Assembly: GCA_015232565.1 (NCBI GenBank) | Contig: JADFZK010000006.1 | Coordinates: 796-64,795 of the forward strand | Source: Candidatus Omnitrophota bacterium | GTDB lineage: Bacteria; Omnitrophota; Gorgyraeia; Zapsychrales; Fredricksoniimonadaceae | Reading direction: 5' to 3' | DNA length: 64,000 nucleotides | Shown: piece after piece, positions 1 through 64,000 of the stretch | Layout of the letters: every line of letters starts with the position of its first letter | How positions within the stretch are numbered: the first letter of the stretch is position 1 | The notes under the pieces: generated by a model | What the model was told of the DNA's origin: nothing | The model's input: the letters and a program-made list of their open reading frames with translations, nothing else | Database searches by the model: none | Made by a program: the position numbers and the translations under genes

Positions 1-1
1 G

Positions 2-448
2 GAAGAAAGTGTTTATGAAGATGGAAGAACTGGTCGTTGGAGCGGAGACGAAGGTCGCGCGAACTTTTCAACTATTAAGAATGACCCTAATATAAGGCTA
101 GTTCGCAACCCTTCATTCGCTAATTTGGAAAATGCATTAAAGGCAGGGTATACTGATGTTATTCTTTCGACCCATGGAACAACTGATGGCTTGTTGTTTT
201 CTGATGGTTGGCATAATCTCAGTGAACTAGGAGGAAGTTCGTCATCAATTAATGCGAAGAATCTAGTGGTAGGATCATGTTGGCCTCAGCATCAAGAGAT
301 TTCGTGGAATAGTTTGGGGGCAACAAATACAAATTATATAAACATAGGGGCGCAAGCATATGGTCCTCACTATTCAAGGGCACCTATTGAATCAGTTAAT
401 GGCGGTAAGATAGATAGTCAAATTTACACATATATTTATGGGAAATAA
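2..448 (+). CDS. 5'-truncated ORF continuing off the window edge, with a caspase/CHAT-like His-Gly...Cys dyad (STHGTTDG ... NLVVGSCWP); low GC
   Basis: The reading frame is open from position 2, upstream of the first ATG at 125. The motifs match the clan CD peptidase (CHAT/caspase) catalytic dyad spacing. The AT-rich composition differs from the rest of the window. Confidence 0.35.
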   Translation, partial: EESVYEDGRTGRWSGDEGRANFSTIKNDPNIRLVRNPSFANLENALKAGYTDVILSTHGTTDGLLFSDGWHNLSELGGSSSSINAKNLVVGSCWPQHQEISWNSLGATNTNYINIGAQAYGPHYSRAPIESVNGGKIDSQIYTYIYGK

Positions 449-451
449 CTT

Positions 452-988
452 ATGAAACTTATTTCTTTAATATTATTTATGTGTGTAGGGCTAACTATTA
501 GTTCTTATGCAGATGAAAAAAAGGATGAAAGCATGTTTTACGAAAAGTTAAAAAATATTTCAAGGCCCATTGTTGTAGAACAAATGGGGCAGTACAGAGA
601 TGGTGGGACTTTGTATGTTGTTTTAACAGGGCCTGGAGGTGAAAAATTATCCTTTTGTTTAAACAGGGATAAAACATTTCCTTTCGGTCGCCTATTTGTT
701 AATGCAATATCAGCAAGTTCTGCAGACGCGCAAATTGTGCCAAGGGGTAGTCTTCTTGAGAAGCTAACTATTGAAGTCTTCAAAGAATGGTTGAATCAAA
801 ATATTATCGAAGCTGTTTATAAGAAACAATGGGAAGATAGGCAGAAAATGTTAGGGATATTATATTGTCCTGATAATCCTTTGGCGACACATAAGTATTA
901 TGTTTCTAAAATAATTGAGAGTTTGCAAACTTCTGCTCCCGAGAGAGTGGAAATAAAAGGCGCAGTGCGTTATAGAGAATCAAAATAA
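452..988 (+). CDS. hypothetical secreted protein with an N-terminal signal peptide (MKLISLILFMCVGLTISSYA); low GC
   Basis: 178 aa ORF starting 4 nt after the previous stop. It has a hydrophobic signal-like N-terminus and lies in the AT-rich island. Confidence 0.45.
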   Translation: MKLISLILFMCVGLTISSYADEKKDESMFYEKLKNISRPIVVEQMGQYRDGGTLYVVLTGPGGEKLSFCLNRDKTFPFGRLFVNAISASSADAQIVPRGSLLEKLTIEVFKEWLNQNIIEAVYKKQWEDRQKMLGILYCPDNPLATHKYYVSKIIESLQTSAPERVEIKGAVRYRESK

Positions 989-1086
989 AGGAATACTCGG
1001 TTTTGGTATTTCAGGATTAGAACGTGGCTAGATTGCCAATTATTTGAGACTATTTTGTAATACATCCTGGAAATTGGATATTATTC

Positions 1087-1788
1087 ATGATAATACCTGA
1101 ACATATAGCGATCATTATGGATGGTAACGGGCGTTGGGCCAAGGCCCGGGGGCTGGCACGCACGCAGGGCCATGTTGAGGGGGTTAAGCGGGTCGATGAG
1201 ATCACCGATGCCGCGGCCAAGCTGGGTGTTAAGGTGCTTACGCTCTACACGTTCTCTACCGAGAACTGGACCCGTCCGGCCAGCGAAGTTTCCATGCTGA
1301 TGCAAACTTTGGTTTCGGTGTTAACGCAGAAATTGCGTAAATTGCATGACAACAATGTCCGTTTCTGCGTGTCTGGCCGTCGTCAAGGCGCGCCGCAAAG
1401 CGTCCTGCGGGCTTTCGACCAGGCAGCGGAATATACCAGGAATAACACCGGGCTTACTTTAAATATCGCTTTTAATTATGGCGGGCGGCAGGAGATCCTG
1501 GATGCAGTTAAAGCTTTTGCCTCTGACGCTCTGGCCGGTAAGGTGGCAATGGACGCTCTGGACGAAAAAATGTTCTCCGGTTATTTGTATACCGCCGGAT
1601 TACCGGACCCGGATCTTTTGATCCGTACTTCCGGGGAGAAACGGATCAGCAATTTCCTGTTGTGGCAGTTATCATATGCCGAGTTTTATTTTACCGATAA
1701 ATTCTGGCCGGATTTTACGAGCGCAGAATTGGACAAGGCTATTGCAGACTTTTCCGGCCGGGTTCGCCGGTTCGGGAGTGTTAAGTGA
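1087..1788 (+). CDS. uppS: undecaprenyl diphosphate synthase (isoprenyl transferase)
   Basis: N-terminal HIAIIMDGNGRWA and the RTSGEKRISNFLLWQ motif, typical of cis-prenyltransferases. Conserved uppS-cdsA-dxr-rseP synteny. Confidence 0.9.
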   Translation: MIIPEHIAIIMDGNGRWAKARGLARTQGHVEGVKRVDEITDAAAKLGVKVLTLYTFSTENWTRPASEVSMLMQTLVSVLTQKLRKLHDNNVRFCVSGRRQGAPQSVLRAFDQAAEYTRNNTGLTLNIAFNYGGRQEILDAVKAFASDALAGKVAMDALDEKMFSGYLYTAGLPDPDLLIRTSGEKRISNFLLWQLSYAEFYFTDKFWPDFTSAELDKAIADFSGRVRRFGSVK

Positions 1789-1807
1789 TGGCGGCAAGGA
1801 GGCGGGA

Positions 1808-2629
1808 ATGAATCCGATGCGTTTTGTCAGTGGTGCTTTGGCGGTAATTGTAACGTTCTTTGCGGTATTAAATCAGTGGTGCTTCATAGCTACGGTTTGC
1901 GGCATTACGATCGGCGGGCTTTACGAATTTTTCTACATGATAAAAAAGAAGGATATCCCGATCTACAGTTACACCGGGATACTTATTGGTTTATTGATCC
2001 CGTTGTCGATCTTTTTTCGTTTTGAGCTTACGCGCAACTGGGAATTGCTTTTTATCGTTTGTGCTTTCCTTCTTATCCTTATGCTGCAGTTCCATCGGGG
2101 GGATAATCGTAATGCGATCCTGGGACTTTCTACTACTCTTTTTGGGGTCCTTTATGTTTCCTGGTTCTTCAGTTTTTTGGTCAAAACCCGACTGTTACTG
2201 CCGGGCATCCATGGGGCCATGCTGGTGGGTTTTATTATATTGGTAACCAAATCCGGTGATATCGGGGCGCTTTTTATCGGCACCTGGCTGGGCCGGCATC
2301 CATTACTGCCCAAGGTCAGCCCGAACAAAACTATCGAAGGTACATTGGGCGGGATCATGGTCAGCGCTTTGGTAGCGGTGTTGTGCCGCTCCTGGCTGCC
2401 GGCTTTGCCGCAGTTTACACCGTTCTTTGTGGCTTTGATGGGCGCCTTCTTCGGGGGGCTGGGACAGCTGGGGGATCTGTCGGAATCTCTGATCAAGCGG
2501 GATTGCAATGTAAAGGATTCGGGGAGTATTCTGCCAGGGCTTGGAGGTATTTTAGATGTAGTCGACAGTTTGCTTTTCTCGGCGCCGGCTTTCTATTTGT
2601 ATATGAGCTCGGCATTAGCACATAGCTAA
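1808..2629 (+). CDS. cdsA: phosphatidate cytidylyltransferase
   Basis: The track ORF begins at 1676, overlapping uppS. An internal ATG at 1808 is preceded by GGCAAGGAGG (RBS). Polytopic membrane protein with the C-terminal CdsA signature KRDxxVKDSGxxLPGHGGxLDxxDS. Confidence 0.85.
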   Translation: MNPMRFVSGALAVIVTFFAVLNQWCFIATVCGITIGGLYEFFYMIKKKDIPIYSYTGILIGLLIPLSIFFRFELTRNWELLFIVCAFLLILMLQFHRGDNRNAILGLSTTLFGVLYVSWFFSFLVKTRLLLPGIHGAMLVGFIILVTKSGDIGALFIGTWLGRHPLLPKVSPNKTIEGTLGGIMVSALVAVLCRSWLPALPQFTPFFVALMGAFFGGLGQLGDLSESLIKRDCNVKDSGSILPGLGGILDVVDSLLFSAPAFYLYMSSALAHS

Positions 2630-2654
2630 ATCTTCGTTCATGAACTGGTAATAT

Positions 2655-3812
2655 ATGATACGCAAACGCATCGCCTTGCTGGGTTCCACCGGATCGATCG
2701 GGATCAATACGCTGGAAGTGATCAGTCGTTACCCGGAACGTTTTGAAGTGGTATTGCTTTCAGCGTTCAATAATGTGGAGCTTTTAAAACAGCAGATCCG
2801 TCAATTCTCTCCGGCGAAGGTGGCCCTGGCGGCTGAGCATATTCCGGCCCTGAAAAGTGTTTTTGGCAGTAAGACGGCTTTTTTTGCTGTGGAGAAAGAC
2901 ATTTCTTTCCTTGTCGCAGAGAAGCTGGTGGATATAGTTGTTATTGCGATGAGCGGATCCGCGGCGTTGGAGCCTTTCCTGAGCGCGGTGCGTGCTGGCA
3001 AGGTGGTGGCTCCTGCTAATAAAGAAGCGCTGGTCATTGCGGGGGACATTTTGATGAATGCGGCGCGCCAGTCCGGCGCCAGGGTCATTCCGGTCGATAG
3101 CGAGCAGAGCGCGATCTTTCAATGTATCGAGGGACACCGCCGGGTTGATTTGCGTTGTGTGCATTTGACAGCGTCCGGGGGAGCCTTGTTGCGGGTGCCG
3201 GTTTCCCGGCATCGGAAATTGAGTGTTAAACAGGTTTTAAAACATCCGCGCTGGAAGATGGGCGCCAAGATCACGGTGGATTCGGCGACTTTGCTCAATA
3301 AGGGTTTTGAGGTCATTGAAGCCCAGCGTTTATTCGCGCTGGATATTGACCAGATCAAGGTGGTGATCCATCCGCAGGCCCTGGTACATTCCCTGGTGGA
3401 ATATATCGACGGATCAATGATCGCCCAGCTGGGTGTGCCTGATATGCGGATCCCGATCCAGTATGCGCTCACGTATCCGGAGCGGCTGGATAGCGGGTTC
3501 CCTGGCCTGGATCTGGCGCGGTTAAAGACTTTGTCTTTCGAGCCTCCGGACATGGCAAAGTTCCCGGCTTTGGCCCTGGCTTTCACGGTGGCGCGTTTGG
3601 GCGGCACCTACCCGGCGGTACTTAATGCGGCGGATGAGGTGGCGGTAGAAGCTTTTCTGGCCGGGAGGCTCTCATTTACCGGTATTTATGAGGTTGTGGA
3701 ACGCACCGTCCGGGCACATCGTTTGGCGGGATCTTTATCATTAAAAAGCATCAAAGAGGCTGATGCCTGGGCCCGTGCGGCCGCGCTAGGGTTCTTAAGA
3801 AAGGTAAAATGA
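2655..3812 (+). CDS. dxr: 1-deoxy-D-xylulose 5-phosphate reductoisomerase
   Basis: LLGSTGSIGINTLEVI NADPH-binding N-terminus; 385 aa; synteny. Confidence 0.92.
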   Translation: MIRKRIALLGSTGSIGINTLEVISRYPERFEVVLLSAFNNVELLKQQIRQFSPAKVALAAEHIPALKSVFGSKTAFFAVEKDISFLVAEKLVDIVVIAMSGSAALEPFLSAVRAGKVVAPANKEALVIAGDILMNAARQSGARVIPVDSEQSAIFQCIEGHRRVDLRCVHLTASGGALLRVPVSRHRKLSVKQVLKHPRWKMGAKITVDSATLLNKGFEVIEAQRLFALDIDQIKVVIHPQALVHSLVEYIDGSMIAQLGVPDMRIPIQYALTYPERLDSGFPGLDLARLKTLSFEPPDMAKFPALALAFTVARLGGTYPAVLNAADEVAVEAFLAGRLSFTGIYEVVERTVRAHRLAGSLSLKSIKEADAWARAAALGFLRKVK

Positions 3813-4921
3813 CCATTATTCTGTTTATATTGATCCTGAGTGTGCTTATCGTCGTGCATGAGGCCGGGCATTTTTTTGCTGCCCGCCGGATGGGGGTAAA
3901 AGTTGAGCAGTTTGCACTGGGTTTCGGTCCCAAGCTTTTTTCCTGGGTCTCCGGTGGTACGGAGTATAGCATTTGCGCCATACCTCTTGGCGGCTTTGTC
4001 AAGATGTGCGGTGACGAGCGTTCGCAGTGTAAAGGTAACGGTGATGAATATTTCGCGAAATCCCCTGGTCAGCGTGCCTTGATCGTACTGATGGGGCCGG
4101 TGGTTAATTACGCTTTGGCTTATCTTTGTTTTGTCGGGGTCTTCATGATCGGGAACATCGACCTGGAGGCGACCCAGAAGAATGTGCCGGCAGTGGTGGG
4201 CAAAGTCCTGGCGGGTTCTCCGGCCCAGAAAGCCGGTTTATTGCCTGGCGACCGCGTGGAAGGCGCGGACGGTAAAGTGTTCACGAATTTTTCCGAGATG
4301 CAGGAGTATATTTCCGCGGCCGGGGCTAAACCAGTGCAGGTGTCTTTTTCACGCGGAGGGCAGGCCCAGTCTTTGGTCTTAACTCCTGAACTGCACAAGA
4401 CCAAGGATCTTTTTGGCCGGGAACATCAGGTTAGCCGGATCGGGATCCAGGCTCCGGAGCCTTCCTCGGTGGATAAGCTGGTGGTCAGGAAATACGGTCT
4501 TATCGGTTCGTGGGGCAAGGGCGCCCAGGAGTTGTGGTCGGTGACCGCACGCACTTATGGCGCTTTGTGGGATATGGTTACCGGCCAGCGTTCGGCCAAG
4601 GAAGGGATGACCGGACTGATCGGCATATTCTTCATCATAAAATTTGCGGCCAGTATCGGCGTGTCGTTCCTGTTGCATGTGGTCGGTGTTATCAGCGCCA
4701 GCCTGGCCATATTCAACCTTTTGCCGGTTATCCCGCTGGACGGCGGGCATCTGGCTTTTATTGGCCTGGAAAAATTGCGCGGCCGGGTTTTGTCGGTCAA
4801 AGCCGAGGATATTATTGCCCGGGCGGGTTTTGGGCTGATCATCGCGTTGGCCGTTTTTGTATTCTATCTTGATTTCGAACGGATCGGATTGATCGATAAA
4901 GTTATCAAGCTGTTCCATTAA
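3809..4921 (+). CDS. rseP: RIP metalloprotease (site-2 protease, M50) with PDZ domain
   Basis: HEAGHFFAARRMG (HExxH) in TM1, an internal PDZ-like segment and a C-terminal LLPVIPLDGGH motif. 4-nt overlap with dxr. Confidence 0.9.
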   Translation: MTIILFILILSVLIVVHEAGHFFAARRMGVKVEQFALGFGPKLFSWVSGGTEYSICAIPLGGFVKMCGDERSQCKGNGDEYFAKSPGQRALIVLMGPVVNYALAYLCFVGVFMIGNIDLEATQKNVPAVVGKVLAGSPAQKAGLLPGDRVEGADGKVFTNFSEMQEYISAAGAKPVQVSFSRGGQAQSLVLTPELHKTKDLFGREHQVSRIGIQAPEPSSVDKLVVRKYGLIGSWGKGAQELWSVTARTYGALWDMVTGQRSAKEGMTGLIGIFFIIKFAASIGVSFLLHVVGVISASLAIFNLLPVIPLDGGHLAFIGLEKLRGRVLSVKAEDIIARAGFGLIIALAVFVFYLDFERIGLIDKVIKLFH

Positions 4922-4939
4922 CGCAGGGTCCGGCTTGCC

Positions 4940-6247
4940 GTGCCGGCCAGGGAACCCGAGGAGACGAAAGTGCCAGTACAAACTGAATACGACGATACTA
5001 AAGCCAAACTTCATCGGTATCTGATATCCAAGACTGATTTTATCAAGGTCAAAGATACCCTGAACGATGACCAGATGCGTTTGTATGTGGATGCTGCTAT
5101 TACGGCCTTGTCTCGTGAGAATGATATTATGATCACGCTGGAGGATCGTTTAAAACTGATCCGTGAGATCGCCAGTTCGGTTATGAGCCTGGGTCCCATT
5201 CGGCCTTTGCTGGAAGATAAGGAAGTGACCGAGGTCATGATAAACGGCTATCGGCAGGTTTACGCCCAGAGGTCGGGAAAGATGTTTTTGACCGGGATCA
5301 CTTTCGATGATAATGCGCATCTTATGCATACTATTCAGAAACTTATGGCGGCTTCGGGCACTTCGCGCCGGGTAGATGAGTCGTCTCCTTATGTTGATTT
5401 TTCGCTGAATGATGGCTCACGGGTTAACGTGCTTCTGCCGCCCTGTTCCATGGTGGGACCGGTGGTGACGGTAAGAAAGTTCTCCCGGGATATCTCCACC
5501 GTTGACAATCTGGTTGATCTGGGTACTTTGAGCCGGGCGATGGCTACGTTTTTGATAGCCGCGGTCAAAGCCAAGCTTAATATTGTTTTTTGCGGGGCGA
5601 CCGGTTCCGGAAAGACTACGGTGCTCAATGTGCTCTCCCGGCATATATCCGAGGACGAACGGATCATCACTATTGAAGATACTTCCGAATTGCGCCTTCT
5701 GCAACAGCATGTGGTGGGGTTACAGTCTAAATCAGTGAATATTGAAGGCAAGGGCGCGGTTTCGATCCGCGACCTGTTCATTAATTCCCTGCGTATGCGC
5801 CCGGACCGGATAATTATCGGCGAGGTGCGCGGCGAGGAGATCCTGGATATGATCCAGTCGATCAGTTCCGGCCATTCCGGCACTATGGCTATCGTGCATG
5901 CCGATTCACCCGAGGAATGTTTTAACCGGATGATCACTATGATGCTGATGTCGGGCATTCGTTTAAGCGGCGAGCAGGTGCGCCGCCAGATCGCGACCTC
6001 TATTGAACTTATTGTGTACACCGAGCTTTTTATGGACGGGGTACGCCGGATCGTAAATATTACGGACCTGCGTTTTGACAAGGAAACCGACCGGGTTTCC
6101 CTGGAGGATATTTTCAAGTTTAAACAGGAACATATCGACCCGAATGGCAAGGTGCAGGGGCATTGGGTAATGAACAAGAAATTGCCTTCTTTTGCCGACA
6201 AGTTCGCCAAACGCAATGTGCGTTTGCCGCAAGAGTTTATGCAATAA
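4940..6247 (+). CDS. CpaF/TadA-family secretion ATPase (VirB11-like), orphan
   Basis: Walker A VFCGATGSGKTTVLNVL, ERIITIEDTSEL and RMRPDRIIIGEVRGEE motifs characteristic of TadA/CpaF. No other tad genes are adjacent. Confidence 0.8.
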   Translation: MPAREPEETKVPVQTEYDDTKAKLHRYLISKTDFIKVKDTLNDDQMRLYVDAAITALSRENDIMITLEDRLKLIREIASSVMSLGPIRPLLEDKEVTEVMINGYRQVYAQRSGKMFLTGITFDDNAHLMHTIQKLMAASGTSRRVDESSPYVDFSLNDGSRVNVLLPPCSMVGPVVTVRKFSRDISTVDNLVDLGTLSRAMATFLIAAVKAKLNIVFCGATGSGKTTVLNVLSRHISEDERIITIEDTSELRLLQQHVVGLQSKSVNIEGKGAVSIRDLFINSLRMRPDRIIIGEVRGEEILDMIQSISSGHSGTMAIVHADSPEECFNRMITMMLMSGIRLSGEQVRRQIATSIELIVYTELFMDGVRRIVNITDLRFDKETDRVSLEDIFKFKQEHIDPNGKVQGHWVMNKKLPSFADKFAKRNVRLPQEFMQ

Positions 6248-6304
6248 ATTAATATTCGTCATAATCTAACGGGTTTATAAACCCGTATAAACAAGGAGCA
6301 GTTT

Positions 6305-7489
6305 ATGTTGTGGAGCAAATATTTTATACCGACCTTAAAGGAAACTCCGGTGGGGACCGAGGCGGTAAGCCATCAATTGCTTTTGCGTTCCGGCCTGGTG
6401 CACATGTTGACGTCTGGGGTGTATTCCTATCTGCCGCTGGGCTGGAAAGTCCTGCAAAAGATCGAGAACATTATTCGCGCTGCCATGAACTCCGCCGGAG
6501 CCCATGAATTATTGATGCCGGCTATTTTGCCCATGGACCTTTGGCAGAAGACCGGGCGCGACAAGACTCTGGAAGAGGTGATGATCCGTTTTAAGAATAA
6601 AAAAGGGCAGTCCATGTGCCTGGGGCCCACGCATGAAGAGATCATCACTGACCTGGTGCGTTCTTTTGTGCAATCCTATCGGCAGTTGCCAGTCACGCTT
6701 TACCAGATCCAGACCAAGTTCCGGGATGAAACCCGCCCGCGGTTCGGTATAGTCCGCGCTTGTGAGTTTATAATGAAGGATGCCTATAGTTTTGATTCCA
6801 GCCTGGAAGGGCTTAAAAAGAACTATGATGCAATGTATGCCGCCTATTGCCAGGTCTTCGCGCTTTGTGGACTGAAAGTGATCATTGCCGAGGCGGATTC
6901 CGGTGCGATGGGTGGCCGGTTATCCCACGAATTCCTGGTTCCGGCGGCCATTGGCGAGGATAAGGCCAGGGATGAAGAAGGTAAAGAATGCCAGTGTATC
7001 GAGGTTGGGCATATCTTCCAACTGGGCACCAAATATACCGAAGCGCTGGGGGCGCTTTTTCTGGATGACAAAGGCAAGCAGCAACCGATCATTATGGGTT
7101 GCTATGGTATCGGGGTCAGCCGGTTGATCGCGGCAATTATTGAGACCCATCATGATGAGAAAGGTATTATATGGCCTTTGGCCGTGGCGCCTTTCGCGGT
7201 GGAGATATTGCCGTTGCAGATCAATGATCCCGAGGTCATGGGATTGGCCCGCTTATATTATGATGAGTTGACAAAACGTCATATTGATGTTTTAATGGAC
7301 GACCGTGATGAAAGCGCCGGGCGCAAGTTTAACGACGCTGACCTCATTGGTATTCCTTTCCGTATCATTATCGGCAAGCGCGGTCTCACGGAAGGAAACG
7401 TCGAGATCAAGCACCGCGCGTCCCACGCCGTCGAGGTTGTTCCCAGGGATAATGCGGTTGAAAGGCTGGCGGCGCTGATCAAGGGATAA
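6305..7489 (+). CDS. proS: prolyl-tRNA synthetase, minimal form lacking the INS editing insertion
   Basis: Classic ProRS N-terminus (TLKETPVGTEAVSHQLLLRSGLV); class II motifs 2 and 3 only ~110 aa apart; 394 aa. RBS AAGGAG upstream. Confidence 0.85.
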   Translation: MLWSKYFIPTLKETPVGTEAVSHQLLLRSGLVHMLTSGVYSYLPLGWKVLQKIENIIRAAMNSAGAHELLMPAILPMDLWQKTGRDKTLEEVMIRFKNKKGQSMCLGPTHEEIITDLVRSFVQSYRQLPVTLYQIQTKFRDETRPRFGIVRACEFIMKDAYSFDSSLEGLKKNYDAMYAAYCQVFALCGLKVIIAEADSGAMGGRLSHEFLVPAAIGEDKARDEEGKECQCIEVGHIFQLGTKYTEALGALFLDDKGKQQPIIMGCYGIGVSRLIAAIIETHHDEKGIIWPLAVAPFAVEILPLQINDPEVMGLARLYYDELTKRHIDVLMDDRDESAGRKFNDADLIGIPFRIIIGKRGLTEGNVEIKHRASHAVEVVPRDNAVERLAALIKG

Positions 7490-7496
7490 GGTCTTT

Positions 7497-7961
7497 ATGG
7501 AGCGGAACGCAGTATTGCAGGAAGATATTTTGAAATGTGCCCGGCCAATATGCGCCGGGCTGGGGCTGGAACTGGTTGAGCTGACGGTCAGGGCTTTTAA
7601 TGATGCGCTTAGTATAGAGCTTTTGGCCGATCTTCCGGGCGGCGGCATAAGTTTCGAGGAGTGTGCGCGGCTCAATCGCGCGCTCGATAAGGAATTGTAC
7701 GAGACATTGAAGTTGGGTGATAATTATACCCTGGAAGTTTCTTCTCCCGGCCTGGATCGGCCCTTAACCGGGATCGCCGATTTCCGCCGTAATACCGGGC
7801 GCAGGATCCGGTTGTTTTTGCGTGAGAGAGTTGCCGGCAAGATGGAAATGGATGCGGTGGTAAAAGGGGTTACGGACGCAGAGGTTTTGTTAGAGACCAA
7901 ATTTGGCGATCTGTCGATAGGTGTCGATAAGATCGAAAGGGCCAGGCAGATAGTTATTTAG
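7497..7961 (+). CDS. rimP: ribosome maturation factor RimP
   Basis: LEVSSPGLDRPL motif; located immediately upstream of nusA-infB. Confidence 0.8.
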   Translation: MERNAVLQEDILKCARPICAGLGLELVELTVRAFNDALSIELLADLPGGGISFEECARLNRALDKELYETLKLGDNYTLEVSSPGLDRPLTGIADFRRNTGRRIRLFLRERVAGKMEMDAVVKGVTDAEVLLETKFGDLSIGVDKIERARQIVI

Positions 7962-7998
7962 GTCAAATTTTTATTTAATATTTCGAAGGGGCATTGGT

Positions 7999-9066
7999 AT
8001 GGAAAGCGAATTGATTGGCATTCTGGAGCAGATCGAACGGGATAAGGGGATCGCCAAGGAGGTCCTTATCGAAGCGGTTGAGGCGGCGGTAGCTTCGGCG
8101 GCCAGGAAAGTCTGGACTGTCGGCAAGGAAGAGGAAGTGAGTGCCAAGCTCGACCTGAAGTCCGGCAAGATCATTGCTTACGCCAACGGTCAGGAGATCC
8201 GTTCCAGCGAGTTCGGACGTATCGCGGCGCAGACTGCCAAACAGGTAGTTTTTCAGAAGATCCGTGAAGCGGAAAAAGATGTGGTTTATGTGGAGTATAG
8301 TGTGCGTTTGGGGCAGATAATCAGCGGTAATGTTTACCGGTTTGACCGTGGTAATGTGATCGTGGACCTGGGCAAGACCGAAGCCGTTATACCCCGCAGT
8401 GAACTTTGTGGCAAAGAGGAGTTTAAACAGGGCGATCGTGTGCGGGCGCTGATCTTCGAAGTGCAAAAAGAATCGCGCGGGCCGCAGATCGTGTTGTCCC
8501 GGGCGCATCCGAATTTCGTAAAACGCTTGTTCGAGCTGGAAGTGCCCGAGATATACGAAGGCATTATTGAGGTCAAGGCTATCGCCCGCGATGCCGGCGA
8601 ACGCACCAAGATCTCGGTCTATTCCAAAGACGACAAGGTTGATTGCGTGGGCGCTTGCGTGGGTATGCGCGGTTCACGGGTTAAGAACATCGTGTCTGAA
8701 TTGCATGGCGAGAAGATCGATATCGTGCGTTATTCCTCGGACATCAAGGAGTACATCCAGGCTTCGCTTTCCCCGGCCGAGATCTCCCAGATGCAGTTGC
8801 TTTCCCTGGATAAAAAAGCCAATATAATTGTAGCGGATGACCAGTTGTCGATAGCTATCGGCCGTTACGGCCAGAACGTCCGGCTGGCCAGTAAACTGGT
8901 CGGCTGGGAGCTGGATATTTTCTCGGCTAAACAGTGGGAAGAGAATCTGAAAGAAGCTGCGGAAGAAACCGAGGATGTGCAGGAAGTGGTGGAGCAGGTT
9001 GAGGTGGTGGATGACGAAGCTCCGGCGGGCGACAAGGATGATACCGCTAATGGCGACGATAAATAG
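7999..9066 (+). CDS. nusA: transcription termination/antitermination factor NusA (no C-terminal AR repeats)
   Basis: N-terminal ELIGILEQIERDKGI, plus S1 and KH regions; rimP-nusA-infB order. Confidence 0.9.
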   Translation: MESELIGILEQIERDKGIAKEVLIEAVEAAVASAARKVWTVGKEEEVSAKLDLKSGKIIAYANGQEIRSSEFGRIAAQTAKQVVFQKIREAEKDVVYVEYSVRLGQIISGNVYRFDRGNVIVDLGKTEAVIPRSELCGKEEFKQGDRVRALIFEVQKESRGPQIVLSRAHPNFVKRLFELEVPEIYEGIIEVKAIARDAGERTKISVYSKDDKVDCVGACVGMRGSRVKNIVSELHGEKIDIVRYSSDIKEYIQASLSPAEISQMQLLSLDKKANIIVADDQLSIAIGRYGQNVRLASKLVGWELDIFSAKQWEENLKEAAEETEDVQEVVEQVEVVDDEAPAGDKDDTANGDDK

Positions 9067-9135
9067 GCACACTGGCAGGATGAGGCGTTCTTAAGCGTTT
9101 GATCGCGGAGCAGTGTAAAATAATAAAGGCGGGCT

Positions 9136-11625
9136 ATGTTAGTAAGGGATCTGGCGAAACAATATAATATCACCGAAGAGTTGATTACCGCTACGTTAAA
9201 GGCTACCAAATTGCGCGCCAAGGGCGAGGATCAGGAGCTTAGCCCGGGTGTGTTGATGGTGCTGAAGGGCGAGCTGGAGAGCAAGGGGTTGATCCCCAAG
9301 CAGGAGCCCGACAAGAAGGCGGTTAAAAAGCCTGCGGTTAAAAAGCCTGTCCTGCAAAAGCCGGTGGCGCAAAAAAATACGGTTGAAGCGGTAGCTCAAC
9401 CGGCACGTAAGAAAAAAGAGCCTGAGCCTGTTAAAGAGCCGGTAAAAGAAAAACCGGTCTTTGTTACTGTCCGTAAACTTTCCGAGGTGCCGGTACGGAA
9501 GCCTGTTGAGCCTCCGCCGCCGGTGGTAAAAATTGAGCCGCCGGCTCCGGTGGAAGTGGTCAAGGTTGAGCCGTTAGCGCTCAAGCCGGTGGGGCATACC
9601 GAAACTACCGAAGAACATACCGTAGACGAGCAAGGCCGCAAGATCATTAAAAGAGTGACCAAGACCATTGTTACGGTCACCAAAAAGAAAGTGGCTCCGG
9701 CGGCTCCGGCTTTTGTAGCGGTTCAGCCGTTGAAGAAGCGCCTCACCAGGGAAGATCGTTCGGCTTCCATGGATGTGCGTTCTCCAGCGGAGGATGCCAG
9801 CGGCCAGCCGACGGATGCCGTGGCGGGCGCTCCGGCTGTTGCGGCCAAGGCAGAAGGCCCGTTAAAAGATGTGGAGATCAAGTTGCCTGTTACTGTCGGC
9901 GATCTGGCCTTCAAGATGCAACATAAAGTAAATATTGTCCTCAAAGCCTTAATGGGCATGGGGGTTTTTGCCAATATTAACCAGAACCTCGGCGAAGATA
10001 TTGTCCGTAAGCTGTGCCAGGGTTTTGGTTTTAATCTTATCGAGATCAAGTCCCAGGAAGAACAGCTTATTGCCGATCATACCAAGGAACAGGAAGACCC
10101 TTCTCTTTTACAACCGCGCGCTCCGGTAGTTACTTTCATGGGGCATGTGGATCACGGTAAGACTTCCCTGCTGGATGCTATCCGCAAAACCAAAGTGGTC
10201 GACAGTGAGCATGGCGGGATAACCCAGCATATTCGCGCGTACTCGGTAAAGGTGCCGCGGGGTACGATCACTTTCATGGATACTCCCGGTCACGCGGCTT
10301 TTACGGCCATGCGTTCCCGGGGTGCGCATATCACTGATATTGTAGTACTGGTGGTGGCCGCTAATGAAGGCATAATGCCGCAAACTGAGGAAGCGATAGA
10401 CCATGCCCGGGCCGCCGGTGTTCCGATAGTGGTGGCGCTTAACAAGATCGATCTGAAGGACGCGGATCCGGAAATGGTCAAGAAGCAGTTGATGGAACAT
10501 GATCTGATGCCTGAAGAATGGGGCGGTAAGATAGTGGTCTGCCCGGTCTCGGCACAAACCGGACAGGGGTTGGACAATTTGCTGGAAATGATCCTGCTGG
10601 AGTCCGAGATGTTGCAGTTAAAAGCCAATCCGGACAAAAAAGCGGCGGGTATAGTGGTGGAAGCGCATATGAGCACCGGTAAAGGCCCTCTGGCGACCTT
10701 GATCGTGCAAAACGGCACCTTGCGCGAGGGTGATATTGTGGTGGTGGGGCCTTTTTGTTCTAAAGTCAAGGCGATGTTCGACGACCATAAACGTCAGGTT
10801 AAATTGGCCGGGCCGTGTATGCCGGTGGAGATCCTGGGTTTGCCGGGAGTGCCGGAAGCCGGTGAGAAGTTCTTTGTGATGGAGAACGAGAAAGCCGCCC
10901 GGGAGATAGCATCTGTGCGTGAAGAAAAAATGAAGACCGACCGCCTTAAGGAGTCGTCCAAGATCACACTCGAAGCTTTATTCGCCAAGCGCGAAGCGGG
11001 TGAGGTGCGCGAGTTGAATGTTATCATTAAGGGTGACGTGCAGGGTTCGGTGGGGGCTTTGCGTACCGCTTTGGAGAAGATCACCAGTGAGAGCAAAGAA
11101 GTGGCGGTGAAGTTTATTCATAGCGGTGTGGGCGAAGTTAATCCTTCCGATATTATTCTGGCCCATGTTTCCAAGGCTATTATTATAGCGTTTAATGTTG
11201 GCACCAGTTCTACGGCCGCCGATGAGCTGGAAAAGACTCCGGTCGAGGTGCGTCGGTACAATGTTATTTATGATATTGTCAATGATATCCGCGTTGCTCT
11301 GGAAGGCATGCTTAAGCCGGATACCAAGCGTCATTTTTTGGCGCGGGCCGAAGTGCGTCAGGTGTTCAACCTGACCAAATCCGGCATTGTGGCGGGTTGT
11401 TTTATGCTTAAGGGGCGTATGCGCACCAAGATGAATGTTGATGTAATGCGTAATGCTGTGGTGGTGCATACCGGCAAGCTGATCACTCTTAAACGGTTCA
11501 AGGATGACGTTAAGGAGGTCGGCGAAGGTTTTGAATGCGGTATAGCTGTTAGCGGTTACGATGGTTACCAGCCCGGCGATATGATAGAAGCTTTTGAGAT
11601 CGAGAATATCGCAAGGACCTTATGA
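9136..11625 (+). CDS. infB: translation initiation factor IF-2
   Basis: G-domain VTFMGHVDHGKTSLLD, DTPGHAAF and NKID motifs; Lys/Pro-rich N-terminal region; 829 aa. Confidence 0.93.
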   Translation: MLVRDLAKQYNITEELITATLKATKLRAKGEDQELSPGVLMVLKGELESKGLIPKQEPDKKAVKKPAVKKPVLQKPVAQKNTVEAVAQPARKKKEPEPVKEPVKEKPVFVTVRKLSEVPVRKPVEPPPPVVKIEPPAPVEVVKVEPLALKPVGHTETTEEHTVDEQGRKIIKRVTKTIVTVTKKKVAPAAPAFVAVQPLKKRLTREDRSASMDVRSPAEDASGQPTDAVAGAPAVAAKAEGPLKDVEIKLPVTVGDLAFKMQHKVNIVLKALMGMGVFANINQNLGEDIVRKLCQGFGFNLIEIKSQEEQLIADHTKEQEDPSLLQPRAPVVTFMGHVDHGKTSLLDAIRKTKVVDSEHGGITQHIRAYSVKVPRGTITFMDTPGHAAFTAMRSRGAHITDIVVLVVAANEGIMPQTEEAIDHARAAGVPIVVALNKIDLKDADPEMVKKQLMEHDLMPEEWGGKIVVCPVSAQTGQGLDNLLEMILLESEMLQLKANPDKKAAGIVVEAHMSTGKGPLATLIVQNGTLREGDIVVVGPFCSKVKAMFDDHKRQVKLAGPCMPVEILGLPGVPEAGEKFFVMENEKAAREIASVREEKMKTDRLKESSKITLEALFAKREAGEVRELNVIIKGDVQGSVGALRTALEKITSESKEVAVKFIHSGVGEVNPSDIILAHVSKAIIIAFNVGTSSTAADELEKTPVEVRRYNVIYDIVNDIRVALEGMLKPDTKRHFLARAEVRQVFNLTKSGIVAGCFMLKGRMRTKMNVDVMRNAVVVHTGKLITLKRFKDDVKEVGEGFECGIAVSGYDGYQPGDMIEAFEIENIARTL

Positions 11626-12605
11626 GCCCCAAGCGTGTTTTCAGCGGAATGCGTCCGACGGGTAAACTCCACCTGGGGCATCTGGTAGGCGCGCTGGATA
11701 ACTGGATCACCCTGCAGGATACGCATCAGTGCGTTTACTCCATAGTGGACTGGCACGCGTTGATGGGGGAGTATGAGAATAGCCGGAATATCCGTTCTTA
11801 TGTTTATGATATGGCGCTGGACTGGCTGGCTGTTGGTATCGATCCCCGGCGTTCGATAATTTTCTTGCAGTCGGATGTGCCGGAGCACCTGGAATTGCAA
11901 ATGTTCCTTTCCTGCCTTACTCCCCTGGGCTGGCTGGAACGTAATCCTACCTACAAAGAACAATTACGCGAGATAACTACGCGCGATCTGCAAACCTATG
12001 CTTTCCTGGGATATCCGGTATTGCAGGCCGCGGATATCCTGCTTTATCAGGCTGATGCCGTGCCGATCGGCGAGGATCAGTTGCCGCATTTGGAACTTAC
12101 CCGCGAGATCTCCCGGCGTTTTAATTCCATGTATGGCGTGGAGCTTTTTAAAGATTGTGCGGCGATCCTGACGCCTACCCCCAGGCTTTTAGGCCTGGAC
12201 AATCGGAAGATGTCCAAGAGCTATGGCAACACAATTAATCTTTCCGACAGCCCTGAGGAAATAACCACCAAGGTCAAGGGGATGATAACGGACGCCAAAC
12301 GCCTGCGCCTTAAGGACCCGGGCCATCCGGAAGAATGCAATGTTTTCAGTTATTACAAGGCTTTCGCGCCCGGGCAGGAAAAAGCGGCAGGGGAGTGGTG
12401 CGCCGGCGCGCTGAAAGGGTGCACGGATTGCAAGAAGTCTTTGGCGGATATTCTTATTGAGTATTTGCGTCCGGTGCGTGAAGAACGTTTGAAGCTGGAG
12501 AAGGACCGCGCTTATATCGACGAGGTCTTAAAGCAAGGCGCAGTGCGCGCCCGCGAAGTAGCGGTTAAAACAATGGCCGAAGTCCGCAAAGCTGTTTTTT
12601 CATGA
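11622..12605 (+). CDS. trpS: tryptophanyl-tRNA synthetase
   Basis: Class I motifs: HLGH (MRPTGKLHLGHLVG) and KMSKS. Confidence 0.9.
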   Translation: MSPKRVFSGMRPTGKLHLGHLVGALDNWITLQDTHQCVYSIVDWHALMGEYENSRNIRSYVYDMALDWLAVGIDPRRSIIFLQSDVPEHLELQMFLSCLTPLGWLERNPTYKEQLREITTRDLQTYAFLGYPVLQAADILLYQADAVPIGEDQLPHLELTREISRRFNSMYGVELFKDCAAILTPTPRLLGLDNRKMSKSYGNTINLSDSPEEITTKVKGMITDAKRLRLKDPGHPEECNVFSYYKAFAPGQEKAAGEWCAGALKGCTDCKKSLADILIEYLRPVREERLKLEKDRAYIDEVLKQGAVRAREVAVKTMAEVRKAVFS

Positions 12606-13423
12606 ACTATAAATTCCGCCTTGATATGTTCGAAGGCCCCCTGGACCTTCTGCTTTACCTTATTCGCAAGAATGAGGTTAATATCTACGATATCCCCGTA
12701 ACCCAGATCACCGAGCAATACCTGGAATGTATCGAGCTGATGAAAATGCTCGATCTTGACGGTATCGGCGAGTTCCTGGTGATGGCGGCAACCTTGTTGC
12801 AAATAAAGTCCCGTCTGCTGTTACCACCTGATCCTAATGAGAAAGAAGATGCGCAGGATCCGCGTACTGAACTGGTGCGCCGGCTGGAGGAATACCAGCG
12901 CATCAAGGAAGCGGCGGAAGAACTGCGGTTGCGGGCCGATGCGCGTTCCGACCTATTTCCCCGCCGGGTGGATGCCGAAGCGCTTAACGAGATTAAGGAC
13001 GATTCCAAAGAAGTATTCTTTGAAGCCAATCTGTTCGATCTTATTACCGCGCTTACCGCGGCCCTGCAGAAGAAGCCGGAGCCGGGTTCTTACGAGGTTA
13101 TGCGGGAAGAGCACACGGTGGAAGGCAAGGTGCATTCTATCATGCATCTATTGATCGACCGTCCGCGTATATTCTTAAACGAGCTTTTTGCCAACGCGTC
13201 GGACAAGATGGAAGTTATTGTAACTTTTATGGCGGTGCTGGAATTGTGCCGGGTTAAGGAAGTAGTGGTAGTGCAGAAACGCCTGTTTTCCGAGATCGAA
13301 CTGGTACGCAAGACGGATAATATATTGGTGGTGCCCGCGTCCGTGGAGCCTTTGCCGTTGCCGGCGGCCGTTGGGGATAATGACTTACCTTCAGCCGAGG
13401 CGGTGCCCGATGGAAGAGCTTAA
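12602..13423 (+). CDS. scpA: segregation and condensation protein A
   Basis: N-terminal FEGPLDLLLYLIRKNEVNIYDIPV is typical of ScpA. Confidence 0.85.
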   Translation: MNYKFRLDMFEGPLDLLLYLIRKNEVNIYDIPVTQITEQYLECIELMKMLDLDGIGEFLVMAATLLQIKSRLLLPPDPNEKEDAQDPRTELVRRLEEYQRIKEAAEELRLRADARSDLFPRRVDAEALNEIKDDSKEVFFEANLFDLITALTAALQKKPEPGSYEVMREEHTVEGKVHSIMHLLIDRPRIFLNELFANASDKMEVIVTFMAVLELCRVKEVVVVQKRLFSEIELVRKTDNILVVPASVEPLPLPAAVGDNDLPSAEAVPDGRA

Positions 13424-14405
13424 GCGAATTGTGCTGGACCAGGAGACCGACGAAGACCGCGTGGCGGGTATATCTTTGCGCCCGCAAAGCCTGACTGATT
13501 TTGTGGGTCAGCATGACCTGGTGGATAATATCCGCGTGGCGGTGGAAGCCGCGCGTCAGCGCAAGGAACCCCTGGAACATGTTCTTTTCTCCGGTCCGCC
13601 GGGGTTGGGTAAGACCTCGCTGGCTCATATTATTGCTCATGAAATGAAAGCGCGCATAACGGTTACCTCCGGTCCGGCTATTGAGCGGGCGGGGGATTTT
13701 ATCGGTATCCTTACCAACCTTGGTGAAGGGGACGTGCTTTTTATTGACGAGATCCATCGGATGTCCAAAACGGTGGAAGAGTTCCTTTATCCGGCCATGG
13801 AGAATTACAAGATCGACTTCATAGTCGATAAAGGCCCTTATGCCAAGACCATTAATTTTAATCTGAAGCCGTTCACCTTGATCGGGGCCACTACCCGCAG
13901 CGGCCTTTTGGCCACCCCTTTACGGGACCGTTTTGGTTTGTCCTATCATCTGGATTTCTATCCGGCCGAAGAGCTGGCGGTGATCGTGGCTAATTCTGCC
14001 GGCAAGCTGGGTATTGGTTTGGAGGTCGGAGCCGCGCTCGAGATCGCCCGCCGTTCACGCGGCACGCCGCGCATTGCCAACCGCCTTTTGCGGCGGGTGC
14101 GTGATTATTCCCAGGTCAAGACCGGTCAGGCGGGCATATCGGTGGCGGTGGTCGAGAAGTCAATGGGGACGCTCAAGATCGACCGCGAAGGCCTCGACGA
14201 CCTGGATCGGCGGATCTTAAAGCTTATCCTGCGGGACTATAATGGCGGGCCGGTGGGTATAGAGGCTTTGTCGGCTACTATGAATGAAGAGGCCGATACG
14301 ATAGTGGATGTGGTAGAGCCGTATTTGCTTAAATCGGGTTTTCTGCGCCGCACTTCCCGCGGGCGGGAAATAACAGAAAAAACCAGGAAACATTTATGTT
14401 CTTGA
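13410..14405 (+). CDS. ruvB: Holliday junction branch migration helicase RuvB
   Basis: The track ORF starts at 13371; the internal ATG at 13410 (MEELKRIV...) is more plausible. FVGQ...LFSGPPGLGKTSLAHIIA Walker A and RuvB sensor motifs. Confidence 0.92.
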   Translation: MEELKRIVLDQETDEDRVAGISLRPQSLTDFVGQHDLVDNIRVAVEAARQRKEPLEHVLFSGPPGLGKTSLAHIIAHEMKARITVTSGPAIERAGDFIGILTNLGEGDVLFIDEIHRMSKTVEEFLYPAMENYKIDFIVDKGPYAKTINFNLKPFTLIGATTRSGLLATPLRDRFGLSYHLDFYPAEELAVIVANSAGKLGIGLEVGAALEIARRSRGTPRIANRLLRRVRDYSQVKTGQAGISVAVVEKSMGTLKIDREGLDDLDRRILKLILRDYNGGPVGIEALSATMNEEADTIVDVVEPYLLKSGFLRRTSRGREITEKTRKHLCS

Positions 14406-15574
14406 AGGCCTTCCGGCGGGGTGCCTCAGCCAGTGTGTTAAGCCGGATCGTTCTGGCTTTGGTGGTGGTCTGCCTTAATGTGACGGCGGTGACGGCCAAG
14501 TCCAAGCTGATCCGGGTTTCGGTATTAAGGGATGTGGATCATTTTACGCTCGCGGTTGAGGGCCGGCATACCATTTTTGATTTTAATACCGGCCAGAAAG
14601 TAACCGTGGGGGTGAGGCTTTTGCCGGCTATGGTGGCTTTCGACCATGGCAAGATCCGGATCGGTGAGCGGGTCTACGATAATCAGCGCCTGATAATCGA
14701 TCCCCGGCAGGATGCCACCCTGAGGGTGAACGACAAACATTTCCGCGGTATGTTGGTGATCATTAACACCGGTTCTGCTTTGACGGTGGTTAATTCCATC
14801 GAACTGGAGCAGTATATCCGGGGCGTGTTGTATCATGAGATCTCGGACAAATGGCCGCTGGAAGCCATTAAAGCCCAGGCGGTGGCCACGCGCACTTATG
14901 CTCTGTATTCCATTGATAAATTCGCCGCGCGAGACTATGACGTTACCAATGATGTGTATTCCCAGGTTTATGGCGGCAAGACGGCCGAGCGTTACCGGAC
15001 CAATCTGGCGGTCAGCCGTACCAAGGGTGAAGTTTTGACTTATCGGGGCAAGATATTCCCCGCGTTCTTCCATGCCAATTCCGGGGGTGTCACCGAGGAC
15101 GCTTCCGAGTTGTGGAATATTGACCTGCCGCCCCTAAAAGGGGGTGTGGAATCCCCGTATTCGATCAGTTCGCCGCATTACAGCTGGCGCAGGAATTTCC
15201 GCCTTAAGGATATTCAGAATACTTTGAACGCGCACGGTTTTAAGATCGGGGCTATTAAAAACATCAAGGTTACCGAACAAAACAAATCGCGCCGGGTGCG
15301 TAAGCTGGAAATCGAGGATCGTGATGGGGTCAAGACTGTTATTGATGGTAAGGCTTTTCGCGATGCCCTGGGCCCGAACGTGTTAAAAAGCAATATGTAT
15401 GAAGTGGAAATGAAGGGTTACTATATGGACCTGATCGGCCACGGCTGGGGCCATGGCGTTGGTATGTGCCAGTGGGGCGCGTATAATATGTCTTTGCTGA
15501 GATTCTCGTATAAGCAGATCCTTAAGTTCTATTATCCCGGCTCTGCTTTAGAGCGTTTTTCTGATATTGATTAA
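14396..15574 (+). CDS. SpoIID/LytB-domain protein (lytic transglycosylase/amidase enhancer)
   Basis: C-terminal GHGWGHGVGMCQWGA SpoIID signature; N-terminal signal/TM. Confidence 0.8.
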   Translation: MFLKAFRRGASASVLSRIVLALVVVCLNVTAVTAKSKLIRVSVLRDVDHFTLAVEGRHTIFDFNTGQKVTVGVRLLPAMVAFDHGKIRIGERVYDNQRLIIDPRQDATLRVNDKHFRGMLVIINTGSALTVVNSIELEQYIRGVLYHEISDKWPLEAIKAQAVATRTYALYSIDKFAARDYDVTNDVYSQVYGGKTAERYRTNLAVSRTKGEVLTYRGKIFPAFFHANSGGVTEDASELWNIDLPPLKGGVESPYSISSPHYSWRRNFRLKDIQNTLNAHGFKIGAIKNIKVTEQNKSRRVRKLEIEDRDGVKTVIDGKAFRDALGPNVLKSNMYEVEMKGYYMDLIGHGWGHGVGMCQWGAYNMSLLRFSYKQILKFYYPGSALERFSDID

Positions 15575-15590
15575 CCTGGCAGTCGGGTGT

Positions 15591-15950
15591 TCAGGCGTGT
15601 TTTCCGGCCAGGGATATAATGGCGTGTGGATCCAGCGGTTTGATCATATACCCCGTAGCGCCCAGTCTTACGGCTTCTATAGCCGTGTTCTCGGAGTTCC
15701 TTTCACCTAAAGCAATAACTGTAATGCCGGCATCGTGTTTACGGATGTCGCTAAACACATTTCCGCCGTTGGAGTCCTGGCTTTCATTCATTCCGATCAG
15801 GGCCAGGGAGGGAGTGTGTTTCTCAATATCGATGGCGGATATATCGGCCGGTGATTCTATTATTATTAGAGGATAGCGGTCAGCCAGCAATTTCTTCAGA
15901 AAACTGCGAGTGTCTGCACTGGTGTCGGCGATAAGGATAGTCTTTGGCAT
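15591..15950 (-). CDS. single-domain response-regulator receiver (atypical/pseudo-receiver)
   Basis: CheY-like fold (ILIAD..., YMIKP conserved Lys). The phospho-acceptor position reads G (LALIGMNE) and the T87-equivalent is G. 1-nt overlap with the upstream XRE gene. Confidence 0.7.
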   Translation of the reverse strand: MPKTILIADTSADTRSFLKKLLADRYPLIIIESPADISAIDIEKHTPSLALIGMNESQDSNGGNVFSDIRKHDAGITVIALGERNSENTAIEAVRLGATGYMIKPLDPHAIISLAGKHA

Positions 15951-16507
15951 TAAAGTGTTACCGGCGTAAGGACGGAAATAAATTTTGCGGTGCTGTTGTG
16001 CGGGTTATCGAAATGATGCGAGAAGGCCGCGTTGAAATATAGTGAAGTGTGAGCGGTAAGTTTAATGTGCTGGTCTTTAATGTGGGCGATCAGACTGCCT
16101 TCCAGCACCCAGATGAAACGTTCCGAACCGGGCTGGAACTTTTCCACGTTGGTGGCGCCTTTACCGTCGATCTTGATCAAAGAAGGCAGCATCCGCTTAT
16201 TTGTCGCCTGACGGGCCAGTATCTCGCGGGAAACCTTTTCGTTAGGGGCCGAGATGGCCTCGATATTTTCCTCCGAGATCACCGGGAGAGAATCGTCTTC
16301 CTGCATCCCCTGATAAAGCTCCGATATGTCCAGCCCCAGCGCCTTGGCGATCATAAAATGCGACTGCAATGTTCCGGTCATCTTGCCGTTCTCGATCCGG
16401 GAGAGAGTGGCGATCTGCACGCCGCTGTCCTGAGAGAGTGCGGTAAGCGAGATCTTTTTCAGCTTGCGCATTTTTTTGATCTGAAGTCCGATATTCATAA
16501 AATTCAA
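15950..16507 (-). CDS. XRE-family HTH transcriptional regulator with C-terminal cupin domain
   Basis: N-terminal HTH_XRE (LTALSQDSGVQIATLSRIENGK) and a C-terminal cupin-like beta region. Confidence 0.75.
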   Translation of the reverse strand: MNFMNIGLQIKKMRKLKKISLTALSQDSGVQIATLSRIENGKMTGTLQSHFMIAKALGLDISELYQGMQEDDSLPVISEENIEAISAPNEKVSREILARQATNKRMLPSLIKIDGKGATNVEKFQPGSERFIWVLEGSLIAHIKDQHIKLTAHTSLYFNAAFSHHFDNPHNSTAKFISVLTPVTL

Positions 16508-16644
16508 CTCCGCAATGCTTTTTACAAAGATTTAAACTGTCCGGCAAATAATTTCTTTTATTGTAACATCAATTGAGGAATAATCAAGATTTTGTCGACG
16601 GATAAAAGTGTTTTTGTAATTTTGATGATTACGAAAGATATATC

Positions 16645-16673
16645 TTGACAATTCATCAATTGCTTTGTAATAT
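16645..16673 (+). promoter_or_regulatory. consensus sigma70-type promoter (TTGACA-17 nt-TAATAT) upstream of spoVG
   Basis: TTGACA at 16645-16650 and TAATAT at 16668-16673 with a 17 nt spacer, in the AT-rich divergent intergenic region. A strong RBS AGGAGGTGGACATG lies ~36 nt downstream. Confidence 0.45.
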
Positions 16674-16709
16674 CTCGACAAGGTCGTTGATGAAAAATCA
16701 AAATAGGAG

Positions 16710-16979
16710 GTGGACATGTCGTTAGAGTTCAAGGTGGCCAAGATGTTCTGTTTACCGGATGCCGGAAGTTTAAAAGCTTTCGCGGACATTATGGTGAACG
16801 ACGCATTGCTTATTAAGGGCTTGCGGGTTGTGGAAGGTAAGAAAGGGCTTTTTGTTACGATGCCGCGGGAACAGGGCAAAGACAGCAAATGGTACGACCA
16901 GGTGTCTTGCGCGTCGGCAGAGATCTTTGATGATATCGCAACTAAGGTGCTTTCCGAGTATCAGGCGGTAGCGGTTTAA
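16710..16979 (+). CDS. spoVG: septation protein SpoVG
   Basis: KAFADIMVNDALLIKGLRVVEGKKGLFVTMP matches the SpoVG family core; 89 aa; strong RBS. Confidence 0.8.
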   Translation: MDMSLEFKVAKMFCLPDAGSLKAFADIMVNDALLIKGLRVVEGKKGLFVTMPREQGKDSKWYDQVSCASAEIFDDIATKVLSEYQAVAV

Positions 16980-17013
16980 GTTTTTAAGCGCGGGACGCCT
17001 CAAGTGGCTTATT

Positions 17014-17161
17014 GGGGCGTAATACGAACGATCCAGCAAATAATGTATGCCATTAATCCATGTACGCCTTTCTCGATCGGACGAGGGGGCTGGGGGGCGT
17101 GTTTTATAAACATCATAACGATGGGCAGGCATTAATGATGCGATCTTTCGAATTACGCCCC
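17014..17161. repeat. imperfect 20-nt inverted repeat pair (18/20) spaced ~108 nt apart, upstream of the first pilin operon
   Basis: GGGGCGTAATACGAACGATC (17014-17033) and GATCTTTCGAATTACGCCCC (17142-17161) are reverse complements. Confidence 0.4.
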
Positions 17162-17233
17162 GATAGCCGCGGGAGGTCGGCGCAGTTCTCAGGTTAAGAT
17201 CAAATAACAGTTCAATTTTAAAGACGAGGGCAT

Positions 17234-17665
17234 ATGAACAATAAAGGTTTCTCTTTGGTCGAGATGGCGATTGCTTTGGGATTAGTGGCGGTCCTGGTAA
17301 GCGTGGTAACAGCGGGTAGCGGAATGATGGTCAAAAGCCGGGTACATCGTGAAACTGCGGCAGTGGATAGTATGCGGATCGCCGCGCAGAATTATTTATC
17401 GGCCAAGAACCTGACTTATACCGGCATCAGCGTGGCCGCGCTTAAGACGGATGGTTTTCTGCCGGCCAATTTTGATCCGGTTAAAAGCAATTCCTTTGGC
17501 GGTGACTATTTGGTGGCCGAGAATGCGGCGGATAATACCAAAGTTGATATTACTCTGGCCGCGGTGCCGGCGGCTGCTGGTGCTGATCTAAGCAATAATT
17601 TCAAAAGTAAAGCGGAACTGCTGGCTTATGACGCCTCTACCAAGGTTTGGAAAGCTACTTTTTAA
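17234..17665 (+). CDS. type IV pilin/pseudopilin with prepilin-type N-terminus
   Basis: MNNKGFSLVEMAIALGLVAVLVSV: a Gly-Phe cleavage site, Glu+5 and a hydrophobic helix. Confidence 0.75.
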   Translation: MNNKGFSLVEMAIALGLVAVLVSVVTAGSGMMVKSRVHRETAAVDSMRIAAQNYLSAKNLTYTGISVAALKTDGFLPANFDPVKSNSFGGDYLVAENAADNTKVDITLAAVPAAAGADLSNNFKSKAELLAYDASTKVWKATF

Positions 17666-18098
17666 CAATAAGGGCGGCTGGCTGGTGGAGCTGGCAGTGG
17701 CTTTGGTGATCGCGGGAATGTTTGTCGGCGGCCTGGCCAGTTTGGCCAAAGTACAGTTGAATGCGGCCCGGGCCAGGCACACTTTGACCACCATGCGATC
17801 AATACTTAAGGCCGGACAGGATTATCGCGTTTTGCATGGAGTATGGCCGGCAGATATTAAGGAAGTTGAAGCGCTTTTAGCATCTTCTGTCGGAAAGAAT
17901 GCCTGGGGCGGACTGTTTTGGCTTTCTCATAGTGAGGGCCTGGCGTGGGTGGAGACCGATGTACCGTCAGGTGTGGCTGTGCCCCAGGGGCCATGGACGG
18001 CGGTTTATGTTTCCGGTATCGGTGCCGGAAGCCGCTGGCGAATGTCCACCCCCTTGTCCTACGGATTTACCGCGAGGCTGGTTTATGAGACGAAATGA
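17628..18098 (+). CDS. pseudopilin-like protein with atypical leader (…NNKG|GWLVELAVALVIAG)
   Basis: There is no start codon between the upstream stop and the pilin-like helix, so it must start at ATG 17628, overlapping the previous gene by 38 nt. Glu+5 is present, but Trp replaces the canonical Phe. Confidence 0.55.
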   Translation: MTPLPRFGKLLFNNKGGWLVELAVALVIAGMFVGGLASLAKVQLNAARARHTLTTMRSILKAGQDYRVLHGVWPADIKEVEALLASSVGKNAWGGLFWLSHSEGLAWVETDVPSGVAVPQGPWTAVYVSGIGAGSRWRMSTPLSYGFTARLVYETK

Positions 18099-18975
18099 CG
18101 GATTTACATTGTTAGAATTGGCGATCGTGCTGGCCGCTACCGCATTAATAGCCGGCGCAGTAGTGCCTTCATTTATAAAGTCAGCTTTTGTCGATGCCGC
18201 ACGGCGAGCCGCTTTGGAGGTGTCTCAGGTCCAGGAAGCCTCCCGGGCGTATTATGTAAAGAAGAAGGCCTGGCCGGTGGATATTGCGGCTTTAAAGATT
18301 GAAGGTTACCTTGATCCAGCCTGGAGTGGAATTAATCCTTTTGGTAAGCCATACATTCTGGAGCAATCGGGCGAAGTGATGCTGGTCAAGACCGAAGTGA
18401 AGAATGAGGTTGCCGGTGTTTTGCTGGGCACATTGCCTATGTCGGCTCTGAATGCGGGAAGTGTAGTTTCAGGCGTGACTGTTCCCGGTATTGATACGGC
18501 CAATTTACCGGTGGGGGCGGTTATGGCCTGGCCGGTAATGGATATTCCGGCAGGCTGGTTGGTTTGCGACGGCCGGCGGGTTGACCGGCGTGAACATGCC
18601 GAGTTGTTTGCTTTGCTGGGAGTGAATTATGGCGCGGGCGATGGTGCGACTACATTTAATATCCCGGACTTGAGGGGCCGGGCGGTGGTAGGGCTGGACA
18701 ATATGGGTGGTAGTGTGGCCAATGTCATTATGGGTTCCTGGGCCAGGAAGATCGGTGAGAAGTGGGGTGAAGAGACGCATGTTTTGACCACTATGGAAAT
18801 GCCTTCCCATACGCATCCGTATCTGGAAACTCCCTGGCAGGGCGGCCGTTACGATGGCCATTCTTCGCCAGTAATGACGGGTCAGCAATGGTCCACAACA
18901 TTTCCGGCCGGCGGCGGCAAGGCCCACAATAATATTCAACCGTCCATTGCTTTGAACTGGATCATTAAAGGATGA
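18085..18975 (+). CDS. prepilin N-terminus fused to a phage tail-collar (microcystin-dependent protein, MDP) domain
   Basis: Internal ATG 18085 gives MRRNDGFTLLELAIVLAA (canonical prepilin motif); the track ORF start at 17899 is an upstream extension. The C-terminus carries tail-collar motifs: PAGWLVCDGR, LFALLGVNYGAGDG, TTFNIPDLRGRAVVG, HTHPY, GGGKAHNNIQPS. Confidence 0.7.
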   Translation: MRRNDGFTLLELAIVLAATALIAGAVVPSFIKSAFVDAARRAALEVSQVQEASRAYYVKKKAWPVDIAALKIEGYLDPAWSGINPFGKPYILEQSGEVMLVKTEVKNEVAGVLLGTLPMSALNAGSVVSGVTVPGIDTANLPVGAVMAWPVMDIPAGWLVCDGRRVDRREHAELFALLGVNYGAGDGATTFNIPDLRGRAVVGLDNMGGSVANVIMGSWARKIGEKWGEETHVLTTMEMPSHTHPYLETPWQGGRYDGHSSPVMTGQQWSTTFPAGGGKAHNNIQPSIALNWIIKG

Positions 18976-19880
18976 AGCCGTTCAAGAATATTTCAGCCCT
19001 GATCTTATTGTTGGTAAGCAGTGCTTTTCCATTTGCCGCTCGGTCCGAAAGTTTGGCGGTACTGACCGGGAGGGCCGACTGGAATTGTGTGCGCTTGGAG
19101 CTTACCGGCCAGGCCTGCAGCCGGGTAGCCCCGCCCTATGCGGGCGTAATGATGCGTTATTGGCAACCGGTCTTAATGGTGGAAACGGTCAAGAGGCCGG
19201 GCGACACCGCGGTTAATGAATACCGTTCCTTGCTGGGAGAACCGTTAAAACAAATGGCGGCAACGGCCATGGGGGCGGGGAGCGCGAATATGGACAGCGG
19301 ATCGGGGTACTCGGCAGATACCACGGCGGTGCAAATGAGTGATGTGCATGTGATGGGGTTTCCGGCTTCCAGCATATTTTCGGCGATCATTGAACCGGTT
19401 TGCGAAGGCTCTCCCGAACTGTCGAGCTCAGTCAGTTATCTTAGTGAAAGAGATGCCGTGGAATGGCGGACGCTCAAGAATGAATCCCGGCATCCAATGT
19501 CTTTGCTGTCCGCGGCTATGGCTCCGATGTGCGAGGGCGGACAGATAACTACTCCGGGGATGTGCATTGGGGTTTGGGGGCCTTTGTATCCTCGAGGCGG
19601 TTTTATTGCCGGTTATAGCCCGGTTGTGGGTTCGGCGGCTTTGGCTTACCGGGGTGTGGATATAGCCTCGATCAACCCTTTATCGGTTTTTCATAGCCGG
19701 GTAATGCCTTTGCTTTTTGTTCCGGATCCTTTCTGGGACAGAATGCAGATGGTTTATCCGCAAGCTTCCCGGTGCCTGAAGATCGGGGAGGATCCCCGTA
19801 CCTGGGAACAGGATCGGGTTTCAGCAGACGGGAAATATGTATGGATATACTGGCGCAAAAAAGAATGCTGTGCGTTGTGA
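18972..19880 (+). CDS. Cys/Trp-rich secreted protein, possibly of the TraU family (F-type pilus assembly)
   Basis: Signal peptide MKPFKNISALILLLVSSAFPFAA; about 10 Cys and many Trp. The C-terminal motifs MCIGVWGPLYPRGG and YVWIYWRKKECC resemble my recollection of TraU-family conserved blocks. That assignment is from memory only. Confidence 0.5.
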   Translation: MKPFKNISALILLLVSSAFPFAARSESLAVLTGRADWNCVRLELTGQACSRVAPPYAGVMMRYWQPVLMVETVKRPGDTAVNEYRSLLGEPLKQMAATAMGAGSANMDSGSGYSADTTAVQMSDVHVMGFPASSIFSAIIEPVCEGSPELSSSVSYLSERDAVEWRTLKNESRHPMSLLSAAMAPMCEGGQITTPGMCIGVWGPLYPRGGFIAGYSPVVGSAALAYRGVDIASINPLSVFHSRVMPLLFVPDPFWDRMQMVYPQASRCLKIGEDPRTWEQDRVSADGKYVWIYWRKKECCAL

Positions 19881-20227
19881 TATTGGCGGGTCTGGGGCTG
19901 GCGGGCAACCTGGCGAGTGCCGATGACTCGGCAAGAAAATACGGCCTTTCGGCACTGGATTATTTTAGCCGGGTGAAGTTACAAGATGCAGGACGGGCGG
20001 AATTTTTGGCTGATGAACTGTGGGGTGAGGCAAGTCGTTTGCCGGGAGGATCAGTTGAGGTCCATTACCCGCCTGGCCCGGTATTGGATTTTTTACAAAC
20101 GCCCAATGCTGAAACCGGGCGGCGCTATTTACGCTGGAACGAGCTTCGGCTGGAGAAGATCCAAAAGGCCCAGGAAGTGTTGAACAAAATGATCGAGGAT
20201 CCACCTGGTGCGGCGGACGTTCATTAG
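19841..20227 (+). CDS. small secreted hypothetical protein
   Basis: An internal ATG gives MDILAQKRMLCVVILAGLGLAGNLASA, a signal peptide. The ORF overlaps the upstream gene's end. The start is uncertain; ATG 19865 is an alternative. Confidence 0.5.
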   Translation: MDILAQKRMLCVVILAGLGLAGNLASADDSARKYGLSALDYFSRVKLQDAGRAEFLADELWGEASRLPGGSVEVHYPPGPVLDFLQTPNAETGRRYLRWNELRLEKIQKAQEVLNKMIEDPPGAADVH

Positions 20228-20256
20228 AAACCATGATAAACCAGAAAGGTATTTTT

Positions 20257-20694
20257 ATGTTCAAACGATTAATGTTGGTTTTAATCTGTACGATCTTGTG
20301 CGCGTCGATAACCCGGGCCGAGGATGGTACGGACGAGCTGGTGCGGTTACGCCGGCAAGCCCAGGATGAACGCCGTAAAGAAGAACAGATCCAGATGATG
20401 CGGCTGGAACTGGAGAAGCTGAAGCTGGAGGTGGAGACTCGCAAGACCATGGTTGAAATGGGTATGGCCGGGGCGGTGTCTTCACCGAGCGGAGTAGCCA
20501 ATATCACCGTTGAAGTAAAGAATATAGTAGTCAGTCCGGAAGGCGCCAGCGCCGTACTGGAAGTTGGCGGCAGCAGGCAAATGGTTAAAGCGGGAGATGC
20601 GGCTGGCCCGTATACAGTCAAAAGCATCACTGCAAACGAAGTGGTTTTGGTTGATGCCAAGGGCGGGGAGCTGAGGAGCACTTTGCGTATATGA
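20257..20694 (+). CDS. secreted coiled-coil protein (PilP/GspC-like accessory?)
   Basis: MFKRLMLVLICTILCASITRA signal peptide, preceded by AGAAAGG. A charged coiled-coil segment followed by a beta-rich C-terminus. The track start is 20233. Confidence 0.5.
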   Translation: MFKRLMLVLICTILCASITRAEDGTDELVRLRRQAQDERRKEEQIQMMRLELEKLKLEVETRKTMVEMGMAGAVSSPSGVANITVEVKNIVVSPEGASAVLEVGGSRQMVKAGDAAGPYTVKSITANEVVLVDAKGGELRSTLRI

Positions 20695-22238
20695 GCCATT
20701 TACGCTTAGGAGGCCTGTTGTTGGCCGCGGATATCGTTACCCGGAGCGAAGTGGATTTTGCCGCCGCGATACAAGCGGCCAGTGTCCGATCCGACAAGAT
20801 CGGGGCTATTCTGGTGGATCAAGGTTTGCTAAGCCGCGACAGCCTGGCCCGCACCTTGGCCGAACAGGCGGGTTGGGAATTCTTTGGCGGCCAGTACCTG
20901 CCCGACCAGGAAGCGGCCGAGAAGATCGGCCTGGCTTTCATTAAAGAGCATTGGGTCTTCCCGTTAAAAGTCACCGAGGGCTATGGTTTTGTATTTTCCG
21001 ATGGCGATAATACCCGGGCTACCGACCGGTTGCTTGGTTGTTTTGGCAGTGCGGTGCGGTTCTTTGTGGGTGAGGAAGCTTGTATTAAAGACGCTATTGC
21101 CGCGCTGGAACGGCGCCCGGGCGGGGACATTGCCGGTGGACTGACGGATATTAAGCATTTACTGGATGAGGCGGCGGCTAACGGCGCCACCGACATTCAT
21201 ATTGAACCGGCTGATGCGACTGTAAATGTGCGTTTAAGGATCGATGGTGTTCTGCATTTTTATCGGGCCTATCCACGCACGGAACTGGCCAGAATAGTTA
21301 ATATGGCCTTTAATCGTGCGGGCCTAAGCGCCGGGGATGTCCTGCGGTTTCATGACGCTCGTTTCGAGGAAGAATGCGCCGGGCGCAAGCTGGATATCCG
21401 GCTTTCGCATTTGCCATCGGCCAATGGTTCATCGCTGGTCCTGCGGATTCTGGATAAATCCCGCAGCGCGGTACCGCTGGCCGAGCTGGGCTATTCGGAT
21501 CTGAATCAGCGCCAGCTGGTTAAGGCTATCCGACGGCCGCATGGGCTGGTACTTTTCACCGGACCGACGGGTTGCGGCAAGACTACCAGCCTGTATTCAC
21601 TTTTAAGCGGCTTAAAAGGGCTGGGTATAAAGGTGGTTACCGCGGAAGATCCGGTAGAGGTGCGGGTGCCTCTGGTGACCCAGGTCCCGGTTGACTTGCG
21701 GCGCGAACAGGATTTTCATCATATTACCCGGGCTTTATTAAGGCACGACCCCGATGTGGTACTGATCGGCGAGATCCGTGACGAGAAGACTGCCCGGGAA
21801 GCATTACGCGCGGCAGTGACCGGGCACCGGGTGCTGGCGACTTTGCACACCAATGATGTAATGGGCGCGATCTTGCGTTTGCGTGACCTGGGGATCGATC
21901 ATGCGTATATCAGTCATGCGTTGACTTGTATTGTGGCCCAAAGGCTGGTGCGGAAATTGTGCCCGGAATGTAAGGAATTCGCCGGCCCCGGTGAGGGGTT
22001 TGTCCATCACGAGCCGGGTTGTCCGGCGTGTTTAGGTGGTTATAGAGGCCGCACAGTTGCGGCCGAGGTAATGTATGTGGATGACGCTATGCGGTTTCTT
22101 ATCGAGCAGGGTCTTATCCAGGAGGTGGCAGTAAAATATCAACAGGATCCCGGCAGGCTAAGCATGCGGGCTGATGCCGAGCGCCTGGTACGGGAAGGCC
22201 TGGTAAGTAAACTGGAGATCGAAAGGGTATTCGGATGA
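20691..22238 (+). CDS. GspE/PilB-family secretion ATPase (set 1)
   Basis: T2SSE N-terminal domain, Walker A FTGPTGCGKTTSLYSLL, GEIRDEKTA, and a tetracysteine CPEC...CPAC motif. Confidence 0.9.
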   Translation: MSHLRLGGLLLAADIVTRSEVDFAAAIQAASVRSDKIGAILVDQGLLSRDSLARTLAEQAGWEFFGGQYLPDQEAAEKIGLAFIKEHWVFPLKVTEGYGFVFSDGDNTRATDRLLGCFGSAVRFFVGEEACIKDAIAALERRPGGDIAGGLTDIKHLLDEAAANGATDIHIEPADATVNVRLRIDGVLHFYRAYPRTELARIVNMAFNRAGLSAGDVLRFHDARFEEECAGRKLDIRLSHLPSANGSSLVLRILDKSRSAVPLAELGYSDLNQRQLVKAIRRPHGLVLFTGPTGCGKTTSLYSLLSGLKGLGIKVVTAEDPVEVRVPLVTQVPVDLRREQDFHHITRALLRHDPDVVLIGEIRDEKTAREALRAAVTGHRVLATLHTNDVMGAILRLRDLGIDHAYISHALTCIVAQRLVRKLCPECKEFAGPGEGFVHHEPGCPACLGGYRGRTVAAEVMYVDDAMRFLIEQGLIQEVAVKYQQDPGRLSMRADAERLVREGLVSKLEIERVFG

Positions 22239-23260
22239 ACGACCGCGCGCTGGCAATATTTTTCCGGGATATGGCTAATATGCTGATTTCAGGTATCGGC
22301 CTGGAACATTCATTAAGGACCTTAAGTGAAACGGCCATGCAGGAGGGGGCGCGTCGTATGTGCGCCGGGGCTTTGGCAAGATTACAGGGTGGTGTTTCCC
22401 TTTCTGACGCCCTCGCGGCTTCGGGGGTTCTGCCGCGGGAAGCCTTAATGTCAATATCTGCCGGTGAGACCGCCGGTGAGTTGCCCGACGTGTTCAATAT
22501 GTTAGGAAATTATTTTGAACTTAAAGCCGCAATGCGCCAAAAAGCGCTTTCAGCTCTGGGTTATCCGGTCCTGGTAATGGTCATTATGCTGGGAGTCTTG
22601 TTATATATGGTGGTTGAGGTCCTGCCTAAAGTGGCGGTGCTTTTGCCGTCCGGTGCTTTTGACTCTCCGGTGACCAGTGCACTGGTGGCGGCGGCCTGGT
22701 TCCTGAAGTCCTGGGGATTGTTGACCGGCGGTTTGCTGGCTTTGGGCGTGGGTGCGTTACTAATGCTGGCACGTTATAAAATGGCGGAATTGCGAATTAT
22801 GATCTCCCGGATCCCTTTTTTGAGTCAACTGGTAAAAGAACAGGAATTGGCTTTGGGTTTTTTTGCCTTGTTCGTTCTGCAGAAAAGCGGAGTAAACCTG
22901 GAAAGGGCTTTACGCGAGGCGGCAGAGGTGGCGGGGGGCGCGACCCGACAGCATTTGCGGGATTGTTCTGCTTATTTGGTCGGTGGGCTGGCACTATCCG
23001 AAGCGGTACGCCAGGACCGGTATTTTCCGCGCTTCACCGCCGATACTTTGCGTATCGGGGAGGAGTCCGGGCGTTTTGCGGAGTACTTTGAGCGTTTATT
23101 CCAGGTTTTTTACCGGATGTTCCAGTCCAGAATGAGCTGTTTGGCCGGAGCGGTGCGGCCGGTCATGCTGGCAGTCTGCGGCGCATTCATAGCGCTAATT
23201 GCCGTCGGTTTCTTACAGCCTTTGTATGGCAACCTTACGGGTATTGCCGCGCCGCAGTGA
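22235..23260 (+). CDS. GspF/PilC-family inner-membrane platform protein (set 1, short form)
   Basis: T2SSF-type repeats and TM segments; 4-nt overlap with the ATPase gene; 341 aa. Confidence 0.8.
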   Translation: MNDRALAIFFRDMANMLISGIGLEHSLRTLSETAMQEGARRMCAGALARLQGGVSLSDALAASGVLPREALMSISAGETAGELPDVFNMLGNYFELKAAMRQKALSALGYPVLVMVIMLGVLLYMVVEVLPKVAVLLPSGAFDSPVTSALVAAAWFLKSWGLLTGGLLALGVGALLMLARYKMAELRIMISRIPFLSQLVKEQELALGFFALFVLQKSGVNLERALREAAEVAGGATRQHLRDCSAYLVGGLALSEAVRQDRYFPRFTADTLRIGEESGRFAEYFERLFQVFYRMFQSRMSCLAGAVRPVMLAVCGAFIALIAVGFLQPLYGNLTGIAAPQ

Positions 23261-23264
23261 GCTA

Positions 23265-23606
23265 TTAACCGATAGCTTTCGGGCCTTCTTCACCGGTGCG
23301 GATGCGTACACAACGGGTGAGCTCGGTGACAAAAATTTTCCCGTCGCCGATCTTGCCGGTGCGTGCGCCTTTAACGATAGCATTGATGGTTTTGTCGACA
23401 AACTCCTCGTTTACCGCAACATCGATCCTGATCTTGCGCAGGAGGTTCCCGGTCTCTTTAACACCGCGATAAAATTCGGTTACTCCTAATTGCCGGCCGT
23501 GCCCCAGCGCTTCCGATACGGTCACCAGGTTGACTTCGGCCTTATAAAGCTCTTTCTTTACTTCTTCAAGGCGGTGAGGCTGAATAATGGCGGTAATGAG
23601 TTTCAT
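23265..23606 (-). CDS. glnK: nitrogen regulatory protein PII
   Basis: MKLITAIIQPHRLEEVK...TGKIGDGKIFVTELTRCVRIRTGEEG is a canonical PII sequence. The track ORF extends upstream from a TTG. My line-based count of the start codon differs from the track arithmetic by 1 nt, so the start is approximate. Confidence 0.85.
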   Translation of the reverse strand: MKLITAIIQPHRLEEVKKELYKAEVNLVTVSEALGHGRQLGVTEFYRGVKETGNLLRKIRIDVAVNEEFVDKTINAIVKGARTGKIGDGKIFVTELTRCVRIRTGEEGPKAIG

Positions 23607-23626
23607 AAACTTGGTCTCCTGATTTA

Positions 23627-24865
23627 TCAGTCCAGAATGGTATACGCGCGTTCGTGATGCTGGGTAAGGTCGAGGCCCATGATCTCGTCCTCGGGACGCA
23701 CCCGCATGCCTATTAGATAGTCGACCACAAAACAGATCAGGCTGGTGACCGCCGCACAGTAAACTACTGTAACGCAAGCCGCCAGTATCTGCACTTTAAA
23801 CTGGGCGGCGTTCCCCAAAAGCAGTCCGTTGGCGCCGGCCGGGTTTACTGCAGTGGTCGCGAATAAGCCGGTTGCGATCATGCCCCAGAATCCGCCTACG
23901 CCGTGCACTCCGAATGCGTCCAGCGAATCGTCATAGCCGAACTTTTGTTTCACTATACCGACCGCATAAAAACTTATCGCACCGGCCACCAGGCCAATAA
24001 AGATGGCGGTTAAGGGTTCCACAAAACCACAAGCCGGGGTAATGGCTACCAAACCGGCTATTACTCCGGAGATGGTCCCGAAGATGGTGGGTTTTCCGGT
24101 GGTCAGCCATTCAATTGCCGCCCAGCTTAAAGCCGCGGCCGCCGCCGAAACATTGGTGGTCAAAAACGCGTTGGCGGCTACGCCGTTAGCCGCGAGAGCC
24201 GAACCGGCGTTAAAACCCAGCCAGCCAAACCATAAAAGTCCGCCGCCCAGGACCACAAAAGGGATATTGTGCAAGGTTGGGCGTACCAGCCCAAGGCGGC
24301 GCCCCAGGAAGAGCGCGCTTATCAGCCCGGCTACACCGCAGTTGATCTCGACCACCGTCCCGCCGGCAAAATCCAGCAGGCCCATGTTTCTAAACCAGCC
24401 GCCGGCACCCCAGACCATGTGGCATATCGGCAGATACACAAAAGAGAACCATAAAACCATGAAGAAAAGAAATGCCGAGAATTTGATGCGTTCCACCAGT
24501 GACCCGATAATGACGGCGGGTGTTATTACCGCGAACATAGCCTGAAAGATCACAAAAGCAGTGTGCGGGATGGTCGGGCCATAATCCGGATAAGGGGCGA
24601 AACCCACGCCTTTTAATCCGGCCCATTGCAGTCCGCCGATAAAGCTGTTGCCTGGAGCAAAGGCCAGGCTGTAACCGTAGATAACCCATAAGAGCAGGAT
24701 GATCGACAGGCAGGCAAAGCATTTCATTAATATGGCCAGGATATTCTTGCGGCTGACCATGCCGCCGTAGAAAAAAGCCAAAGCCGGGGTCATCAGCATT
24801 ACCAGTCCGGCCGAAAGCAATACCCAGGCCGTATCACCGGAGTTAATAGTAGAAGCGCTGTTCAT
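23627..24865 (-). CDS. amtB: ammonium transporter
   Basis: Amt family TM pattern (DTAWVLLSAGLVMLMTPALAFFYGG...). Internal ATG at 24865 with an AAGGAG RBS; sits upstream of glnK. Confidence 0.9.
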   Translation of the reverse strand: MNSASTINSGDTAWVLLSAGLVMLMTPALAFFYGGMVSRKNILAILMKCFACLSIILLLWVIYGYSLAFAPGNSFIGGLQWAGLKGVGFAPYPDYGPTIPHTAFVIFQAMFAVITPAVIIGSLVERIKFSAFLFFMVLWFSFVYLPICHMVWGAGGWFRNMGLLDFAGGTVVEINCGVAGLISALFLGRRLGLVRPTLHNIPFVVLGGGLLWFGWLGFNAGSALAANGVAANAFLTTNVSAAAAALSWAAIEWLTTGKPTIFGTISGVIAGLVAITPACGFVEPLTAIFIGLVAGAISFYAVGIVKQKFGYDDSLDAFGVHGVGGFWGMIATGLFATTAVNPAGANGLLLGNAAQFKVQILAACVTVVYCAAVTSLICFVVDYLIGMRVRPEDEIMGLDLTQHHERAYTILD

Positions 24866-25111
24866 TCTTGTTCTCCTTGTTCTGTATCTGGTCAAAGAAA
24901 AAGCCCGACCATTCCAGGGCGCATAGGGGCGCATGGAAAAAATCGGGCTTCGTTGCCTTATAGTTATTTTGTACTTCGTTGTACCTTTGGGCGAACTTCA
25001 ATGTCCGCCAAAGTTTTCGAATCATAAAGAAAACCGGGGCGTTTGTCAAGCGGGTGGATAATTTATCCGGCTCTTGATTTTTTTATCGTCGAGTAGTAAA
25101 GTGTCGAACAT

Positions 25112-25975
25112 ATGAGGATCGTTAAAACCATTACAGGCTTGCGTAAAATATTGTCCCGCAACCCGGGCCCGGTGGGCTTTGTGCCGACGATGGGTTATTT
25201 TCACGAAGGACATCTGGCTTTAATGCGCCGGGCAAAAAAAGAAAATGCTTGTTGTGTGGCCAGTATCTTTGTTAATCCTTTACAATTCGGACCGTCGGAA
25301 GACCTGGACCTTTATCCCCGCGACCTTGAACGGGACCAGCGTTTGGCACGTTCCAGCGGGGTGGACATTCTTTTTGTGCCGGAGGTTTCCGAGATGTATC
25401 CCGCGGGAGAGCCGTTCTCTTTTGTGGACGTAAAGCATATTACGGACAGTTTGTGCGGCAGTGCGCGCCCGGGCCATTTTCGCGGAGTGGCCACGGTGGT
25501 GGCCAAGCTTTTGCATATCGTGCAACCCCGGGCCATGTATCTGGGCCAGAAAGACGCCCAGCAGGTGGCAGTGCTGACGCGGATGGTTCGCGAGTTATCT
25601 TTTCCGGTCAAAGTGGTGGTGTGCTCCACGGTCCGGGAGGCCGACGGGCTGGCCATGAGTTCGCGCAACTCGCGGTTGACTCCGTCGGAGCGTCTGCAGG
25701 CTCCGGCCTTGTACCAGGCCTTGAGCCGGGCGCGGGCTTTGTGCGCGGCCGGCGAGCGCGACGCGGCCAAAATTATTTTTAAAATAAAAAAGTTGCTTCT
25801 CGACGCAACGAGTGCTACCATCGAATATGTTGCTTGCGTGAACGTCGTGGACTTGCAGACGGTCCGACGGATAAATGGCGATGTGTTAATAGCCCTCGCG
25901 GTACGTTTCCCGTCCGCGCGGCTGATCGATAATACACTTATCAAGTATGCCGATGGAAAAAAAGCCGCCAAGTAA
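25112..25975 (+). CDS. panC: pantoate--beta-alanine ligase
   Basis: VPTMGYFHEGHLALMRRA HIGH-like motif and the PanC fold. Confidence 0.9.
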   Translation: MRIVKTITGLRKILSRNPGPVGFVPTMGYFHEGHLALMRRAKKENACCVASIFVNPLQFGPSEDLDLYPRDLERDQRLARSSGVDILFVPEVSEMYPAGEPFSFVDVKHITDSLCGSARPGHFRGVATVVAKLLHIVQPRAMYLGQKDAQQVAVLTRMVRELSFPVKVVVCSTVREADGLAMSSRNSRLTPSERLQAPALYQALSRARALCAAGERDAAKIIFKIKKLLLDATSATIEYVACVNVVDLQTVRRINGDVLIALAVRFPSARLIDNTLIKYADGKKAAK

Positions 25976-26783
25976 ATTGAGGTTAGGGGTCGCGGGTTGT
26001 GGTGCCGTCGGATCCCGTATTGCGTTAAGCCTGGCTAAAGAACTTAAAGGTTCTTTTGTGCTGACGGCGCTTTACGATATAGATACGGCCCGGTCGGCGG
26101 CCCTGGCCAAACGCTTGAGGCTGAGCGGACGGATAGTAAAACGTTCTATCCCTGAGCTGGTGGCGGGCTGTGATGTGGTCGCCGAGTGTGTTAATTCGGC
26201 GGATGCCGTGGATATCATTACCCTGGCTCTGAAGGCGCATAAAAAAATATTAGTCATGAGCGTTGGCAGGCTGTTCGGCAAGGACAGCCTTTTTTCTTTG
26301 GCGCGGCGGAACCGGGCTTTTCTGGTCTTACCGTCCGGCGCTATCGCCGGACTGGATGCTATTAAGGCCGCCCGTTTGGCCGGTCTGTTTTCGGTAACCC
26401 TTACTTCCCGTAAACCTACGGCCGGTTTTAAAGGCAATGCTTTTCTGGCCGCCGAGGGTGTGGTTCTGGACGACATTAAGTCGGACCAGGTGCTTTTTGA
26501 AGGCGGGGTCGGGGAGGCGGTCAAAAGATTTCCACAAAACATAAATGTAGCGGCCGCGTTGGCCCTGGCGGTGGACGGCACGCGGGTCAAGGTGCGTATC
26601 ATAGCTTCCCCGGCGCTGGACCGTAACACGCACGAGATCGTTTGTATAGGCAAAAGCGGCACGATTCGTACGGTTACCGAGAATGTGCCCTGCCCGGATA
26701 ATCCCAAGACCAGTTATCTGGCGGTGTTGTCCGGAATCCAGGCTTTAAAACAATTGTCCGATCAGGTAAGGATCGGAACATAG
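25947..26783 (+). CDS. aspartate dehydrogenase-domain protein (NadX-like)
   Basis: Rossmann GVAGCGAVGSRIA N-terminus and an Asp-DH-like C-terminal domain. Overlaps the panC end; start uncertain. Confidence 0.65.
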   Translation: MPMEKKPPSKLRLGVAGCGAVGSRIALSLAKELKGSFVLTALYDIDTARSAALAKRLRLSGRIVKRSIPELVAGCDVVAECVNSADAVDIITLALKAHKKILVMSVGRLFGKDSLFSLARRNRAFLVLPSGAIAGLDAIKAARLAGLFSVTLTSRKPTAGFKGNAFLAAEGVVLDDIKSDQVLFEGGVGEAVKRFPQNINVAAALALAVDGTRVKVRIIASPALDRNTHEIVCIGKSGTIRTVTENVPCPDNPKTSYLAVLSGIQALKQLSDQVRIGT

Positions 26784-26835
26784 ATCAAGGGGCCAGGGTG
26801 TAAACCTGTTCGGCTCCAGGAAAGGGGGTGACAAC

Positions 26836-27093
26836 ATGGCTAAGAAAGTGGCGAAAGTCGGAGTGAAAAAGGAGAAGGGTTTTCTTTATTTCATCGATAA
26901 GGACGGCGACGTCTCCTGCGCACAGATGGCCCGCGGCGACAAGAAGGGTGGTAAGACCAAGAAGGTTGCTAAGGTCGGTATCAAGAAAGAATCCGGTTTC
27001 CTCTATTTCATTGACAAGCAGGGGGATATCTCCAGCGCGGCAATGGTCAAGGGTGGAAAGAAGAAGAAGGCGGTCAAGAAGGGCAAGAAGTAA
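26836..27093 (+). CDS. Lys-rich mini-protein containing a tandem internal duplication (2 x ~37 aa: KKVAKVG[VI]KKE[KS]GFLYFIDK[DQ]GD[VI]S…)
   Basis: The two repeat units are clearly visible in the translation. A strong RBS (GGAAAGGGGGTGACAACATG) precedes it and a terminator hairpin follows. Confidence 0.5.
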   Translation: MAKKVAKVGVKKEKGFLYFIDKDGDVSCAQMARGDKKGGKTKKVAKVGIKKESGFLYFIDKQGDISSAAMVKGGKKKKAVKKGKK

Positions 27094-27126
27094 TATCCCG
27101 CTTATAGTTTTATGTGTATCAAGAGC

Positions 27127-27173
27127 CCTAAACTTCAAAGCCTTCGGGCTTTGGAGTTTGGGGTTTTCTTTGT
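27127..27173 (+). terminator. rho-independent terminator (long imperfect hairpin plus T-run)
   Basis: CCCTAAACTTCAAAGCC-TTCG-GGCTTTGGAGTTTGGGG followed by TTTTCTTTG. Confidence 0.55.
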
Positions 27174-27206
27174 AATCTAACACCCGTTCTTACGACAAAA
27201 ATTTGT

Positions 27207-30008
27207 ATGCTAAATTCAATCTCCATCAAACACGCTAAAGAGCATAATCTAAAGAACATATCTTTGGACCTGCCGCGTAATAAATTCATTGTGGTTACCG
27301 GGCTGAGCGGTTCCGGCAAGTCTTCTTTGGCCTTCGACACTATCTATGCCGAGGGCCAGCGCCGTTATGTGGAAAGCCTTTCGGCCTATGCCCGGCAGTT
27401 TTTGGACCAGATGCAAAAGCCCGACGTGGAATCTATCGAAGGCTTGAGCCCTACCATATCTATAGAACAGAAGACCACCAGCCGCAATCCGCGTTCTACG
27501 GTGGCTACCCAGACCGAGATCTACGATTATCTGCGTTTGCTTTTTGCCCGGGTGGGGGTGCCATATTACAAAGGCCAGAAGCTGGAAAAGCAATCGGCCC
27601 AGGAAATGTCGGCCCGTTTGCTTAAACTTCCCGAGGGCACCAAGATCAGCCTCCTGGCGCCCATGGTGCGCGGCAAGAAAGGTGTTTATCCGGATATTCA
27701 GAAACAGGTCTCCAAAGCGGGGTTTGCCCGTTTGCGGGTGGACGGGAATATTTATGATGTGAATGAGAAATTCAAACTGGATCGTTATAAAGTTCATCAT
27801 ATTGAAATAGTGGTGGACAGGCTTTCTATTAAACCGGATATAAAAGGCCGGCTTACCGATTCGGTGGAGACCGCGCTCAAAGTGGGCAAGGGTGTGCTAA
27901 TTGCGGCTTTTAGCGACGGCCAGCCGGACCTGGTGTTCAGTGAAACCTTCTCGGTGCCGGATGAGGACATTAACCTGCCCGAGCTTGAGCCGCGCACTTT
28001 TTCATTTAACTCACCTTACGGGGCCTGCCCGGATTGTAACGGGTTGGGCACCAAAATGGAGATCGACCCCGAGGCCTTGGTGAAAGATCCGGCCAAGCCC
28101 TGGACTACGGCTATTGTTCCGGCCGGTAAGGGACGGCGCGCTTACATGATGCATTTCCGCGCCGCCATGCGTGAGCTGGGGCGTTTGTACGATATAGATC
28201 CGTCTACGCCGTTCAATAAACTGCCCAAAGGGTTCAAGAAAAGCGTTATTGACGGGTCGGACGATATTGTTTGGGGCAAGAAGTTTGAGGGGGTCAAGGG
28301 GTACCTGGAGCGTATTTTCCGCTCGACCGACAGCGACTGGCTGAAAGAAGAAATAACGGATTTCATGTCGGAAGCTTCCTGCCCGGCCTGCGGGGGCTTG
28401 AGGCTCAAGAAAGAAACCCTGATGGTTCTGGTGGGCGAGCGCAATATCGCCGAGGTCACGGCTTTTTCTATTAAAGACGCCCGGACTTTCTTTAACCGCC
28501 TGGAACTCCCGGCTGATAAAAAGCCGATCGCCGCGCCGATAATTAAGGAAGTCAATCGCCGGCTGGATTTTTGTATTGATGTGGGCCTGGAGTATCTTAC
28601 CCTGGACCGCCGCAGTTCCACTCTTTCCGGCGGCGAGGCCGAGCGGATCCGTTTGGCGACCCAGGTCGGGTCCGGTTTGGTGGGGGTGGTTTATGTGCTC
28701 GATGAACCTTCCATAGGTTTGCATCAGCGGGATAACGAGCGTTTGCTTTCCAGTTTGCACACTTTGCGCGATATGGGCAATACGTTGATCGTGGTGGAAC
28801 ATGACGAAGATACTATCCGCAAGGCTGACTGGGTGGTAGACCTGGGACCCGGAGCCGGCAAGTTCGGCGGCGAGGTGCTTTATGCCGGTGAAGTGGATGG
28901 CTTGCTTAAATGCCCGGGGTCTTTGACGGGGCAATATTTACGCCGTGAACTATTTATTGAGACCCCGGTGCGCCGGCGGGATAACAGCAAGGCCGGTGCC
29001 ATTACCATTAAAGGCGTAACGGAACATAATCTGAAAAATATCGATGTGTCCATTCCTTTGGGCAAATTCGTTTGCGTTACCGGGGTGTCGGGTTCGGGGA
29101 AGTCCACCTTGGTTGAAAACGTATTGCACAAAGCTTTGGCGCAAAAGTTTTATGGTGCGCGCGATAAGCCGGGCGCTTTCCGCAAGATCGAGGGGCTGGA
29201 GAATATCGACAAGGTAATTGTCGTCGATCAATCGCCCATCGGGCGTACGCCGCGGTCCAATCCGGCCACCTATACCGGGGTCTTTACGGATGTCCGCCAG
29301 CTTTTTGCCCGCTTGCCCGAGGCCAGGTTGAGGGGCTATGATCCCGGGCGTTTCAGTTTCAATGTTAAGGGCGGCCGTTGTGAGGCTTGCGAAGGCGATG
29401 GCATTAAAGAGATCGAGATGCACTTTCTGCCGGACGTGCATGTGGAGTGCGAAGTTTGCCATGGCCGGCGTTTTAATGAACAAACACTTCAGGTGGAGTT
29501 CAAGGACCGCAATATCAGTCAGGTCCTGGATTGCTCGATCCTGGAAGCCCTGCAGGTTTTTGAGGGCGTGCCCCGGATCCGCCGGGTGCTGGAAGTTTTG
29601 AATGATGTGGGCCTGGAATACATTAAACTGGGCCAGGCGGCGACCACGCTTTCCGGCGGTGAGGCCCAGCGCGTAAAACTGGCTACCGAGCTTTGCAAGC
29701 AGGCTACCGGAAGAACCTTGTACATTCTTGATGAACCGACCACCGGCCTGCATTTTGCGGACGTGGCCAAACTGCTTAAAGTCCTGCAACGCCTGGTGGA
29801 CCGGGGGAATACCGTACTGGTTATTGAGCATAACCTGGATGTTATCAAAAGCGCGGATCATATCATCGACCTGGGCCCCGAAGGCGGGGATAAAGGCGGC
29901 GAGCTGGTGTGTTGCGGTACGCCGGAGGAAGTGGCCCGTCATCCGTCTTCGTACACCGCACAGTATCTTAAGCCTTTCCTTAATAATTTATCATTTTTAC
30001 CCTCGTAG
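27207..30008 (+). CDS. uvrA: excinuclease ABC subunit A
   Basis: Two ABC ATPase modules ([34 protein letters not shown]) and zinc-finger cysteines; 933 aa. Confidence 0.95.
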
Positions 30009-30038
30009 TAATACTTTGTTTGTTATAATGCTCCAATC

Positions 30039-32519
30039 ATGAAACCAATCAAATTCTTACTTATAAGTGTGCTTATCGCTGGGCTTTGCTCAGCGCCTGT
30101 TTTTGCCGCAGGGTCGAACGAGAAAGAAGTTTTCGTGGTGGCTCAGCGGGCTTTTGAGGACGGGTTCTACGATGTGTCCTTGCGTTATATCGACCAGCTT
30201 TTTAAAGAATTCCCGCAAACTACCAAAACCGTGGATGCCCGCCTGCTGGAAGGCCAGTGTTATTTTTTTAAGAAACAGTATTTAAAAGCCTTTGCGGTTT
30301 TTCAGGAATTGGCCAAGCGCAATGAATACAAGGACGTGACCCTGTTCTGGCTGGGGGAAACATATTTGAAAGTGGGCGACAGCGCCAAAGCCCAGGAACA
30401 GTATCGTCAGCTGATCGACGGCTATGTTAATTCGCTTTATGCGCCGCAGGCTTATTATTCGCTGGGCTGGAGTTATTTCGAGAAGGGCAGTTACGAGGAC
30501 GCCCGCAACGCTTTCGCCAAACTGGTGGAGTTGTTCCCGTCTAACAATCTGGCCGAAGACGCCGCTTTCAAGCTGGGGGAATGCGACTATAACGCCGCTA
30601 AATATGAAGGCGCGATCTTCCATTTCAATAAATATCTTACCGCTTACCCGAACTCCGCGCGGTTGGCCGAAGCTGTGTTTAACATCGGGGAGTCTTATTA
30701 TTATCTCGAACAGTTCGACCGTGCGGCTGAGTTTTACGAGAAAGCCCGTGCGGCCGCGGTGGATCCGCGCACAGCCCTTAACGCGATGGTGGGCCGGGGC
30801 TGGAGCCTGTTTAAAAAGAACGATTTTCCGGCCGCGCTGAAGGCTTTCGACGACGCCCAGGCGCATGCCAAGGTTAACAATTTTCCCGAGGACGATGTGC
30901 TTCTGGGCAAAGCCAGCCTTTTTACCGCCCAGGAGAAATACCAGGATGCCGCGGCCAGTTACGGCGAGCTCATCACGCGTTTTCCGGCCAGCTCCCGGGT
31001 GCCGGAAAGTTATCTGGGCCGCGCCAATGCTTTGTACCTGCTGAACGATTTTGCCCAGGCTATCGAGGATTATAAAGCGCTTATCGCCTTGCCGCCGGAG
31101 AGTGGCGTAAATGAAAAGACCCTGGAAAAGGCGCGCTTCGGTTTGGCCTGGACGTATCTTAAGAACGGTAATATCGATCAGAGTATCGAGAGTTTCAAGG
31201 GTGTATTGGAACGTACGGAAAGTAAAACGGTCAAGGTGAGCGCGCTGACGCAGATCGGCGACGCCTATCAGGAGGCCGGCCAGATCGATAAAGCCATCGC
31301 TACCTATGACCGGGTGCTTAAGGATATGCCGGACACCCCGTATTCGGATTACGTGCAGTACCGGCTGGGGGTGGCGGTGCTCAAGATCGGCAACATTGAT
31401 GCCGCTATTTTGGCTTTCCAGGCTTTAAAGGCTAATTATCCGAGTAGCAAGTACATCCCCGAAGCGCAATATTACCTGGGGGTTTCGTATTTCAAAAAAC
31501 GCGATTGGGCCGCGACACTGGAAGTCTTGAGCCCTTTTGTAAAGGCCGTAGCATCGGATAATGAGTTCTCGTCCGAGGCGCGTTATCTGGAAGCGCTGTC
31601 TTTGTTCAACCTTAAGCAATACGACAAAGCGCTGGCCGCTTTTACCGAGATGCAGAAATTATTTCCCGCCAAACCCGCGGTTTTGCGTAATGCGGAATTG
31701 GGAATTGCCAAGACCAAATACGAGACCGGGAATGTTAAAGAAGCTCTACAGCTCTTTGAGCAGGTGGCGGCGCGTTACCCGCAGTCGGACGCGGCGCTGG
31801 AGGCTTTTTTGTGGATGGGCGATCATGCCATGTCTTCCGGCCTTTACAGCCAGGCCGAAGCCCTGTATGTCCGGATCTTGGCCGATTTCCCCGGGAATGA
31901 AAAACGCTACCTGGCGCATTTCGAACTGGGGCGCGCGTATTACGCCCAGGGGGTGCTGGATAAAGCCCTGGAACAATATCGCAATGTTAATATTCCCTCC
32001 GACCCCGAGCTGGCGGCCCGGGCCAAGCTGGCTATTGCGGAAATATTCACCAAGGAAATGGATCCGGTCAAGGCAGTTGAGGCGTACCAGAATATTATTG
32101 CCACCAGCCCGGAATACCAACGCGACGCCTTGCTAAAGATCGCCCAGATCGACCGTAAGGCCGCCAAATATGCCGACGAGTTGAAAGCTTACGAAGCCGC
32201 TCTCGCCGCGCCTAAAGGCGTTTCGGCGGTTAAAGACGTGCAGTTACAATTCCTGTTGGGCGACACTTACGAGGCCATGAACGAGCCTAATAAAGCGGTG
32301 GAAGCTTATGTGAAAGTTCCGTACGTCCACGCCAAGGAACGGGATTGGGTCATTAAGGCGTACTTGCGCATTGGCAAGATCTACGAGAACCAGGAAGAAT
32401 GGGACAAGGCGGTTACTGCTTACGAAAAAGTGGGCGCCATGAATGTGGATGAGGCCAAGTTCGCCAAAGAACGTGTGGCAGCTATTGCACGCAACAGGCT
32501 TAAGCCCCGGGAAGAATGA
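30039..32519 (+). CDS. large secreted TPR-repeat protein (YbgF/CpoB-like repeats)
   Basis: Signal peptide MKPIKFLLISVLIAGLCSAPVFA; more than 15 TPR-like repeats (…YY.LG..Y…A…F…); upstream of the ExbB/ExbD-like genes. Confidence 0.8.
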   Translation: MKPIKFLLISVLIAGLCSAPVFAAGSNEKEVFVVAQRAFEDGFYDVSLRYIDQLFKEFPQTTKTVDARLLEGQCYFFKKQYLKAFAVFQELAKRNEYKDVTLFWLGETYLKVGDSAKAQEQYRQLIDGYVNSLYAPQAYYSLGWSYFEKGSYEDARNAFAKLVELFPSNNLAEDAAFKLGECDYNAAKYEGAIFHFNKYLTAYPNSARLAEAVFNIGESYYYLEQFDRAAEFYEKARAAAVDPRTALNAMVGRGWSLFKKNDFPAALKAFDDAQAHAKVNNFPEDDVLLGKASLFTAQEKYQDAAASYGELITRFPASSRVPESYLGRANALYLLNDFAQAIEDYKALIALPPESGVNEKTLEKARFGLAWTYLKNGNIDQSIESFKGVLERTESKTVKVSALTQIGDAYQEAGQIDKAIATYDRVLKDMPDTPYSDYVQYRLGVAVLKIGNIDAAILAFQALKANYPSSKYIPEAQYYLGVSYFKKRDWAATLEVLSPFVKAVASDNEFSSEARYLEALSLFNLKQYDKALAAFTEMQKLFPAKPAVLRNAELGIAKTKYETGNVKEALQLFEQVAARYPQSDAALEAFLWMGDHAMSSGLYSQAEALYVRILADFPGNEKRYLAHFELGRAYYAQGVLDKALEQYRNVNIPSDPELAARAKLAIAEIFTKEMDPVKAVEAYQNIIATSPEYQRDALLKIAQIDRKAAKYADELKAYEAALAAPKGVSAVKDVQLQFLLGDTYEAMNEPNKAVEAYVKVPYVHAKERDWVIKAYLRIGKIYENQEEWDKAVTAYEKVGAMNVDEAKFAKERVAAIARNRLKPREE

Positions 32520-33208
32520 TGATGTGGGAATCCGCGCCCTGGCAGTTATTCTCAATCGGCGGGCCTTTGTTGTGGCCAATACTTTTTTGCTCGGTCTTCG
32601 CTACAGCAATTGTTATCGACCGGGTGCTGTTCTTTTACAGCCTAAATGAAGACGTGGCCGCGTTAAAGCGCGCGATCTTTATCGCGGTTCGTAACAACGA
32701 CATAAAAAGCGCCATGACGGCGTGTGATGTGTCCGCCACGCCGTTGGCTCGGGTTTTAAAAGCCGGACTAATGCAGTATGGCCGCGGCAAGGAAGAGATA
32801 GCGGCGGCAATGGCCCAGGTAGTAAAACTGGAAGCGGTGGTTTTGCGCCAGCGTTTACCGGCTTTGGCGGCAATAGGGCGGGTGGTGCCATTACTGGGTT
32901 TTCTGGGTACGGTGACCGCTTTGTGTTCTTTGTTCCATACCATGTCGGTGCGTTCGCAGGCTTTCAATCAGCTTACTCCGGCCGATGTTTCCCGGGGTGT
33001 TTGGTCGGCGCTCATAACTACCGAAGCGGGCTTGATAGTTATGATACCTTGTGTTTTGGCGTATAGTTTTCTGGCGGATCATCAGGACCGTTATGGGTGC
33101 AAAATGGCCCAGGCCGCCGCGGACCTGGCCGACTTTCTGGTGCATACCGCGGAGCCTCCGGCAATCGCAGAAGGGGACGACGAAAGTGGACCTGCGCAGG
33201 CTGTTTAA
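32516..33208 (+). CDS. MotA/TolQ/ExbB-family proton channel
   Basis: Three-TM topology and C-terminal ExbB-like conserved region; 4-nt overlap with the TPR gene. Confidence 0.8.
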   Translation: MMMWESAPWQLFSIGGPLLWPILFCSVFATAIVIDRVLFFYSLNEDVAALKRAIFIAVRNNDIKSAMTACDVSATPLARVLKAGLMQYGRGKEEIAAAMAQVVKLEAVVLRQRLPALAAIGRVVPLLGFLGTVTALCSLFHTMSVRSQAFNQLTPADVSRGVWSALITTEAGLIVMIPCVLAYSFLADHQDRYGCKMAQAAADLADFLVHTAEPPAIAEGDDESGPAQAV

Positions 33209-33587
33209 AATGATCGGTACGGGCGGGCTGGATCTGGCGCCTTTGGCGAATATTGTTTTTTTGTTACTGCTCTTTGTGGCGGCGGGGCCGCTGTTCACCG
33301 GCATGTCGCCCCTGAAAGTTAGACTGCCCGGCGCGGTAACCAGCGAGGCCGCCAATGCCGACAATATTACGGTCGTTATATCCAGTGAAAATATTTTTTA
33401 TTTTCGCAACAAGGTGGTAACGCTCGGTGAGCTGGGGGCTTTCCTGGCGCGGCCGGAAAATAAAGGCCGCCCGGTGCTTATAAAAGCCGACCGGCGCGCT
33501 TCGGTGGGACGGATAGTGGACCTTTGGAACCTCGGACGGGGCCTGGGTGTGGAAAGGATCGATGTCGCTTCAGACCGTGAAGACTGA
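33186..33587 (+). CDS. ExbD/TolR-family protein
   Basis: Single N-terminal TM (LAPLANIVFLLLLF) plus an ExbD-like periplasmic domain. Start ambiguous: GTG 33186 or ATG 33210. Confidence 0.7.
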   Translation: MDLRRLFKMIGTGGLDLAPLANIVFLLLLFVAAGPLFTGMSPLKVRLPGAVTSEAANADNITVVISSENIFYFRNKVVTLGELGAFLARPENKGRPVLIKADRRASVGRIVDLWNLGRGLGVERIDVASDRED

Positions 33588-34002
33588 GTGGCTGGACCGG
33601 CGTTTTGGGGCGGCCCTGTTGTTGGCGGGCTTATTGCATGTTTTACTCTTTTCCAATGTGGCTTTCACGTTAAACGGTGCGCCCCGGCAGTACAGGATAG
33701 ACACTACTTTCTGGGGTAGTATTTTGCGCAAACAGGACCTTCAGCCGCAAATGCTGGTGTCCTCCCGGGAAGTGGGCAAGACCCTGGTTCTCGAGCCGTC
33801 AAAATTAGCGGGTAGTTTTCAGTCTTTGCTTTGGCAGTTGGGCGTGATGGTGGACAAGCCGGTGGTCAGTCAGAGTACCGGAGCAGAGACCTTACCGCTC
33901 AAGTTTTTGACCGAGCGGGTTGAAGTGGACGAGGTTGTCCCGGACGCGGTACCCGGGATCCCGGAAGCTCCATTGATCCGCTTGAAAGGCCCGCGCAAAT
34001 GA
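33547..34002 (+). CDS. hypothetical membrane-anchored protein
   Basis: ORF with one TM (FGAALLLAGLLHVLLF); occupies the position often held by a TonB/TolA-like partner, but no TonB C-terminal domain is recognisable. Confidence 0.4.
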   Translation: MWKGSMSLQTVKTEWLDRRFGAALLLAGLLHVLLFSNVAFTLNGAPRQYRIDTTFWGSILRKQDLQPQMLVSSREVGKTLVLEPSKLAGSFQSLLWQLGVMVDKPVVSQSTGAETLPLKFLTERVEVDEVVPDAVPGIPEAPLIRLKGPRK

Positions 34003-34250
34003 TCAATATTGATCTGGTGACTGCGGTATCCGCCTATATTTGTGTGGTGGTTGGCGTTATTACGCTTTGGTGGTGGTTTTCATCCGGTGAAAAGAAGGAA
34101 TTGCCCGAGTGGAACCCTACCGATCATGTGAAGCGTTGTTCGTACTGCGGGCATGTATTTCTGGATCATCAACGGCCCAGCGCATTAAAATGCCCTTTGT
34201 GTGAAAGTTATCTGGAGGTGTCGAATGTTGTGCAAGCCAAAGAAAAATGA
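33999..34250 (+). CDS. small membrane protein with C-terminal zinc-ribbon (CxxC…CxxC)
   Basis: N-terminal TM; C-terminal CSYCGH…CPLCES. Confidence 0.4.
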   Translation: MINIDLVTAVSAYICVVVGVITLWWWFSSGEKKELPEWNPTDHVKRCSYCGHVFLDHQRPSALKCPLCESYLEVSNVVQAKEK

Positions 34251-34548
34251 ATCGGGCATTGTTCTGGTCATTGTTATTACGTTTGTTCTCATTATGAGCG
34301 TGGCCATGGTGGGTTTGTTCAGCCGCAATGTATCTATGGCTTTGTCCGGCGTTGAGCAGGGCAAACGCATAAAAGCCGAAATGCTGGCCCGCGGGGGCTA
34401 TTGGAAAGCTTACAGTACGTTGTCTGGATCACCTAGTCAGTTGCCCAGTCCAAATCCAGAAACAGTTCGGTTGGATGGTATTAATTATGAGATTCTTTAT
34501 GTACAAGGTGCGGCTGGCCAAGTAAACGTGGTAGTTAACTATCAATAG
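34225..34548 (+). CDS. small pseudopilin-like/hypothetical protein
   Basis: An internal ATG gives MLCKPKKNESGIVLVIVITFVLIMSVAMV, which resembles a GspK/PilX-type N-terminal helix. Confidence 0.35.
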   Translation: MLCKPKKNESGIVLVIVITFVLIMSVAMVGLFSRNVSMALSGVEQGKRIKAEMLARGGYWKAYSTLSGSPSQLPSPNPETVRLDGINYEILYVQGAAGQVNVVVNYQ

Positions 34549-34622
34549 CTTTTTAATCCGGAAACCGTTTGACAAAGGTTTCGGGTTAGTCTTTAATGAT
34601 ACAAAGAGGACAAATATAAAAT

Positions 34623-36203
34623 ATGGTACCCACGCAGAAACTAGGCATATATTGGGGCAATACCGGCATTAGCCTGGTAGAGCTCAGCAAGGACGCGGTC
34701 GTTAACTCGGCCTTTGTGTCCTTTGCCGATATGGAAGCCAATGCCGTGGTGGGGTTAAGCACCATAAACGCAGATTTGCGTTTGCTCGACATAGTGCAAA
34801 GGACCTTGCGTTCCAGTTCTTTCTCGGTGGGTAATGCTTACCTGTCGCTTCCGTCCAAAGACATTATTGTGCGCTGGTTTGTTATACCCTGGGTAAAGCC
34901 CGATGAAGTTCAGGGTATGGTGTCGTTCGAGGCCAAGAAATATCTGCCCTTTGCCATGGACGAGCTCTTTTTTAATTATTACCCCTCGACCATCACCAAG
35001 GACGGCACCCGCAAGATCGGCATAGTGTTGACGGCCATTCGCAAGGTGCATTACGAGCGTTATTACAATGTGCTGGTGCAGGCTGGTATCAACGTGGTGT
35101 ATAGCGAGCCGTCGGCCATGAGCCTTTTGCGCACCATGGTGTACCGCAAGCTGGTGAATACCGAGCAAACCAGCGCGATCCTGATAGCGCGGGAAGAATC
35201 CTGCGAAATAGTGATTGCCTCCAAAGGTCATATCCGGTTCATCCGGGATTTCTCATTGCGGCCGGCCCAGGCGGGCACCGAGGAAAATAGCGACGATCTT
35301 TTTCGCCTCAAGTTCTTTAACGAGATCCGGATGTCGCTGGATTTCTTTTCCCGTGACAACGGCGGGCAGGATGTGGCCAAGATCATAGCGGTGTCTTCGG
35401 GGCTTAAGCTTTCGTTCTTCGATGGCATGTCCGAGGATGTGGGCCTGCCCGTGCAGGTTATGGAGCATTTTCAGGTCCTGGAGAATACCAATGCGCTGGT
35501 GGACATAGGGTATTTACGGGCTTTTGGCGTGGGGCTTTCGGGACAGGTGCCCACGGTAATAGATTTTAATTTGAGCGAAGGCAATGTACACGGCGGTGCC
35601 AAGAAGGCCGAAGGGGCCCGGCCGCCGCTCATTCCGCCGCAAGCCTTACTGGTAGCGGCGGTGGTCTGTTTGTGCGCGGGGTTGCTGGCGGCCAGCTGGT
35701 GGTGGATAAACGGCCAGATGCAGAAAGAGCAGGCGCTTAAGCAGGAAGTGTCTGCCCGCCTGGGGCGAAATTTGGATACTCCGCGGGAAGATTTTGACAG
35801 CAAGATAACTTTGTTGAATAAAAAGATCGAAGCGGTAAAAAGTTTGCCTTTAAAAAGGGCCCTGGCGGATTTCTTTGTTTATTTCGTCAAACTGATGCCG
35901 GCGGGCATGTGGTTTGACAATGTGGATATTGCGTACACCAGTACCAGCCAGGGCGGCGCGGCGCCCAAAAAGCTTTCGGCGGCGGATTATTATGTGGTCA
36001 AGACTTCGGCTCGCATGTCCATAACCGGTTTTGCTTCGCTGGGCGATACCAATGCCGAGTTTGAGCTGGTAAACCAGTTCGTGGTAAAATTACGTAACGA
36101 TGCGCGGATAAAACAACTGTTCCCCGACGTGAAGCTTAAATCGCTTCAGGCGCGGGATACCGGAGCCAAACAAAAGATCACCGCGTTCACCATAGATTTC
36201 TAA
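34623..36203 (+). CDS. pilM: type IV pilus assembly protein PilM fused to a PilN-like TM/coiled-coil module
   Basis: About 330 aa of actin-like PilM domain, followed by a TM helix (LLVAAVVCLCAGLLAASWWWI), a coiled coil and a periplasmic domain; 526 aa. Confidence 0.75.
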   Translation: MVPTQKLGIYWGNTGISLVELSKDAVVNSAFVSFADMEANAVVGLSTINADLRLLDIVQRTLRSSSFSVGNAYLSLPSKDIIVRWFVIPWVKPDEVQGMVSFEAKKYLPFAMDELFFNYYPSTITKDGTRKIGIVLTAIRKVHYERYYNVLVQAGINVVYSEPSAMSLLRTMVYRKLVNTEQTSAILIAREESCEIVIASKGHIRFIRDFSLRPAQAGTEENSDDLFRLKFFNEIRMSLDFFSRDNGGQDVAKIIAVSSGLKLSFFDGMSEDVGLPVQVMEHFQVLENTNALVDIGYLRAFGVGLSGQVPTVIDFNLSEGNVHGGAKKAEGARPPLIPPQALLVAAVVCLCAGLLAASWWWINGQMQKEQALKQEVSARLGRNLDTPREDFDSKITLLNKKIEAVKSLPLKRALADFFVYFVKLMPAGMWFDNVDIAYTSTSQGGAAPKKLSAADYYVVKTSARMSITGFASLGDTNAEFELVNQFVVKLRNDARIKQLFPDVKLKSLQARDTGAKQKITAFTIDF

Positions 36204-36233
36204 TCAGTGTTGAACGAGCAAAACTGATCGTAG

Positions 36234-36413
36234 GGGCCGACCTAGTGTGGTGATTCATATATCTCTTTACATTTGAATCACCACACTGGAGCAATGGAGC
36301 AATCGAAAATGGAGAAATATTAAAACATTTGGCTCCATTGCGGTCTATTTTCGATTTTCCAATGCTCTTCAAATGTAAAGAAGCGTCAGACACACTACAC
36401 TAGTGTCGGCCCG
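36234..36413. repeat. nested imperfect inverted-repeat element (~45-nt arms with internal perfect 13-bp stems); possible structured RNA, MITE or cruciform
   Basis: Arm 36234-36277 (GGGCCGACCTAGTGTGGTGATTCA…TTTGAA) is the reverse complement of arm 36368-36413. Inside: a 13-bp perfect stem GTGTGGTGATTCA/TGAATCACCACAC, a GGAGCAATGGAGCAAT direct repeat, and GCAATGGAGC/GCTCCATTGC pairing. Confidence 0.5.
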
Positions 36414-36492
36414 GTATGAGATGCGAATAGAGATGCAAACATTTACCGAAGGACGGAGATAAGCTCCGCCCCTAACGTTAGCAGGGCGCACA

Positions 36493-37161
36493 ATGGTTCA
36501 GTTTAAATTCAACGACAATAATGCTTTTGGCGGAGTTGGCAAAATGGGCGGAAAGAGCCCGGTGGCCATGCCGTCCAAGCTCACGGTGGAAAGCGTTAAG
36601 GAGTTTGCGCTTAAGCGTAAGGCCGAAACTTTTTGCGTGGTGCTGGTGCTGGTGACCGGGATCGTAGTCTGGTTGTTTATCACCTCGCAGTTGCAAAAGG
36701 TCAGCCAGATTAAAAGTGATGTGCAATTGTTGCTCGATAAAGAAACAGTCATCGCCAAGTTCAACAAGGTATCTACCGAAGGCGCGGCTCTAATGGGCAC
36801 TGTGCCGGGCGCTTTACCGGAGAACAGGTTCATTACCCAGCTGACAGCGCTGGCTAACAAGCGCAATGTTGCGGTTACGGCAATTTCGCCGCCAAGCACC
36901 AAAGACAGCGGGTTCTTTCGGTATATCAGCACCCAGCTTTCCTGCTCGGCCGACAATTTTAATGATGCTTTACTTTTCATAAACGACGTAGACCAGTCCG
37001 AGTTCGCGCTAAAAGTGGATTCCTGGAAAGTGCGGCAGGCGGGCGCGGCTGATTTTAGCAATACAGTTAACCCCGCCGGAGCTTCTGGCCGGCTGGACAT
37101 GGTGATAGTGGTTTCTTCTATCGATATACTGGGCAATGAAAAGGCCAAAAGTGCGAAATAG
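36493..37161 (+). CDS. PilO/GspM-like bitopic pilus assembly protein
   Basis: Single TM (FCVVLVLVTGIVVWLFI), coiled coil and periplasmic domain; position between pilMN and pilP/pilQ. Start uncertain. Confidence 0.5.
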   Translation: MVQFKFNDNNAFGGVGKMGGKSPVAMPSKLTVESVKEFALKRKAETFCVVLVLVTGIVVWLFITSQLQKVSQIKSDVQLLLDKETVIAKFNKVSTEGAALMGTVPGALPENRFITQLTALANKRNVAVTAISPPSTKDSGFFRYISTQLSCSADNFNDALLFINDVDQSEFALKVDSWKVRQAGAADFSNTVNPAGASGRLDMVIVVSSIDILGNEKAKSAK

Positions 37162-37627
37162 CGGAACAATTCTATTTATCGGTTTTTTTCTGGCCTTCGG
37201 CCTGGGTCTATTCCCGGTGCGTGCGCTGGCTGCGAATGCCCAGCTCGATGCGGTAGGCGCTTTGGAACTGGCCATTATCAATCTGGCCGATCCTTTTAAG
37301 TCGAAGATCAAGGTGGTGGTGGAACCGGTGATAGTTAAGCCGGCGGTTAAGCCGGAAGCTCCTCCTCCGCCCGTAAAGAAAGATCCACCCAAGGTGGAGA
37401 TCAAGCCGGTACTGCCGCCGGTCATTACTTTACCGGCCATGAGTTTGACCGGGATAATGTTCAGCAAGGTTCGGCCGATGGCCATAATTAACGGCGAGGT
37501 GGTGGAGCCCGGGGATTCTTTGGCGGCGGGCAATGGAGTGGTTAAGCTGATCGAGATAAAAAGGGACAGTGTGCTGGTGACTTATTCCGGCAAGACTTTT
37601 ACTATAGCTACAAGCCAGGAGGAATGA
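37136..37627 (+). CDS. PilP-like pilot lipoprotein (signal peptide, Pro-rich linker, C-terminal beta domain)
   Basis: MKRPKVRNSGTILFIGFFLAFGLGLFPVRALA; a PPPPVKKDPPKVEIKPVLPP linker; directly upstream of the secretin. Confidence 0.5.
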   Translation: MKRPKVRNSGTILFIGFFLAFGLGLFPVRALAANAQLDAVGALELAIINLADPFKSKIKVVVEPVIVKPAVKPEAPPPPVKKDPPKVEIKPVLPPVITLPAMSLTGIMFSKVRPMAIINGEVVEPGDSLAAGNGVVKLIEIKRDSVLVTYSGKTFTIATSQEE

Positions 37628-39060
37628 TGATCAGACAGCGGTTGATACTGCTTTTTTCGTTTTGCTTTTTTTTGCACACCGGGCTTTTGTATGCGGCCAA
37701 GGGGGAAACGGCGGGTTTTGTTCTGCCGCAATATTCCCAGCGGATCTCCCTGGACTTCAAGGGGGCCGACCTGAAAGACGTGCTGAAAGTTTTTTCCAAA
37801 CAGATCGGGGCCAATTTTATTTTCGACAAAGACGTGCAAATGGGCACCACCACGGTTTTTCTGGATAATGTGCCGGTGGAAGAAGCCTTGATGCAGGTGT
37901 TGGAGTCCAACGGCCTTACTTACGAGTACAATGAAGGCATGAACCTTTTTGTGATCAAGACCAAAAAGGAGGACGAGGAAACGTTGGTAACCCGGATGTA
38001 TCCGCTTAATTACGCTTCGGTGGATTCGTCAAAAATGAAACTTACCGGTGGCACCAGCAGTGGTGCTATTGGTGCTTCCTTAAAATCTGTGTTATCGTCA
38101 AAGGGCAAAGTCGTGGACGATGCGCGTACCAACAGCCTTATTGTTTCCGACCTGGAGAAGAACTTCCCGGAGATCGAGCGCATGATCGCGCGACTGGATG
38201 TGCCGCTTAAACAGGTTTTGATCGAGGTAGAGATGCTGGATGTTTCCAAGAGCACCTCCGATACGCTGGGTGCGAGATTTAATCTGGTAGGTAGCTTTAA
38301 GACCGGCACCATGACAACTCCGTTTCCTTTTAATAATCTGGCTAACAAAAACGAGACTGACGGGCGGACGTTTGAGCCGGCGACTTTAACTCTTTCTGAA
38401 GCGGGTGTTGTATTAAGTTTTTTGAAGAGCAAAACAGATACCATCAGTCTGGCTCGTCCACGAATAACGACCAATGAGAATGAAACTGCAACTATTCAGA
38501 TAGCCACCGATGAAGCTATCGGCATTAAAACTACTACAGCTACAGATACTACTTCACCCGGGCAAGAAGTTGAGCGCTATCAAACCGGAGTTTTTCTGAC
38601 TGTTACGCCACAGGTTAATAGATTAACCAATGAAATTTCCCTGGCAATTGAACCTAGAGTTATTGATGCTTCGATCGAGAAAACTTTTAATGGTATTGAT
38701 TATAAAAACCCCGAAGAACGTAGTGTGAAGGTGATGTTACGGGTACCTAACGGGCAATCCGTTGTTATTGGTGGTTTACTGAGGCGTACAAAGTCGGACG
38801 GACGCACTAGTGTGCCCTTCCTTGGTAGTTTGCCATTGATCGGTGCTGCTTTTCGGAGTTCCGAAAAAGAAAACAATGACCGCGAGTTAATGGTTTTCTT
38901 AACGCCTTATGTACTGGAATCCAGCCAGCCTTTACCGCAAGAGTTAAAGACCGAGATCAATAAACAGTTGCAACTTCGTGAACAAACTACGTCCGACCTG
39001 CGCAGTGGGGCAGTTAACCGCGAGCTGGATATGCTTAACCGTTTCAACAAGGAACGCTAA
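37624..39060 (+). CDS. pilQ: type IV pilus secretin
   Basis: Signal peptide; an N0/secretin-N-like region; C-terminal secretin domain motifs (VPFLGSLPLIGAAFRS…ELMVFLTPYVL). Confidence 0.85.
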   Translation: MMIRQRLILLFSFCFFLHTGLLYAAKGETAGFVLPQYSQRISLDFKGADLKDVLKVFSKQIGANFIFDKDVQMGTTTVFLDNVPVEEALMQVLESNGLTYEYNEGMNLFVIKTKKEDEETLVTRMYPLNYASVDSSKMKLTGGTSSGAIGASLKSVLSSKGKVVDDARTNSLIVSDLEKNFPEIERMIARLDVPLKQVLIEVEMLDVSKSTSDTLGARFNLVGSFKTGTMTTPFPFNNLANKNETDGRTFEPATLTLSEAGVVLSFLKSKTDTISLARPRITTNENETATIQIATDEAIGIKTTTATDTTSPGQEVERYQTGVFLTVTPQVNRLTNEISLAIEPRVIDASIEKTFNGIDYKNPEERSVKVMLRVPNGQSVVIGGLLRRTKSDGRTSVPFLGSLPLIGAAFRSSEKENNDRELMVFLTPYVLESSQPLPQELKTEINKQLQLREQTTSDLRSGAVNRELDMLNRFNKER

Positions 39061-39068
39061 GGGTAAAT

Positions 39069-40802
39069 ATGGCACGTCTTCGTTTGGGAGAGCGGTTGAT
39101 CAAGCAGGGCCTTATAACCGAGGCCCAACTGCAGGAAGCTCTTGACGACCAGAAGAAAGACAAGCTCCCGGTGGGGGAGATACTGGTTAACAAAGGCTAT
39201 CTTAAAGAGGAGGACCTGGCCGCGGCCATTGGTTCCCAGCTTTTGATCCCGTATGCTTCGCGTGCTTCCGGGATGCTTAACCCTCAGCGCCAGCAGAACC
39301 TGGAAAAAATAATTCCCTACGAGTTCGCCAAAGAGCACCTGGTTTTGCCGCTTAACCATAATATGAATTCGCTCACCTGCGGCATTTTTAATCCTTTCGA
39401 TCTAATAATGATCGACAACCTTAAAAAGATCACCGGTTGCGAAATTAACTTCGTGATCGCCACGCGTACCGACCTGCTGAAATCCATCCTGGAATTCTAT
39501 GGCAATATTTCCGGCGATTCCAAGGCTGGCGGCAGTGTGCTGTGGGGCGAGGCCTTACAGCGTTCACGCGATATGTCGCCGGCGAGCAGTGTAATTGTAA
39601 CTGACGATGCCAGCGAAGCCGAGTTGAGCCTGGACAAGGTTATCGCCAAGGCCGAGGAAGCGCCGGTCATCAAGCTGGTAGACCTTATCATCCGCCAGGC
39701 GATCGACGAGCGGGCCAGCGATATCCATATTGAGCCTTTCAAGGAAAAAGTGGAAGTGCGTTACCGCATAGACGGCGAGTTGTACCAGATCCCTCCGCCG
39801 GCCAAGCATTTGCATTTGCCCATTGTTTCGCGTATCAAAATTTTGGCCAAGCTCGATATTGCCGAAAAACGCTTGCCGCAAGACGGGCGCATTTCGGCCA
39901 AACTGGAAGACCGCACGGTAGACTTGCGTGTTTCGTCCTTGCCCACGGTGTGGGGCGAGAAGATCGTAATGCGTATTCTGGACAGCGACGCTATCAAGCT
40001 TCAGCTGGCCACGCTGGGTTTCGAGCCCAGTCAGCTGGAGATAATCCGTAAAGGCCTCAAGGTGCCTTACGGCCTGCTTTTTGTTACCGGGCCGACTGGC
40101 AGTGGTAAATCTACTACTCTTTATTCGGCTTTAACCGAGGTGCTGGACCCCACCAAGAACATTATGACCGCCGAAGACCCGGTGGAGTTTCGTATAGAAG
40201 GGGTTAACCAGGTGCAGGTGCGGCCCGACATCGGGTTTACTTTTGCCGAAGCTTTGCGCTCTTTCCTGCGCCAGGACCCGGATATTATAATGGTCGGCGA
40301 GGTGCGCGATATCGAAACCGCCCAAATTTGCACCCGCGCCGCGCTTACCGGCCACTTTGTGTTAAGCACTTTGCATACCAATGACGCCGCTTCGGCCATT
40401 ACCCGTTTGCTAGACATGGGTATACCCAGTTACCTGTTAACGCCTTCCTTAACCATGATAATCGCCCAGCGTTTGGGCCGCAAACTGTGCCCGCTGTGCA
40501 AGGAGCCTTACGAACCCAAGGTGGAGGACCTCGGCGATGTAAAGCTTAAGGCCGACCTGATCTACCGGGCCAAGGGTTGTGACAAATGTTCCCATACCGG
40601 CTATAAAGGCCGGCTGGTAATTGCCGAAGTCCTGTTGATAGACGACGAGATCCGCCGTATTATTGGTAACAATGGCACTTATACTGAACTGCGCGACGCT
40701 TCGCGCAAGAACGGCATGATGACCCTGTTTGAAGCCGGCTTGCGTAAAGTTGAAGCGGGGATTACCAGTTTGGAAGAGATCTTCGGAGTGACCGCGGGGT
40801 AA
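39069..40802 (+). CDS. pilB: type IV pilus assembly ATPase PilB/GspE (set 2)
   Basis: T2SSE_N domain, Walker A VTGPTGSGKSTTLYSAL, GEVRDIETA, and CPLC…CDKC tetracysteine. Confidence 0.9.
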   Translation: MARLRLGERLIKQGLITEAQLQEALDDQKKDKLPVGEILVNKGYLKEEDLAAAIGSQLLIPYASRASGMLNPQRQQNLEKIIPYEFAKEHLVLPLNHNMNSLTCGIFNPFDLIMIDNLKKITGCEINFVIATRTDLLKSILEFYGNISGDSKAGGSVLWGEALQRSRDMSPASSVIVTDDASEAELSLDKVIAKAEEAPVIKLVDLIIRQAIDERASDIHIEPFKEKVEVRYRIDGELYQIPPPAKHLHLPIVSRIKILAKLDIAEKRLPQDGRISAKLEDRTVDLRVSSLPTVWGEKIVMRILDSDAIKLQLATLGFEPSQLEIIRKGLKVPYGLLFVTGPTGSGKSTTLYSALTEVLDPTKNIMTAEDPVEFRIEGVNQVQVRPDIGFTFAEALRSFLRQDPDIIMVGEVRDIETAQICTRAALTGHFVLSTLHTNDAASAITRLLDMGIPSYLLTPSLTMIIAQRLGRKLCPLCKEPYEPKVEDLGDVKLKADLIYRAKGCDKCSHTGYKGRLVIAEVLLIDDEIRRIIGNNGTYTELRDASRKNGMMTLFEAGLRKVEAGITSLEEIFGVTAG

Positions 40803-40805
40803 TTT

Positions 40806-42038
40806 ATGCCAAAATTCTTTATTACATTCAAAGATAAAACCGGCAAGAACAAAACCTCCCTGGTTGACGACCGCGACAGCAATTCGGCGGTGGCGGGTGT
40901 GCAGGCGCAGGGTTTTTATGTTATCGCCGTGCAACCTATGGAAGAAGCCGTGCCCAATGCGCCGGTTTCCGCGGCGGCCCTGCAGAACCGCAAGTTCACG
41001 CACAACAATGTGCGCCTGATGGACATTGTGGTGTTCGCCCGTCAGCTGGCTACCATGCTGGAATCCGGGGTGCCGCTGTTAAGGAGCCTTACGGTTATTT
41101 TAGACCAGCTGGAAAGCCGTCAGCTGGCGATGGTGGTGGCGCAAGTGCGCGCCGATATCGAGCAGGGCCTGGCTTTCAGCAAAGCGCTGGAAAAACACCC
41201 CAAGGTTTTCAGTCAATTTTGGGTGAGCCTGGTTGAAGTGGGCGAGGCTTCGGGCACCATGCCCAAAGTGCTTAAGAAGCTCACCGAGTACGCCGAGGAA
41301 AGTGTAAAATTCCAGTCCCAGCTGGTGGGGGCAATGATCTATCCCGGTGTTCTGCTATTTATCGTGACCCTGGCGGTGCTGGCTTTTGCCTTGTTCGTAG
41401 GGCCTATTTTCGAGAAGGTCTTTATGGACATGAAGATGGAACTGCCCGGGATCACTTCGTTTATGATGGGCTTGTTCAAGTTTATCCAGACCAAGTTCCT
41501 TTTTATAATAATGGGTATCACGGGTTTTGTTTTTGCTTTCAAAGCTTATGCTGCAACGGCGGGTGGCCGCTGGCAGATCGAGATGTTGCTTTATAACGTG
41601 CCCACGCTGGGCAATATTATCCGCCTGATCGTGGTGGAGAAGTTCACCTCCCAGATGGCTATTCTTATAGAAAGCGGCGTGCCCATTCTTTACGCGCTGG
41701 AGATCTCGGAGCGTTTGGTCGACAATATGGTTTGTGCCGCGGTGTTAAAAGATGTGCGCGAAGATGTGCGCGAAGGCAAACTGCTGGCCGATTCGCTGGA
41801 GAAAAGCACATTTTTTCCGTCGATGGCAGTGCAAATGATCCGCGTAGGCGAGGAAACCGGCGAGCTTTCCAAAATGCTGGGGCACGTTTCGGTGTTCTAT
41901 AAAGAACAGGTGCAGGAATTCATGAAGAATATCTCGGTGCTGATAGAGCCCGTGATGCTGGTAGTAATGGGCGGCGTAATAGGCACCATGGTGGTGGCGA
42001 TGTTCCTGCCGCTATTGTCTATCTCTACCGGCGGTTGA
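40806..42038 (+). CDS. pilC: type IV pilus platform protein PilC/GspF (set 2)
   Basis: Two T2SSF repeats; 410 aa. Confidence 0.85.
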   Translation: MPKFFITFKDKTGKNKTSLVDDRDSNSAVAGVQAQGFYVIAVQPMEEAVPNAPVSAAALQNRKFTHNNVRLMDIVVFARQLATMLESGVPLLRSLTVILDQLESRQLAMVVAQVRADIEQGLAFSKALEKHPKVFSQFWVSLVEVGEASGTMPKVLKKLTEYAEESVKFQSQLVGAMIYPGVLLFIVTLAVLAFALFVGPIFEKVFMDMKMELPGITSFMMGLFKFIQTKFLFIIMGITGFVFAFKAYAATAGGRWQIEMLLYNVPTLGNIIRLIVVEKFTSQMAILIESGVPILYALEISERLVDNMVCAAVLKDVREDVREGKLLADSLEKSTFFPSMAVQMIRVGEETGELSKMLGHVSVFYKEQVQEFMKNISVLIEPVMLVVMGGVIGTMVVAMFLPLLSISTGG

Positions 42039-42216
42039 GTTTTGTAAATATGGGTGTGCACGCGGCGTTCTTTGGTAATACTAAAAAATCACTTTTCTCT
42101 TTTATATTCAACTTTGTGTGCGATAATATTTTCATTAACTCAATACCCAAAGCTACGAAAGGAGACTAAAGGTTTCGAAAGATAAATATCATATACCAAA
42201 ATTAAAAGGAGATCTT

Positions 42217-42669
42217 ATGAACAAAAAAGGTTTTACGCTGATCGAAATCATCATAGTAATCGTTATTCTGGGCGTACTGGCTACGCTGGCCTTGCCGCGT
42301 TTGACGGCGCAGGTTGCTGCTTCCGAAGCCGCTGAAGCTATGCAATTTTTGGGGGTTATTAAGCGTGCCGCTTATTCATGTTATGACTCAGCTGGCAACT
42401 ATGAGAATTGTCAAACCAATACCCAATTAGGCGTGATCATTCCTGGAGGGGCTAAGTTTTCCTATTTCAGAGATGTTGTCACGTCTGGTGATGCGACTGC
42501 AACCTGGTGGGCTAGGGCGACACGTGCAACAAATACTGGAATTATGATGACTGTTGATAGCCAGGGCGTAACATCTTTTGGGGCAAACCCTGAGGGACCT
42601 TTCTTGGGAATTGTTAATAAAACTGGTTCAACAGTTGCTTGGGCTGCAATACCCGCGGATGCGTTTTAA
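42217..42669 (+). CDS. type IV pilin (probable major pilin)
   Basis: MNKKGFTLIEIIIVIVILGVLATLALPR; strong RBS AAAAGGAGATCTTATG; AT-rich leader; followed by a strong terminator. Confidence 0.8.
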   Translation: MNKKGFTLIEIIIVIVILGVLATLALPRLTAQVAASEAAEAMQFLGVIKRAAYSCYDSAGNYENCQTNTQLGVIIPGGAKFSYFRDVVTSGDATATWWARATRATNTGIMMTVDSQGVTSFGANPEGPFLGIVNKTGSTVAWAAIPADAF

Positions 42670-42685
42670 TTTAAACAGTTAGAAA

Positions 42686-42722
42686 GGAAGGCGGCTTGCA
42701 CTCAGGGCGCCTTCCTTTTTTC
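42686..42722 (+). terminator. rho-independent terminator after the major pilin gene
   Basis: GGAAGGCG-loop-CGCCTTCC followed by TTTTTTC. Confidence 0.65.
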
Positions 42723-42726
42723 TTCT

Positions 42727-43134
42727 ATGCCAAAACAAGGCTTTACCCTAATTGAGATCATTGTAACCATTGTCATTATGGGCGTGCTAGTGACTTTGGC
42801 AGTGCCGCGCTTTACCTCCCAGCAGGAACGGGCTGTTTTCTCTGAAGGCATTTCCGCCCTGCAAATGATGTTCGCCGCCCAGCAACGCTATTTTATGGAT
42901 CATGCAAGTTTTGAAGCTGACGCTACATGTTATTTTTTAGACGTAGAGCCGAGGGCTAGGAACTTCAGTATTGCTTGTGCTGATCCTGGTGCAGCCGGAG
43001 GGGTTATTGCTACTGCGCAACGCAATAGTCCACCGGGTCCGAATTATACTATAACGGTAGATAATAACGGCGCGTATCAATGTGCTAGTTGCACCGGAAG
43101 TTTATCCTATCTAGAGCGCGGCTTGCCACGGTGA
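42727..43134 (+). CDS. type IV pilin/pseudopilin
   Basis: MPKQGFTLIEIIVTIVIMGVLVTLAVPRF. Confidence 0.75.
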   Translation: MPKQGFTLIEIIVTIVIMGVLVTLAVPRFTSQQERAVFSEGISALQMMFAAQQRYFMDHASFEADATCYFLDVEPRARNFSIACADPGAAGGVIATAQRNSPPGPNYTITVDNNGAYQCASCTGSLSYLERGLPR

Positions 43135-43135
43135 T

Positions 43136-43609
43136 TTGAATATGAGTAAACAAGCTTTTACAATGACCGAACTAATTGTGGTAATGGTGATAATCAGCAT
43201 TATTGCCGCTTTCGGTGTGCCTAGTTTTAATAAAACGATGACTCGCGCGCGAGCCCGGGATGCCATTAATAACCTAACTATCATCAGTGCGGCACAGGCT
43301 TTGCGTAATGCAAACTTTGGTTCTTATTTTACAGCTGACAGGTTGAGCGGGGCTGATCCTGCTATTAACACTGGCTTATCTCTTCAGCTTCTTTCTAACA
43401 ACGATATTCCCTATACTTGTGCCCAGATCTTAACGCCAAACCTTTGTATTGCAACACTTCCTAGCAATACCCAAATAATGGTTAATTTGACCTTACCCAT
43501 TGTCAAAACCGGGTCAATTTTATGTGCTGCTACTGGGCCTGTTGTGGGAGGAAGCAATCCTTGTTGCTTGAATGCTGATCCTATCTTGGCTCAAAGGGAT
43601 TGTCCCTAG
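43136..43609 (+). CDS. type IV pilin/pseudopilin
   Basis: MNMSKQAFTMTELIVVMVIISIIAAFGVPSF. Confidence 0.7.
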   Translation: MNMSKQAFTMTELIVVMVIISIIAAFGVPSFNKTMTRARARDAINNLTIISAAQALRNANFGSYFTADRLSGADPAINTGLSLQLLSNNDIPYTCAQILTPNLCIATLPSNTQIMVNLTLPIVKTGSILCAATGPVVGGSNPCCLNADPILAQRDCP

Positions 43610-44100
43610 ACTTAGATTGTATATGTTACCGGTTCCCTACATTTATGAGTACTTTACCCCCCCAAAGAAACTTTGTTACCGTGGCTGAGGTTGTTAGAGT
43701 TACTTTGTTAAATGCCCTAGCTTGTTGCTGCAGGGCGTTATTGGCCCGGCGATTAGACAGTGTATATTCACGTTGCGCGTTTTCCTTGGTTGAAGTTATA
43801 GTAGCGGCGGTTATTTTTACCGTTTCCATCGCCTGCATATTCGGCGCCGTGCGCTCTTTGGCGCAACAACCGGTCTCTAAATCTGCTGAGGATACAAGAT
43901 GTGTGCAATATGGGCAAAGGTTTCTCGCCTCGTTGCGTAATGAAGTGGATGCCGGAACATGGGGTGCGGGTCCAATTGCTCTTGGTAATGGGCAACCTCT
44001 TCCTGTTGATCTTGATTTTCCTGGTTGTAGTGGGACATACAATGTTGTTTCAGATGCCAATGGAAGTCGTAGAGTAATATTAAATATTGCCTGGCCATAA
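43600..44100 (+). CDS. pseudopilin-like protein with atypical leader (…SRCA|FSLVEVIVAAVIF)
   Basis: A pilin-type hydrophobic helix with Glu+5 but no canonical Gly before Phe. The true start (possibly TTG/GTG) is uncertain. Confidence 0.45.
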   Translation: MSLDLDCICYRFPTFMSTLPPQRNFVTVAEVVRVTLLNALACCCRALLARRLDSVYSRCAFSLVEVIVAAVIFTVSIACIFGAVRSLAQQPVSKSAEDTRCVQYGQRFLASLRNEVDAGTWGAGPIALGNGQPLPVDLDFPGCSGTYNVVSDANGSRRVILNIAWP

Positions 44101-44187
44101 TTAAGGCTTTCGAATATGTCCATCCAGTTAAAAGAGTGTATCGGTTTCGTAGGCCCAAAGGCCCCACCCGGCCCCATAGGGGCCAGG

Positions 44188-44805
44188 ATGTGGGGGGCCG
44201 ACACAAGGTCGGCCCCTACGCTCAATAATTCTTACGACCTGTTTAATAAACACAGCTCTTCCTCGAAAGGTATTACTCTTACCGAATTAATTGTAGCGCT
44301 GGTCATTGTGAGCATAATGATGGGTGGTATTTTTGCGGCCAATCATGCGGTAATGAGTTTGGATCGTTCGGGTACTGATCGGGCGGCATTGTATATAAAA
44401 GCGCAAGTCATAGTTGATACTATCGCTAACGATGCTATGTTGGCCGTTGGCAATGCTTCAAGTTTTGGTTATGAGGTGAATTCAGTTGCTAATTCTGCAA
44501 ATTATCTTAGTTTTAGAACTTCAATGGATCCAGCTGAATCTTGGATTGTTTATTCTTTGTTTGATTCCACAGGCACTGTGTATGGCAATGTTCTATACAG
44601 GTGCGTTGGTGGTGGTACGGCAGACGAACCGTGTGCCGCTGTTAATCCTTTTTCAAGAACTAGAATCGGTGAGATATCCAGCGATTTCTCGAACGCTGTT
44701 TTTGACGCTGACGGCTTCAGAATGCCCGTCACAGTAAGAGACGCTACCATTAATTCAGAAGTTACCCTGGAAGTTGTGGCATATCCTGAAGGGCATACTT
44801 TTTAG
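44188..44805 (+). CDS. minor pilin-like protein with long leader (…HSSSSKG|ITLTELIVALVIV)
   Basis: The track ORF starts at 44116. The in-frame ATG at 44188 is immediately followed by a GC-rich 9-bp hairpin (44194-44216). The prepilin-like motif sits ~28 aa in. Confidence 0.5.
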   Translation: MWGADTRSAPTLNNSYDLFNKHSSSSKGITLTELIVALVIVSIMMGGIFAANHAVMSLDRSGTDRAALYIKAQVIVDTIANDAMLAVGNASSFGYEVNSVANSANYLSFRTSMDPAESWIVYSLFDSTGTVYGNVLYRCVGGGTADEPCAAVNPFSRTRIGEISSDFSNAVFDADGFRMPVTVRDATINSEVTLEVVAYPEGHTF

Positions 44806-44807
44806 CC

Positions 44808-45560
44808 GTGCACTGCTTTTACTGCGTCCACCTTTCGCCGCACCGCGAGCAATTAATTATTGACGATCCTGATGAAGTGCATCATTTGGCCCGAGTGTTG
44901 CGTGTACGGCCCGGAGACGAAGTGGAACTTGTTAATGGCCGGGGGGTCTGGGGGCGGGCACGTTGTTTAAAGATAGCCAAACAAACAGTCGAAGTTGTGC
45001 TTTTGCAATGCCAGGAAACTCCCGTCTTTAATTCCGTCAGGACCGTTCTGGCCTGCGCTTTACCCAAACGCGCCCGGTTCGACGATATTATCGAGAAATG
45101 CACCGAGCTGGGGGTGGATGAGATCGTGCCCCTGATCACCGAACGCACCGAGGCAGCGCCCAACCAGGAGGCGCTTTTGCGCATGGCGGCCAGGTTTAAT
45201 AAAGTTGTGCTGAGCGCGTCCAAGCAATGTAAGCGCTTGTGGTTTCCGGTTGTGTATTCACCTATGCTTTTTAGTCAGGCAGTCGATGTTTTTGCCATTG
45301 ACGGCAATGCCCTGTATTTTCCCTGGCTGGCAGGCGAGCGCAAGCTGTTAAAAGATGCAATGGGCCAATCGTCCGACAAGATCTTAAAGGCGCGGGTTTT
45401 CTTTATTGGCCCGGAAGGGGATTTTACTGCCGCAGAAGCGGCTTATGCGGTTGGCAAAGGCGCGGTGCCGGTTTCGCTGGGGGCTACGGTGCTAAGGGTT
45501 GAAACCGCGGCTATTGCGGTTGCGGCGTATGCGCATTTTATTACCGGAGGCTCTTCGTGA
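44808..45560 (+). CDS. rsmE: 16S rRNA (uracil1498-N3)-methyltransferase
   Basis: RsmE N-terminal PUA-like and C-terminal SPOUT motifs (…FIGPEGDFTAAE…). Confidence 0.85.
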   Translation: MHCFYCVHLSPHREQLIIDDPDEVHHLARVLRVRPGDEVELVNGRGVWGRARCLKIAKQTVEVVLLQCQETPVFNSVRTVLACALPKRARFDDIIEKCTELGVDEIVPLITERTEAAPNQEALLRMAARFNKVVLSASKQCKRLWFPVVYSPMLFSQAVDVFAIDGNALYFPWLAGERKLLKDAMGQSSDKILKARVFFIGPEGDFTAAEAAYAVGKGAVPVSLGATVLRVETAAIAVAAYAHFITGGSS

Positions 45561-47482
45561 AGTGGTGGGTGTCTTTGCCAGTCGTGCATAAGAAGTTCTT
45601 GGCAATTATCTTTTTGATAATTGCGACACTCCTTTTATATTCGTCGTTGTTTCAGGCTGATTATTTAAATTGGGACGACAAGGCCCATGTATTAGAGAAC
45701 CCGCTTATAACCAAACCTCAGGGGTCGTTTTTGTGGAATGTCTTTACCGAGGAGAATACAGCTAACGGCACATATATCCCTTTAACGGCGGCATCATTCT
45801 TCCTGGAGAAACAAATATTTGGTTTTGTGCCGGCTATTTCGCACGCGATAAATTTGTTTCTTCATATTTGCAATGTGATCTTGATTCTTGTATTGGGCCA
45901 GTATTTGGGGCTGTCATTTCTGGCGGCTTACGGGGCGGCTGTGCTTTTTTCGATTCATCCCATGCATGTTGAGTCGGTAGCCTGGGTAACAGAACGCAAA
46001 GATGTTTTGTATAGCTTTCTTTATTTGTCATCGTTGATCCTGTATTGTCGTTTTCAGGACACCGGCCAAGGCAAGCTTTACATTTGGGCTTTGTTGCTGG
46101 CGGTGGGCAGTGTGTTTTCCAAGCCCATGGCTTTGAGCCTGCCTTTGGTCTTGTTCTTAATTGATTTCATCAGAAATAAGCCACTGAACGGTAGAACGCT
46201 TTTGCAAAAGCTGCCTTTTGCGGCGGCGGTTTTTATGATAGCCGGGATCACTTTTGTTTTGAACAGCCGGCCGGTGGATTTTACCTTGCCATCTTCGCTG
46301 TTAATATGGTTATGGTCGGCATTCTTTTATATAAAGACGTTCTTTCTGCCGATCGCGCTTTCGCCAATTTATGATATTGCCAGGCCGGTTAGTATTCTTA
46401 ATCCTGAATATTGGATCGCTGTTCTTGGGGTAACAGGATTATTGACTGTGCTGTGTTTCAACTTAAGAGCGCGCTGGTTGATCTTTGCACTGGGTTTTTA
46501 CGTTTTCTCGGCTTTTTTCCTTTGGCGTTTTGATGTTTTTGATCCAGCTATTGTGGCCGACCGGTTTATGTATCTGCCAAGCTTGGGAATATGTTTCTTT
46601 CTGGCTTATGTTCTTGAGCGCTTTCTGGTTAAAGGGCGGATTGTATTCAATAAACCAGCATTATTTGTTTTGCTTGCAGTATTTATTGTTTTAGGCGTAA
46701 CGACTGTTCGACAGTTGTGTGTATGGCGAAATTCCTGGACTTTATGGAGCCGGGTTTTGGAATTAAGGCCTGATTTATATTTTGCGCATTACATGCGCAG
46801 TCAATCGTTAGCGGATAATAATTTTAATAAAGAAACCGATCGTTATTTTGAACAGTTTATTCTGAGTAAGTTGTCGTCTGTATTGGTGACGCCTGATGAG
46901 GTGGTTCTTGTTCGAAGTAAGTTGCCGTATTTTAAATCTTTGCTGGCTTTGCGCTGGCTTCGCAGAGATTTGGCCAGGCCTTTGTGGAAGAAGAGCATGT
47001 TTCAGGAAGTTGGGCTTGATTTAATTTATAAGGCCTATATAGACGAACTGCTTTTCATTGGGAACTACCGCAAGGCTTTGGATTATATTCAGAAAAAGGC
47101 AATGCATGTTTTCCCTACTGGAGAAGATTATGTCGTCATGGGGGGGTGTTATACTAACCTTCGCCTTTATTCCAAGGCCTTTGAAGCGTTAACAAAAGCG
47201 GTGCAAGTAGCACCGAATAATTATAATGCCTATCTGGCTCGGGGATCGGTGTCGGTATTGATGGGAGATATAAAAAAAGCTTTCTCTGATGTGGAGCATT
47301 TAATGCGGATCGATCCCAAAGCGTCTGATGGTTACGACCTTCTTTTTAACATGCTGGTTTCTTTAAACAGGTTGCCCGAAGCCCGGCAAGTGCTGGATAG
47401 AGAGCGTGTTTTGTTCCTCAAAGATCCGCAAGTGTTGCGGCATGCCGGTATTTATTCTCAACAATATGGTAAAAGCCAATGA
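45557..47482 (+). CDS. TMTC/DUF1736-like GT-C membrane glycosyltransferase with C-terminal TPR repeats (paralog 1)
   Basis: About 11 TM segments with the signature HPMHVESVAWVTERKDVLYSFLYLSS, then C-terminal TPR-like repeats; 641 aa. Confidence 0.75.
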   Translation: MKWWVSLPVVHKKFLAIIFLIIATLLLYSSLFQADYLNWDDKAHVLENPLITKPQGSFLWNVFTEENTANGTYIPLTAASFFLEKQIFGFVPAISHAINLFLHICNVILILVLGQYLGLSFLAAYGAAVLFSIHPMHVESVAWVTERKDVLYSFLYLSSLILYCRFQDTGQGKLYIWALLLAVGSVFSKPMALSLPLVLFLIDFIRNKPLNGRTLLQKLPFAAAVFMIAGITFVLNSRPVDFTLPSSLLIWLWSAFFYIKTFFLPIALSPIYDIARPVSILNPEYWIAVLGVTGLLTVLCFNLRARWLIFALGFYVFSAFFLWRFDVFDPAIVADRFMYLPSLGICFFLAYVLERFLVKGRIVFNKPALFVLLAVFIVLGVTTVRQLCVWRNSWTLWSRVLELRPDLYFAHYMRSQSLADNNFNKETDRYFEQFILSKLSSVLVTPDEVVLVRSKLPYFKSLLALRWLRRDLARPLWKKSMFQEVGLDLIYKAYIDELLFIGNYRKALDYIQKKAMHVFPTGEDYVVMGGCYTNLRLYSKAFEALTKAVQVAPNNYNAYLARGSVSVLMGDIKKAFSDVEHLMRIDPKASDGYDLLFNMLVSLNRLPEARQVLDRERVLFLKDPQVLRHAGIYSQQYGKSQ

Positions 47483-48996
47483 TCCCGGTTCCGCTTAAAC
47501 ATTGGATCTTTTTATTTTTTGTGGGCATTACTGTTTGGGCATATTGGCCATCTTTACAGCATGCGCCCAAGCATGATCAGCTTGGCTTTCTGGCAGATAT
47601 GGCTTTGCGTGATGGTGCGTGGGAAAAGACTGCAGGTGCGTATTCCTGGAATCGTGAACGTTTATTCATGGGAGCAGATCAATTTTTGTTTCGTCCGATC
47701 TTGAATTTGTTCCTTGCTGGTCAACTGTTAGTCTTTGGTTATAATTTCACCTTATGGCAGGGGATGTCAATCTTTGTTCATTTGCTGGTTGGTTTATCTG
47801 TATATCGTTTGCTAAACGTTATTCGTCCTGGTTTATCAGCGGCAGTGGCGGCGGGTTTTTTTCTATTGATGCTTTCCAATGTTCCGATGGTGGTCTGGAA
47901 TAATATTGGCGCCTATATGATCTTTTGTGTGTTGATCCTGGAAAGCCTGGTTAGGTGGTTAAAGCACCAACGCAATAGTGATGATCAAGGCTCGCTATTG
48001 GGTTGTGGCATATGTTTGCTTCTGGCGTGTTTTGTTTTCGAGGCGGGCGTGGTGTATTGTTTGTGTTTTGTTTTTATGTCGTTGTTAACCAAACGATCCG
48101 GCTATTGTTCGTTACTGTTATTGACTCCGGTAATCATTTATTTTACTGTGGATATTGCCGATTTTTTGTTGAGGAGCACAGTTTTTAACTCCGAGGCCGG
48201 GCGTATTAGTGGCCAGGCGTTGTCGTTTCAAACGTTAAGCAATTGTTTAATTGCCATAAAATGGTTCTTCTTAACCGGGATCTATCTTAAAGTTTCTGAG
48301 ATCATCCCGATTGAACGGGTGGTGGTTTCGCCTTTGACTCTTAATTGGCATTGGCCTTTTACCGTTGTAAATGAACATTTATTACGAGGGATTATAGCTT
48401 GTGTAATATATGCATTCGCTCTGGGATTGTCTTTCCGCAGCTGGTCTTTAGAGCGGCGCAGTTTTTTATCATTGCTATTACTAATGATCATTGGTTTGGT
48501 GGTCTTTATTTGCTTGGGCAGAGTTAATAGCCGGGGATTAATAACCGGGTTATCTTTTAACTCGTATTACATTTATCTTTTTTGGGTTCTAGCCATACCG
48601 TTGGCCTATTCTTGTTTGAATCTATCCGCTATTCGTGCTCGTAAGGATGGGCGTACAATCGGTGTTCTTGTGTGCTTGTTGTGTGGAACGATGGTCTTTA
48701 TTAATGCTTACTCTATTCGTAATGCAAATGCATTTGTCGCCAGGCTGGATAAGCCCCGGCGTGTTCTATTGGATACAACTACCGCTTTTGTAAAGGCACG
48801 TCGTGATGAGGTTAATTTTTCTTTCTTTGTGCCGCCCAATTATCCGGGGAATTACGCTGGGAAATGGTTGCATAAAGCGAAAGATCCACTTTGGAGAAGA
48901 TATACTCTTGCCGAGGCTTTATACCCCCGGTTTCATAACAAGATCAATCCAATGTATGTTTTAAGAAGCGCAGAGGGGAATATTAGTGGACAGTAA
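47479..48996 (+). CDS. polytopic membrane protein, unknown family (paralog A of the 52275 and 53933 genes)
   Basis: 12 or more TM segments. N-terminal block WAYWPSL…DQLGFLAD…FRPILNLFLAGQ…FGYNF…WQ aligns with the two downstream paralogs. 4-nt overlap with the upstream gene. Confidence 0.6.
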   Translation: MIPVPLKHWIFLFFVGITVWAYWPSLQHAPKHDQLGFLADMALRDGAWEKTAGAYSWNRERLFMGADQFLFRPILNLFLAGQLLVFGYNFTLWQGMSIFVHLLVGLSVYRLLNVIRPGLSAAVAAGFFLLMLSNVPMVVWNNIGAYMIFCVLILESLVRWLKHQRNSDDQGSLLGCGICLLLACFVFEAGVVYCLCFVFMSLLTKRSGYCSLLLLTPVIIYFTVDIADFLLRSTVFNSEAGRISGQALSFQTLSNCLIAIKWFFLTGIYLKVSEIIPIERVVVSPLTLNWHWPFTVVNEHLLRGIIACVIYAFALGLSFRSWSLERRSFLSLLLLMIIGLVVFICLGRVNSRGLITGLSFNSYYIYLFWVLAIPLAYSCLNLSAIRARKDGRTIGVLVCLLCGTMVFINAYSIRNANAFVARLDKPRRVLLDTTTAFVKARRDEVNFSFFVPPNYPGNYAGKWLHKAKDPLWRRYTLAEALYPRFHNKINPMYVLRSAEGNISGQ

Positions 48997-50875
48997 AGCT
49001 TTTTCGTTATTAAGCAGACATTTATTGATGTCTTTATTCCTTATTTGTGTTGTTATTATTACGTTCTGTCCGGTCTTTCATGCCGCTTATATGCTTAATT
49101 TCGATGATAATATGCACCTTTTTTATAATTCCCAGGTGCGGGATAAAGACTGGCGTAATACCCCGCTGGCTATCTTTTTTACCCCTGACAATGCCAATGG
49201 CACCTATGTTCCGCTAACCATACTTACTTTCTTTTACGAGAATGCTTTATTTGGCCTTAAGCCCTGGGTTTCGCATTCTATCAATCTCCTGTTACATCTG
49301 GCGGTTTGCGGCATGGCTTTTTTGTTTGGCCGGACTTTAGGATTGAGCCGGATCGCTGTTTTTGCCGGTGTTATGCTTTTTGCCGTTCATCCCTTACACG
49401 TTGAGCCCGTGGCCTGGGTTACCGCGCGCAAAGATCTTTTGTACAGTTTCTTTTATTTATCCTCGATGGTGTTCTATCTGCGGTATATCGACGCTGGCCG
49501 GGGTCGTGATTATATTTTTGCTTTGCTAACGGCGGCTTTGAGCATATTTTCTAAGCCGATGGCTTTAAGTTTGCCTTTGGTGTTGTTTCTGCTCGATTTA
49601 TACAGGGGGCGCTCTTTTTCATGGAAGTTGATGGTTGAGAAGATCCCGTTCTTTTGTGTTGTGTGGCCGTTGGCCTTTATAACATATACGATGAATGCCC
49701 GCGAAGCACATTTCTCATGGTATTTTTCACCTTTCTTGTGGGTATGGTGCGCGGCGTTTTACATTAGAAAGTTCTTTTGGCCAACTGATTTGGCAGCGGT
49801 GTATAAGGTGGAGTCACCAATTAGCACGTCGAATCCTGAGTATTATTTGGCTTTCTTGATCTTGTTTGTTGTTTTGATTTTATTATGGTTCTGGAGAAAG
49901 AATCGGTTGGCAGTATTTGCCGTTGGGTTCTATGTGTGTTCACTTTTCTTTATTTGGCGGTTTGATATCTTTGATCTTACTTTTGTGGGTGATCGTTTTA
50001 TGTATTTACCCAGTTTGGGGATTTGTTTTTTACTAGGAATTATTTCCGAGAAGCTTGTTAAAACGAACTACCGTTGGGGGTTAGCGTTATTGGTGGCATT
50101 ATTGTGCGTACTTATGGTGGCATCTTATCAAAGAGCTAGTGTTTGGAAGAATAGCTATTCTCTTTGGACCGAGAATTTTAAACATTATAAAACGCCTTTT
50201 GTATTAAATGCTTATGGCGAGGCTTTACTTGAGGAAAATTGTTTTAAAGACAGCCGTGAGGATTTTATTAAAAAATTAAGTTCTGCGGTAAATACAACTC
50301 CGGAGAAGTTTAAAGAAGTTTTTGCATTATCTTTAAAAGCTAAAGTGGATGCCGCGCGCCGTTTAGTGGCCCTAAAAAGGTTTTATGGTGTGCTTTTGAT
50401 TAATCCTAATAGTGATGACACCATAGATAATATTGGTTATTTGTACATAATTCTGAAAAATTATTCCCGGGCAATTACTTTCTTGAACCGGAGCATCGAG
50501 CTTTCACAGGGCCGCAGCAGTAATTATTATTATCATCGTGGCTTGGCGTATGAACATCTGGGCAATATGGACTTGGCCTTAAAAGATTATGACCGCGCTA
50601 TTGCAATAGGTGGGGTAGGAGTGGATGTGTCGCTATTAAACAGGGCTAACATTATGTTTCAGAAGGGTAATTATGATTCTGCCTTAAGTGATGTCATTAA
50701 AGTTATCGAAGCGATGCCTGAATATGTACGAGCGTATGAGCTTGCCATTAAGATTGCAAATGCAAAGGGATCTGTGGAGTTGGCAGAGAACTTTAGAAAA
50801 CTTCAGAGTTTTTATCTGCGTACGTCTTATATCGCCGGATTATCATTAGTTCAGCCTTTTAGCCCCAGGAGATAA
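48986..50875 (+). CDS. TMTC/DUF1736-like GT-C membrane glycosyltransferase with C-terminal TPR repeats (paralog 2)
   Basis: HPLHVEPVAWVTARKDLLYSFFYLSS signature; clear TPR repeats at the C-terminus; 629 aa. Confidence 0.75.
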   Translation: MDSKAFSLLSRHLLMSLFLICVVIITFCPVFHAAYMLNFDDNMHLFYNSQVRDKDWRNTPLAIFFTPDNANGTYVPLTILTFFYENALFGLKPWVSHSINLLLHLAVCGMAFLFGRTLGLSRIAVFAGVMLFAVHPLHVEPVAWVTARKDLLYSFFYLSSMVFYLRYIDAGRGRDYIFALLTAALSIFSKPMALSLPLVLFLLDLYRGRSFSWKLMVEKIPFFCVVWPLAFITYTMNAREAHFSWYFSPFLWVWCAAFYIRKFFWPTDLAAVYKVESPISTSNPEYYLAFLILFVVLILLWFWRKNRLAVFAVGFYVCSLFFIWRFDIFDLTFVGDRFMYLPSLGICFLLGIISEKLVKTNYRWGLALLVALLCVLMVASYQRASVWKNSYSLWTENFKHYKTPFVLNAYGEALLEENCFKDSREDFIKKLSSAVNTTPEKFKEVFALSLKAKVDAARRLVALKRFYGVLLINPNSDDTIDNIGYLYIILKNYSRAITFLNRSIELSQGRSSNYYYHRGLAYEHLGNMDLALKDYDRAIAIGGVGVDVSLLNRANIMFQKGNYDSALSDVIKVIEAMPEYVRAYELAIKIANAKGSVELAENFRKLQSFYLRTSYIAGLSLVQPFSPRR

Positions 50876-50881
50876 CACTTA

Positions 50882-52237
50882 ATGCCCCGGTATTTATTGT
50901 TACTGTTCTTTCTAATGCCAATCTATTGGGCGTATTTATTGCTTAATACTCAGCCATTTATGGTTTTCGACGCTATAGGTTACGAAGAATCGGGACGTTT
51001 TATTCTTAAACATGGCTTGGGGGCGTACTTTCAAACTTTGAATCGTGAGCCTTTGTTTCCATATTTAGTTTCCCGGGCGATGAATTTGAGCCAGTTATTT
51101 GGCGTGCCTTATTATTATTTTCTTAAGGCGATTCTCTTTATTTTTTTGACTGTGACACTGGTGGGTATTTACCGCTTGGCGCGTTTGTTAGGTGTGGGGC
51201 GTACTGTGTCTGGTTTAGGTGCGTTTTACGCTGGTGTTTCACCGGTCATACTAAATTCCATGTTATGGTTATGGTCGGAAGGGGCGGCCTTACCGTGGGC
51301 GGTATGGGGCGTGTTCTTTTTTGTGAAATTGTGGCGCTCGGCTGTTAAGTGTGACTTTCGTCGACTGGTACTTTTTTCCGTATTGTCTGCGTTCATGTTT
51401 ATTGTTTTGCTGACGGTAAAAGCTGTAGCTGGAGTTGCGGGAGTGCTTTACGGGTTACCACTTTTGTTGGTTGGCGTGGTTTATTTGATTCGGAGGGAGT
51501 ATTATCGTGCCGGCGCTTTTGTTGTTTCGGGGGTAATATTCCTGGGGGTATTTAGCTCGGCTGTTGAGGGTTATAAAGCTTTAAACTACAAAATGAACGG
51601 CAATTATGAGCTTACAACGCGCTTTCATTGGGCTCTCTACGGCAACACTGTCCGACGGTTGCAACCGTTAAACTATAATCGGCTTATGCAAGCGGTATTA
51701 TCTGTGCCGCGCCTGGGATTTTGTGAGAAGTTTTATAGTCAGGAGGCTTGTCTATTTTGGAGTTATCAAACCTCCGACGCTATCAGTGAAGAGGCAAACC
51801 GATATGCAATTAAGCAGGGTTTTTCTGATGATAAGCAACGTCGGTTTATGACTTATGGTTCATTTAAGTTGATGGCAGAGCATCCAATGCAACAATTCTT
51901 GTTGTCGATTGTGGAAGGGACAAAGATGTTCTTCTGGGAAAACCGTCAATGTTTCGTTACGTATCCGGCCTGGATGGATAAATTGTATGCTGACGCCTGG
52001 CCGATGTTTACATATTACCTGCTGTGGGCAGGGTTAAGTATTGCGGCTATGGTTTATGCTTTCCGGCGAGGTTCGTTCGATTTTGTATTGACGGCTGTGT
52101 TTATGTGTTGTTTTATAATTGCGCACTCTGTTTTCTACATAGACATCAGGTACGCATTACCAATTGCGCCGCTTTTTATTGTTTTAATAGCGGGAATGTT
52201 TCAGGGCTCTTTAAAAGATCGTAAGGTTTCGGTATGA
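50882..52237 (+). CDS. GT-C-like polytopic membrane protein (ArnT/PMT-like N-terminus)
   Basis: Multi-TM protein with an early periplasmic-loop acidic motif (FDAIGYEESGRF) reminiscent of GT-C transferases. Confidence 0.5.
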   Translation: MPRYLLLLFFLMPIYWAYLLLNTQPFMVFDAIGYEESGRFILKHGLGAYFQTLNREPLFPYLVSRAMNLSQLFGVPYYYFLKAILFIFLTVTLVGIYRLARLLGVGRTVSGLGAFYAGVSPVILNSMLWLWSEGAALPWAVWGVFFFVKLWRSAVKCDFRRLVLFSVLSAFMFIVLLTVKAVAGVAGVLYGLPLLLVGVVYLIRREYYRAGAFVVSGVIFLGVFSSAVEGYKALNYKMNGNYELTTRFHWALYGNTVRRLQPLNYNRLMQAVLSVPRLGFCEKFYSQEACLFWSYQTSDAISEEANRYAIKQGFSDDKQRRFMTYGSFKLMAEHPMQQFLLSIVEGTKMFFWENRQCFVTYPAWMDKLYADAWPMFTYYLLWAGLSIAAMVYAFRRGSFDFVLTAVFMCCFIIAHSVFYIDIRYALPIAPLFIVLIAGMFQGSLKDRKVSV

Positions 52238-52274
52238 TTTATCTACGATTTTTTTTCTTAGAATCTGGACGAAG

Positions 52275-53879
52275 TTGTCTGTTAAGGATTGTTTAATAAA
52301 TGAGAACGGAATACATCAGCATGGTAACGCTAGTTTGCTTAATAACAGAATAATTAAATTAATTGGTCTTGGGTGTTTATTTCTCGCCGTTTTTCTTGCA
52401 TATTCCCCTTCTTTATTTCATGTTGCCCGTGCGGATCAATTGTGGTTTCTAGCTGAATATGCAGGGAGAGATAACTCGATTCAAACATTGTCTGATTCGT
52501 TGTTTTATGACCGCACCAGGCATTTCTCTCCAGGTAATCCGCAATTGTTCCGCCCATTCTTTTTTTTGATCCTAACCGTACAGAGGATCGGGTTTGGTTA
52601 TGAGTTCTTCTATTGGCAATTAGTTTCATTACTGGCGCATATTTTCTCGATTTGGGCATTGTGGCGTCTTTTATCATCCTGGACTGAAAGGTCTGTAAAG
52701 GTCAAGTCTTGGGCTTTTCTCTTTGTGATTTTCTTTGCTTTTCTTTTCGCTAATGTTGAGGCTGTGATCTGGCATCATATTACTCCCTATGTTTTCTTTG
52801 CGGGGGTTGTTTTGGTTGCTTTTGAAAGGATGGATGTATTTGTTTTATCTTCCGGGCGGGATCGAGGAGCCTTGTGGGCATGTTCGGCTTTGCTTTTGAT
52901 GGCGGTTCTGACATATGAGGTGGGCCTTTTGTACAGTGGGTGTTTCTTTATTTACTCTTTACTGGAGCTACGCGGTACAGGCAGGGTTCGGTGGTCATTG
53001 GTTCTATTGATGCCACTTGCTATGTATTGTTGTCTTAGTATCGGTCATTGGATGTTGATGAATGTTCAAGCGGATCAAGAGGGCGCGTTGATTTTAAATA
53101 AAGTTATATCTGTTAGCACATTATCAAATTTTTTTATTGTACTTAAGCTGTTCTTGTTCAGTGGTTTTTTTCTTCAACCGCTCGATGTTCTTCCCGAACT
53201 TCGTGTAAGTTTGGTTAAGGATACTTTGAGTTGGCTGTGGCCGTTGAATGTTTGGGTGCTCAGTCGGTGGGTCGGCGCTGGATTATTTGTGGCATTTGGT
53301 TGTTTGGTTGCATATAGACTACGGTACTATAAATTGACCAATGAACTGGCCAGGATTTTATTGGTTTGCGCTATGTTGACGGGGTATTTGTTTATGATCG
53401 TTGCAGGGAGGGTAAATGTTCGTACTGAAGTTTCTTTGGTTAATACGATCTATTACGATTACAATTTCTGGATACTGTTCACTGTTTTGCTGTTCTTGTT
53501 GATGGGCGAGCTGGTTTCATTTGTCAGTAGTACCAGGTTCTTAGTGTTTATTTTTTCCCTTCTGGTTATTATGTTTTCATTCAATAATGCTCGGAACATT
53601 TATGCGTTTACCACAGTTATTAAGAACGATGCTCTTATTTCCAGAACTTTTCTCCGTGCGTTGGATAAATTCATTACTGAGCACAAGAATGAGTCGGATT
53701 TTAGTTTTTCGTTTGCTGCTGATGATCCATATAATGTGCCTTTAATTTGGAGGAGAAATAAAGGTTTGCCTATATTAAAACGGTCACTGGTGCATTCTTT
53801 ATATCCACAATACTATGTTGTTCAAAACCCTAAGTATCTCTTGTATAGTGACATTTGGGAGAATACTGGTCATTTTTAG
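52275..53879 (+). CDS. polytopic membrane protein, unknown family (paralog B)
   Basis: AYSPSLFHVARADQLWFLAEYAGRD…FYDRTRHF.PGNP.LFRP.FFL.LTVQR…Y.FFYWQLVSLLAH is shared nearly verbatim with paralog C. Confidence 0.6.
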   Translation: MSVKDCLINENGIHQHGNASLLNNRIIKLIGLGCLFLAVFLAYSPSLFHVARADQLWFLAEYAGRDNSIQTLSDSLFYDRTRHFSPGNPQLFRPFFFLILTVQRIGFGYEFFYWQLVSLLAHIFSIWALWRLLSSWTERSVKVKSWAFLFVIFFAFLFANVEAVIWHHITPYVFFAGVVLVAFERMDVFVLSSGRDRGALWACSALLLMAVLTYEVGLLYSGCFFIYSLLELRGTGRVRWSLVLLMPLAMYCCLSIGHWMLMNVQADQEGALILNKVISVSTLSNFFIVLKLFLFSGFFLQPLDVLPELRVSLVKDTLSWLWPLNVWVLSRWVGAGLFVAFGCLVAYRLRYYKLTNELARILLVCAMLTGYLFMIVAGRVNVRTEVSLVNTIYYDYNFWILFTVLLFLLMGELVSFVSSTRFLVFIFSLLVIMFSFNNARNIYAFTTVIKNDALISRTFLRALDKFITEHKNESDFSFSFAADDPYNVPLIWRRNKGLPILKRSLVHSLYPQYYVVQNPKYLLYSDIWENTGHF

Positions 53880-53932
53880 GGTAACTTCAAGGGCAGGTTT
53901 GTTTAACCGTATAATTTAACGTTAGGTCAAAA

Positions 53933-55483
53933 TTGAATTCCAAACATTATACTAATGCCGGGATAGTTATTGTTTTAGGTTTAATTGTTGTAACGTATTG
54001 GCCCTCATTATTTCACATAATGCGTGCAGATCAATTATGGTTTATGGCTGAATATGCAGGTAGGGATATGTCTATTCAATCTTTCTTCGATGCTTTGTTT
54101 TATGATCGCACACGACATTTCTACCCTGGCAATCCGGAATTATTTCGCCCATTATTCTTCTTAGTATTGACGGTTCAAAGACTTTGGTTCAAGTATAATT
54201 TTTTCTATTGGCAGTTGGTTTCATTACTGGCACATCTTCTTACGGTTTTTGCTCTCTGGCGCCTTTTACACCGCTGGTCGGATAATTTTTCAAGATCTCT
54301 TTGGTCTATAGTACTGTTCACTATCTTTTTTTCCTTCCTTTTTGTAAACATGGAAGCAGTAATCTGGCATCATATAACTCCATATGTATTATTTGCTGGA
54401 TTCGTTTTGTTTGCCCTTGAGAGGTTAGATGTTTTTGTTGTATCTGGTGGTCATGATACTGGGGCTTTAGGGGTATGTTCGTTATGGCTTTTGGCGGGGG
54501 TGCTAACGTATGAGGTTGGTCTTTGGTATATTCTGTGTTTCTTTATTTATTCGATAATATGTTTAAAGGGTTCAGGTAAGGCTAGTCGATCATGGGTTTT
54601 GCTGACACCTTTCTTTATTTATGTTTTGTGGAGTGCCGGTCACTGGTTGGCGGTTCATAAGCAGTTTGTACATAATGAAGGGGTTTTGTTTGGGGTCAGT
54701 TGTTCGGGAAATACATTGGTAAATTTCTTCCTGATCTTGAGATTGTTCTTACTGGGAGGCTTTTTCCTTCTTCCTTCGGATGTTATACCAGATTTACGGT
54801 TGTGCCTTGGTCAGGAGTTTTTTTCTCTTGCGTGGCCGTTAAATATATGGTTACCTTTCAGGTGTGTCGGTGCTGTAGTATTTGTTTCGGTTATCATTCT
54901 ATCTTTTGTCGGCATTTGGCAAATCAAATTATATGTAAAACGTAAAATGGTGTTTTTACTTCTTGCCATGCTTGCAGGTTATGTTCTGATGATTGTGGTT
55001 GGTCGGTTTAATGTTCGTTCCTACGCGGGGATAAGTAATTCTGTATATTACTTTTACAATTTCTGGGTATTGTTCGTTTTGATATTATTCCTGTTGTTTC
55101 AGCATTATTCTGCAGTTCTTAATTCTGCACGTTTGCCATTATTAATGGTACTAACAGTTTCGATTATTTCCTTTTCGTTATGTAATGCTTTTAATATTTA
55201 TTCATACACCTCTTTAATGAAGAATGAATCCTTATTACCCAGGGTTTATTTGCGTGCGTTGGACAAGTTTGTTTCTGATCATAAGAAGGAGAAGGATTTC
55301 TCTTTCTATTTTAGTCCAGATGATCAAAACTCTATTAATCTACCGTTAGAATGGGGAATAAAGGGGGAAGCTTCAGGGACAAAGCACTCTGTAACTGAGT
55401 TGTTATACCCACAATATTTTACTGATCGTAATCCCAAGTATCGTTTAGACAGTGAAACATGGCAGAAGACGGGGTATTTTTAG
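53933..55483 (+). CDS. polytopic membrane protein, unknown family (paralog C, tandem duplicate of B)
   Basis: High similarity to 52275..53879 along its full length. Confidence 0.6.
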   Translation: MNSKHYTNAGIVIVLGLIVVTYWPSLFHIMRADQLWFMAEYAGRDMSIQSFFDALFYDRTRHFYPGNPELFRPLFFLVLTVQRLWFKYNFFYWQLVSLLAHLLTVFALWRLLHRWSDNFSRSLWSIVLFTIFFSFLFVNMEAVIWHHITPYVLFAGFVLFALERLDVFVVSGGHDTGALGVCSLWLLAGVLTYEVGLWYILCFFIYSIICLKGSGKASRSWVLLTPFFIYVLWSAGHWLAVHKQFVHNEGVLFGVSCSGNTLVNFFLILRLFLLGGFFLLPSDVIPDLRLCLGQEFFSLAWPLNIWLPFRCVGAVVFVSVIILSFVGIWQIKLYVKRKMVFLLLAMLAGYVLMIVVGRFNVRSYAGISNSVYYFYNFWVLFVLILFLLFQHYSAVLNSARLPLLMVLTVSIISFSLCNAFNIYSYTSLMKNESLLPRVYLRALDKFVSDHKKEKDFSFYFSPDDQNSINLPLEWGIKGEASGTKHSVTELLYPQYFTDRNPKYRLDSETWQKTGYF

Positions 55484-55513
55484 ATAAGAATCGTATATTT
55501 AACAGACGTTTAT

Positions 55514-56620
55514 GTGAGGTCTATGCATTCAAAGAATCAACACTATTTATTTATCGATGGGTTACGTGCAGTTGCTTTTCTTATGGTATTGATACATCAC
55601 ATGTTTTATTTCTTCGATCTTTATCCCGTTTTTCAAAGATTTTATTGGTTGTGTGCAGTGATCGCAGAAGGCCGGTTAGGTGTTGATCTTTTTTTTATCA
55701 TAAGCGGCTTTTTGATTACTGGTGTAATAATTGGCAGTAATGATGCTCGAAGTCCTAATATCTGGCGCTTTTATCAAAGGCGGTTCTTTAAGATCTATCC
55801 TCAGTACGCTATTTGTCTTGTTTCTTGTTTGTTCTTTCCTGTTTTCTTTTCACAGATCTATGCTCCAGCCGGGTCATTCTATAGTTTTGAGATCAATAAA
55901 TTATGGCCATACCTTATATTTGTTCAAAATTATATCTTTAGTAATCCATTCTTTGAGCATGCCTGGTCTTTAGCTGTTGAAGAGCATTTTTATTTGGTGT
56001 ACCCAATAATCATTGGGCTAATCTTTAAATTAACCGCCGAACAACACCGCATTAATATGTTGAAGTTGTCGATCGGTGTTTTAGTAGCCATAGTTGTTGG
56101 GTATCGCTTTGTAACTCATATGACAGACCCTATATGTGTAGTAACTCATGCTAGTTCTTTTCAGTCAACATTTATGCGTATTGATGCACTTATGGTTGGC
56201 TGCCTTATTAAGCTTTTTCAACCTTTTCTAGAGCGTCAATCTGCACGTACGGCTTGGTTGTTGTTTATTACTGGATCTTTAGCGTGGATCAGTCTGTTTC
56301 TTAGGGTAATCCCCATAGACAGGTTTTATGTTACGGTAGCATGGTTAGGAGCGGCTTGCTTCTTTATTGTTGGGCTATCAGGGCTTAGATTCATGAATGT
56401 GTGTTTGGAATGTCGGCCCTTGCGGTGGATTGGTAAAAATTCATATGGATTGTATTTGTGGCATTATCCCTTAATTTTTCTGATGGCGCCATTAGCCAAT
56501 GTCTTACCGTCTGGGGTGTTAATTTTGGTTTATTTAACAGCGGTTTTCTTTTTCGGAGCGGGATCAACTGCGACTATTGAATATTTATCTTTAAAATTTC
56601 GTGATCGTGTTTGTCCGTAA
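55514..56620 (+). CDS. acyltransferase family 3 (OafA-like O-acyl/acetyltransferase) membrane protein
   Basis: FIDGLRAVAFLMVLIHH N-terminus and a 10-TM architecture typical of Acyl_transf_3. Confidence 0.8.
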   Translation: MRSMHSKNQHYLFIDGLRAVAFLMVLIHHMFYFFDLYPVFQRFYWLCAVIAEGRLGVDLFFIISGFLITGVIIGSNDARSPNIWRFYQRRFFKIYPQYAICLVSCLFFPVFFSQIYAPAGSFYSFEINKLWPYLIFVQNYIFSNPFFEHAWSLAVEEHFYLVYPIIIGLIFKLTAEQHRINMLKLSIGVLVAIVVGYRFVTHMTDPICVVTHASSFQSTFMRIDALMVGCLIKLFQPFLERQSARTAWLLFITGSLAWISLFLRVIPIDRFYVTVAWLGAACFFIVGLSGLRFMNVCLECRPLRWIGKNSYGLYLWHYPLIFLMAPLANVLPSGVLILVYLTAVFFFGAGSTATIEYLSLKFRDRVCP

Positions 56621-56722
56621 CCCATTGGTTACCGTTTTAATTCTTCTGCCATTTATGATAAATATAAACGCTAGGATGTTTTTATACAGTCCGCCCAGAG
56701 TCGATCAGCCGTTTGAGCCGGT

Positions 56723-64000: not shown

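Follow-up and report, generated by a model that had tools for sequence, protein, structure and literature searches.

A type IV pilus operon of Omnitrophota with a collar-domain pilin and a TraU-like protein, a probable relocated part of an F-type T4SS locus

It is rather likely that the operon described here encodes one half, with the filament, adhesin and motor, of an accessory type IV pilus system and has been relocated; the pilus would be specific to Omnitrophota and would belong to an F-type (TraA/L/E/K/B/V/C/U) T4SS. The operon lies at positions 17234-23260 of the window, by which we mean the whole stretch of 64,000 nucleotides analysed (contig JADFZK010000006.1 of a Candidatus Omnitrophota bacterium), and we refer to it as set 1.

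Genes of the set-1 operon

Set 1 is a single operon of eight plus-strand ORFs whose ends overlap or abut, in the order pilin, pseudopilin, collar-pilin, TraU-like protein, small secreted protein, PilP-like protein, GspE (515 aa) and GspF (341 aa). The identical eight genes, the odd accessory genes included, recur in unchanged order in six or more further species-level genomes, and the grouping is not a chance one. The window contains two GspE and GspF sets, at 20691-23260 and 39069-42038, as the initial annotation had claimed. Set 2 is a canonical pilMNOPQ-BC cluster (34.6-44.8 kb), distinct from set 1, with PilM (at 34623), the secretin PilQ (at 37624), PilB (at 39069, 577 aa, with MshEN motifs), PilC (at 40806, 410 aa) and five prepilins (42217-44805). 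A third T2SSE-family ATPase, TadA/VirB11-like, is found at 4940-6247. In the tree, the set-1-type GspE proteins form an Omnitrophota clade of their own (98% bootstrap) and set 2 groups with HofB/GspE, which bears out the earlier view of set 1 as a second, non-canonical type IV filament module. An ATPase, a platform and class III prepilins are all present, and by their sequences the operon is assigned to the type IV filament superfamily.

The first gene (17234-17665, plus strand) encodes a prepilin of 143 aa (N_methyl PF07963, E=8e-6; TIGR02532, E=5e-5) with a short leader of 5 residues and Glu at +5 (MNNKG/FSLVEM), which is likely to be the major pilin. It is the most conserved protein of the module (57-78% identity to its orthologues, dN/dS 0.07), and its gene is preceded at 5 nt by an RBS-like GAGGG. 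The match to PilS_N (PF08805) is weak (E=5e-4, 20.5 bits, under the cut-off of 22); the pilin of the related locus L004 reaches 24.6 bits against the same cut-off. The second gene (17628-18098, plus strand, 156 aa as the ORF is drawn) encodes a minor pseudopilin with a degenerate class III motif, NNKG/GWLVE. The W-for-F helix start that had been ascribed to it is a register error: with Glu kept at +5, the W falls at +2. Within this family position +1 is degenerate throughout and -1 is often Ala. The N-terminus matches GspG weakly (TIGR01710, E=6e-4), the family profile resembles GspG and plasmid prepilins (hhalign, 95-96% probability), and orthologues occupy the same position in about 19 loci.

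The third gene (18085-18975, plus strand) joins a minor pilin to a phage tail-collar domain in a protein of 296 aa, so that three genes of the operon carry the class III signal with E+5. The fusion is genuine, as had been proposed: Collar PF07484 matches residues 143-199 (E=4.9e-21, 74.9 bits against a cut-off of 24), and the N-terminus has the leader MRRNDG/FTLLEL (N_methyl, E=1e-4) and a further weak match to GspG. AF2 predicts for residues 1-135 the fold of a type IV pilin (pLDDT 80-95), and type IV pilins are the top Foldseek matches of the model; the collar half is poorly modelled as a monomer (pLDDT <50). In comparison with phage tail-fibre collar proteins (PF07484; COG4675, 'microcystin-dependent protein'), residues ~140-296 are a typical collar module that shares 40-50% identity with collar proteins occurring on their own in bacteria and phages, and its HxH (H241, H243) and NIQP motifs are invariant in 26 homologues. 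Unlike in the stand-alone proteins, the collar is here joined to a cleavable type IV pilin N-terminal domain, and this architecture of ~300 aa is seen in only about 12 of the best 150 library matches. A separate class of prepilins, 560-960 aa long, carries several collar repeats. The collar fold is used by the tail fibres of phages for binding cell-surface glycans, and we regard the collar-pilin as a putative tip adhesin.

The next gene (18972-19880, plus strand) encodes a TraU-like protein of 302 aa with a signal peptide and conserved cysteines. This assignment also stood: TraU PF06834 matches with E=9e-29 and 101 bits (cut-off 26.5) over model positions 41-305 of 306, and TIGR03756 with E=5e-17, under the model cut-off. 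The AF2 model (pLDDT 79, pTM 0.81) gave no fold match in the PDB, and the protein is predicted to be periplasmic. The gene is directly 3' of the collar-pilin gene in all three layouts described below. It is followed by the gene of a small secreted protein (19841-20227, plus strand, 128 aa, signal peptide), which has no Pfam or NCBIfam match; F42, W61, P88, Y96, W99 and A110 are common to 17 orthologues. The gene of the small protein starts 40 nt within the stop region of traU, and the same 40-nt overlap is present in L001, L003, L005 and L006; judging from the gene arrangement, the protein is translationally coupled to TraU. Conservation marks the collar-pilin, TraU and the small protein as core parts, not misannotations.

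The initial annotation had listed two small secreted proteins. Both do have signal peptides, but the second (20233-20694, plus strand, 153 aa) is PilP/GspC-HR-like, with a coiled coil and a C-terminal beta domain. It matches TIGR03021 pilP_fam with E=3e-6 (28 bits, below the cut-off of 34.65), the beta domain of the family profile gives weak PDB matches to GspC (7oio, E=0.3) and PilP (4av2, E=1.6), and the protein is orthologous to the one immediately upstream of GspE in the contiguous loci. The statement that set 1 lacks PilMNOP and a secretin holds apart from this PilP-like protein: no secretin, PilM/N/O or prepilin peptidase is found inside or adjoining set 1. A prepilin peptidase (PilD/A24 family) is likewise not found among the scanned ORFs of the window. 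In one relative, L020, a weakly A24-like ORF lies upstream of GspE.

The assembly ATPase of the GspE/PilB type (20691-22238, plus strand, 515 aa; T2SSE, E=3.6e-96) has intact catalytic motifs, with Walker A at residue 291, a tetracysteine motif at 424 and a Walker B-like motif. Its N-terminus contains two MshEN-type c-di-GMP-binding motifs (residues 5-28 and 36-59; MshE-related NF053729, E=5e-9). The GspF/PilC-type inner-membrane platform (22235-23260, plus strand, 341 aa; T2SSF, two domains, E=2e-40) is without the first ~60 residues of canonical GspF, its residues 2-330 aligning to positions 61-394 of TIGR02120. It is as short as had been noted but not exceptionally so, since the family ranges from 337 to 405 aa and IncI PilR has 365 aa. 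It is 57-67% identical to orthologues of the window's layout; L005, the most divergent, has 47%.

Contiguous and split layouts

In Ca. Velamenicoccus archaeovorus (complete genome) and at least six other genomes, which are basal Omnitrophota, the module forms part of an F-type T4SS array. The order is TraL-E-K-B-V-TraC, p98, secretin, p385, p171, PilP-like, GspE, GspF, pilin, pseudopilin, collar-pilin, TraU, small protein and p413, with a TraA-like pilin heading the array before TraL, and the pilus block lies between traC and p413 (a gene of ~413 aa). The eight window genes are orthologous to this block, with 29-67% identity (tblastn). TraC, p385, p171 and p413 have no tblastn match in the window, and TraA, TraL, TraE, TraK, TraB, TraV, TraC, TraG and a coupling protein, which adjoin the module in relatives, are not found there. 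The T4SS of the relatives has its own TraA/VirB2-like pilin, and that of Velamenicoccus also a coupling protein, TraG_N and a MobC-like protein; the TraC of the relatives scores 386 bits with TIGR02746, under the cut-off of 567. No family or fold match was obtained for the small protein, p385, p171 or p413, and no family match for p98. Toxin-antitoxin genes and a serine recombinase flank the T4SS-associated loci in places. The initial annotation had missed this connection of set 1 to a conjugation-type, F-type array, which explains why TraU is present in the operon.

In the clade of the window the eight-gene block is circularly permuted with respect to the contiguous order and occupies one constant chromosomal site, between spoVG and glnB-amtB. 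The window's layout is monophyletic and nested in the tree, with the contiguous Velamenicoccus basal. A complementary locus, L030/L031, has the T4SS, TraC, p98, the secretin, p385 and p171-like and p413-like genes and is without exactly the eight genes; the p171-like and p413-like genes are only 21 bp apart. It lies on a separate contig and shares its ENA sample and its SRA run with the window-type loci L001 and L002, with a coverage of 11.9 against 11.1 and a GC content of 46% against 47%. The shared sample, coverage, GC content and exact complementarity suggest that L001 and L030 are from one genome. In a third layout the secretin, p385, p171 and the PilP-like gene stay with the T4SS, and GspE, GspF, the pilins, TraU, the small protein and p413 lie ~18 kb away on the same contig. 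As to the window itself, its TraU is MBF0386646, and a TraC that is 75% identical to that of L030, MBF0387720, follows 1074 accession numbers later; this proximity of accession numbers, which is suggestive only, points to TraC as probably coming from the window's own MAG.

It had been proposed that set 1 either borrows the set-2 secretin or does not cross the outer membrane. The homologous loci, which have a dedicated secretin and two accessory proteins directly upstream, do not support this, nor does the window-layout relative, whose missing genes are on another contig of the same sample with matching coverage. On the view that the operon has been moved away from the rest of a larger machine, the seemingly missing outer-membrane pore most likely has its gene at another site of the genome, rather than being absent. 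The sole secretin-like sequence of the window, the set-2 PilQ, is 25% identical to the set-1-type secretins. The initial annotation had also allowed that the set-1 genes might be ordinary Com/T2SS paralogs with partners elsewhere; partners do exist elsewhere in a relative of the same layout, but ordinary paralogs the genes are not.

A different reading, which we consider unlikely, is that of a domesticated adhesion pilus, independent of the T4SS since its move to the core chromosome (the T4SS being perhaps lost), that uses the set-2 PilQ or no secretin and displays the collar adhesin, by which the cell would attach to a host or a prey. The fixed housekeeping site spoVG ... glnB-amtB, which the operon occupies in every genome of the window's layout, would suit it, as would the purifying selection described below, the complete T4aP system with secretin 14 kb away and the putative status of the T4SS locus in the window's MAG. 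Cell-cell attachment is moreover thought to be necessary to Omnitrophota (PMC10066038). Against this, a relative of the same layout keeps an exactly complementary T4SS-secretin-p385-p171-p413 locus, a TraC exists that is probably from the window's MAG, the set-2 secretin has the low identity given above, and the retention of TraU and a PilP-like secretin adaptor is hard to explain without partners.

The derivation from a T4SS-associated locus, with its toxin-antitoxin genes and serine recombinase in places, and the local absence of several partner genes might also indicate a decaying, now functionless remnant of a mobile element. This we find highly improbable, as all eight ORFs have stayed intact in seven genomes or more, which span 33-78% amino-acid identity, the catalytic motifs are preserved, and the gene overlaps conserved across the operons of relatives imply translational coupling. 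In all eight genes non-synonymous differences are far below synonymous ones (pN 0.12-0.35, pS 0.69-0.78); the synonymous sites have reached saturation, and the six genes with a computable dS give dN/dS values of 0.07-0.19 when compared with the closest relative. By these ratios the operon is under purifying selection.

Relation to known systems

The closest analogues of the operon are thin type IV pili, those of IncI plasmids and of PAPI-1, by which recipient cells are bound in conjugation. The IncI1/IncI2 thin pilus (R64, TP114: pilM-N-O-P-Q-R-S-T-U-V) is a type IVb pilus accessory to a conjugative T4SS, and the Omnitrophota pilus is similarly encoded with a conjugation-type T4SS. The contiguous loci (secretin, ~400-aa protein, ~150-aa PilP-like protein, ATPase of ~520 aa, short GspF of 341-384 aa against 365 aa in IncI, pilin, minor-pilin adhesin) resemble the IncI order pilN-O-P-Q-R-S...V; this order next to a T4SS is found in the contiguous relatives, whereas the window is permuted and has no adjacent T4SS. 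Further likenesses are the weak PilS_N matches of the pilin and the lack of a PilT-type ATPase gene in either locus (the IncI pil locus was retrieved). On the other hand, the partner T4SS is F-type (TraL/E/K/B/V/C/U) and not I-type, and the ATPase domain is 27-28% identical to IncI PilQ, PilQ and PilR being distant outgroups in the trees. The leaders are short (5-6 residues), unlike the long leader of PilS, the adhesin carries a tail-collar domain of the phage type where IncI has shufflon-switched PilV tails, the pilus block includes TraU and its small partner, and the window's clade splits the system over two loci. PilO, PilM and PilP gave no hhalign match among the accessory proteins of the module.

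The conjugative type IVb pilus of PAPI-1 and ICEclc-type elements (pilL2-pilM2 cluster, MPF_G T4SS) belongs to a T4SS family with a TraU-like TIGR03756 protein, and the best plasmid matches of the window's TraU are annotated as being of this type, though with only ~24% identity. There, unlike in the window, the TraU-like gene is in the T4SS cluster, the pilus genes are contiguous with their own secretin, and a collar-pilin is absent. TraU of the F plasmid is a periplasmic MPF_F protein required for DNA transfer and pilus function. The window's protein shares with it a near-full-length Pfam domain, the signal peptide and conserved cysteines, and in the contiguous loci it is likewise downstream of traC; in contrast to F, nine type IV pilus genes are inserted between traC and TraU, and TraU remains beside the pilus genes in the split layouts. 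None of the F partners TraW, TrbC, TraN, TraF and TraH is recognisable among the small protein, p413, p385, p171 and p98. Tandem MshEN motifs in GspE recall MSHA/MshE, but such motifs are widespread and occur in the set-2 PilB as well. The secretin of the contiguous loci has MshL as its best model (203 bits, below the cut-off of 250), and no set of MshI/J/K/M/N or MshB/C/D/O/P/Q was recognised. As far as the sequences tell, the operon differs from its closest analogues in being embedded in an F-type T4SS, in the placement of TraU with pilus genes, in the collar domain of the adhesin and in its split layout.

The ATPase scores slightly better as GspE (NCBIfam, 320 bits) than as PilB (305 bits), and its ATPase domain is 41% identical to an E. 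coli plasmid GspE. Together with the weakly GspG-like N-termini of the pseudopilin and collar-pilin, the resemblance of the PilP-like protein to the GspC HR domain and the operon's lack of a retraction ATPase (PilT-type), this may be taken to suggest a T2SS-like pseudopilus, in which a short piston in the periplasm would push out a substrate, perhaps one related to the T4SS, with no surface filament. We give little credence to this reading. T2SS models yielded only sub-threshold N-terminal GspG/GspH matches and none for GspC/L/M/I/J/K, nor was a GspH-K set found; moreover, the PilB score is nearly equal, a receptor-binding collar on a pilin favours an exposed tip, the gene order follows that of conjugative thin-pilus loci, and the IncI pil locus also lacks a PilT-type gene. 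We note that some observations count against the accessory pilus of an F-type T4SS that we favour: the ATPase is nearer to the GspE of T2SS than to the PilQ of conjugative pili, the accessory proteins show no recognisable IncI character, and the window contains no detected prepilin peptidase.

Proposed mode of action

In the accessory pilus that we favour, the three prepilins would be cleaved by an unlinked prepilin peptidase, and the 143-aa pilin would be polymerised by the GspF platform and a c-di-GMP-responsive GspE ATPase, with the pseudopilin and the collar-pilin as minor subunits at the tip. The PilP-like protein may bridge the inner-membrane platform to the dedicated secretin, encoded beside the T4SS elsewhere in the genome, and to its partners p385 and p171. 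TraU and its translationally coupled small partner could provide a periplasmic coupling of the pilus to the T4SS. The collar domain would attach to a partner cell, a host or a prey and keep it near for T4SS-mediated transfer, a role similar to that of PilV on IncI and PAPI-1 thin pili. Thin-pilus adhesins select recipients via LPS (PMC9045228, PMC5297154): in IncI the adhesin is a minor pilin whose C-terminal part binds the receptor (PMC9045228), and PAPI-1 is an integrative element whose T4SS is combined with a type IV pilus that recognises LPS on the recipient surface (PMC5297154).

A more far-reaching and rather doubtful proposition is that the pilus and F-type T4SS genes make up one chimeric envelope machine, in which a collar-tipped pilus is physically coupled via TraU and the small partner to the T4SS channel for seizing cells and delivering DNA or proteins, the two halves being interdependent even though they are scattered. 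If this is true, ultra-small host-dependent or predatory Omnitrophota would use the machine on other cells, and not for ordinary plasmid conjugation.

The set-1 operon and its surroundings

The initial annotation had reported two GspE+GspF sets in this stretch, the first without a secretin, and this observation was confirmed. Set 1 (17234-23260, forward strand) consists of eight ORFs with overlapping or abutting ends, which fits a single operon. The first three genes encode a 143-aa prepilin (17234-17665; motif MNNKG/FSLVEM; N_methyl E=8e-6, PilS_N weak), a 156-aa pseudopilin (17628-18098) and a 296-aa prepilin whose C-terminal half is a phage tail-collar domain (18085-18975; PF07484, E=4.9e-21), hereafter the collar-pilin. 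They are followed by a TraU-family protein (18972-19880; PF06834, E=9e-29, 101 bits; TIGR03756, E=5e-17), a small secreted protein of 128 aa without family match (19841-20227), a secreted PilP-like protein of 153 aa (20233-20694; TIGR03021 PilP family, weak, E=3e-6), a 515-aa GspE/PilB-type ATPase (20691-22238; T2SSE, E=3.6e-96) and a 341-aa GspF with two T2SSF domains (22235-23260). The window comes from a Candidatus Omnitrophota MAG, and its TraU protein is NCBI entry MBF0386646.1, on a 79.5-kb contig. Set 2 (34.6-44.8 kb) is a conventional T4aP-like cluster comprising PilM, two small proteins, a secretin of 478 aa, PilB (577 aa), PilC (410 aa) and five prepilins.

The set-1 ATPase carries two MshEN-type c-di-GMP motifs (residues 5-28 and 36-59; NF053729, E=5e-9), a Walker A motif (residue 291) and the tetracysteine motif known from assembly ATPases. 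Two features that had been considered unusual turned out to be ordinary or misread. The length of GspF lies within the range of its family (337-405 aa; IncI PilR has 365 aa), and the tryptophan at the helix start of the pseudopilin resulted from a register error: with Glu at +5 the motif reads KG/GWLVE, i.e. the tryptophan is at +2 and not at +1. In the pseudopilin family the residue at +1 varies, and Ala is frequent at -1. The family profile of the PilP-like protein gave weak matches over the beta domain to GspC (7oio) and PilP (4av2).

A stand-alone response regulator, an HTH/cupin regulator and spoVG directly adjoin set 1 on its upstream side (15591-16507, reverse strand; 16710-16979, forward strand). 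This arrangement is kept in all relatives that share the layout of the window, and the three genes could be candidate regulators of set 1. No Rfam family was found in the whole window, and the promoter/terminator scan gave no signal above shuffled sequences.

Two other regions deserve mention. A third T2SSE-family ATPase (4940-6247, forward strand; 435 aa) is TadA/CpaF/VirB11-like (TIGR03819 275 bits, which is below the cut-off; VirB11 199 bits). Its gene stands alone: the neighbours encode an RseP-type M50 protease and a class II tRNA synthetase, and the vicinity has no partner genes of a pilus or T4SS. Immediately 3' of the set-2 cluster, the region at about 45500-58400 has a GC content of 37-45% as compared to about 52% elsewhere. 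TPR proteins, an acyltransferase (Acyl_transf_3) and a glycosyltransferase (PMT_2) are encoded there, along with several ORFs of 450-630 aa that have no family match. The region may have been acquired horizontally, as a surface-glycan or envelope island.

Gene layouts and phylogeny

In the homologue search, TraU-like proteins of this kind were found on Omnitrophota-type contigs only. The gene contexts of the relatives' loci were inspected and then mapped by tblastn, which revealed three layouts. The contiguous layout (Form B) was found in Ca. Velamenicoccus archaeovorus, whose genome is complete (CP019384), and in at least six other genomes. It begins with p412, a TraA/VirB2-like pilin, TraL, TraE, TraK, TraB, TraV, TraC, p98, a secretin, p385 and p171, and continues with the PilP-like protein, GspE, GspF, pilin, pseudopilin, collar-pilin, TraU, the small protein and p413 (p-numbers denote accessory proteins without family names). 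In other words, the pilus genes lie inside an F-type T4SS array, between traC and traU. Velamenicoccus has, in addition, TraG_N, a coupling protein and a MobC/Replic_Relax protein upstream. In the same genome the collar-pilin gene and traU are separated by an insertion on the opposite strand that encodes a TacA-type antitoxin and a GNAT acetyltransferase toxin (locus L008, 21646-22516), and PhdYeFM/PIN toxin-antitoxin pairs border the loci L004 and L025.

The second layout (Form C) is split, and both of its parts, the loci L025 and L020, are on one contig. The T4SS genes through the PilP-like gene are kept together, and GspE through p413 follow about 18 kb downstream, past housekeeping genes. 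Just upstream of the GspE gene, L020 contains an ORF of 321 aa (3657-4622) with a weak Peptidase_A24 match (E=4e-5, below the cut-off).

The third layout (Form A), also split, is that of the window, and was seen in L001, L002, L005, L009, L010, L011 and the P0003 contigs. Here the eight genes are located between spoVG and glnB-amtB in the order pilin, pseudopilin, collar-pilin, TraU, small protein, PilP-like protein, GspE, GspF, so that the contiguous block appears circularly permuted. All eight set-1 genes have orthologues in this block (29-67% identity, tblastn). Conversely, tblastn found no match to TraC, p385, p171 or p413 in the window, and the only match to the relatives' secretin was the set-2 PilQ, at 25% identity.

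Neighbour-joining trees of GspE and GspF were calculated with four outside references, i.e. PilQ/R of an IncI-gamma/K1 plasmid, GspE/F of an E. coli plasmid, K-12 HofB/C and the ATPase/F pair of plasmid pQBR57. The earlier question of whether set 1 has a clade of its own was answered positively: the set-1-type ATPases formed a single clade with 98% bootstrap support, separate from the set-2 ATPase, which grouped with HofB and GspE. Within the clade the layout of the window was monophyletic (78%) and nested, and Velamenicoccus was basal, so the contiguous layout is the ancestral one. The IncI proteins were distant in both trees.

In a small neighbour-joining tree the pilus ATPase of the Pseudomonas plasmid pQBR57 (L028, 63.4-73.1 kb) joined the Omnitrophota set-1 clade with 100% bootstrap support. 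Its pilus locus contains a secretin, three small proteins, the ATPase, a prepilin, GspF and two further prepilins, and adjoins a T4SS coupling-protein gene. This locus may be a proteobacterial relative of the T4SS-associated pilus kind.

Set 1 is under purifying selection. In the comparison with L009, its closest relative, pS is saturated at 0.69-0.78 while pN is 0.12-0.35, non-synonymous differences are far below synonymous ones in all eight genes, and dN/dS is 0.07-0.19 in the six genes where dS was computable.

The complementary T4SS-secretin locus

The complement was reached through MBF0387720.1, a TraC protein on a contig of 40,758 bp whose accession number is 1074 beyond that of the window's TraU and which is a candidate TraC of the window's own MAG. 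The TraC sequences of the contiguous loci were compared for nearness to this entry. A homologue, P0045, encoded on the contigs L030 and L031, is 75% identical to it. The gene order on these contigs is p409 (another unnamed accessory protein), a TraA-like pilin, TraL-E-K-B-V-TraC, a p98-like protein, a secretin (53% identity to the secretin of L006), p385, and p171-like and p413-like proteins with a gap of 21 bp between the latter two. L030/L031 lack all eight of the window-type genes. L030 and the window-type contig L001 come from the same ENA assembly (ERZ4200879), with similar values of coverage (11.9 vs 11.1) and GC content (46.2% vs 47.4%); L031 and L002 come from the same SRA run.

The T4SS-secretin locus and the window-type locus are exact complements. 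This and Form C, with both parts on a single contig, show that the system survives splitting with both halves retained. We infer that the window's own MAG also has the complementary locus. The initial interpretation is supported in part: set 1 is a distinct, non-canonical module, but judging by the relatives' complementary locus, the system very probably has a secretin elsewhere in the genome. Downstream of the T4SS-secretin-p413 genes, L030 (14253-19025) encodes an FRG-domain protein, a large serine recombinase and a DUF2924 protein, which hints that the T4SS half is on an integrative element and the pilus half in the core chromosome.

Relation to known systems and proposed function

Set 1 belongs to the type IV filament superfamily. 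Its closer classification was considered against three known types. The IncI-type T4bP failed on the ATPase/platform clade, the long leader, and the PilO and PilM features, and the ATPase domain is 41% identical to plasmid GspE versus 27-28% to IncI PilQ. In hhalign comparisons of the p385, p171, PilP-like, p98, small-protein and p413 profiles with IncI PilM/O/P and the pQBR57 accessory proteins no match exceeded 50% probability, therefore the system was not filed as an IncI-type T4bP. A type II secretion system was rejected as GspC/L/M/H-K were not found, and support for MSHA was limited to the MshEN motif and a sub-threshold MshL-like secretin. The relatives' T4SS around the module is F-like, but TraW, TrbC, TraN, TraF and TraH were not recognisable. 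As a working analogy for set 1 we use the thin pilus of IncI plasmids and PAPI-1, whose PilV adhesins choose recipients via LPS (PMC9045228, PMC5297154, PMC10654706).

In the AlphaFold model of the collar-pilin, residues 1-135 form a confident pilin fold, and the top Foldseek matches are type IV pilins. The C-terminal collar half is modelled poorly as a monomer. Phage fibre tips fold as an intertwined trimer, and a poor monomer model would be expected if the collar folds in the same way. The HxH and NIQP motifs show no variation. There are few full-length homologues that carry a prepilin motif, and these are Omnitrophota-like; about 12 of the best 150 matches in a search of 1.84 billion representatives have the ~300-aa architecture. 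Another class consists of metagenomic proteins of 560-960 aa that carry several tail-collar repeats behind a canonical GFT(I/L)VEL prepilin N-terminus (P0294, P0296, P0299, P0300, P0304, P0317, P0318, P0320, P0347, P0353, P0359, P0360 and P0400), so pilin-collar fusions also occur outside the Omnitrophota ~300-aa family. The terms 'tail collar' and 'minor pilin' occurred together in no paper in our literature search.

The assignment of the set-1 TraU to PF06834 is firm. Its AlphaFold model (pLDDT 79, pTM 0.81) had no significant match among the solved structures of the PDB. In the window (19841-19880) and in L001, L003, L005 and L006, the small-protein gene starts within traU, overlapping its 3' end by 40 nt; in L004 the overlap is 22 nt. 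This conserved overlap suggests coupled translation and a stoichiometric partnership of the two proteins. When 17 small-protein orthologues and 34 accessory proteins were scanned against Pfam and NCBIfam, the matches were spurious, except for the TraA/VirB2-like pilin and a MobC-like protein; for the 17 orthologues, the scans lent no support to the idea of a similarity between the small protein and the TraF N-terminus. A Thermovibrio MPF_F plasmid also encodes TraU, with no pilus genes nearby.

The gene families, the orthology, the three layouts, the complementary locus and the purifying selection are directly supported by the data; what follows is the mechanism that we consider most likely. 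The three prepilins would be processed by a peptidase encoded elsewhere. GspF and the putatively c-di-GMP-sensitive GspE would polymerise the 143-aa pilin, and the pseudopilin and the collar-pilin would prime or tip the filament. The PilP-like protein would link to a dedicated secretin-p385-p171 sub-complex encoded next to the T4SS, and the collar domain may bind a surface glycan on another cell. TraU and its partner would join the pilus to the F-type T4SS, which would carry out the transfer.

Accessory type IV pili that serve conjugative T4SSs are already known as a kind of system. The new aspects are that the pilus genes are embedded in an F-type array, that TraU and its small partner behave as genes of the pilus block, that the adhesin is a phage tail-collar domain, and that the system tolerates a split into complementary halves. 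Genomic surveys of Omnitrophota credited the phylum with T4aP and Tad pili (PMC10066038). The Omnitrophota papers we searched describe T4aP, Tad and T2SS-like loci and no T4SS-embedded pilus, and we note that absence from these papers is no proof.

Omnitrophota are abundant uncultured nanobacteria, thought to be attached to or to prey on other cells. If our reading is true, a phylum-wide conserved T4SS and pilus with a phage-derived adhesin would be a prime candidate for partner recognition and macromolecule exchange or injection. For annotation it would mean that, where a pilus operon in a fragmented MAG seems 'secretin-less', it may simply be one half of a split system. Moreover, the fact that TraU segregates with the pilus genes and not with the T4SS would give a testable handle on the long-unclear role of the TraU family.

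Follow-up and report, generated by a model that had tools for sequence, protein, structure and literature searches.

How does the receptor-binding tip of a phage tail fiber come to sit on a type IV pilin, and what might a bacterium do with it? The question is raised by a gene in a stretch of DNA from an Omnitrophota bacterium (hereafter the window, meaning the whole 64 kb that we analyzed). An earlier note, made from the letters of this DNA, had read the gene as a prepilin that switches to a phage tail-collar domain, and had proposed a pilus-displayed tip adhesin or receptor-binding module assembled by the adjacent GspE/GspF machinery. We find that the gene is intact and encodes a type IV pilus subunit that ends in the receptor-binding tip of a phage tail fiber. 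Because this architecture is confirmed and the block of pilin, GspE and GspF genes is conserved in every relative examined, a receptor-binding pilin displayed at the pilus tip is indeed the best-supported reading.

Architecture of the fusion pilin

The protein consists of a leader (amino acids [aa] 1-6), a pilin module (aa 7-132), a linker (aa 133-143) and a phage tail-fiber tip module (aa 144-296). Its features are as follows.

18085..18975, + strand: pilin-Collar fusion, a modular minor pilin of 296 aa (profile HMMs, homologues, AF2, Foldseek)
18085..18480, + strand: prepilin leader MRRNDG / FTLLELAIVL..., then the pilin fold (alpha1 helix at aa 9-60, followed by a four-stranded sheet)
18514..18684, + strand: phage tail collar domain, aa 144-200 (Pfam PF07484, E = 4.9e-21)
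18808..18816, + strand: HxH motif H242-T-H244, putative inter-subunit metal site
18823..18906, + strand: most variable segment, aa 247-274, candidate ligand-contacting surface

The translation is stop-free, and the pilin helix runs uninterrupted into the Collar part; neither a frameshift nor a stop codon separates them, the flaw that the earlier note had named as one that would overturn its reading. An in-frame 5′ extension is available from ATG 17899. We rejected this longer ORF and favor ATG 18085 as the true start because a GAGG Shine-Dalgarno sequence lies 7 nt 5′ of it, the stop of the preceding pilin gene (at 18098) overlaps it, the orthologues begin at the equivalent position, and the gene call for the identical NCBI protein is also 296 aa. 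In the databases, that protein is named “tail fiber protein” (NCBI) and its relatives “microcystin-dependent protein” (JGI); one JGI relative is annotated “microcystin-dependent protein/competence protein ComGC.”

Type IV pilins are recognized by a short basic leader, Gly at −1, a hydrophobic residue at +1, Glu at +5, and about 20 hydrophobic residues. The fusion begins MRRNDG|FTLLELAIVLAATALIAGAVV, with Gly(−1), a hydrophobic +1, Glu +5, and a hydrophobic stretch, as in a class III signal peptide. The canonical prepilin signal and helix described in the earlier note are borne out by two models, both above threshold: N_methyl (PF07963) matches aa 1-26 at 24.0 bits (gathering score, 21.2) and TIGR02532, the prepilin cleavage/methylation domain, matches at 19.7 bits (cutoff, 16.3). 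The full-length AF2 monomer places a pilin fold behind this signal, with a helix at aa 9-60 and strands at aa 91-95, 98-104, 120-123, and 126-132; pLDDT is 80-92 per 10-residue block over aa 11-110 and 72-73 at aa 111-130. Foldseek matched the model to the pilins 1ay2, 4pe2, and 6xxd with probabilities of 0.91-1.0, at E-values of just ∼0.05, and among the matches of a PDB profile search were geopilin, GspG, and PilE, at E = 1e-5 to 5e-4.

Sequence and fold together show that the C-terminal 160 aa form a complete phage tail-fiber tip, consisting of a collar domain and an HxH metal-binding head. Every tail-collar motif quoted in the earlier note is present, and PF07484 matches aa 144-200 at 74.9 bits (gathering score, 24), covering profile positions 1-56 of 57. 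Thus, each half of the fusion scores above the gathering score of its Pfam model, and both are backed by profile HMMs, structure prediction, and fold search. Modeled alone with 74 sequences, the C-terminal module reaches a pLDDT of 85, and its Collar domain 94-97. The collar-plus-head fold and the conserved HxH motif are those of a gp12-type tail-fiber tip. H242 is invariant among the homologues and H244 is at least 90% conserved, and HMMER aligns the motif to “YHKH” of T4 gp12 (1ocy chain residues 116/118, i.e., His445/447). In trimeric fibers, the HxH motifs of three chains build octahedral Fe/Zn sites (PMC6116203). All solved relatives of the tip are knitted homotrimers, and all bind receptors extracellularly. 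In the full-length monomer model, which was built on a shallow alignment, the head is poor (pLDDT 34-63 at aa 181-240, and 34-36 at aa 201-230); such low confidence in a monomer is compatible with obligate oligomerization.

How widespread is the fusion? It is kept in about 20 protein clusters, and the family appears from the sequences at hand to be small and confined to Omnitrophota. The search for homologous fusions suggested by the earlier note yielded 19 full-length or nearly full-length homologues at 37-67% identity, which retain G(−1), F(+1), E(+5), and the Collar motifs. When 1.84 billion representatives were searched exhaustively with HMMER, ∼12 clusters at 50% identity emerged, made up of ∼300-aa proteins that match end to end. 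On sequenced plasmids, tblastn against 72,556 records recovered the Collar part only, with query coverage below 80% in every record. The homologues differ most in aa 247-274, where they fall into several alternative sequence types and column entropy reaches 2.1 bits, the highest in the protein; it is 1.1-1.2 in the Collar, HxH, and C-terminal segments. All of these sequences are derived from metagenomes.

A pilus block with conjugative relatives

Two other pilin genes and a GspE/GspF pair share the orientation of the fusion gene and form one block with it.

16710..16979, + strand: SpoVG-like small regulator, tentatively the first gene of the unit (NCBIfam SpoVG, E = 6e-13)
17234..17665, + strand: pilin1, 143 aa, candidate major pilin (N_methyl 25.7 bits, above gathering score; TIGR02532 23.1 bits)
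17628..18098, + strand: pilin2, ∼140-156 aa, divergent pilin-like protein, candidate minor pilin (weak GspG match, E = 6e-4)
18972..19880, + strand: TraU-like periplasmic protein with a signal peptide and 8 Cys (Pfam TraU, 101 bits, E = 9e-29)
19841..20227, + strand: orfX, ∼128 aa, signal peptide, follows TraU and has homologues in all loci
20233..20694, + strand: PilP-like protein, 153 aa (TIGR03021 pilP_fam, E = 3e-6, 28.2 bits, below the cutoff of 34.65)
20691..22238, + strand: GspE/PilB-family assembly ATPase with a degenerate MshEN-type N-terminus (T2SSE, E = 3.6e-96)
22235..23260, + strand: GspF/PilC-family platform protein, short form of 341 aa with two repeats (T2SSF, E = 2e-40)

The SpoVG-like gene is kept 5′ of pilin1 in two relatives (L001 and L004), and homologues at 41-46% identity occur within the pilus module of three full elements (L086, L087, and L088); the best sigma-70-like site of the region (16645-16673) is just 5′ of the gene, and such sites are not enriched relative to shuffled sequence. 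Pilin1 is the best conserved pilin of the block (78% identity to L001 and L004), and its match to PilS_N is weak (E = 5e-4, under the gathering score). Pilin2 keeps its place between pilin1 and the fusion among the loci. Its N-terminus has G(−1) and E(+5) in four of the five loci examined (the window, L001, L003, and L004); the fifth, L084 (MKRAASLLE), fits only if Ala is at −1. The start of the TraU-like gene overlaps the stop of the fusion gene (ATGA), and the gene directly follows the fusion at every locus; its product scores 62 bits against TIGR03756, under the cutoff. A Pfam search with orfX gave no match. The PilP-like protein is homologous to p147/p154 of the full elements, and the c-di-GMP motif of the ATPase scores 35.8 bits, below the cutoff of 38.

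Several expected partners are missing from this neighborhood. A prepilin peptidase (A24) was not found among the ∼50 scanned ORFs of the window, and the lineage may encode one elsewhere in its genome. We found no secretin in the focal block; the one secretin that the window does encode is part of a separate T4aP-like cluster and shares just 26% identity with the element secretin. Neither the window nor the related loci contain genes of a phage, prophage, tailocin, or contractile injection system. The earlier note had compared the fusion with described T4P and T2SS systems: the adjacency of GspE/GspF holds, but the machine is neither a classical T4P nor a T2SS, and the TraU-like gene next door and the F-like T4SS operon of the relatives had been missed. 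A label of R64-type T4bP was likewise weighed for the machine. We did not adopt it because the PilS_N and PilP_fam matches are below threshold, the secretin of the relatives leans toward MshL, and the ATPase has an MshE-like N-terminus.

The relatives place the block in a conjugative setting. The order pilin1-pilin2-pilin/Collar-TraU-orfX, together with GspE/GspF, was detected with all five genes at seven loci; at six further loci, pilin2 or orfX was undetected by BLAST or the contig ends. The assembly ATPase and platform genes are linked to the fusion in the window and in all relatives. The fuller relatives carry the pilus module inside an F-like operon (VirB2-TraL-E-K-B-V-C ... TraU), beside ArdC and SSB: in L089, VirB2, TraL, TraE, TraK, TraB, and TraC lie directly upstream of the secretin and pilus module, TraC is upstream of the module in L006, L007, and L085, L086 carries TraV, and L090 carries ArdC and SSB. 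Their gene order is secretin, accessory proteins, ATPase, platform, major pilin, adhesin pilin, and they own a dedicated MshL/PilN-type secretin (MshL, 210 bits; PilN, 148 bits). Since the retrieved flanks of the full elements showed neither a relaxase nor a coupling protein, the label “conjugative” rests on the T4SS genes, ArdC, and SSB. In the full relatives (L089, L085-L088, L006, and L007), the fusion is a minor pilin of the accessory T4P of a conjugative element; the window has no T4SS genes. As shown by this context, the pilin-Collar family derives from pilus modules within conjugative DNA-transfer gene clusters.

The window itself holds a reduced, chromosomal version without T4SS genes and without a secretin of its own. 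Relative to the full elements, it has lost these together with p365 and p393; from the MPF-F-like set TraL/E/K/B/V/C/U, seen in L089 and (with TraV) in L086, it keeps TraU alone, and no other Tra homologue occurs in its 64 kb or in the 20-kb loci L001 and L004. In these three genomes, which have diverged to 57-70% protein identity, the cluster occupies one site between housekeeping genes and all eight ORFs are intact. With dN at 0.13-0.38 and synonymous sites saturated in this comparison, the cluster is under purifying selection. A second reduced layout (L003 and L005) keeps the same core. We also considered TraU as a general partner of T4P in other phyla and rejected it. A word-indexed search gave 32 TraU homologues, and all three whose contigs were read sit in the pilin-Collar module itself; most of the others lie on contigs equal in size to those of pilin-Collar matches.

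Comparison with known tip pilins and phage fibers

The earlier note knew of no such fusion in described systems, and here it must be corrected, as two sources hold precedents. In Pectobacterium brasiliense, UCP91044.1 is a PilV-tail-collar fusion with PF07484, and Milman et al. proposed that a phage tail domain has been co-opted there to set the specificity for recipients during conjugation (Milman et al. 2023, PMC9881135). Like the Omnitrophota protein, it joins a pilin N-terminus to PF07484 and is encoded among pilus genes. Unlike the Omnitrophota family, it has the Shufflon PilV N-terminal domain, is larger (locus of ∼1.6 kb), undergoes programmed inversions, and comes from a gammaproteobacterium; the Omnitrophota family is set apart, by description, by a short generic pilin module and by having no inversion system. 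The second source is the survey of modular pilins, in which an IPR012902 pilin module carries, grafted onto it, a functional domain of a kind not confined to T4P that is predicted to lie exposed at the filament tip (Raynaud et al. 2021, PMC8179133). Its Dataset S1 has the tail-collar domain IPR011083 in just two singleton pilin architectures, and the plain N_methyl-Collar architecture is absent from its list of 264 (PMC8179133). The fusion fits the definition of a modular pilin exactly, with a tail-fiber tip where Streptococcus sanguinis PilB and PilC carry vWA and lectin domains. Beyond these two sources, we found no other pilin/tail-fiber fusion in the literature, nor a description of a pilus module inserted in an F-like transfer operon. 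Thus, modular pilins and a PilV-tail-collar fusion are already known, and the Omnitrophota family and its conjugation-operon context are undescribed.

Which known proteins does the fusion most resemble? PilV of IncI1 R64, IncI2 TP114, and PAPI-1 is, like the fusion in the full relatives, a minor pilin encoded after the major pilin in the pilus module of a conjugative element. The two differ at the C-terminus, which in the fusion is a phage tail-fiber tip, and in the T4SS, which is F-like in the relatives (TraL/E/K/B/V/C/U) and absent from the window; the hosts of PilV thin pili have an I-type or G-type T4SS. The relatives' secretin also differs from those of the PilV systems in scoring higher against MshL than against PilN. 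Shufflon_N (PF04917) does not match the fusion protein, and its sole match is pilin1 of L085, at E = 0.031. In conjugative type IVb thin pili, the C-terminal part of PilV sets which partner cell is bound (PMC9045228; PMC5297154), and that of the fusion would do likewise. A shufflon or DGR as the source of head variation was examined over 15.5-24 kb and rejected: there are no cassettes, recombinase, or template repeats, just short two-copy repeats that often arise by chance, and since the fusion gene overlaps the start of TraU, there is no room for shufflon cassettes.

CofB and TcpB (V. cholerae TCP) share with the fusion a pilin module, a linker, and a C-terminal β-rich binding domain, and by analogy would suggest a trimer at the tip; in CofB, of ETEC CFA/III, the trimer is an initiator complex at the pilus tip (PMC6048534; PMC5207764). 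CofB ends in an H-type lectin domain, in contrast to the tail-fiber collar and head of the fusion, and the PDB profile search detected no sequence similarity to CofB or TcpB. In comparison with the tail-fiber tips of T4 gp12, T4 gp37, and the cyanophage A-1(L) fiber (PDB 1ocy, 2xgf, and 8kec), the fusion lacks a fiber shaft and a baseplate attachment domain, and its tip is attached to a pilin instead.

A candidate adhesin of a putatively domesticated pilus

We consider it fairly probable that the protein is a modular minor pilin acting as the filament-tip adhesin of a domesticated cell-cell attachment pilus of conjugative origin. By analogy with PilV and CofB, it probably works as a trimeric tip adhesin that recognizes the surface of another cell. 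The leader would be cut after Gly6 by a prepilin peptidase encoded elsewhere, and the pilin module (aa 7-132) would join a filament made mainly of pilin1, assembled by the dedicated GspE/GspF-type ATPase and platform of the same block. Three copies would come together through their heads, the likeliest arrangement given that all solved relatives of the tip are knitted homotrimers, and their pilin modules would make up the initial turn of the filament, capping the pilus tip as CofB and TcpB trimers do. The head, exposed at the tip together with its variable segment (aa 247-274), would then serve to bind a surface glycan or protein of another cell. In the full mobile elements, where the pilus module sits between TraC and TraU, the fusion would pick and hold the partner cell much as PilV does in IncI and PAPI-1. 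In the window, the pilus core has been kept with TraU and orfX at a fixed chromosomal site, and the T4SS genes and the module's secretin are absent. This absence, and the retention of the core at that site under purifying selection, with dN at 0.24-0.35 and saturated synonymous sites, suggests a domesticated attachment pilus whose target might be a mating partner, or the host or prey of these ultra-small bacteria.

In a rival reading, the cluster still serves a working conjugation apparatus or another T4SS, with TraL/E/K/B/V/C, secretin, and peptidase genes elsewhere in an incomplete metagenome-assembled genome and the fusion acting strictly in recipient recognition. The contig bearing the window is just 79.5 kb long, a TadA/VirB11-like ATPase is encoded at 4940-6247, and the T4SS-linked TraU and orfX are retained at every reduced locus. 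We nevertheless regard this as unlikely, as the 64 kb of the window and the 20-kb loci L001 and L004 hold no Tra homologue beyond TraU and the same housekeeping-flanked site in three diverged genomes is unlike a mobile element. The opposite extreme, that the cluster is a decaying and functionless remnant of an integrated conjugative element, would account for the loss of the T4SS genes, secretin, p365, and p393. It is barely credible in view of eight intact ORFs with low dN at saturated synonymous sites, invariant key motifs, and a second reduced layout that preserves the same core.

Other readings concern where the protein acts and whether it is a pilin at all. Without a secretin in the block, the three pilins could form a short, T2SS-like periplasmic pseudopilus, with the Collar head in the periplasm or on the piston tip binding TraU, peptidoglycan, or cargo; the pilins match GspG/GspH weakly, and the ATPase and platform score best against GspE/GspF models. 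Those NCBIfam matches are all far under their cutoffs, however, and the fuller relatives have a dedicated MshL/PilN-type secretin. Every solved relative of the tail-fiber tip binds its receptor outside the cell, and sequence variation peaks in the head, the pattern expected of an exposed ligand-binding surface; together, these points make a pseudopilus improbable. The database names and the modest N_methyl score (24 bits) would also fit a membrane-anchored microcystin-dependent or tail-fiber-like protein whose N-terminal helix is a signal anchor. This seems very improbable: the family as a whole keeps G(−1), F(+1), and E(+5), AF2 predicts a full pilin fold beyond a helix, the gene lies between pilin genes and the assembly ATPase/platform at every locus, and the ComGC label of one JGI relative itself points to a pilin.

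The domesticated tip adhesin thus remains our preferred reading, and a more speculative extension of it may be offered tentatively. Omnitrophota are uncultured nanobacteria with suspected epibiotic or predatory lifestyles (PMC10066038). Ultra-small and probably host-dependent members may have domesticated the conjugative accessory pilus with TraU and orfX as working parts, its trimeric tail-fiber tip latching onto host or prey. If so, a bacterial pilus would use phage-style receptor recognition, and a chimeric T4P/T4SS assembly would operate without its own secretin.

Modular pilins are thought to explain new functions of simple type IV filaments, and the pilin-Collar family provides a clean case, its grafted module being an entire phage receptor-binding tip. 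It joins three surface-recognizing systems, i.e., phage fibers, conjugative mating pili, and adhesive pili, and its pilus module persists together with TraU as a chromosomal remnant. A tip adhesin with a swappable, fast-evolving head would be a candidate determinant of partner or host specificity in Omnitrophota.

A prepilin with a phage-fiber tip

The pilin-Collar gene (window 18085-18975, + strand) is one unbroken frame of 296 codons, and its translation contains all of the motifs quoted in the earlier note. The open frame reaches further upstream, to an ATG at 17899; we favor the ATG at 18085 as the true start because a GAGG lies 7 nt 5′ of it, the pilin-like gene before it runs to 18098, orthologs start at the equivalent position, and NCBI nr lists the identical protein at 296 aa. 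Pfam models match above their gathering scores at both ends: N_methyl at aa 1-26 (24.0 bits versus 21.2) and Phage Tail Collar at aa 144-200 (74.9 bits versus 24, E 4.9e-21). The NCBIfam prepilin cleavage/methylation domain is above its cutoff as well. The proposed fusion of a prepilin N-terminus to a tail-collar domain is thus borne out within a single ORF; the tail-collar profile match that the earlier note suggested looking for was obtained, and no frameshift or stop separates the pilin helix from the collar. In all, pilin-Collar is a real feature, and the earlier reading was essentially right.

The intact, prepilin-type protein combines a pilin fold with a phage-fiber tip fold. A full-length AlphaFold2 model, with 20 homologs as input, gives the pilin half as a canonical pilin module, in which aa 9-60 form the alpha1 helix and a sheet of four strands comes next (pLDDT 80-92 across aa 11-110). 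Foldseek and a PDB profile search recovered type IV pilins for this half, namely, gonococcal pilin, C. difficile PilA1, Thermus PilA4, geopilin, and GspG. The phage-type homology is not confined to the 57 residues of the Pfam domain: 95% of the 162-aa C-terminal module aligns, at 41-43% identity, with minor tail proteins from cultured phages. In the head, the C-terminal part beyond the Collar domain, homologs conserve H242 and H244 fully or almost fully, and in the HMMER alignment the two fall on the HKH of gp12, corresponding by residue arithmetic to His445/His447. In trimeric fibers, the HxH motifs of three chains form an octahedral Fe/Zn site (PMC6116203).

Sequence variability within the protein is highest at aa 247-274, between the HxH motif and a conserved C-terminal GGxxxHNNxQPS...IK motif; this segment occurs in several unrelated versions among homologs. 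In some family members, the entire head after the PDLRG motif is replaced. Three proteins (10001-10903 of locus L007 and the library proteins P0247 and P0289) share the pilin and Collar parts, with completely different heads after the PDL[RK]G motif, which supports the exchange of head modules at a fixed junction. Together, the variable segment and the head replacement make up the pattern that would be expected for a swapped, selected ligand-binding tip.

A narrow family and its precedents

A word-indexed search returned 153 relatives, most sharing the Collar part alone. Full-length relatives form about 20 clusters at 90% identity (34-67% identical), and the named ones are Candidatus Omnitrophica. 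HMMER was also run exhaustively over 1.84 billion representatives; ~300-aa proteins in about a dozen clusters (50% identity) matched end to end, all with prepilin-type N-termini. Just four loci among 185,579 species-representative genomes carry the fusion (three labeled Omnitrophica/Omnitrophota and one Planctomycetales). Given these few loci and clusters, the family is real and conserved but narrow. The HMMER search of representatives also found one clearly independent fusion, the 620-aa P0175, which begins with a canonical prepilin N-terminus of the T4a type, MKSRG|FTIVELLVVIAIIGILAA, and continues with three collar-plus-head modules in tandem. Giant proteins of up to 4,832 aa, with as many as 20 separate tail-collar stretches (P0153-P0160), score higher in the HMM search than the true pilin-Collar family.

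The view that such a fusion lacks known precedent needs revision. pilin-Collar falls within the definition of modular pilins, whose catalog of 264 architectures holds no plain N_methyl-Collar entry and only two singletons with a collar domain: one combines FN3 with three such domains, and the other joins PilV_N to a single one (PMC8179133). Milman et al. (2023) noticed one PilV_N-tail-collar fusion, a shufflon target in Pectobacterium brasiliense, and hypothesized that a domain of phage tails had been co-opted to set recipient specificity (PMC9881135). pilin-Collar itself lies outside the shufflon PilV family; no Shufflon_N domain, cassettes, or recombinase were found at its locus. By analogy, it would act like PilV or CofB while belonging to neither family. 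Our literature searches turned up no account of the Omnitrophota pilin-Collar family, none of T4P genes inserted as a module into an F-like tra operon, and none of TraU kept alongside a T4P.

A pilus module from T4SS operons

pilin-Collar is the third gene of a tightly packed, co-directional block.

Genes of the pilin-Collar block (window positions, strand)
17234-17665, +, pilin1, candidate major pilin
17628-18098, +, pilin2, pilin-like, divergent
18085-18975, +, pilin-Collar, the fusion
18972-19880, +, TraU-like, start overlapping the pilin-Collar stop
about 19841-20227, +, orfX, small protein with signal peptide
20233-20694, +, PilP-like, score under the family cutoff
20691-22238, +, GspE-family ATPase, N-terminus MshEN-type, degenerate
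22235-23260, +, GspF-family platform, short form

The GspE/GspF machinery that had been described as adjoining pilin-Collar is indeed in the same block. The MshE-type c-di-GMP-binding motif of the GspE N-terminus (20691-20870) scores just below its cutoff (35.8 bits versus 38), and c-di-GMP may influence assembly of the pilus. A SpoVG gene (16710-16979) lies directly 5′ of pilin1, and SpoVG homologs (41-46% identity) are embedded in the pilus module of three full elements (L086 8071-8349, L087 11923-12195, and L088 6097-6369), so SpoVG may be a regulator traveling with the module. The SpoVG-pilin1 gap holds an inverted repeat whose 42-nt arms (17010-17051/17124-17165) are 74% complementary and separated by 72 nt; it may be an attenuator or another regulatory structure. 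Housekeeping genes flank the block (nusA-infB-trpS-scpA-ruvB-spoIID on one side, glnB-amt-panC-uvrA on the other), and it occupies the same chromosomal place in two further genomes (L001 and L004).

The linkage of pilin-Collar to two other pilins, the assembly ATPase, the platform, and TraU/orfX is conserved. The string pilin1-pilin2-pilin/Collar-TraU-orfX is contiguous and in the same order in seven loci; in six more, pilin2 or orfX was undetected by BLAST or the contig end was reached. GspE-GspF sits beside this string, on either side depending on the locus. Fuller versions (L006, L007, and L084-L089) have extra genes 5′ of GspE, encoding a small lipoprotein, a secretin (MshL 210 bits versus PilN 148 bits), and two or three accessory proteins, as well as a ~400-aa protein after orfX and a VirB4/TraC ATPase directly upstream of the module. 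In L089 (481-10897), TraC is preceded by VirB2/TrbC pilin, TraL, TraE, TraK, and TraB/TrbI, in that order, with a RelE/HTH toxin-antitoxin pair ahead of the run; TraV is present in L086, and in L090 (798-11581), TraE-K-B-V-C is preceded by IS110 transposase, anti-restriction (ArdC), and SSB genes. Judging from these gene runs, the full module is flanked by TraC and TraU, within an F-like conjugative T4SS operon on Omnitrophota-type mobile elements (L086-L090). The pilus is not a classical T4P or a T2SS; its module originated inside T4SS operons. We call the elements conjugative by inference from their T4SS, ArdC, and SSB genes, since their fetched flanks contain no relaxase or coupling protein.

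One reduced layout is shared by the window, L001, and L004, and the other by L003 and L005; no Tra gene besides TraU is detectable in the 64-kb window. The reduced cluster is under purifying selection rather than decaying, as all ORFs are intact in three genomes and synonymous sites are saturated while dN is just 0.13-0.38. The TraU-like gene and orfX (18972-20227) stay with pilin-Collar in chromosomal clusters devoid of other T4SS genes. Their retention where all other T4SS genes were lost suggests that they are functional parts of the pilus module, not mere neighbors.

Assembly and target of the putative tip

The focal block lacks a secretin gene, and the 64-kb window yielded no prepilin peptidase. 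A separate, complete T4aP-like cluster (34623-44805) lies 12 kb downstream, about 11 kb past the end of GspF.

Genes of the T4aP-like cluster (window positions)
within 34623-44805, PilM-like
37136-37627, GspB/C-like
37624-39060, PilQ secretin
39069-40802, PilB, N-terminus MshEN, c-di-GMP-binding
40806-42038, PilC
42217-44805, five consecutive pilin genes

Its PilQ is the only secretin in the window and therefore could serve the focal pilus. Elsewhere in the window are an orphan TadA/CpaF/VirB11-like ATPase (4940-6247; TIGR03819 275 bits, below cutoff) with no Tad/T4SS neighbors and an AbiEi-like antitoxin with an NTP_transf_8 nucleotidyltransferase (58493-59981), a type IV toxin-antitoxin/abortive-infection pair. 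Three consecutive ORFs of 451-534 aa (50882-55483) have no Pfam match; with two TPR proteins upstream and an acyltransferase and a PMT-type glycosyltransferase downstream, this may be a surface-glycan locus.

How might the pilus work? The best reading remains that of the earlier note, a receptor-binding module displayed at the tip on a pilin scaffold, which we infer from the pilin and fiber-tip folds and the linkage to pilins, ATPase, and platform. The leader would be cut by a peptidase encoded elsewhere, and pilin-Collar would be a low-abundance pilin placed at the filament tip. Its head would trimerize around an HxH-bound metal, as in all solved relatives, with three copies forming the first filament layer, in the way that CofB trimers do in ETEC type IVb pili (PMC6048534). 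The head would then attach to a surface structure of another cell. In the parental elements, it would choose and stabilize the mating partner, which is PilV's job in IncI plasmids and PAPI-1 (PMC9045228, PMC5297154). For the window lineage, a mating partner is one possible target, provided that the genome has T4SS genes outside the window; a host or prey cell is the other, and would be in line with the abundant pili of Omnitrophota and the dependence on hosts proposed for them (PMC10066038).

Follow-up and report, generated by a model that had tools for sequence, protein, structure and literature searches.

A T4SS and a type IV pilus are known to cooperate in IncI plasmids and in elements of the PAPI-1/pKLC102 type, and PAPI-1-type elements also transfer by a type IVb pilus. 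The Omnitrophota, from which the locus described here comes, are ultra-small, host-dependent or possibly predatory bacteria. R64 (IncI1) and TP114 (IncI2) combine their T4SS with a type IV "thin" pilus whose major pilin is of the PilS type and whose adhesin is a larger minor pilin (PilV), and the pilus genes run in the order secretin, small proteins, ATPase, platform, pilin and adhesin pilin (PMC9045228, PMC4027160). The T4SS of R64 is of the MPF_I (Dot/Icm-like) class, in which the periplasmic TraU of F-type systems has no homologue, the "TraU" of MPF_I being a VirB4 homologue, and the conjugative TraU, TraW, TraF and TrbC proteins, which are periplasmic pilus/transfer factors, have been described only in MPF_F and MPF_G (PMC4027160). 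It has been reported for the F plasmid that transfer depends on TraU more than piliation does, that TraU is Cys-rich, and that TrbB and TraF are its candidate redox partners (PMC7555446). No structure or biochemical mechanism is on record for TraU-type proteins. Surveys of the Omnitrophota list type IVa and Tad pili, not the system considered here (PMC10066038), and no description of this composite system was found in searchable papers, including in searches for TraU in Omnitrophota.

The window (the whole stretch of 64,000 nucleotides that was analyzed) encodes a protein, MBF0386646.1, which a sequence-only reading had taken for a secreted, TraU-resembling protein of 302 aa with about 10 cysteines. 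The coordinates proposed for its gene were exact, and the N-terminus, MKPFKNISALILLLVSSAFPFAARSE, reads by eye as a Sec signal peptide; the cysteines, however, number 8 (positions 39, 49, 144, 187, 198, 268, 299, and 300), and there are also 8 tryptophans. All four sequence blocks that had been singled out are present and conserved in an alignment of 27 family members, in which C144, W202, G203, P207, R208, G210, C268, W291, W294, C299, and C300 do not vary, C39 and C49 exceed 90% conservation, and the cysteines of the clade are in general invariant or more than 85% conserved. The resemblance to TraU was borne out both by the Pfam model PF06834, which matched at 101.2 bits (E=9.1e-29, gathering cutoff 26.5 bits) over profile positions 41-305 of 306 and was present in 32 of 32 homologues, and by hhalign, which aligned 276 columns with F TraU at a probability of 98.3% (E=1.6e-14). 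The homology is thus nearly full-length, both proteins have a signal peptide, both contain the motifs YLSE-D, YPR-G, and WRK-C, and 7 of the 8 cysteines align with C41, C70, C153, C196, C215, C294, and C327 of F TraU. On the other hand, identity to F TraU is only 21.6%, the window protein lacks the cysteines corresponding to C26, C38, C101, and C267 of F, and it carries a CC doublet at its C-terminus. The F-type TraU equivalog model (NCBIfam PRK13737/NF010297) gave 24.8 bits against a cutoff of 298, and TIGR03756, the model for TraU-like proteins of MPF_G ICEs, gave 62.2 bits against a cutoff of 188.35 and was still the best NCBIfam match. By these profile comparisons the protein is a genuine but divergent member of the TraU family, a homologue rather than an equivalog of F TraU. 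It is probably exported via Sec to the periplasm, where its eight-cysteine framework could form up to four disulfides. A broader protein search from the family alignment found at least three further distant relatives, all of them in T4SS contexts.

The pilins upstream and the T2SSE ATPase and T2SSF platform downstream, which had been recognized from the letters, were confirmed by Pfam, and the eight genes of the operon are listed in their order in Table 1.

Table 1. Genes of the TraU operon in the window (positions within the window)
Feature	Position	Strand	Basis
PilS-like type IV (major) pilin, 143 aa	17234..17665	+	Pfam N_methyl 25.7 bits, above cutoff
p156, putative minor pilin	17628..18098	+	N-terminus ...NNKGGWLVELAVALV with prepilin-like G/E+5 motif
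Pilin with C-terminal phage tail-collar domain	18085..18975	+	Collar PF07484 74.7 bits, N_methyl 23.6 bits
TraU-family Cys-rich protein, predicted periplasmic	18972..19880	+	ATG start, 302 aa
p122, small secreted protein	19841..20227	+	Corresponds to N-terminal domain of TraF/TrbB-like thioredoxin proteins
p153, small secreted protein, PilP-like position	20233..20694	+	Always precedes pilus ATPase
GspE/PilB/MshE-like assembly ATPase, 515 aa	20691..22238	+	Pfam T2SSE 322.5 bits, MshEN 21.6 bits
GspF/PilC-like inner-membrane platform, 341 aa	22235..23260	+	Pfam T2SSF 138 bits, two repeats

The 143-aa pilin, which occupies the same position in all related loci, scored 20.5 bits on the PilS N-terminal domain, slightly short of its cutoff (22). 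Its gene is overlapped by 38 nt by that of p156, which in nearly all loci is encoded between this pilin and the collar pilin and which matched GspG weakly (E=6e-4). The collar pilin, a putative tip adhesin in a PilV-like position, is 296 aa long from its likely start at 18085 (MRRNDGFTLLELAIV), which we infer from the 299-aa orthologue of locus L001. The assembly ATPase scored 319.7 bits on the NCBIfam GspE model and 304.9 bits on PilB, both under the equivalog cutoffs, and the platform scored 160 bits on GspF, also below cutoff. The small protein p153 has no Pfam family and is homologous to a 153-aa protein found upstream of T2SSE in complete clusters; likewise, no family was matched by p156 or by p357 and p169, which are encoded in related loci. 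The window cluster has no secretin, p357, p169, or p414 of its own, and no T4SS core gene was found anywhere in the 64 kb. Housekeeping genes lie on both sides, infB-trpS-scpA-ruvB-spoIID on one and amt, panC, and uvrA on the other.

The protein encoded after TraU, p122, whose start is placed by its orthologues probably at M24 of the listed ORF, has no thioredoxin domain. In alignments it covers the N-terminal half of two longer proteins (243 and 233 aa) from L019 and L020. These long forms have thioredoxin domains with CPVC/CPYC and matched Pfam TraF at 31.6 bits (cutoff 23), Thioredoxin_2 at 32 bits, and the NCBIfam TraF-like model TIGR02740 at 29 bits, which is below cutoff. The core motif of p122 also matched a thioredoxin protein of a Thermovibrio plasmid (probability 55%), whose gene lies on the same plasmid as a traU gene, about 2 kb from it with three genes between. 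The assignment of a TraF-like N-domain to p103/p122 draws on the TIGR02740 alignment and the Thermovibrio comparison, and against single F TraF and F TrbB sequences nothing was found (probability <1%). p122 follows TraU in all loci but L008, where it is absent, with other sequence in between in L019 and L020.

The window gene could in principle be a decaying, functionless leftover of a degraded conjugative element that lies beside pilus genes by chance, as the absence of T4SS core genes from the window and the reduction of the cluster relative to the complete (type A) locus would allow. However, the ORF is intact and retains all family-invariant residues and cysteines, its dN/dS against L005 is 0.149, similar to that of the pilus ATPase (0.087), and the eight-gene arrangement is kept, at 57-70% identity and in the same housekeeping neighborhood, in at least five other species-level genomes. 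The possibility of a relic is thereby largely refuted. The dN/dS value shows that the gene is under purifying selection, and this, with the overlap of start and stop codons along the whole operon, the start of traU overlapping the stop of the collar-pilin gene as ATGA, marks it as functional. A scan for promoters and terminators between 15.5 and 23.8 kb gave counts not above those in shuffled sequence.

TraU follows the collar pilin in all of the approximately 20 related Omnitrophota loci, with TraU identities of 37-76%, and the two genes are directly adjacent except in Ca. Velamenicoccus archaeovorus (L019/L026), where a minus-strand toxin-antitoxin pair lies between them. In most relatives, a pilus module composed of a secretin, three small proteins, the GspE-like ATPase, the GspF-like platform, the PilS-like pilin, the minor pilin, and the tail-collar adhesin pilin is located between traC and traU of a complete F-like T4SS operon, and therefore the locus is not that of a pilus system which acquired a lone TraU. 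In L008, L009, L011, L015, L025, and L028, TraC/VirB4 (Pfam TraC_F_IV) is encoded just ahead of the secretin, with at most one small ORF between them, and TraL, TraE, TraK, TraB, and TraV are encoded upstream of TraC in the contigs examined for this (L026-L029). This core together with TraC is contiguous with the TraU cluster in L025/L027 and in L026 (V. archaeovorus) and lies on the same contig as the TraU cluster in L029 plus L016, and TraC itself is also contiguous with the cluster in L008, L009, and L011. TraC homologues occur widely in the phylum, in at least 143 clusters. The combination of F-type T4SS parts with type IV pilus/T2SS parts suspected from the window's sequence is real and conserved across the approximately 20 loci; the proposed hybrid or novel filament system holds as a hybrid at the level of the operon, and a new chimeric filament stays hypothetical.

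The best explanation for these arrangements is an ancestral order (TraA-like pilin)-TraL-TraE-TraK-TraB-TraV-TraC-[pilus module]-TraU-(thioredoxin/TraF-like)-p414, near which a coupling protein and TraG_N are encoded. Some genomes have split the composite into two loci; on one contig, for instance, the core, secretin, p357, p169, and p153 are separated by about 21 kb of housekeeping genes from an ATPase-platform-pilins-TraU-p103-p414 segment. The window, with the gene order pilins-TraU-p122-p153-ATPase-platform, holds a rearranged half of the composite. Among the loci searched, no convincing TraW, TrbC, TraN, or TraH was detected: TraW was matched only weakly (E=0.0056), and TraN and TrbC were not matched. 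The p414 protein (393-425 aa), whose gene comes after those of TraU and p103 in complete loci, was matched by no Pfam or NCBIfam family; it was rejected as TraH (hhalign probability 1% against F TraH) and as the 460-aa protein of MPF_G (1.6% against that of pUM505), and its match to a 402-aa Thermovibrio protein had a probability of 19%.

When these loci are compared with the F plasmid, the order traL-E-K-B-V-C...traU...(TraF-like) is colinear with the complete Omnitrophota loci, except that the whole pilus module separates traC from traU in Omnitrophota and that the window has no T4SS gene nearby. The best plasmid tblastn matches to TraU were in the MPF_G elements ICEHin1056, PAPI-1, pKLC102, and pUM505 (approximately 24-25% identity), and pUM505 has the same backbone: TraV-like protein, TraC ATPase, hypothetical protein, DsbA, TIGR03757, TraU-like protein, 460-aa protein, hypothetical protein, TraG_N. 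A thiol-oxidoreductase is thus encoded beside TraU in pUM505. In contrast, the 20 kb to either side of TraU in pUM505 contain no pilus genes, while Omnitrophota interleave pilus genes in the same operon, and Omnitrophota TraC is nearer to the F-type model (NCBIfam TraC-F-type, 377 bits) than to that of MPF_G (165 bits).

Since these closest characterized TraU relatives reside on ICEs and plasmids, it might be supposed that the cluster belongs to an ICE or plasmid segment of recent acquisition, as in PAPI-1/pKLC102. The V. archaeovorus locus contains features that would fit, namely the inserted toxin-antitoxin pair, a T4CP (SXT_TraD 93.8 bits, below cutoff), and a weakly MobC-like protein (26.7 bits against a cutoff of 200); TraG_N is also present there. 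However, the MobH relaxase and integrase that MPF_G elements carry were not seen in the Omnitrophota loci, nor was a tRNA-site signature; the GC content of the cluster (0.54-0.55) equals that of its flanks; and the housekeeping flanks, the synteny kept across species, and the spread of TraC through the phylum all argue against recent acquisition, which we consider improbable. With no relaxase in any locus examined and only the weak MobC-like match, DNA transfer is no more than a candidate function.

With regard to the pilus, the Omnitrophota loci resemble R64 and TP114 in the pairing with a T4SS, in a PilS-like major pilin and a larger, adhesin-like pilin, and in the gene order. They differ from R64 in that the putative adhesin has a phage tail-collar domain, no shufflon was seen, the ATPase and platform are generically GspE/GspF-like, the system lies on the chromosome and occurs widely in the phylum, and the secretin, known from relatives, is nearer to MshL (222 bits) than to PilN (142 bits). 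An R64-type T4b pilus was rejected as the exact class, because the secretin and ATPase scored better on MSH/GspE models, under every equivalog cutoff. The MshEN-type N-terminal domain on the ATPase and the best match of the complete-locus secretin to MshL are features shared with MSH-type/T2SS-like filament machinery, although all scores stay under equivalog cutoffs (222 bits against 250 for MshL, in relatives only, and 35.8 bits against 38 for the MshE-type c-di-GMP motif of the ATPase) and the machinery is embedded in a T4SS operon. The proposed apparatus resembles those of IncI and PAPI-1 and differs from them by the interleaving in one operon and by its chromosomal site in every locus seen.

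Most probably, another part of the window's genome encodes the secretion core. A TraC (P0204, MBF0387720.1) carries an accession 1,074 after that of the window TraU, and a second pair of the same clade, TraU MBF0593713.1 and TraC MBF0594608.1, lies 895 accessions apart. In a co-phylogenetic comparison, these TraCs fitted the window TraU best (Spearman 0.82 over 7 points, top 3 of 19), and this, together with the proximity of the accessions, suggests that the window genome probably keeps TraC outside the window.

We propose, with a probability of roughly 0.6, that TraU is a periplasmic, disulfide-bonded accessory factor of a chromosomal, composite secretion-plus-pilus contact apparatus. An MSH/T4b-like type IV pilus module would have been inserted ancestrally between traC and traU of an F-like (MPF_F/G-related) T4SS operon. 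By analogy with the thin pili of R64 and PAPI-1, the pilus, tipped by the collar-domain pilin, may attach the cell to a partner or prey cell, and TraU and the TraF-N-like p122 would act as their counterparts do in F-type systems, with TraU as a periplasmic, outer-membrane-associated accessory that turns pilus contact into a stable, transfer-competent junction.

Alternatively, TraU, with p122, might have been co-opted as an assembly or stabilization factor of a type IV pilus-like filament in a truly chimeric machine. TraU follows the collar pilin in every locus, the window pair is adjacent and translationally coupled (ATGA), the window cluster has no secretin of its own, and where the locus was rearranged, independently in types B and C, TraU remained linked to the pilins, ATPase, and platform and was separated from TraC/TraB. 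Nevertheless, the adjacency is fully explained if the module was inserted between traC and traU, the operon being colinear with those of F and MPF_G; the type C split runs right through the pilus module, so that the side on which a gene lands says little about its partners; the conjugative TraU family is described only with T4SS; and the same genomes probably retain TraC. We therefore regard co-option as unlikely, including its extreme case, in which the GspE/GspF motor extrudes a pilin fiber through or alongside an F-type outer-membrane core. The retention of TraU with the pilins rather than the T4SS core in both rearrangements would also fit a pilus-linked role.

A still more doubtful extension would be a physically chimeric nanomachine, in which an F-type T4SS core and a GspE/GspF-driven pilus share envelope parts and are coupled by TraU and the TraF-N-like protein, these ultra-small epibionts or predators use the tail-collar pilin to latch onto host cells, into which they inject nucleic acid or protein, and the secretin-less half-locus relies on the T4SS outer-membrane complex. 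Transfer of RNA from predator to prey has been reported for Ca. Velamenicoccus archaeovorus (PMC13153191), and such a machine, if it exists, could be the route.

Up to now, TraU-type proteins have been associated with plasmids and ICEs, where they belong to conjugative secretion systems of the F and G types. In the Omnitrophota, a whole candidate phylum has a TraU clade as a fixed part of the chromosome, encoded within an operon in which type IV pilus and T4SS genes are interleaved. The natural "split" and "fused" variants of this operon offer a comparative handle on which parts of the two machines cooperate, including the TraU/TraF/thioredoxin group. If the apparatus mediates contact with hosts or prey and macromolecule transfer to them, it would be a testable candidate for how bacteria like Ca. 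Velamenicoccus archaeovorus attack other cells.

The open reading frame in which the sequence-only reading had seen a TraU-like secreted protein was present as described, with an ATG start, 302 aa, an N-terminal Sec signal peptide as read from the sequence, and all four quoted motifs. It contains 8 Trp and 8 Cys (positions 39, 49, 144, 187, 198, 268, 299, and 300), so the earlier figure of about 10 cysteines was too high. The TraU identity itself was borne out by the family profile, by remote homology, and by the cysteines. Pfam TraU (PF06834, gathering cutoff 26.5 bits) matched the protein with 101.2 bits (E=9.1e-29) over profile positions 41-305 of 306, and F-plasmid TraU was aligned by hhalign to a 27-member family profile with a probability of 98.3% (E=1.6e-14, 276 columns). 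In a joint alignment, with an overall identity to F TraU of only 21.6%, 7 of the 8 Cys coincided with C41, C70, C153, C196, C215, C294, and C327 of F TraU. The protein can be classed by its profile scores as a TraU-family member, yet as an equivalog of neither curated subfamily, TIGR03756 (MPF_G ICE type; 62 bits, cutoff 188) or PRK13737 (F TraU; 24.8 bits, cutoff 298). An identical protein in a Candidatus Omnitrophica MAG carries the NCBI label 'TraU family protein'. The AlphaFold2 model was of reasonable confidence (pLDDT 79.8, pTM 0.81), and no similar PDB entry was found by sequence or by fold, in agreement with a review stating that TraU is without structural information (PMC7555446).

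The gene belongs to an operon of eight + strand genes that overlap or abut their neighbours, in which small proteins are named by length (p122, p153, p156). Housekeeping genes lie upstream (infB, trpS, scpA, ruvB, spoIID) and downstream (amt, panC, aspartate dehydrogenase, uvrA).

Coordinates of the TraU operon and of other features of the window
Feature	Coordinates	Strand	Group
PilS-like pilin	17234-17665	+	TraU operon
p156, pilin-like	17628-18098	+	TraU operon
Pilin with phage tail-collar domain	18085-18975	+	TraU operon
TraU	18972-19880	+	TraU operon
p122	19841-20227	+	TraU operon
p153	20233-20694	+	TraU operon
GspE/MshE-like ATPase	20691-22238	+	TraU operon
GspF-like platform	22235-23260	+	TraU operon
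PilM_2-domain protein, 526 aa, and two small proteins (one T2SSB/C-like)			second pilus cluster (34623-44805)
Secretin	37624-39060		second pilus cluster
GspE/PilB-like ATPase with MshEN domain	39069-40802		second pilus cluster
GspF-like platform	40806-42038		second pilus cluster
Five prepilin-type proteins	42217-44805		second pilus cluster
Third T2SSE-family ATPase, 435 aa (Pfam T2SSE 160 bits)	4940-6247
Multi-TPR protein (826 aa), then MotA/ExbB-family protein	30039-33208
Low-GC region (0.37-0.45 vs ~0.53 elsewhere)	45557-58408

The second type IV pilus/T2SS-like cluster is separate from the TraU operon and holds the sole secretin of the window, which might in theory supply the TraU cluster, itself without a secretin. 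Between it and uvrA lie the large multi-TPR protein and its MotA/ExbB-family neighbour. The third ATPase is encoded by a solitary gene flanked by rseP (M50 protease) and the gene of a class II tRNA synthetase (Pfam tRNA-synt_2b and HGTP_anticodon); it is possibly a PilT/TadA-like ATPase for retraction or assembly. The low-GC region contains a series of genes for large proteins, several without a Pfam family (505, 451, 534, and 516 aa) and two with TPR repeats at the C terminus, together with genes for an Acyl_transf_3 acyltransferase and a PMT_2 glycosyltransferase; it resembles an island for cell-envelope glycan or an O-antigen-like structure.

When 1.84 billion representatives were searched exhaustively with a profile, 726 clusters fell in the TraU superfamily, 60 of them at E<=1e-30. 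The family of the window protein comprises 32 clusters (42-76% identity). It was seen in 16 species-representative genomes, labelled Omnitrophota (14), Planctomycetales (1), and unclassified 'bacterium' (1), among them the complete one of Ca. Velamenicoccus archaeovorus LiM; nearly all of the context data come from MAGs, and the locus scan, which relied on Omnitrophota-clade-specific peptide patterns, covers that clade. In about 20 loci a PilS-pilin, p156, and a collar-pilin precede TraU, which is followed by p122 or its homologue p103; L008 and L025 are without p156, and L008 is also without p103, while L019 and L020 have other sequence between TraU and its usual neighbours. In the V. archaeovorus locus (CP019384.1; L019 9087-9880 / L026 21646-22516), the only one with a broken collar pilin-TraU junction, a GNAT-toxin/TacA-type antitoxin pair on the opposite strand separates the two genes. 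Three architectures were found: type A, secretin-p357-p169-p153-ATPase-platform-pilins-TraU-p103-p414 (L003/L011, L004, L008, L009, L015, L019, L025); type C, ATPase-platform-pilins-TraU-p103-p414 (L010, L012, L016-L018); and type B, pilins-TraU-p122-p153-ATPase-platform (the window, L001/L002, L005-L007). Type B loci occupy the same housekeeping neighbourhood every time, and the GC of the operon region in the window (0.54-0.55) equals that of its flanks; that the operon is a recently acquired mobile element is quite improbable.

Distant relatives (28-30% identity) occur in ordinary T4SS contexts, where pilus genes are absent. For instance, L022-L024 (Desulfurella and other MAGs) share a different, conserved T4SS neighbourhood with an MreB-like_C protein, small ORFs, TraU, proteins of 206, ~260, and ~495 aa, and TraG_N, with a T4CP, a GGDEF protein, and an HD-domain protein in addition in L022; one of these MAGs is labelled a Sulfolobaceae archaeon, probably a binning artefact. 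A distinct lineage, apparently high-GC as judged from its Ala/Gly/Pro-rich sequences, consists of long proteins (422-1328 aa; proteins P0064, P0067, P0070-P0072, P0074, P0077, P0084, P0086, P0090, and P0142) with a C-terminal TraU domain, which is preceded by 1-2 Cys-containing repeats (FAWDYP...TQC...TPDTLC...CLxPGxY), a Pro-rich linker, and a Gly/Ala-rich hydrophobic segment, and followed by a conserved 'CGITLPGxGGHGxNxC' tail.

In every type A locus with sufficient upstream sequence, an F-type TraC/VirB4 ATPase (Pfam TraC_F_IV; NCBIfam TraC-F-type 377 bits vs 165 bits for the MPF_G model) lies 5' of the secretin, directly or one small ORF away. Upstream is a full F-like core of TraA-like pilin, TraL, TraE, TraK-like, TraB/TrbI (F-type TraB 81.7 bits), TraV, and TraC, to which the V. 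archaeovorus locus adds a TraD-type coupling protein, TraG_N, and a MobC-like protein; the assignments of TraV, TraK, TraL, TraA, MobC, and TraW are weak. The resulting order, traA-L-E-K-B-V-C ... traU ... (TraF-like), is one with which both the F tra operon and the pUM505 backbone of MPF_G type (TraV-like, TraC ATPase, hypothetical, DsbA, TIGR03757, TraU-like, 460-aa protein, hypothetical, TraG_N) are colinear. On the evidence of the upstream core and the shared order, an F-like T4SS operon has received the pilus module between its traC and traU genes. A split form was proven on one contig, CAZXSE010000002.1, which carries the core with secretin, p357, p169, and p153, then ~21 kb of housekeeping genes, then ATPase-platform-pilins-TraU-p103-p414. 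Its break point falls inside the pilus module, and therefore the halves do not equal 'T4SS' and 'pilus'. A half-locus of T4SS core, secretin, p318, p163, and p155 was also seen in one lineage (L028 16512-22472), with a giant ORF (>3,215 aa) directly after it that extends past the locus edge.

Throughout the 64 kb of the window, no T4SS core gene, coupling protein, or homologue of p414, p357, or p169 was found. That TraU was co-opted into a pilus machine is possible, if doubtful; the window's genome probably keeps a T4SS core, on three indirect lines. First, the window TraU (MBF0386646.1, 79.5-kb contig) is followed in the same PGAP block, at a distance of 1,074 accessions, by a TraC (P0204, MBF0387720.1, 40.8-kb contig). 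Second, another TraU of the same clade (MBF0593713.1) has a TraC partner (P0187, MBF0594608.1) 895 accessions later. Third, among 19 candidate TraCs, P0204, P0187, and P0197, which make up a separate TraC group, fitted the window TraU best in co-phylogeny (Spearman 0.82, computed over seven genomes with known TraU-TraC pairs). It is very unlikely that the gene is a relic, against which stand its intact state, the retention of all family-invariant residues, and a dN/dS of 0.149 relative to L005 (ATPase 0.087; p122 0.14-0.37); at greater distances between pairs, dS is saturated.

The p103/p122 protein is equivalent to the N-terminal domain of longer proteins, of 243 aa in V. archaeovorus and 233 aa in L020, that terminate in a thioredoxin domain (CPVC or CPYC). 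These long forms exceed the Pfam TraF cutoff of 23 with 31.6 bits and also match Thioredoxin_2 (32 bits), whereas their scores with the NCBIfam models TraF-like (29 bits) and TrbB (22 bits) stay under the cutoffs. In p122, the core motif (PP..V.dfL.dP..e.a..YL.W) matches the pre-thioredoxin segment of a Thermovibrio pTHEAM01 protein (Prob 55%, E=1.2e-4) encoded ~2 kb from TraU; direct comparison of the domain with F TraF and F TrbB gave no similarity. V. archaeovorus has a further CxxC protein (201 aa) with a weak TraW match (E=0.0056). The pairing of a thiol-oxidoreductase with Cys-rich TraU parallels that of TrbB/TraF with TraU in F (PMC7555446) and of DsbA with the TraU-like protein in pUM505. 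For p414, comparisons with TraH and with the 460-aa protein of MPF_G found no link.

T4SS-plus-T4P partnerships are already known. The Omnitrophota system is set apart by the interleaving of T4SS and pilus genes in one operon, by a T4SS that is F-like rather than MPF_I or MPF_G, by chromosomal, housekeeping contexts in all loci examined with TraC homologues widespread across the phylum, by the apparent absence of a relaxase, and by hosts that are ultra-small host-dependent bacteria. The searchable Omnitrophota literature describes T4aP, Tad pili, and giant genes, with TraU, TraC, and the composite unmentioned. TraU, TraW, TraF, and TrbC are periplasmic MPF_F factors with homologues in MPF_G only (PMC4027160), the need for F TraU is greater in DNA transfer and mating-pair formation than in piliation (PMC7555446), and MPF_I plasmids carry an additional type IV pilus for mating in liquid (PMC4027160), with PilV adhesins that determine specificity (PMC9045228). 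From this literature we infer that the most economical reading of the composite, to which we give a probability of about 0.6, is a contact-and-transfer apparatus with TraU and p122 as periplasmic accessory. The collar-tipped pilus would attach the cell to its partner, the T4SS would transfer cargo, and TraU with the TraF-N-like p122 would stabilise or activate the junction.
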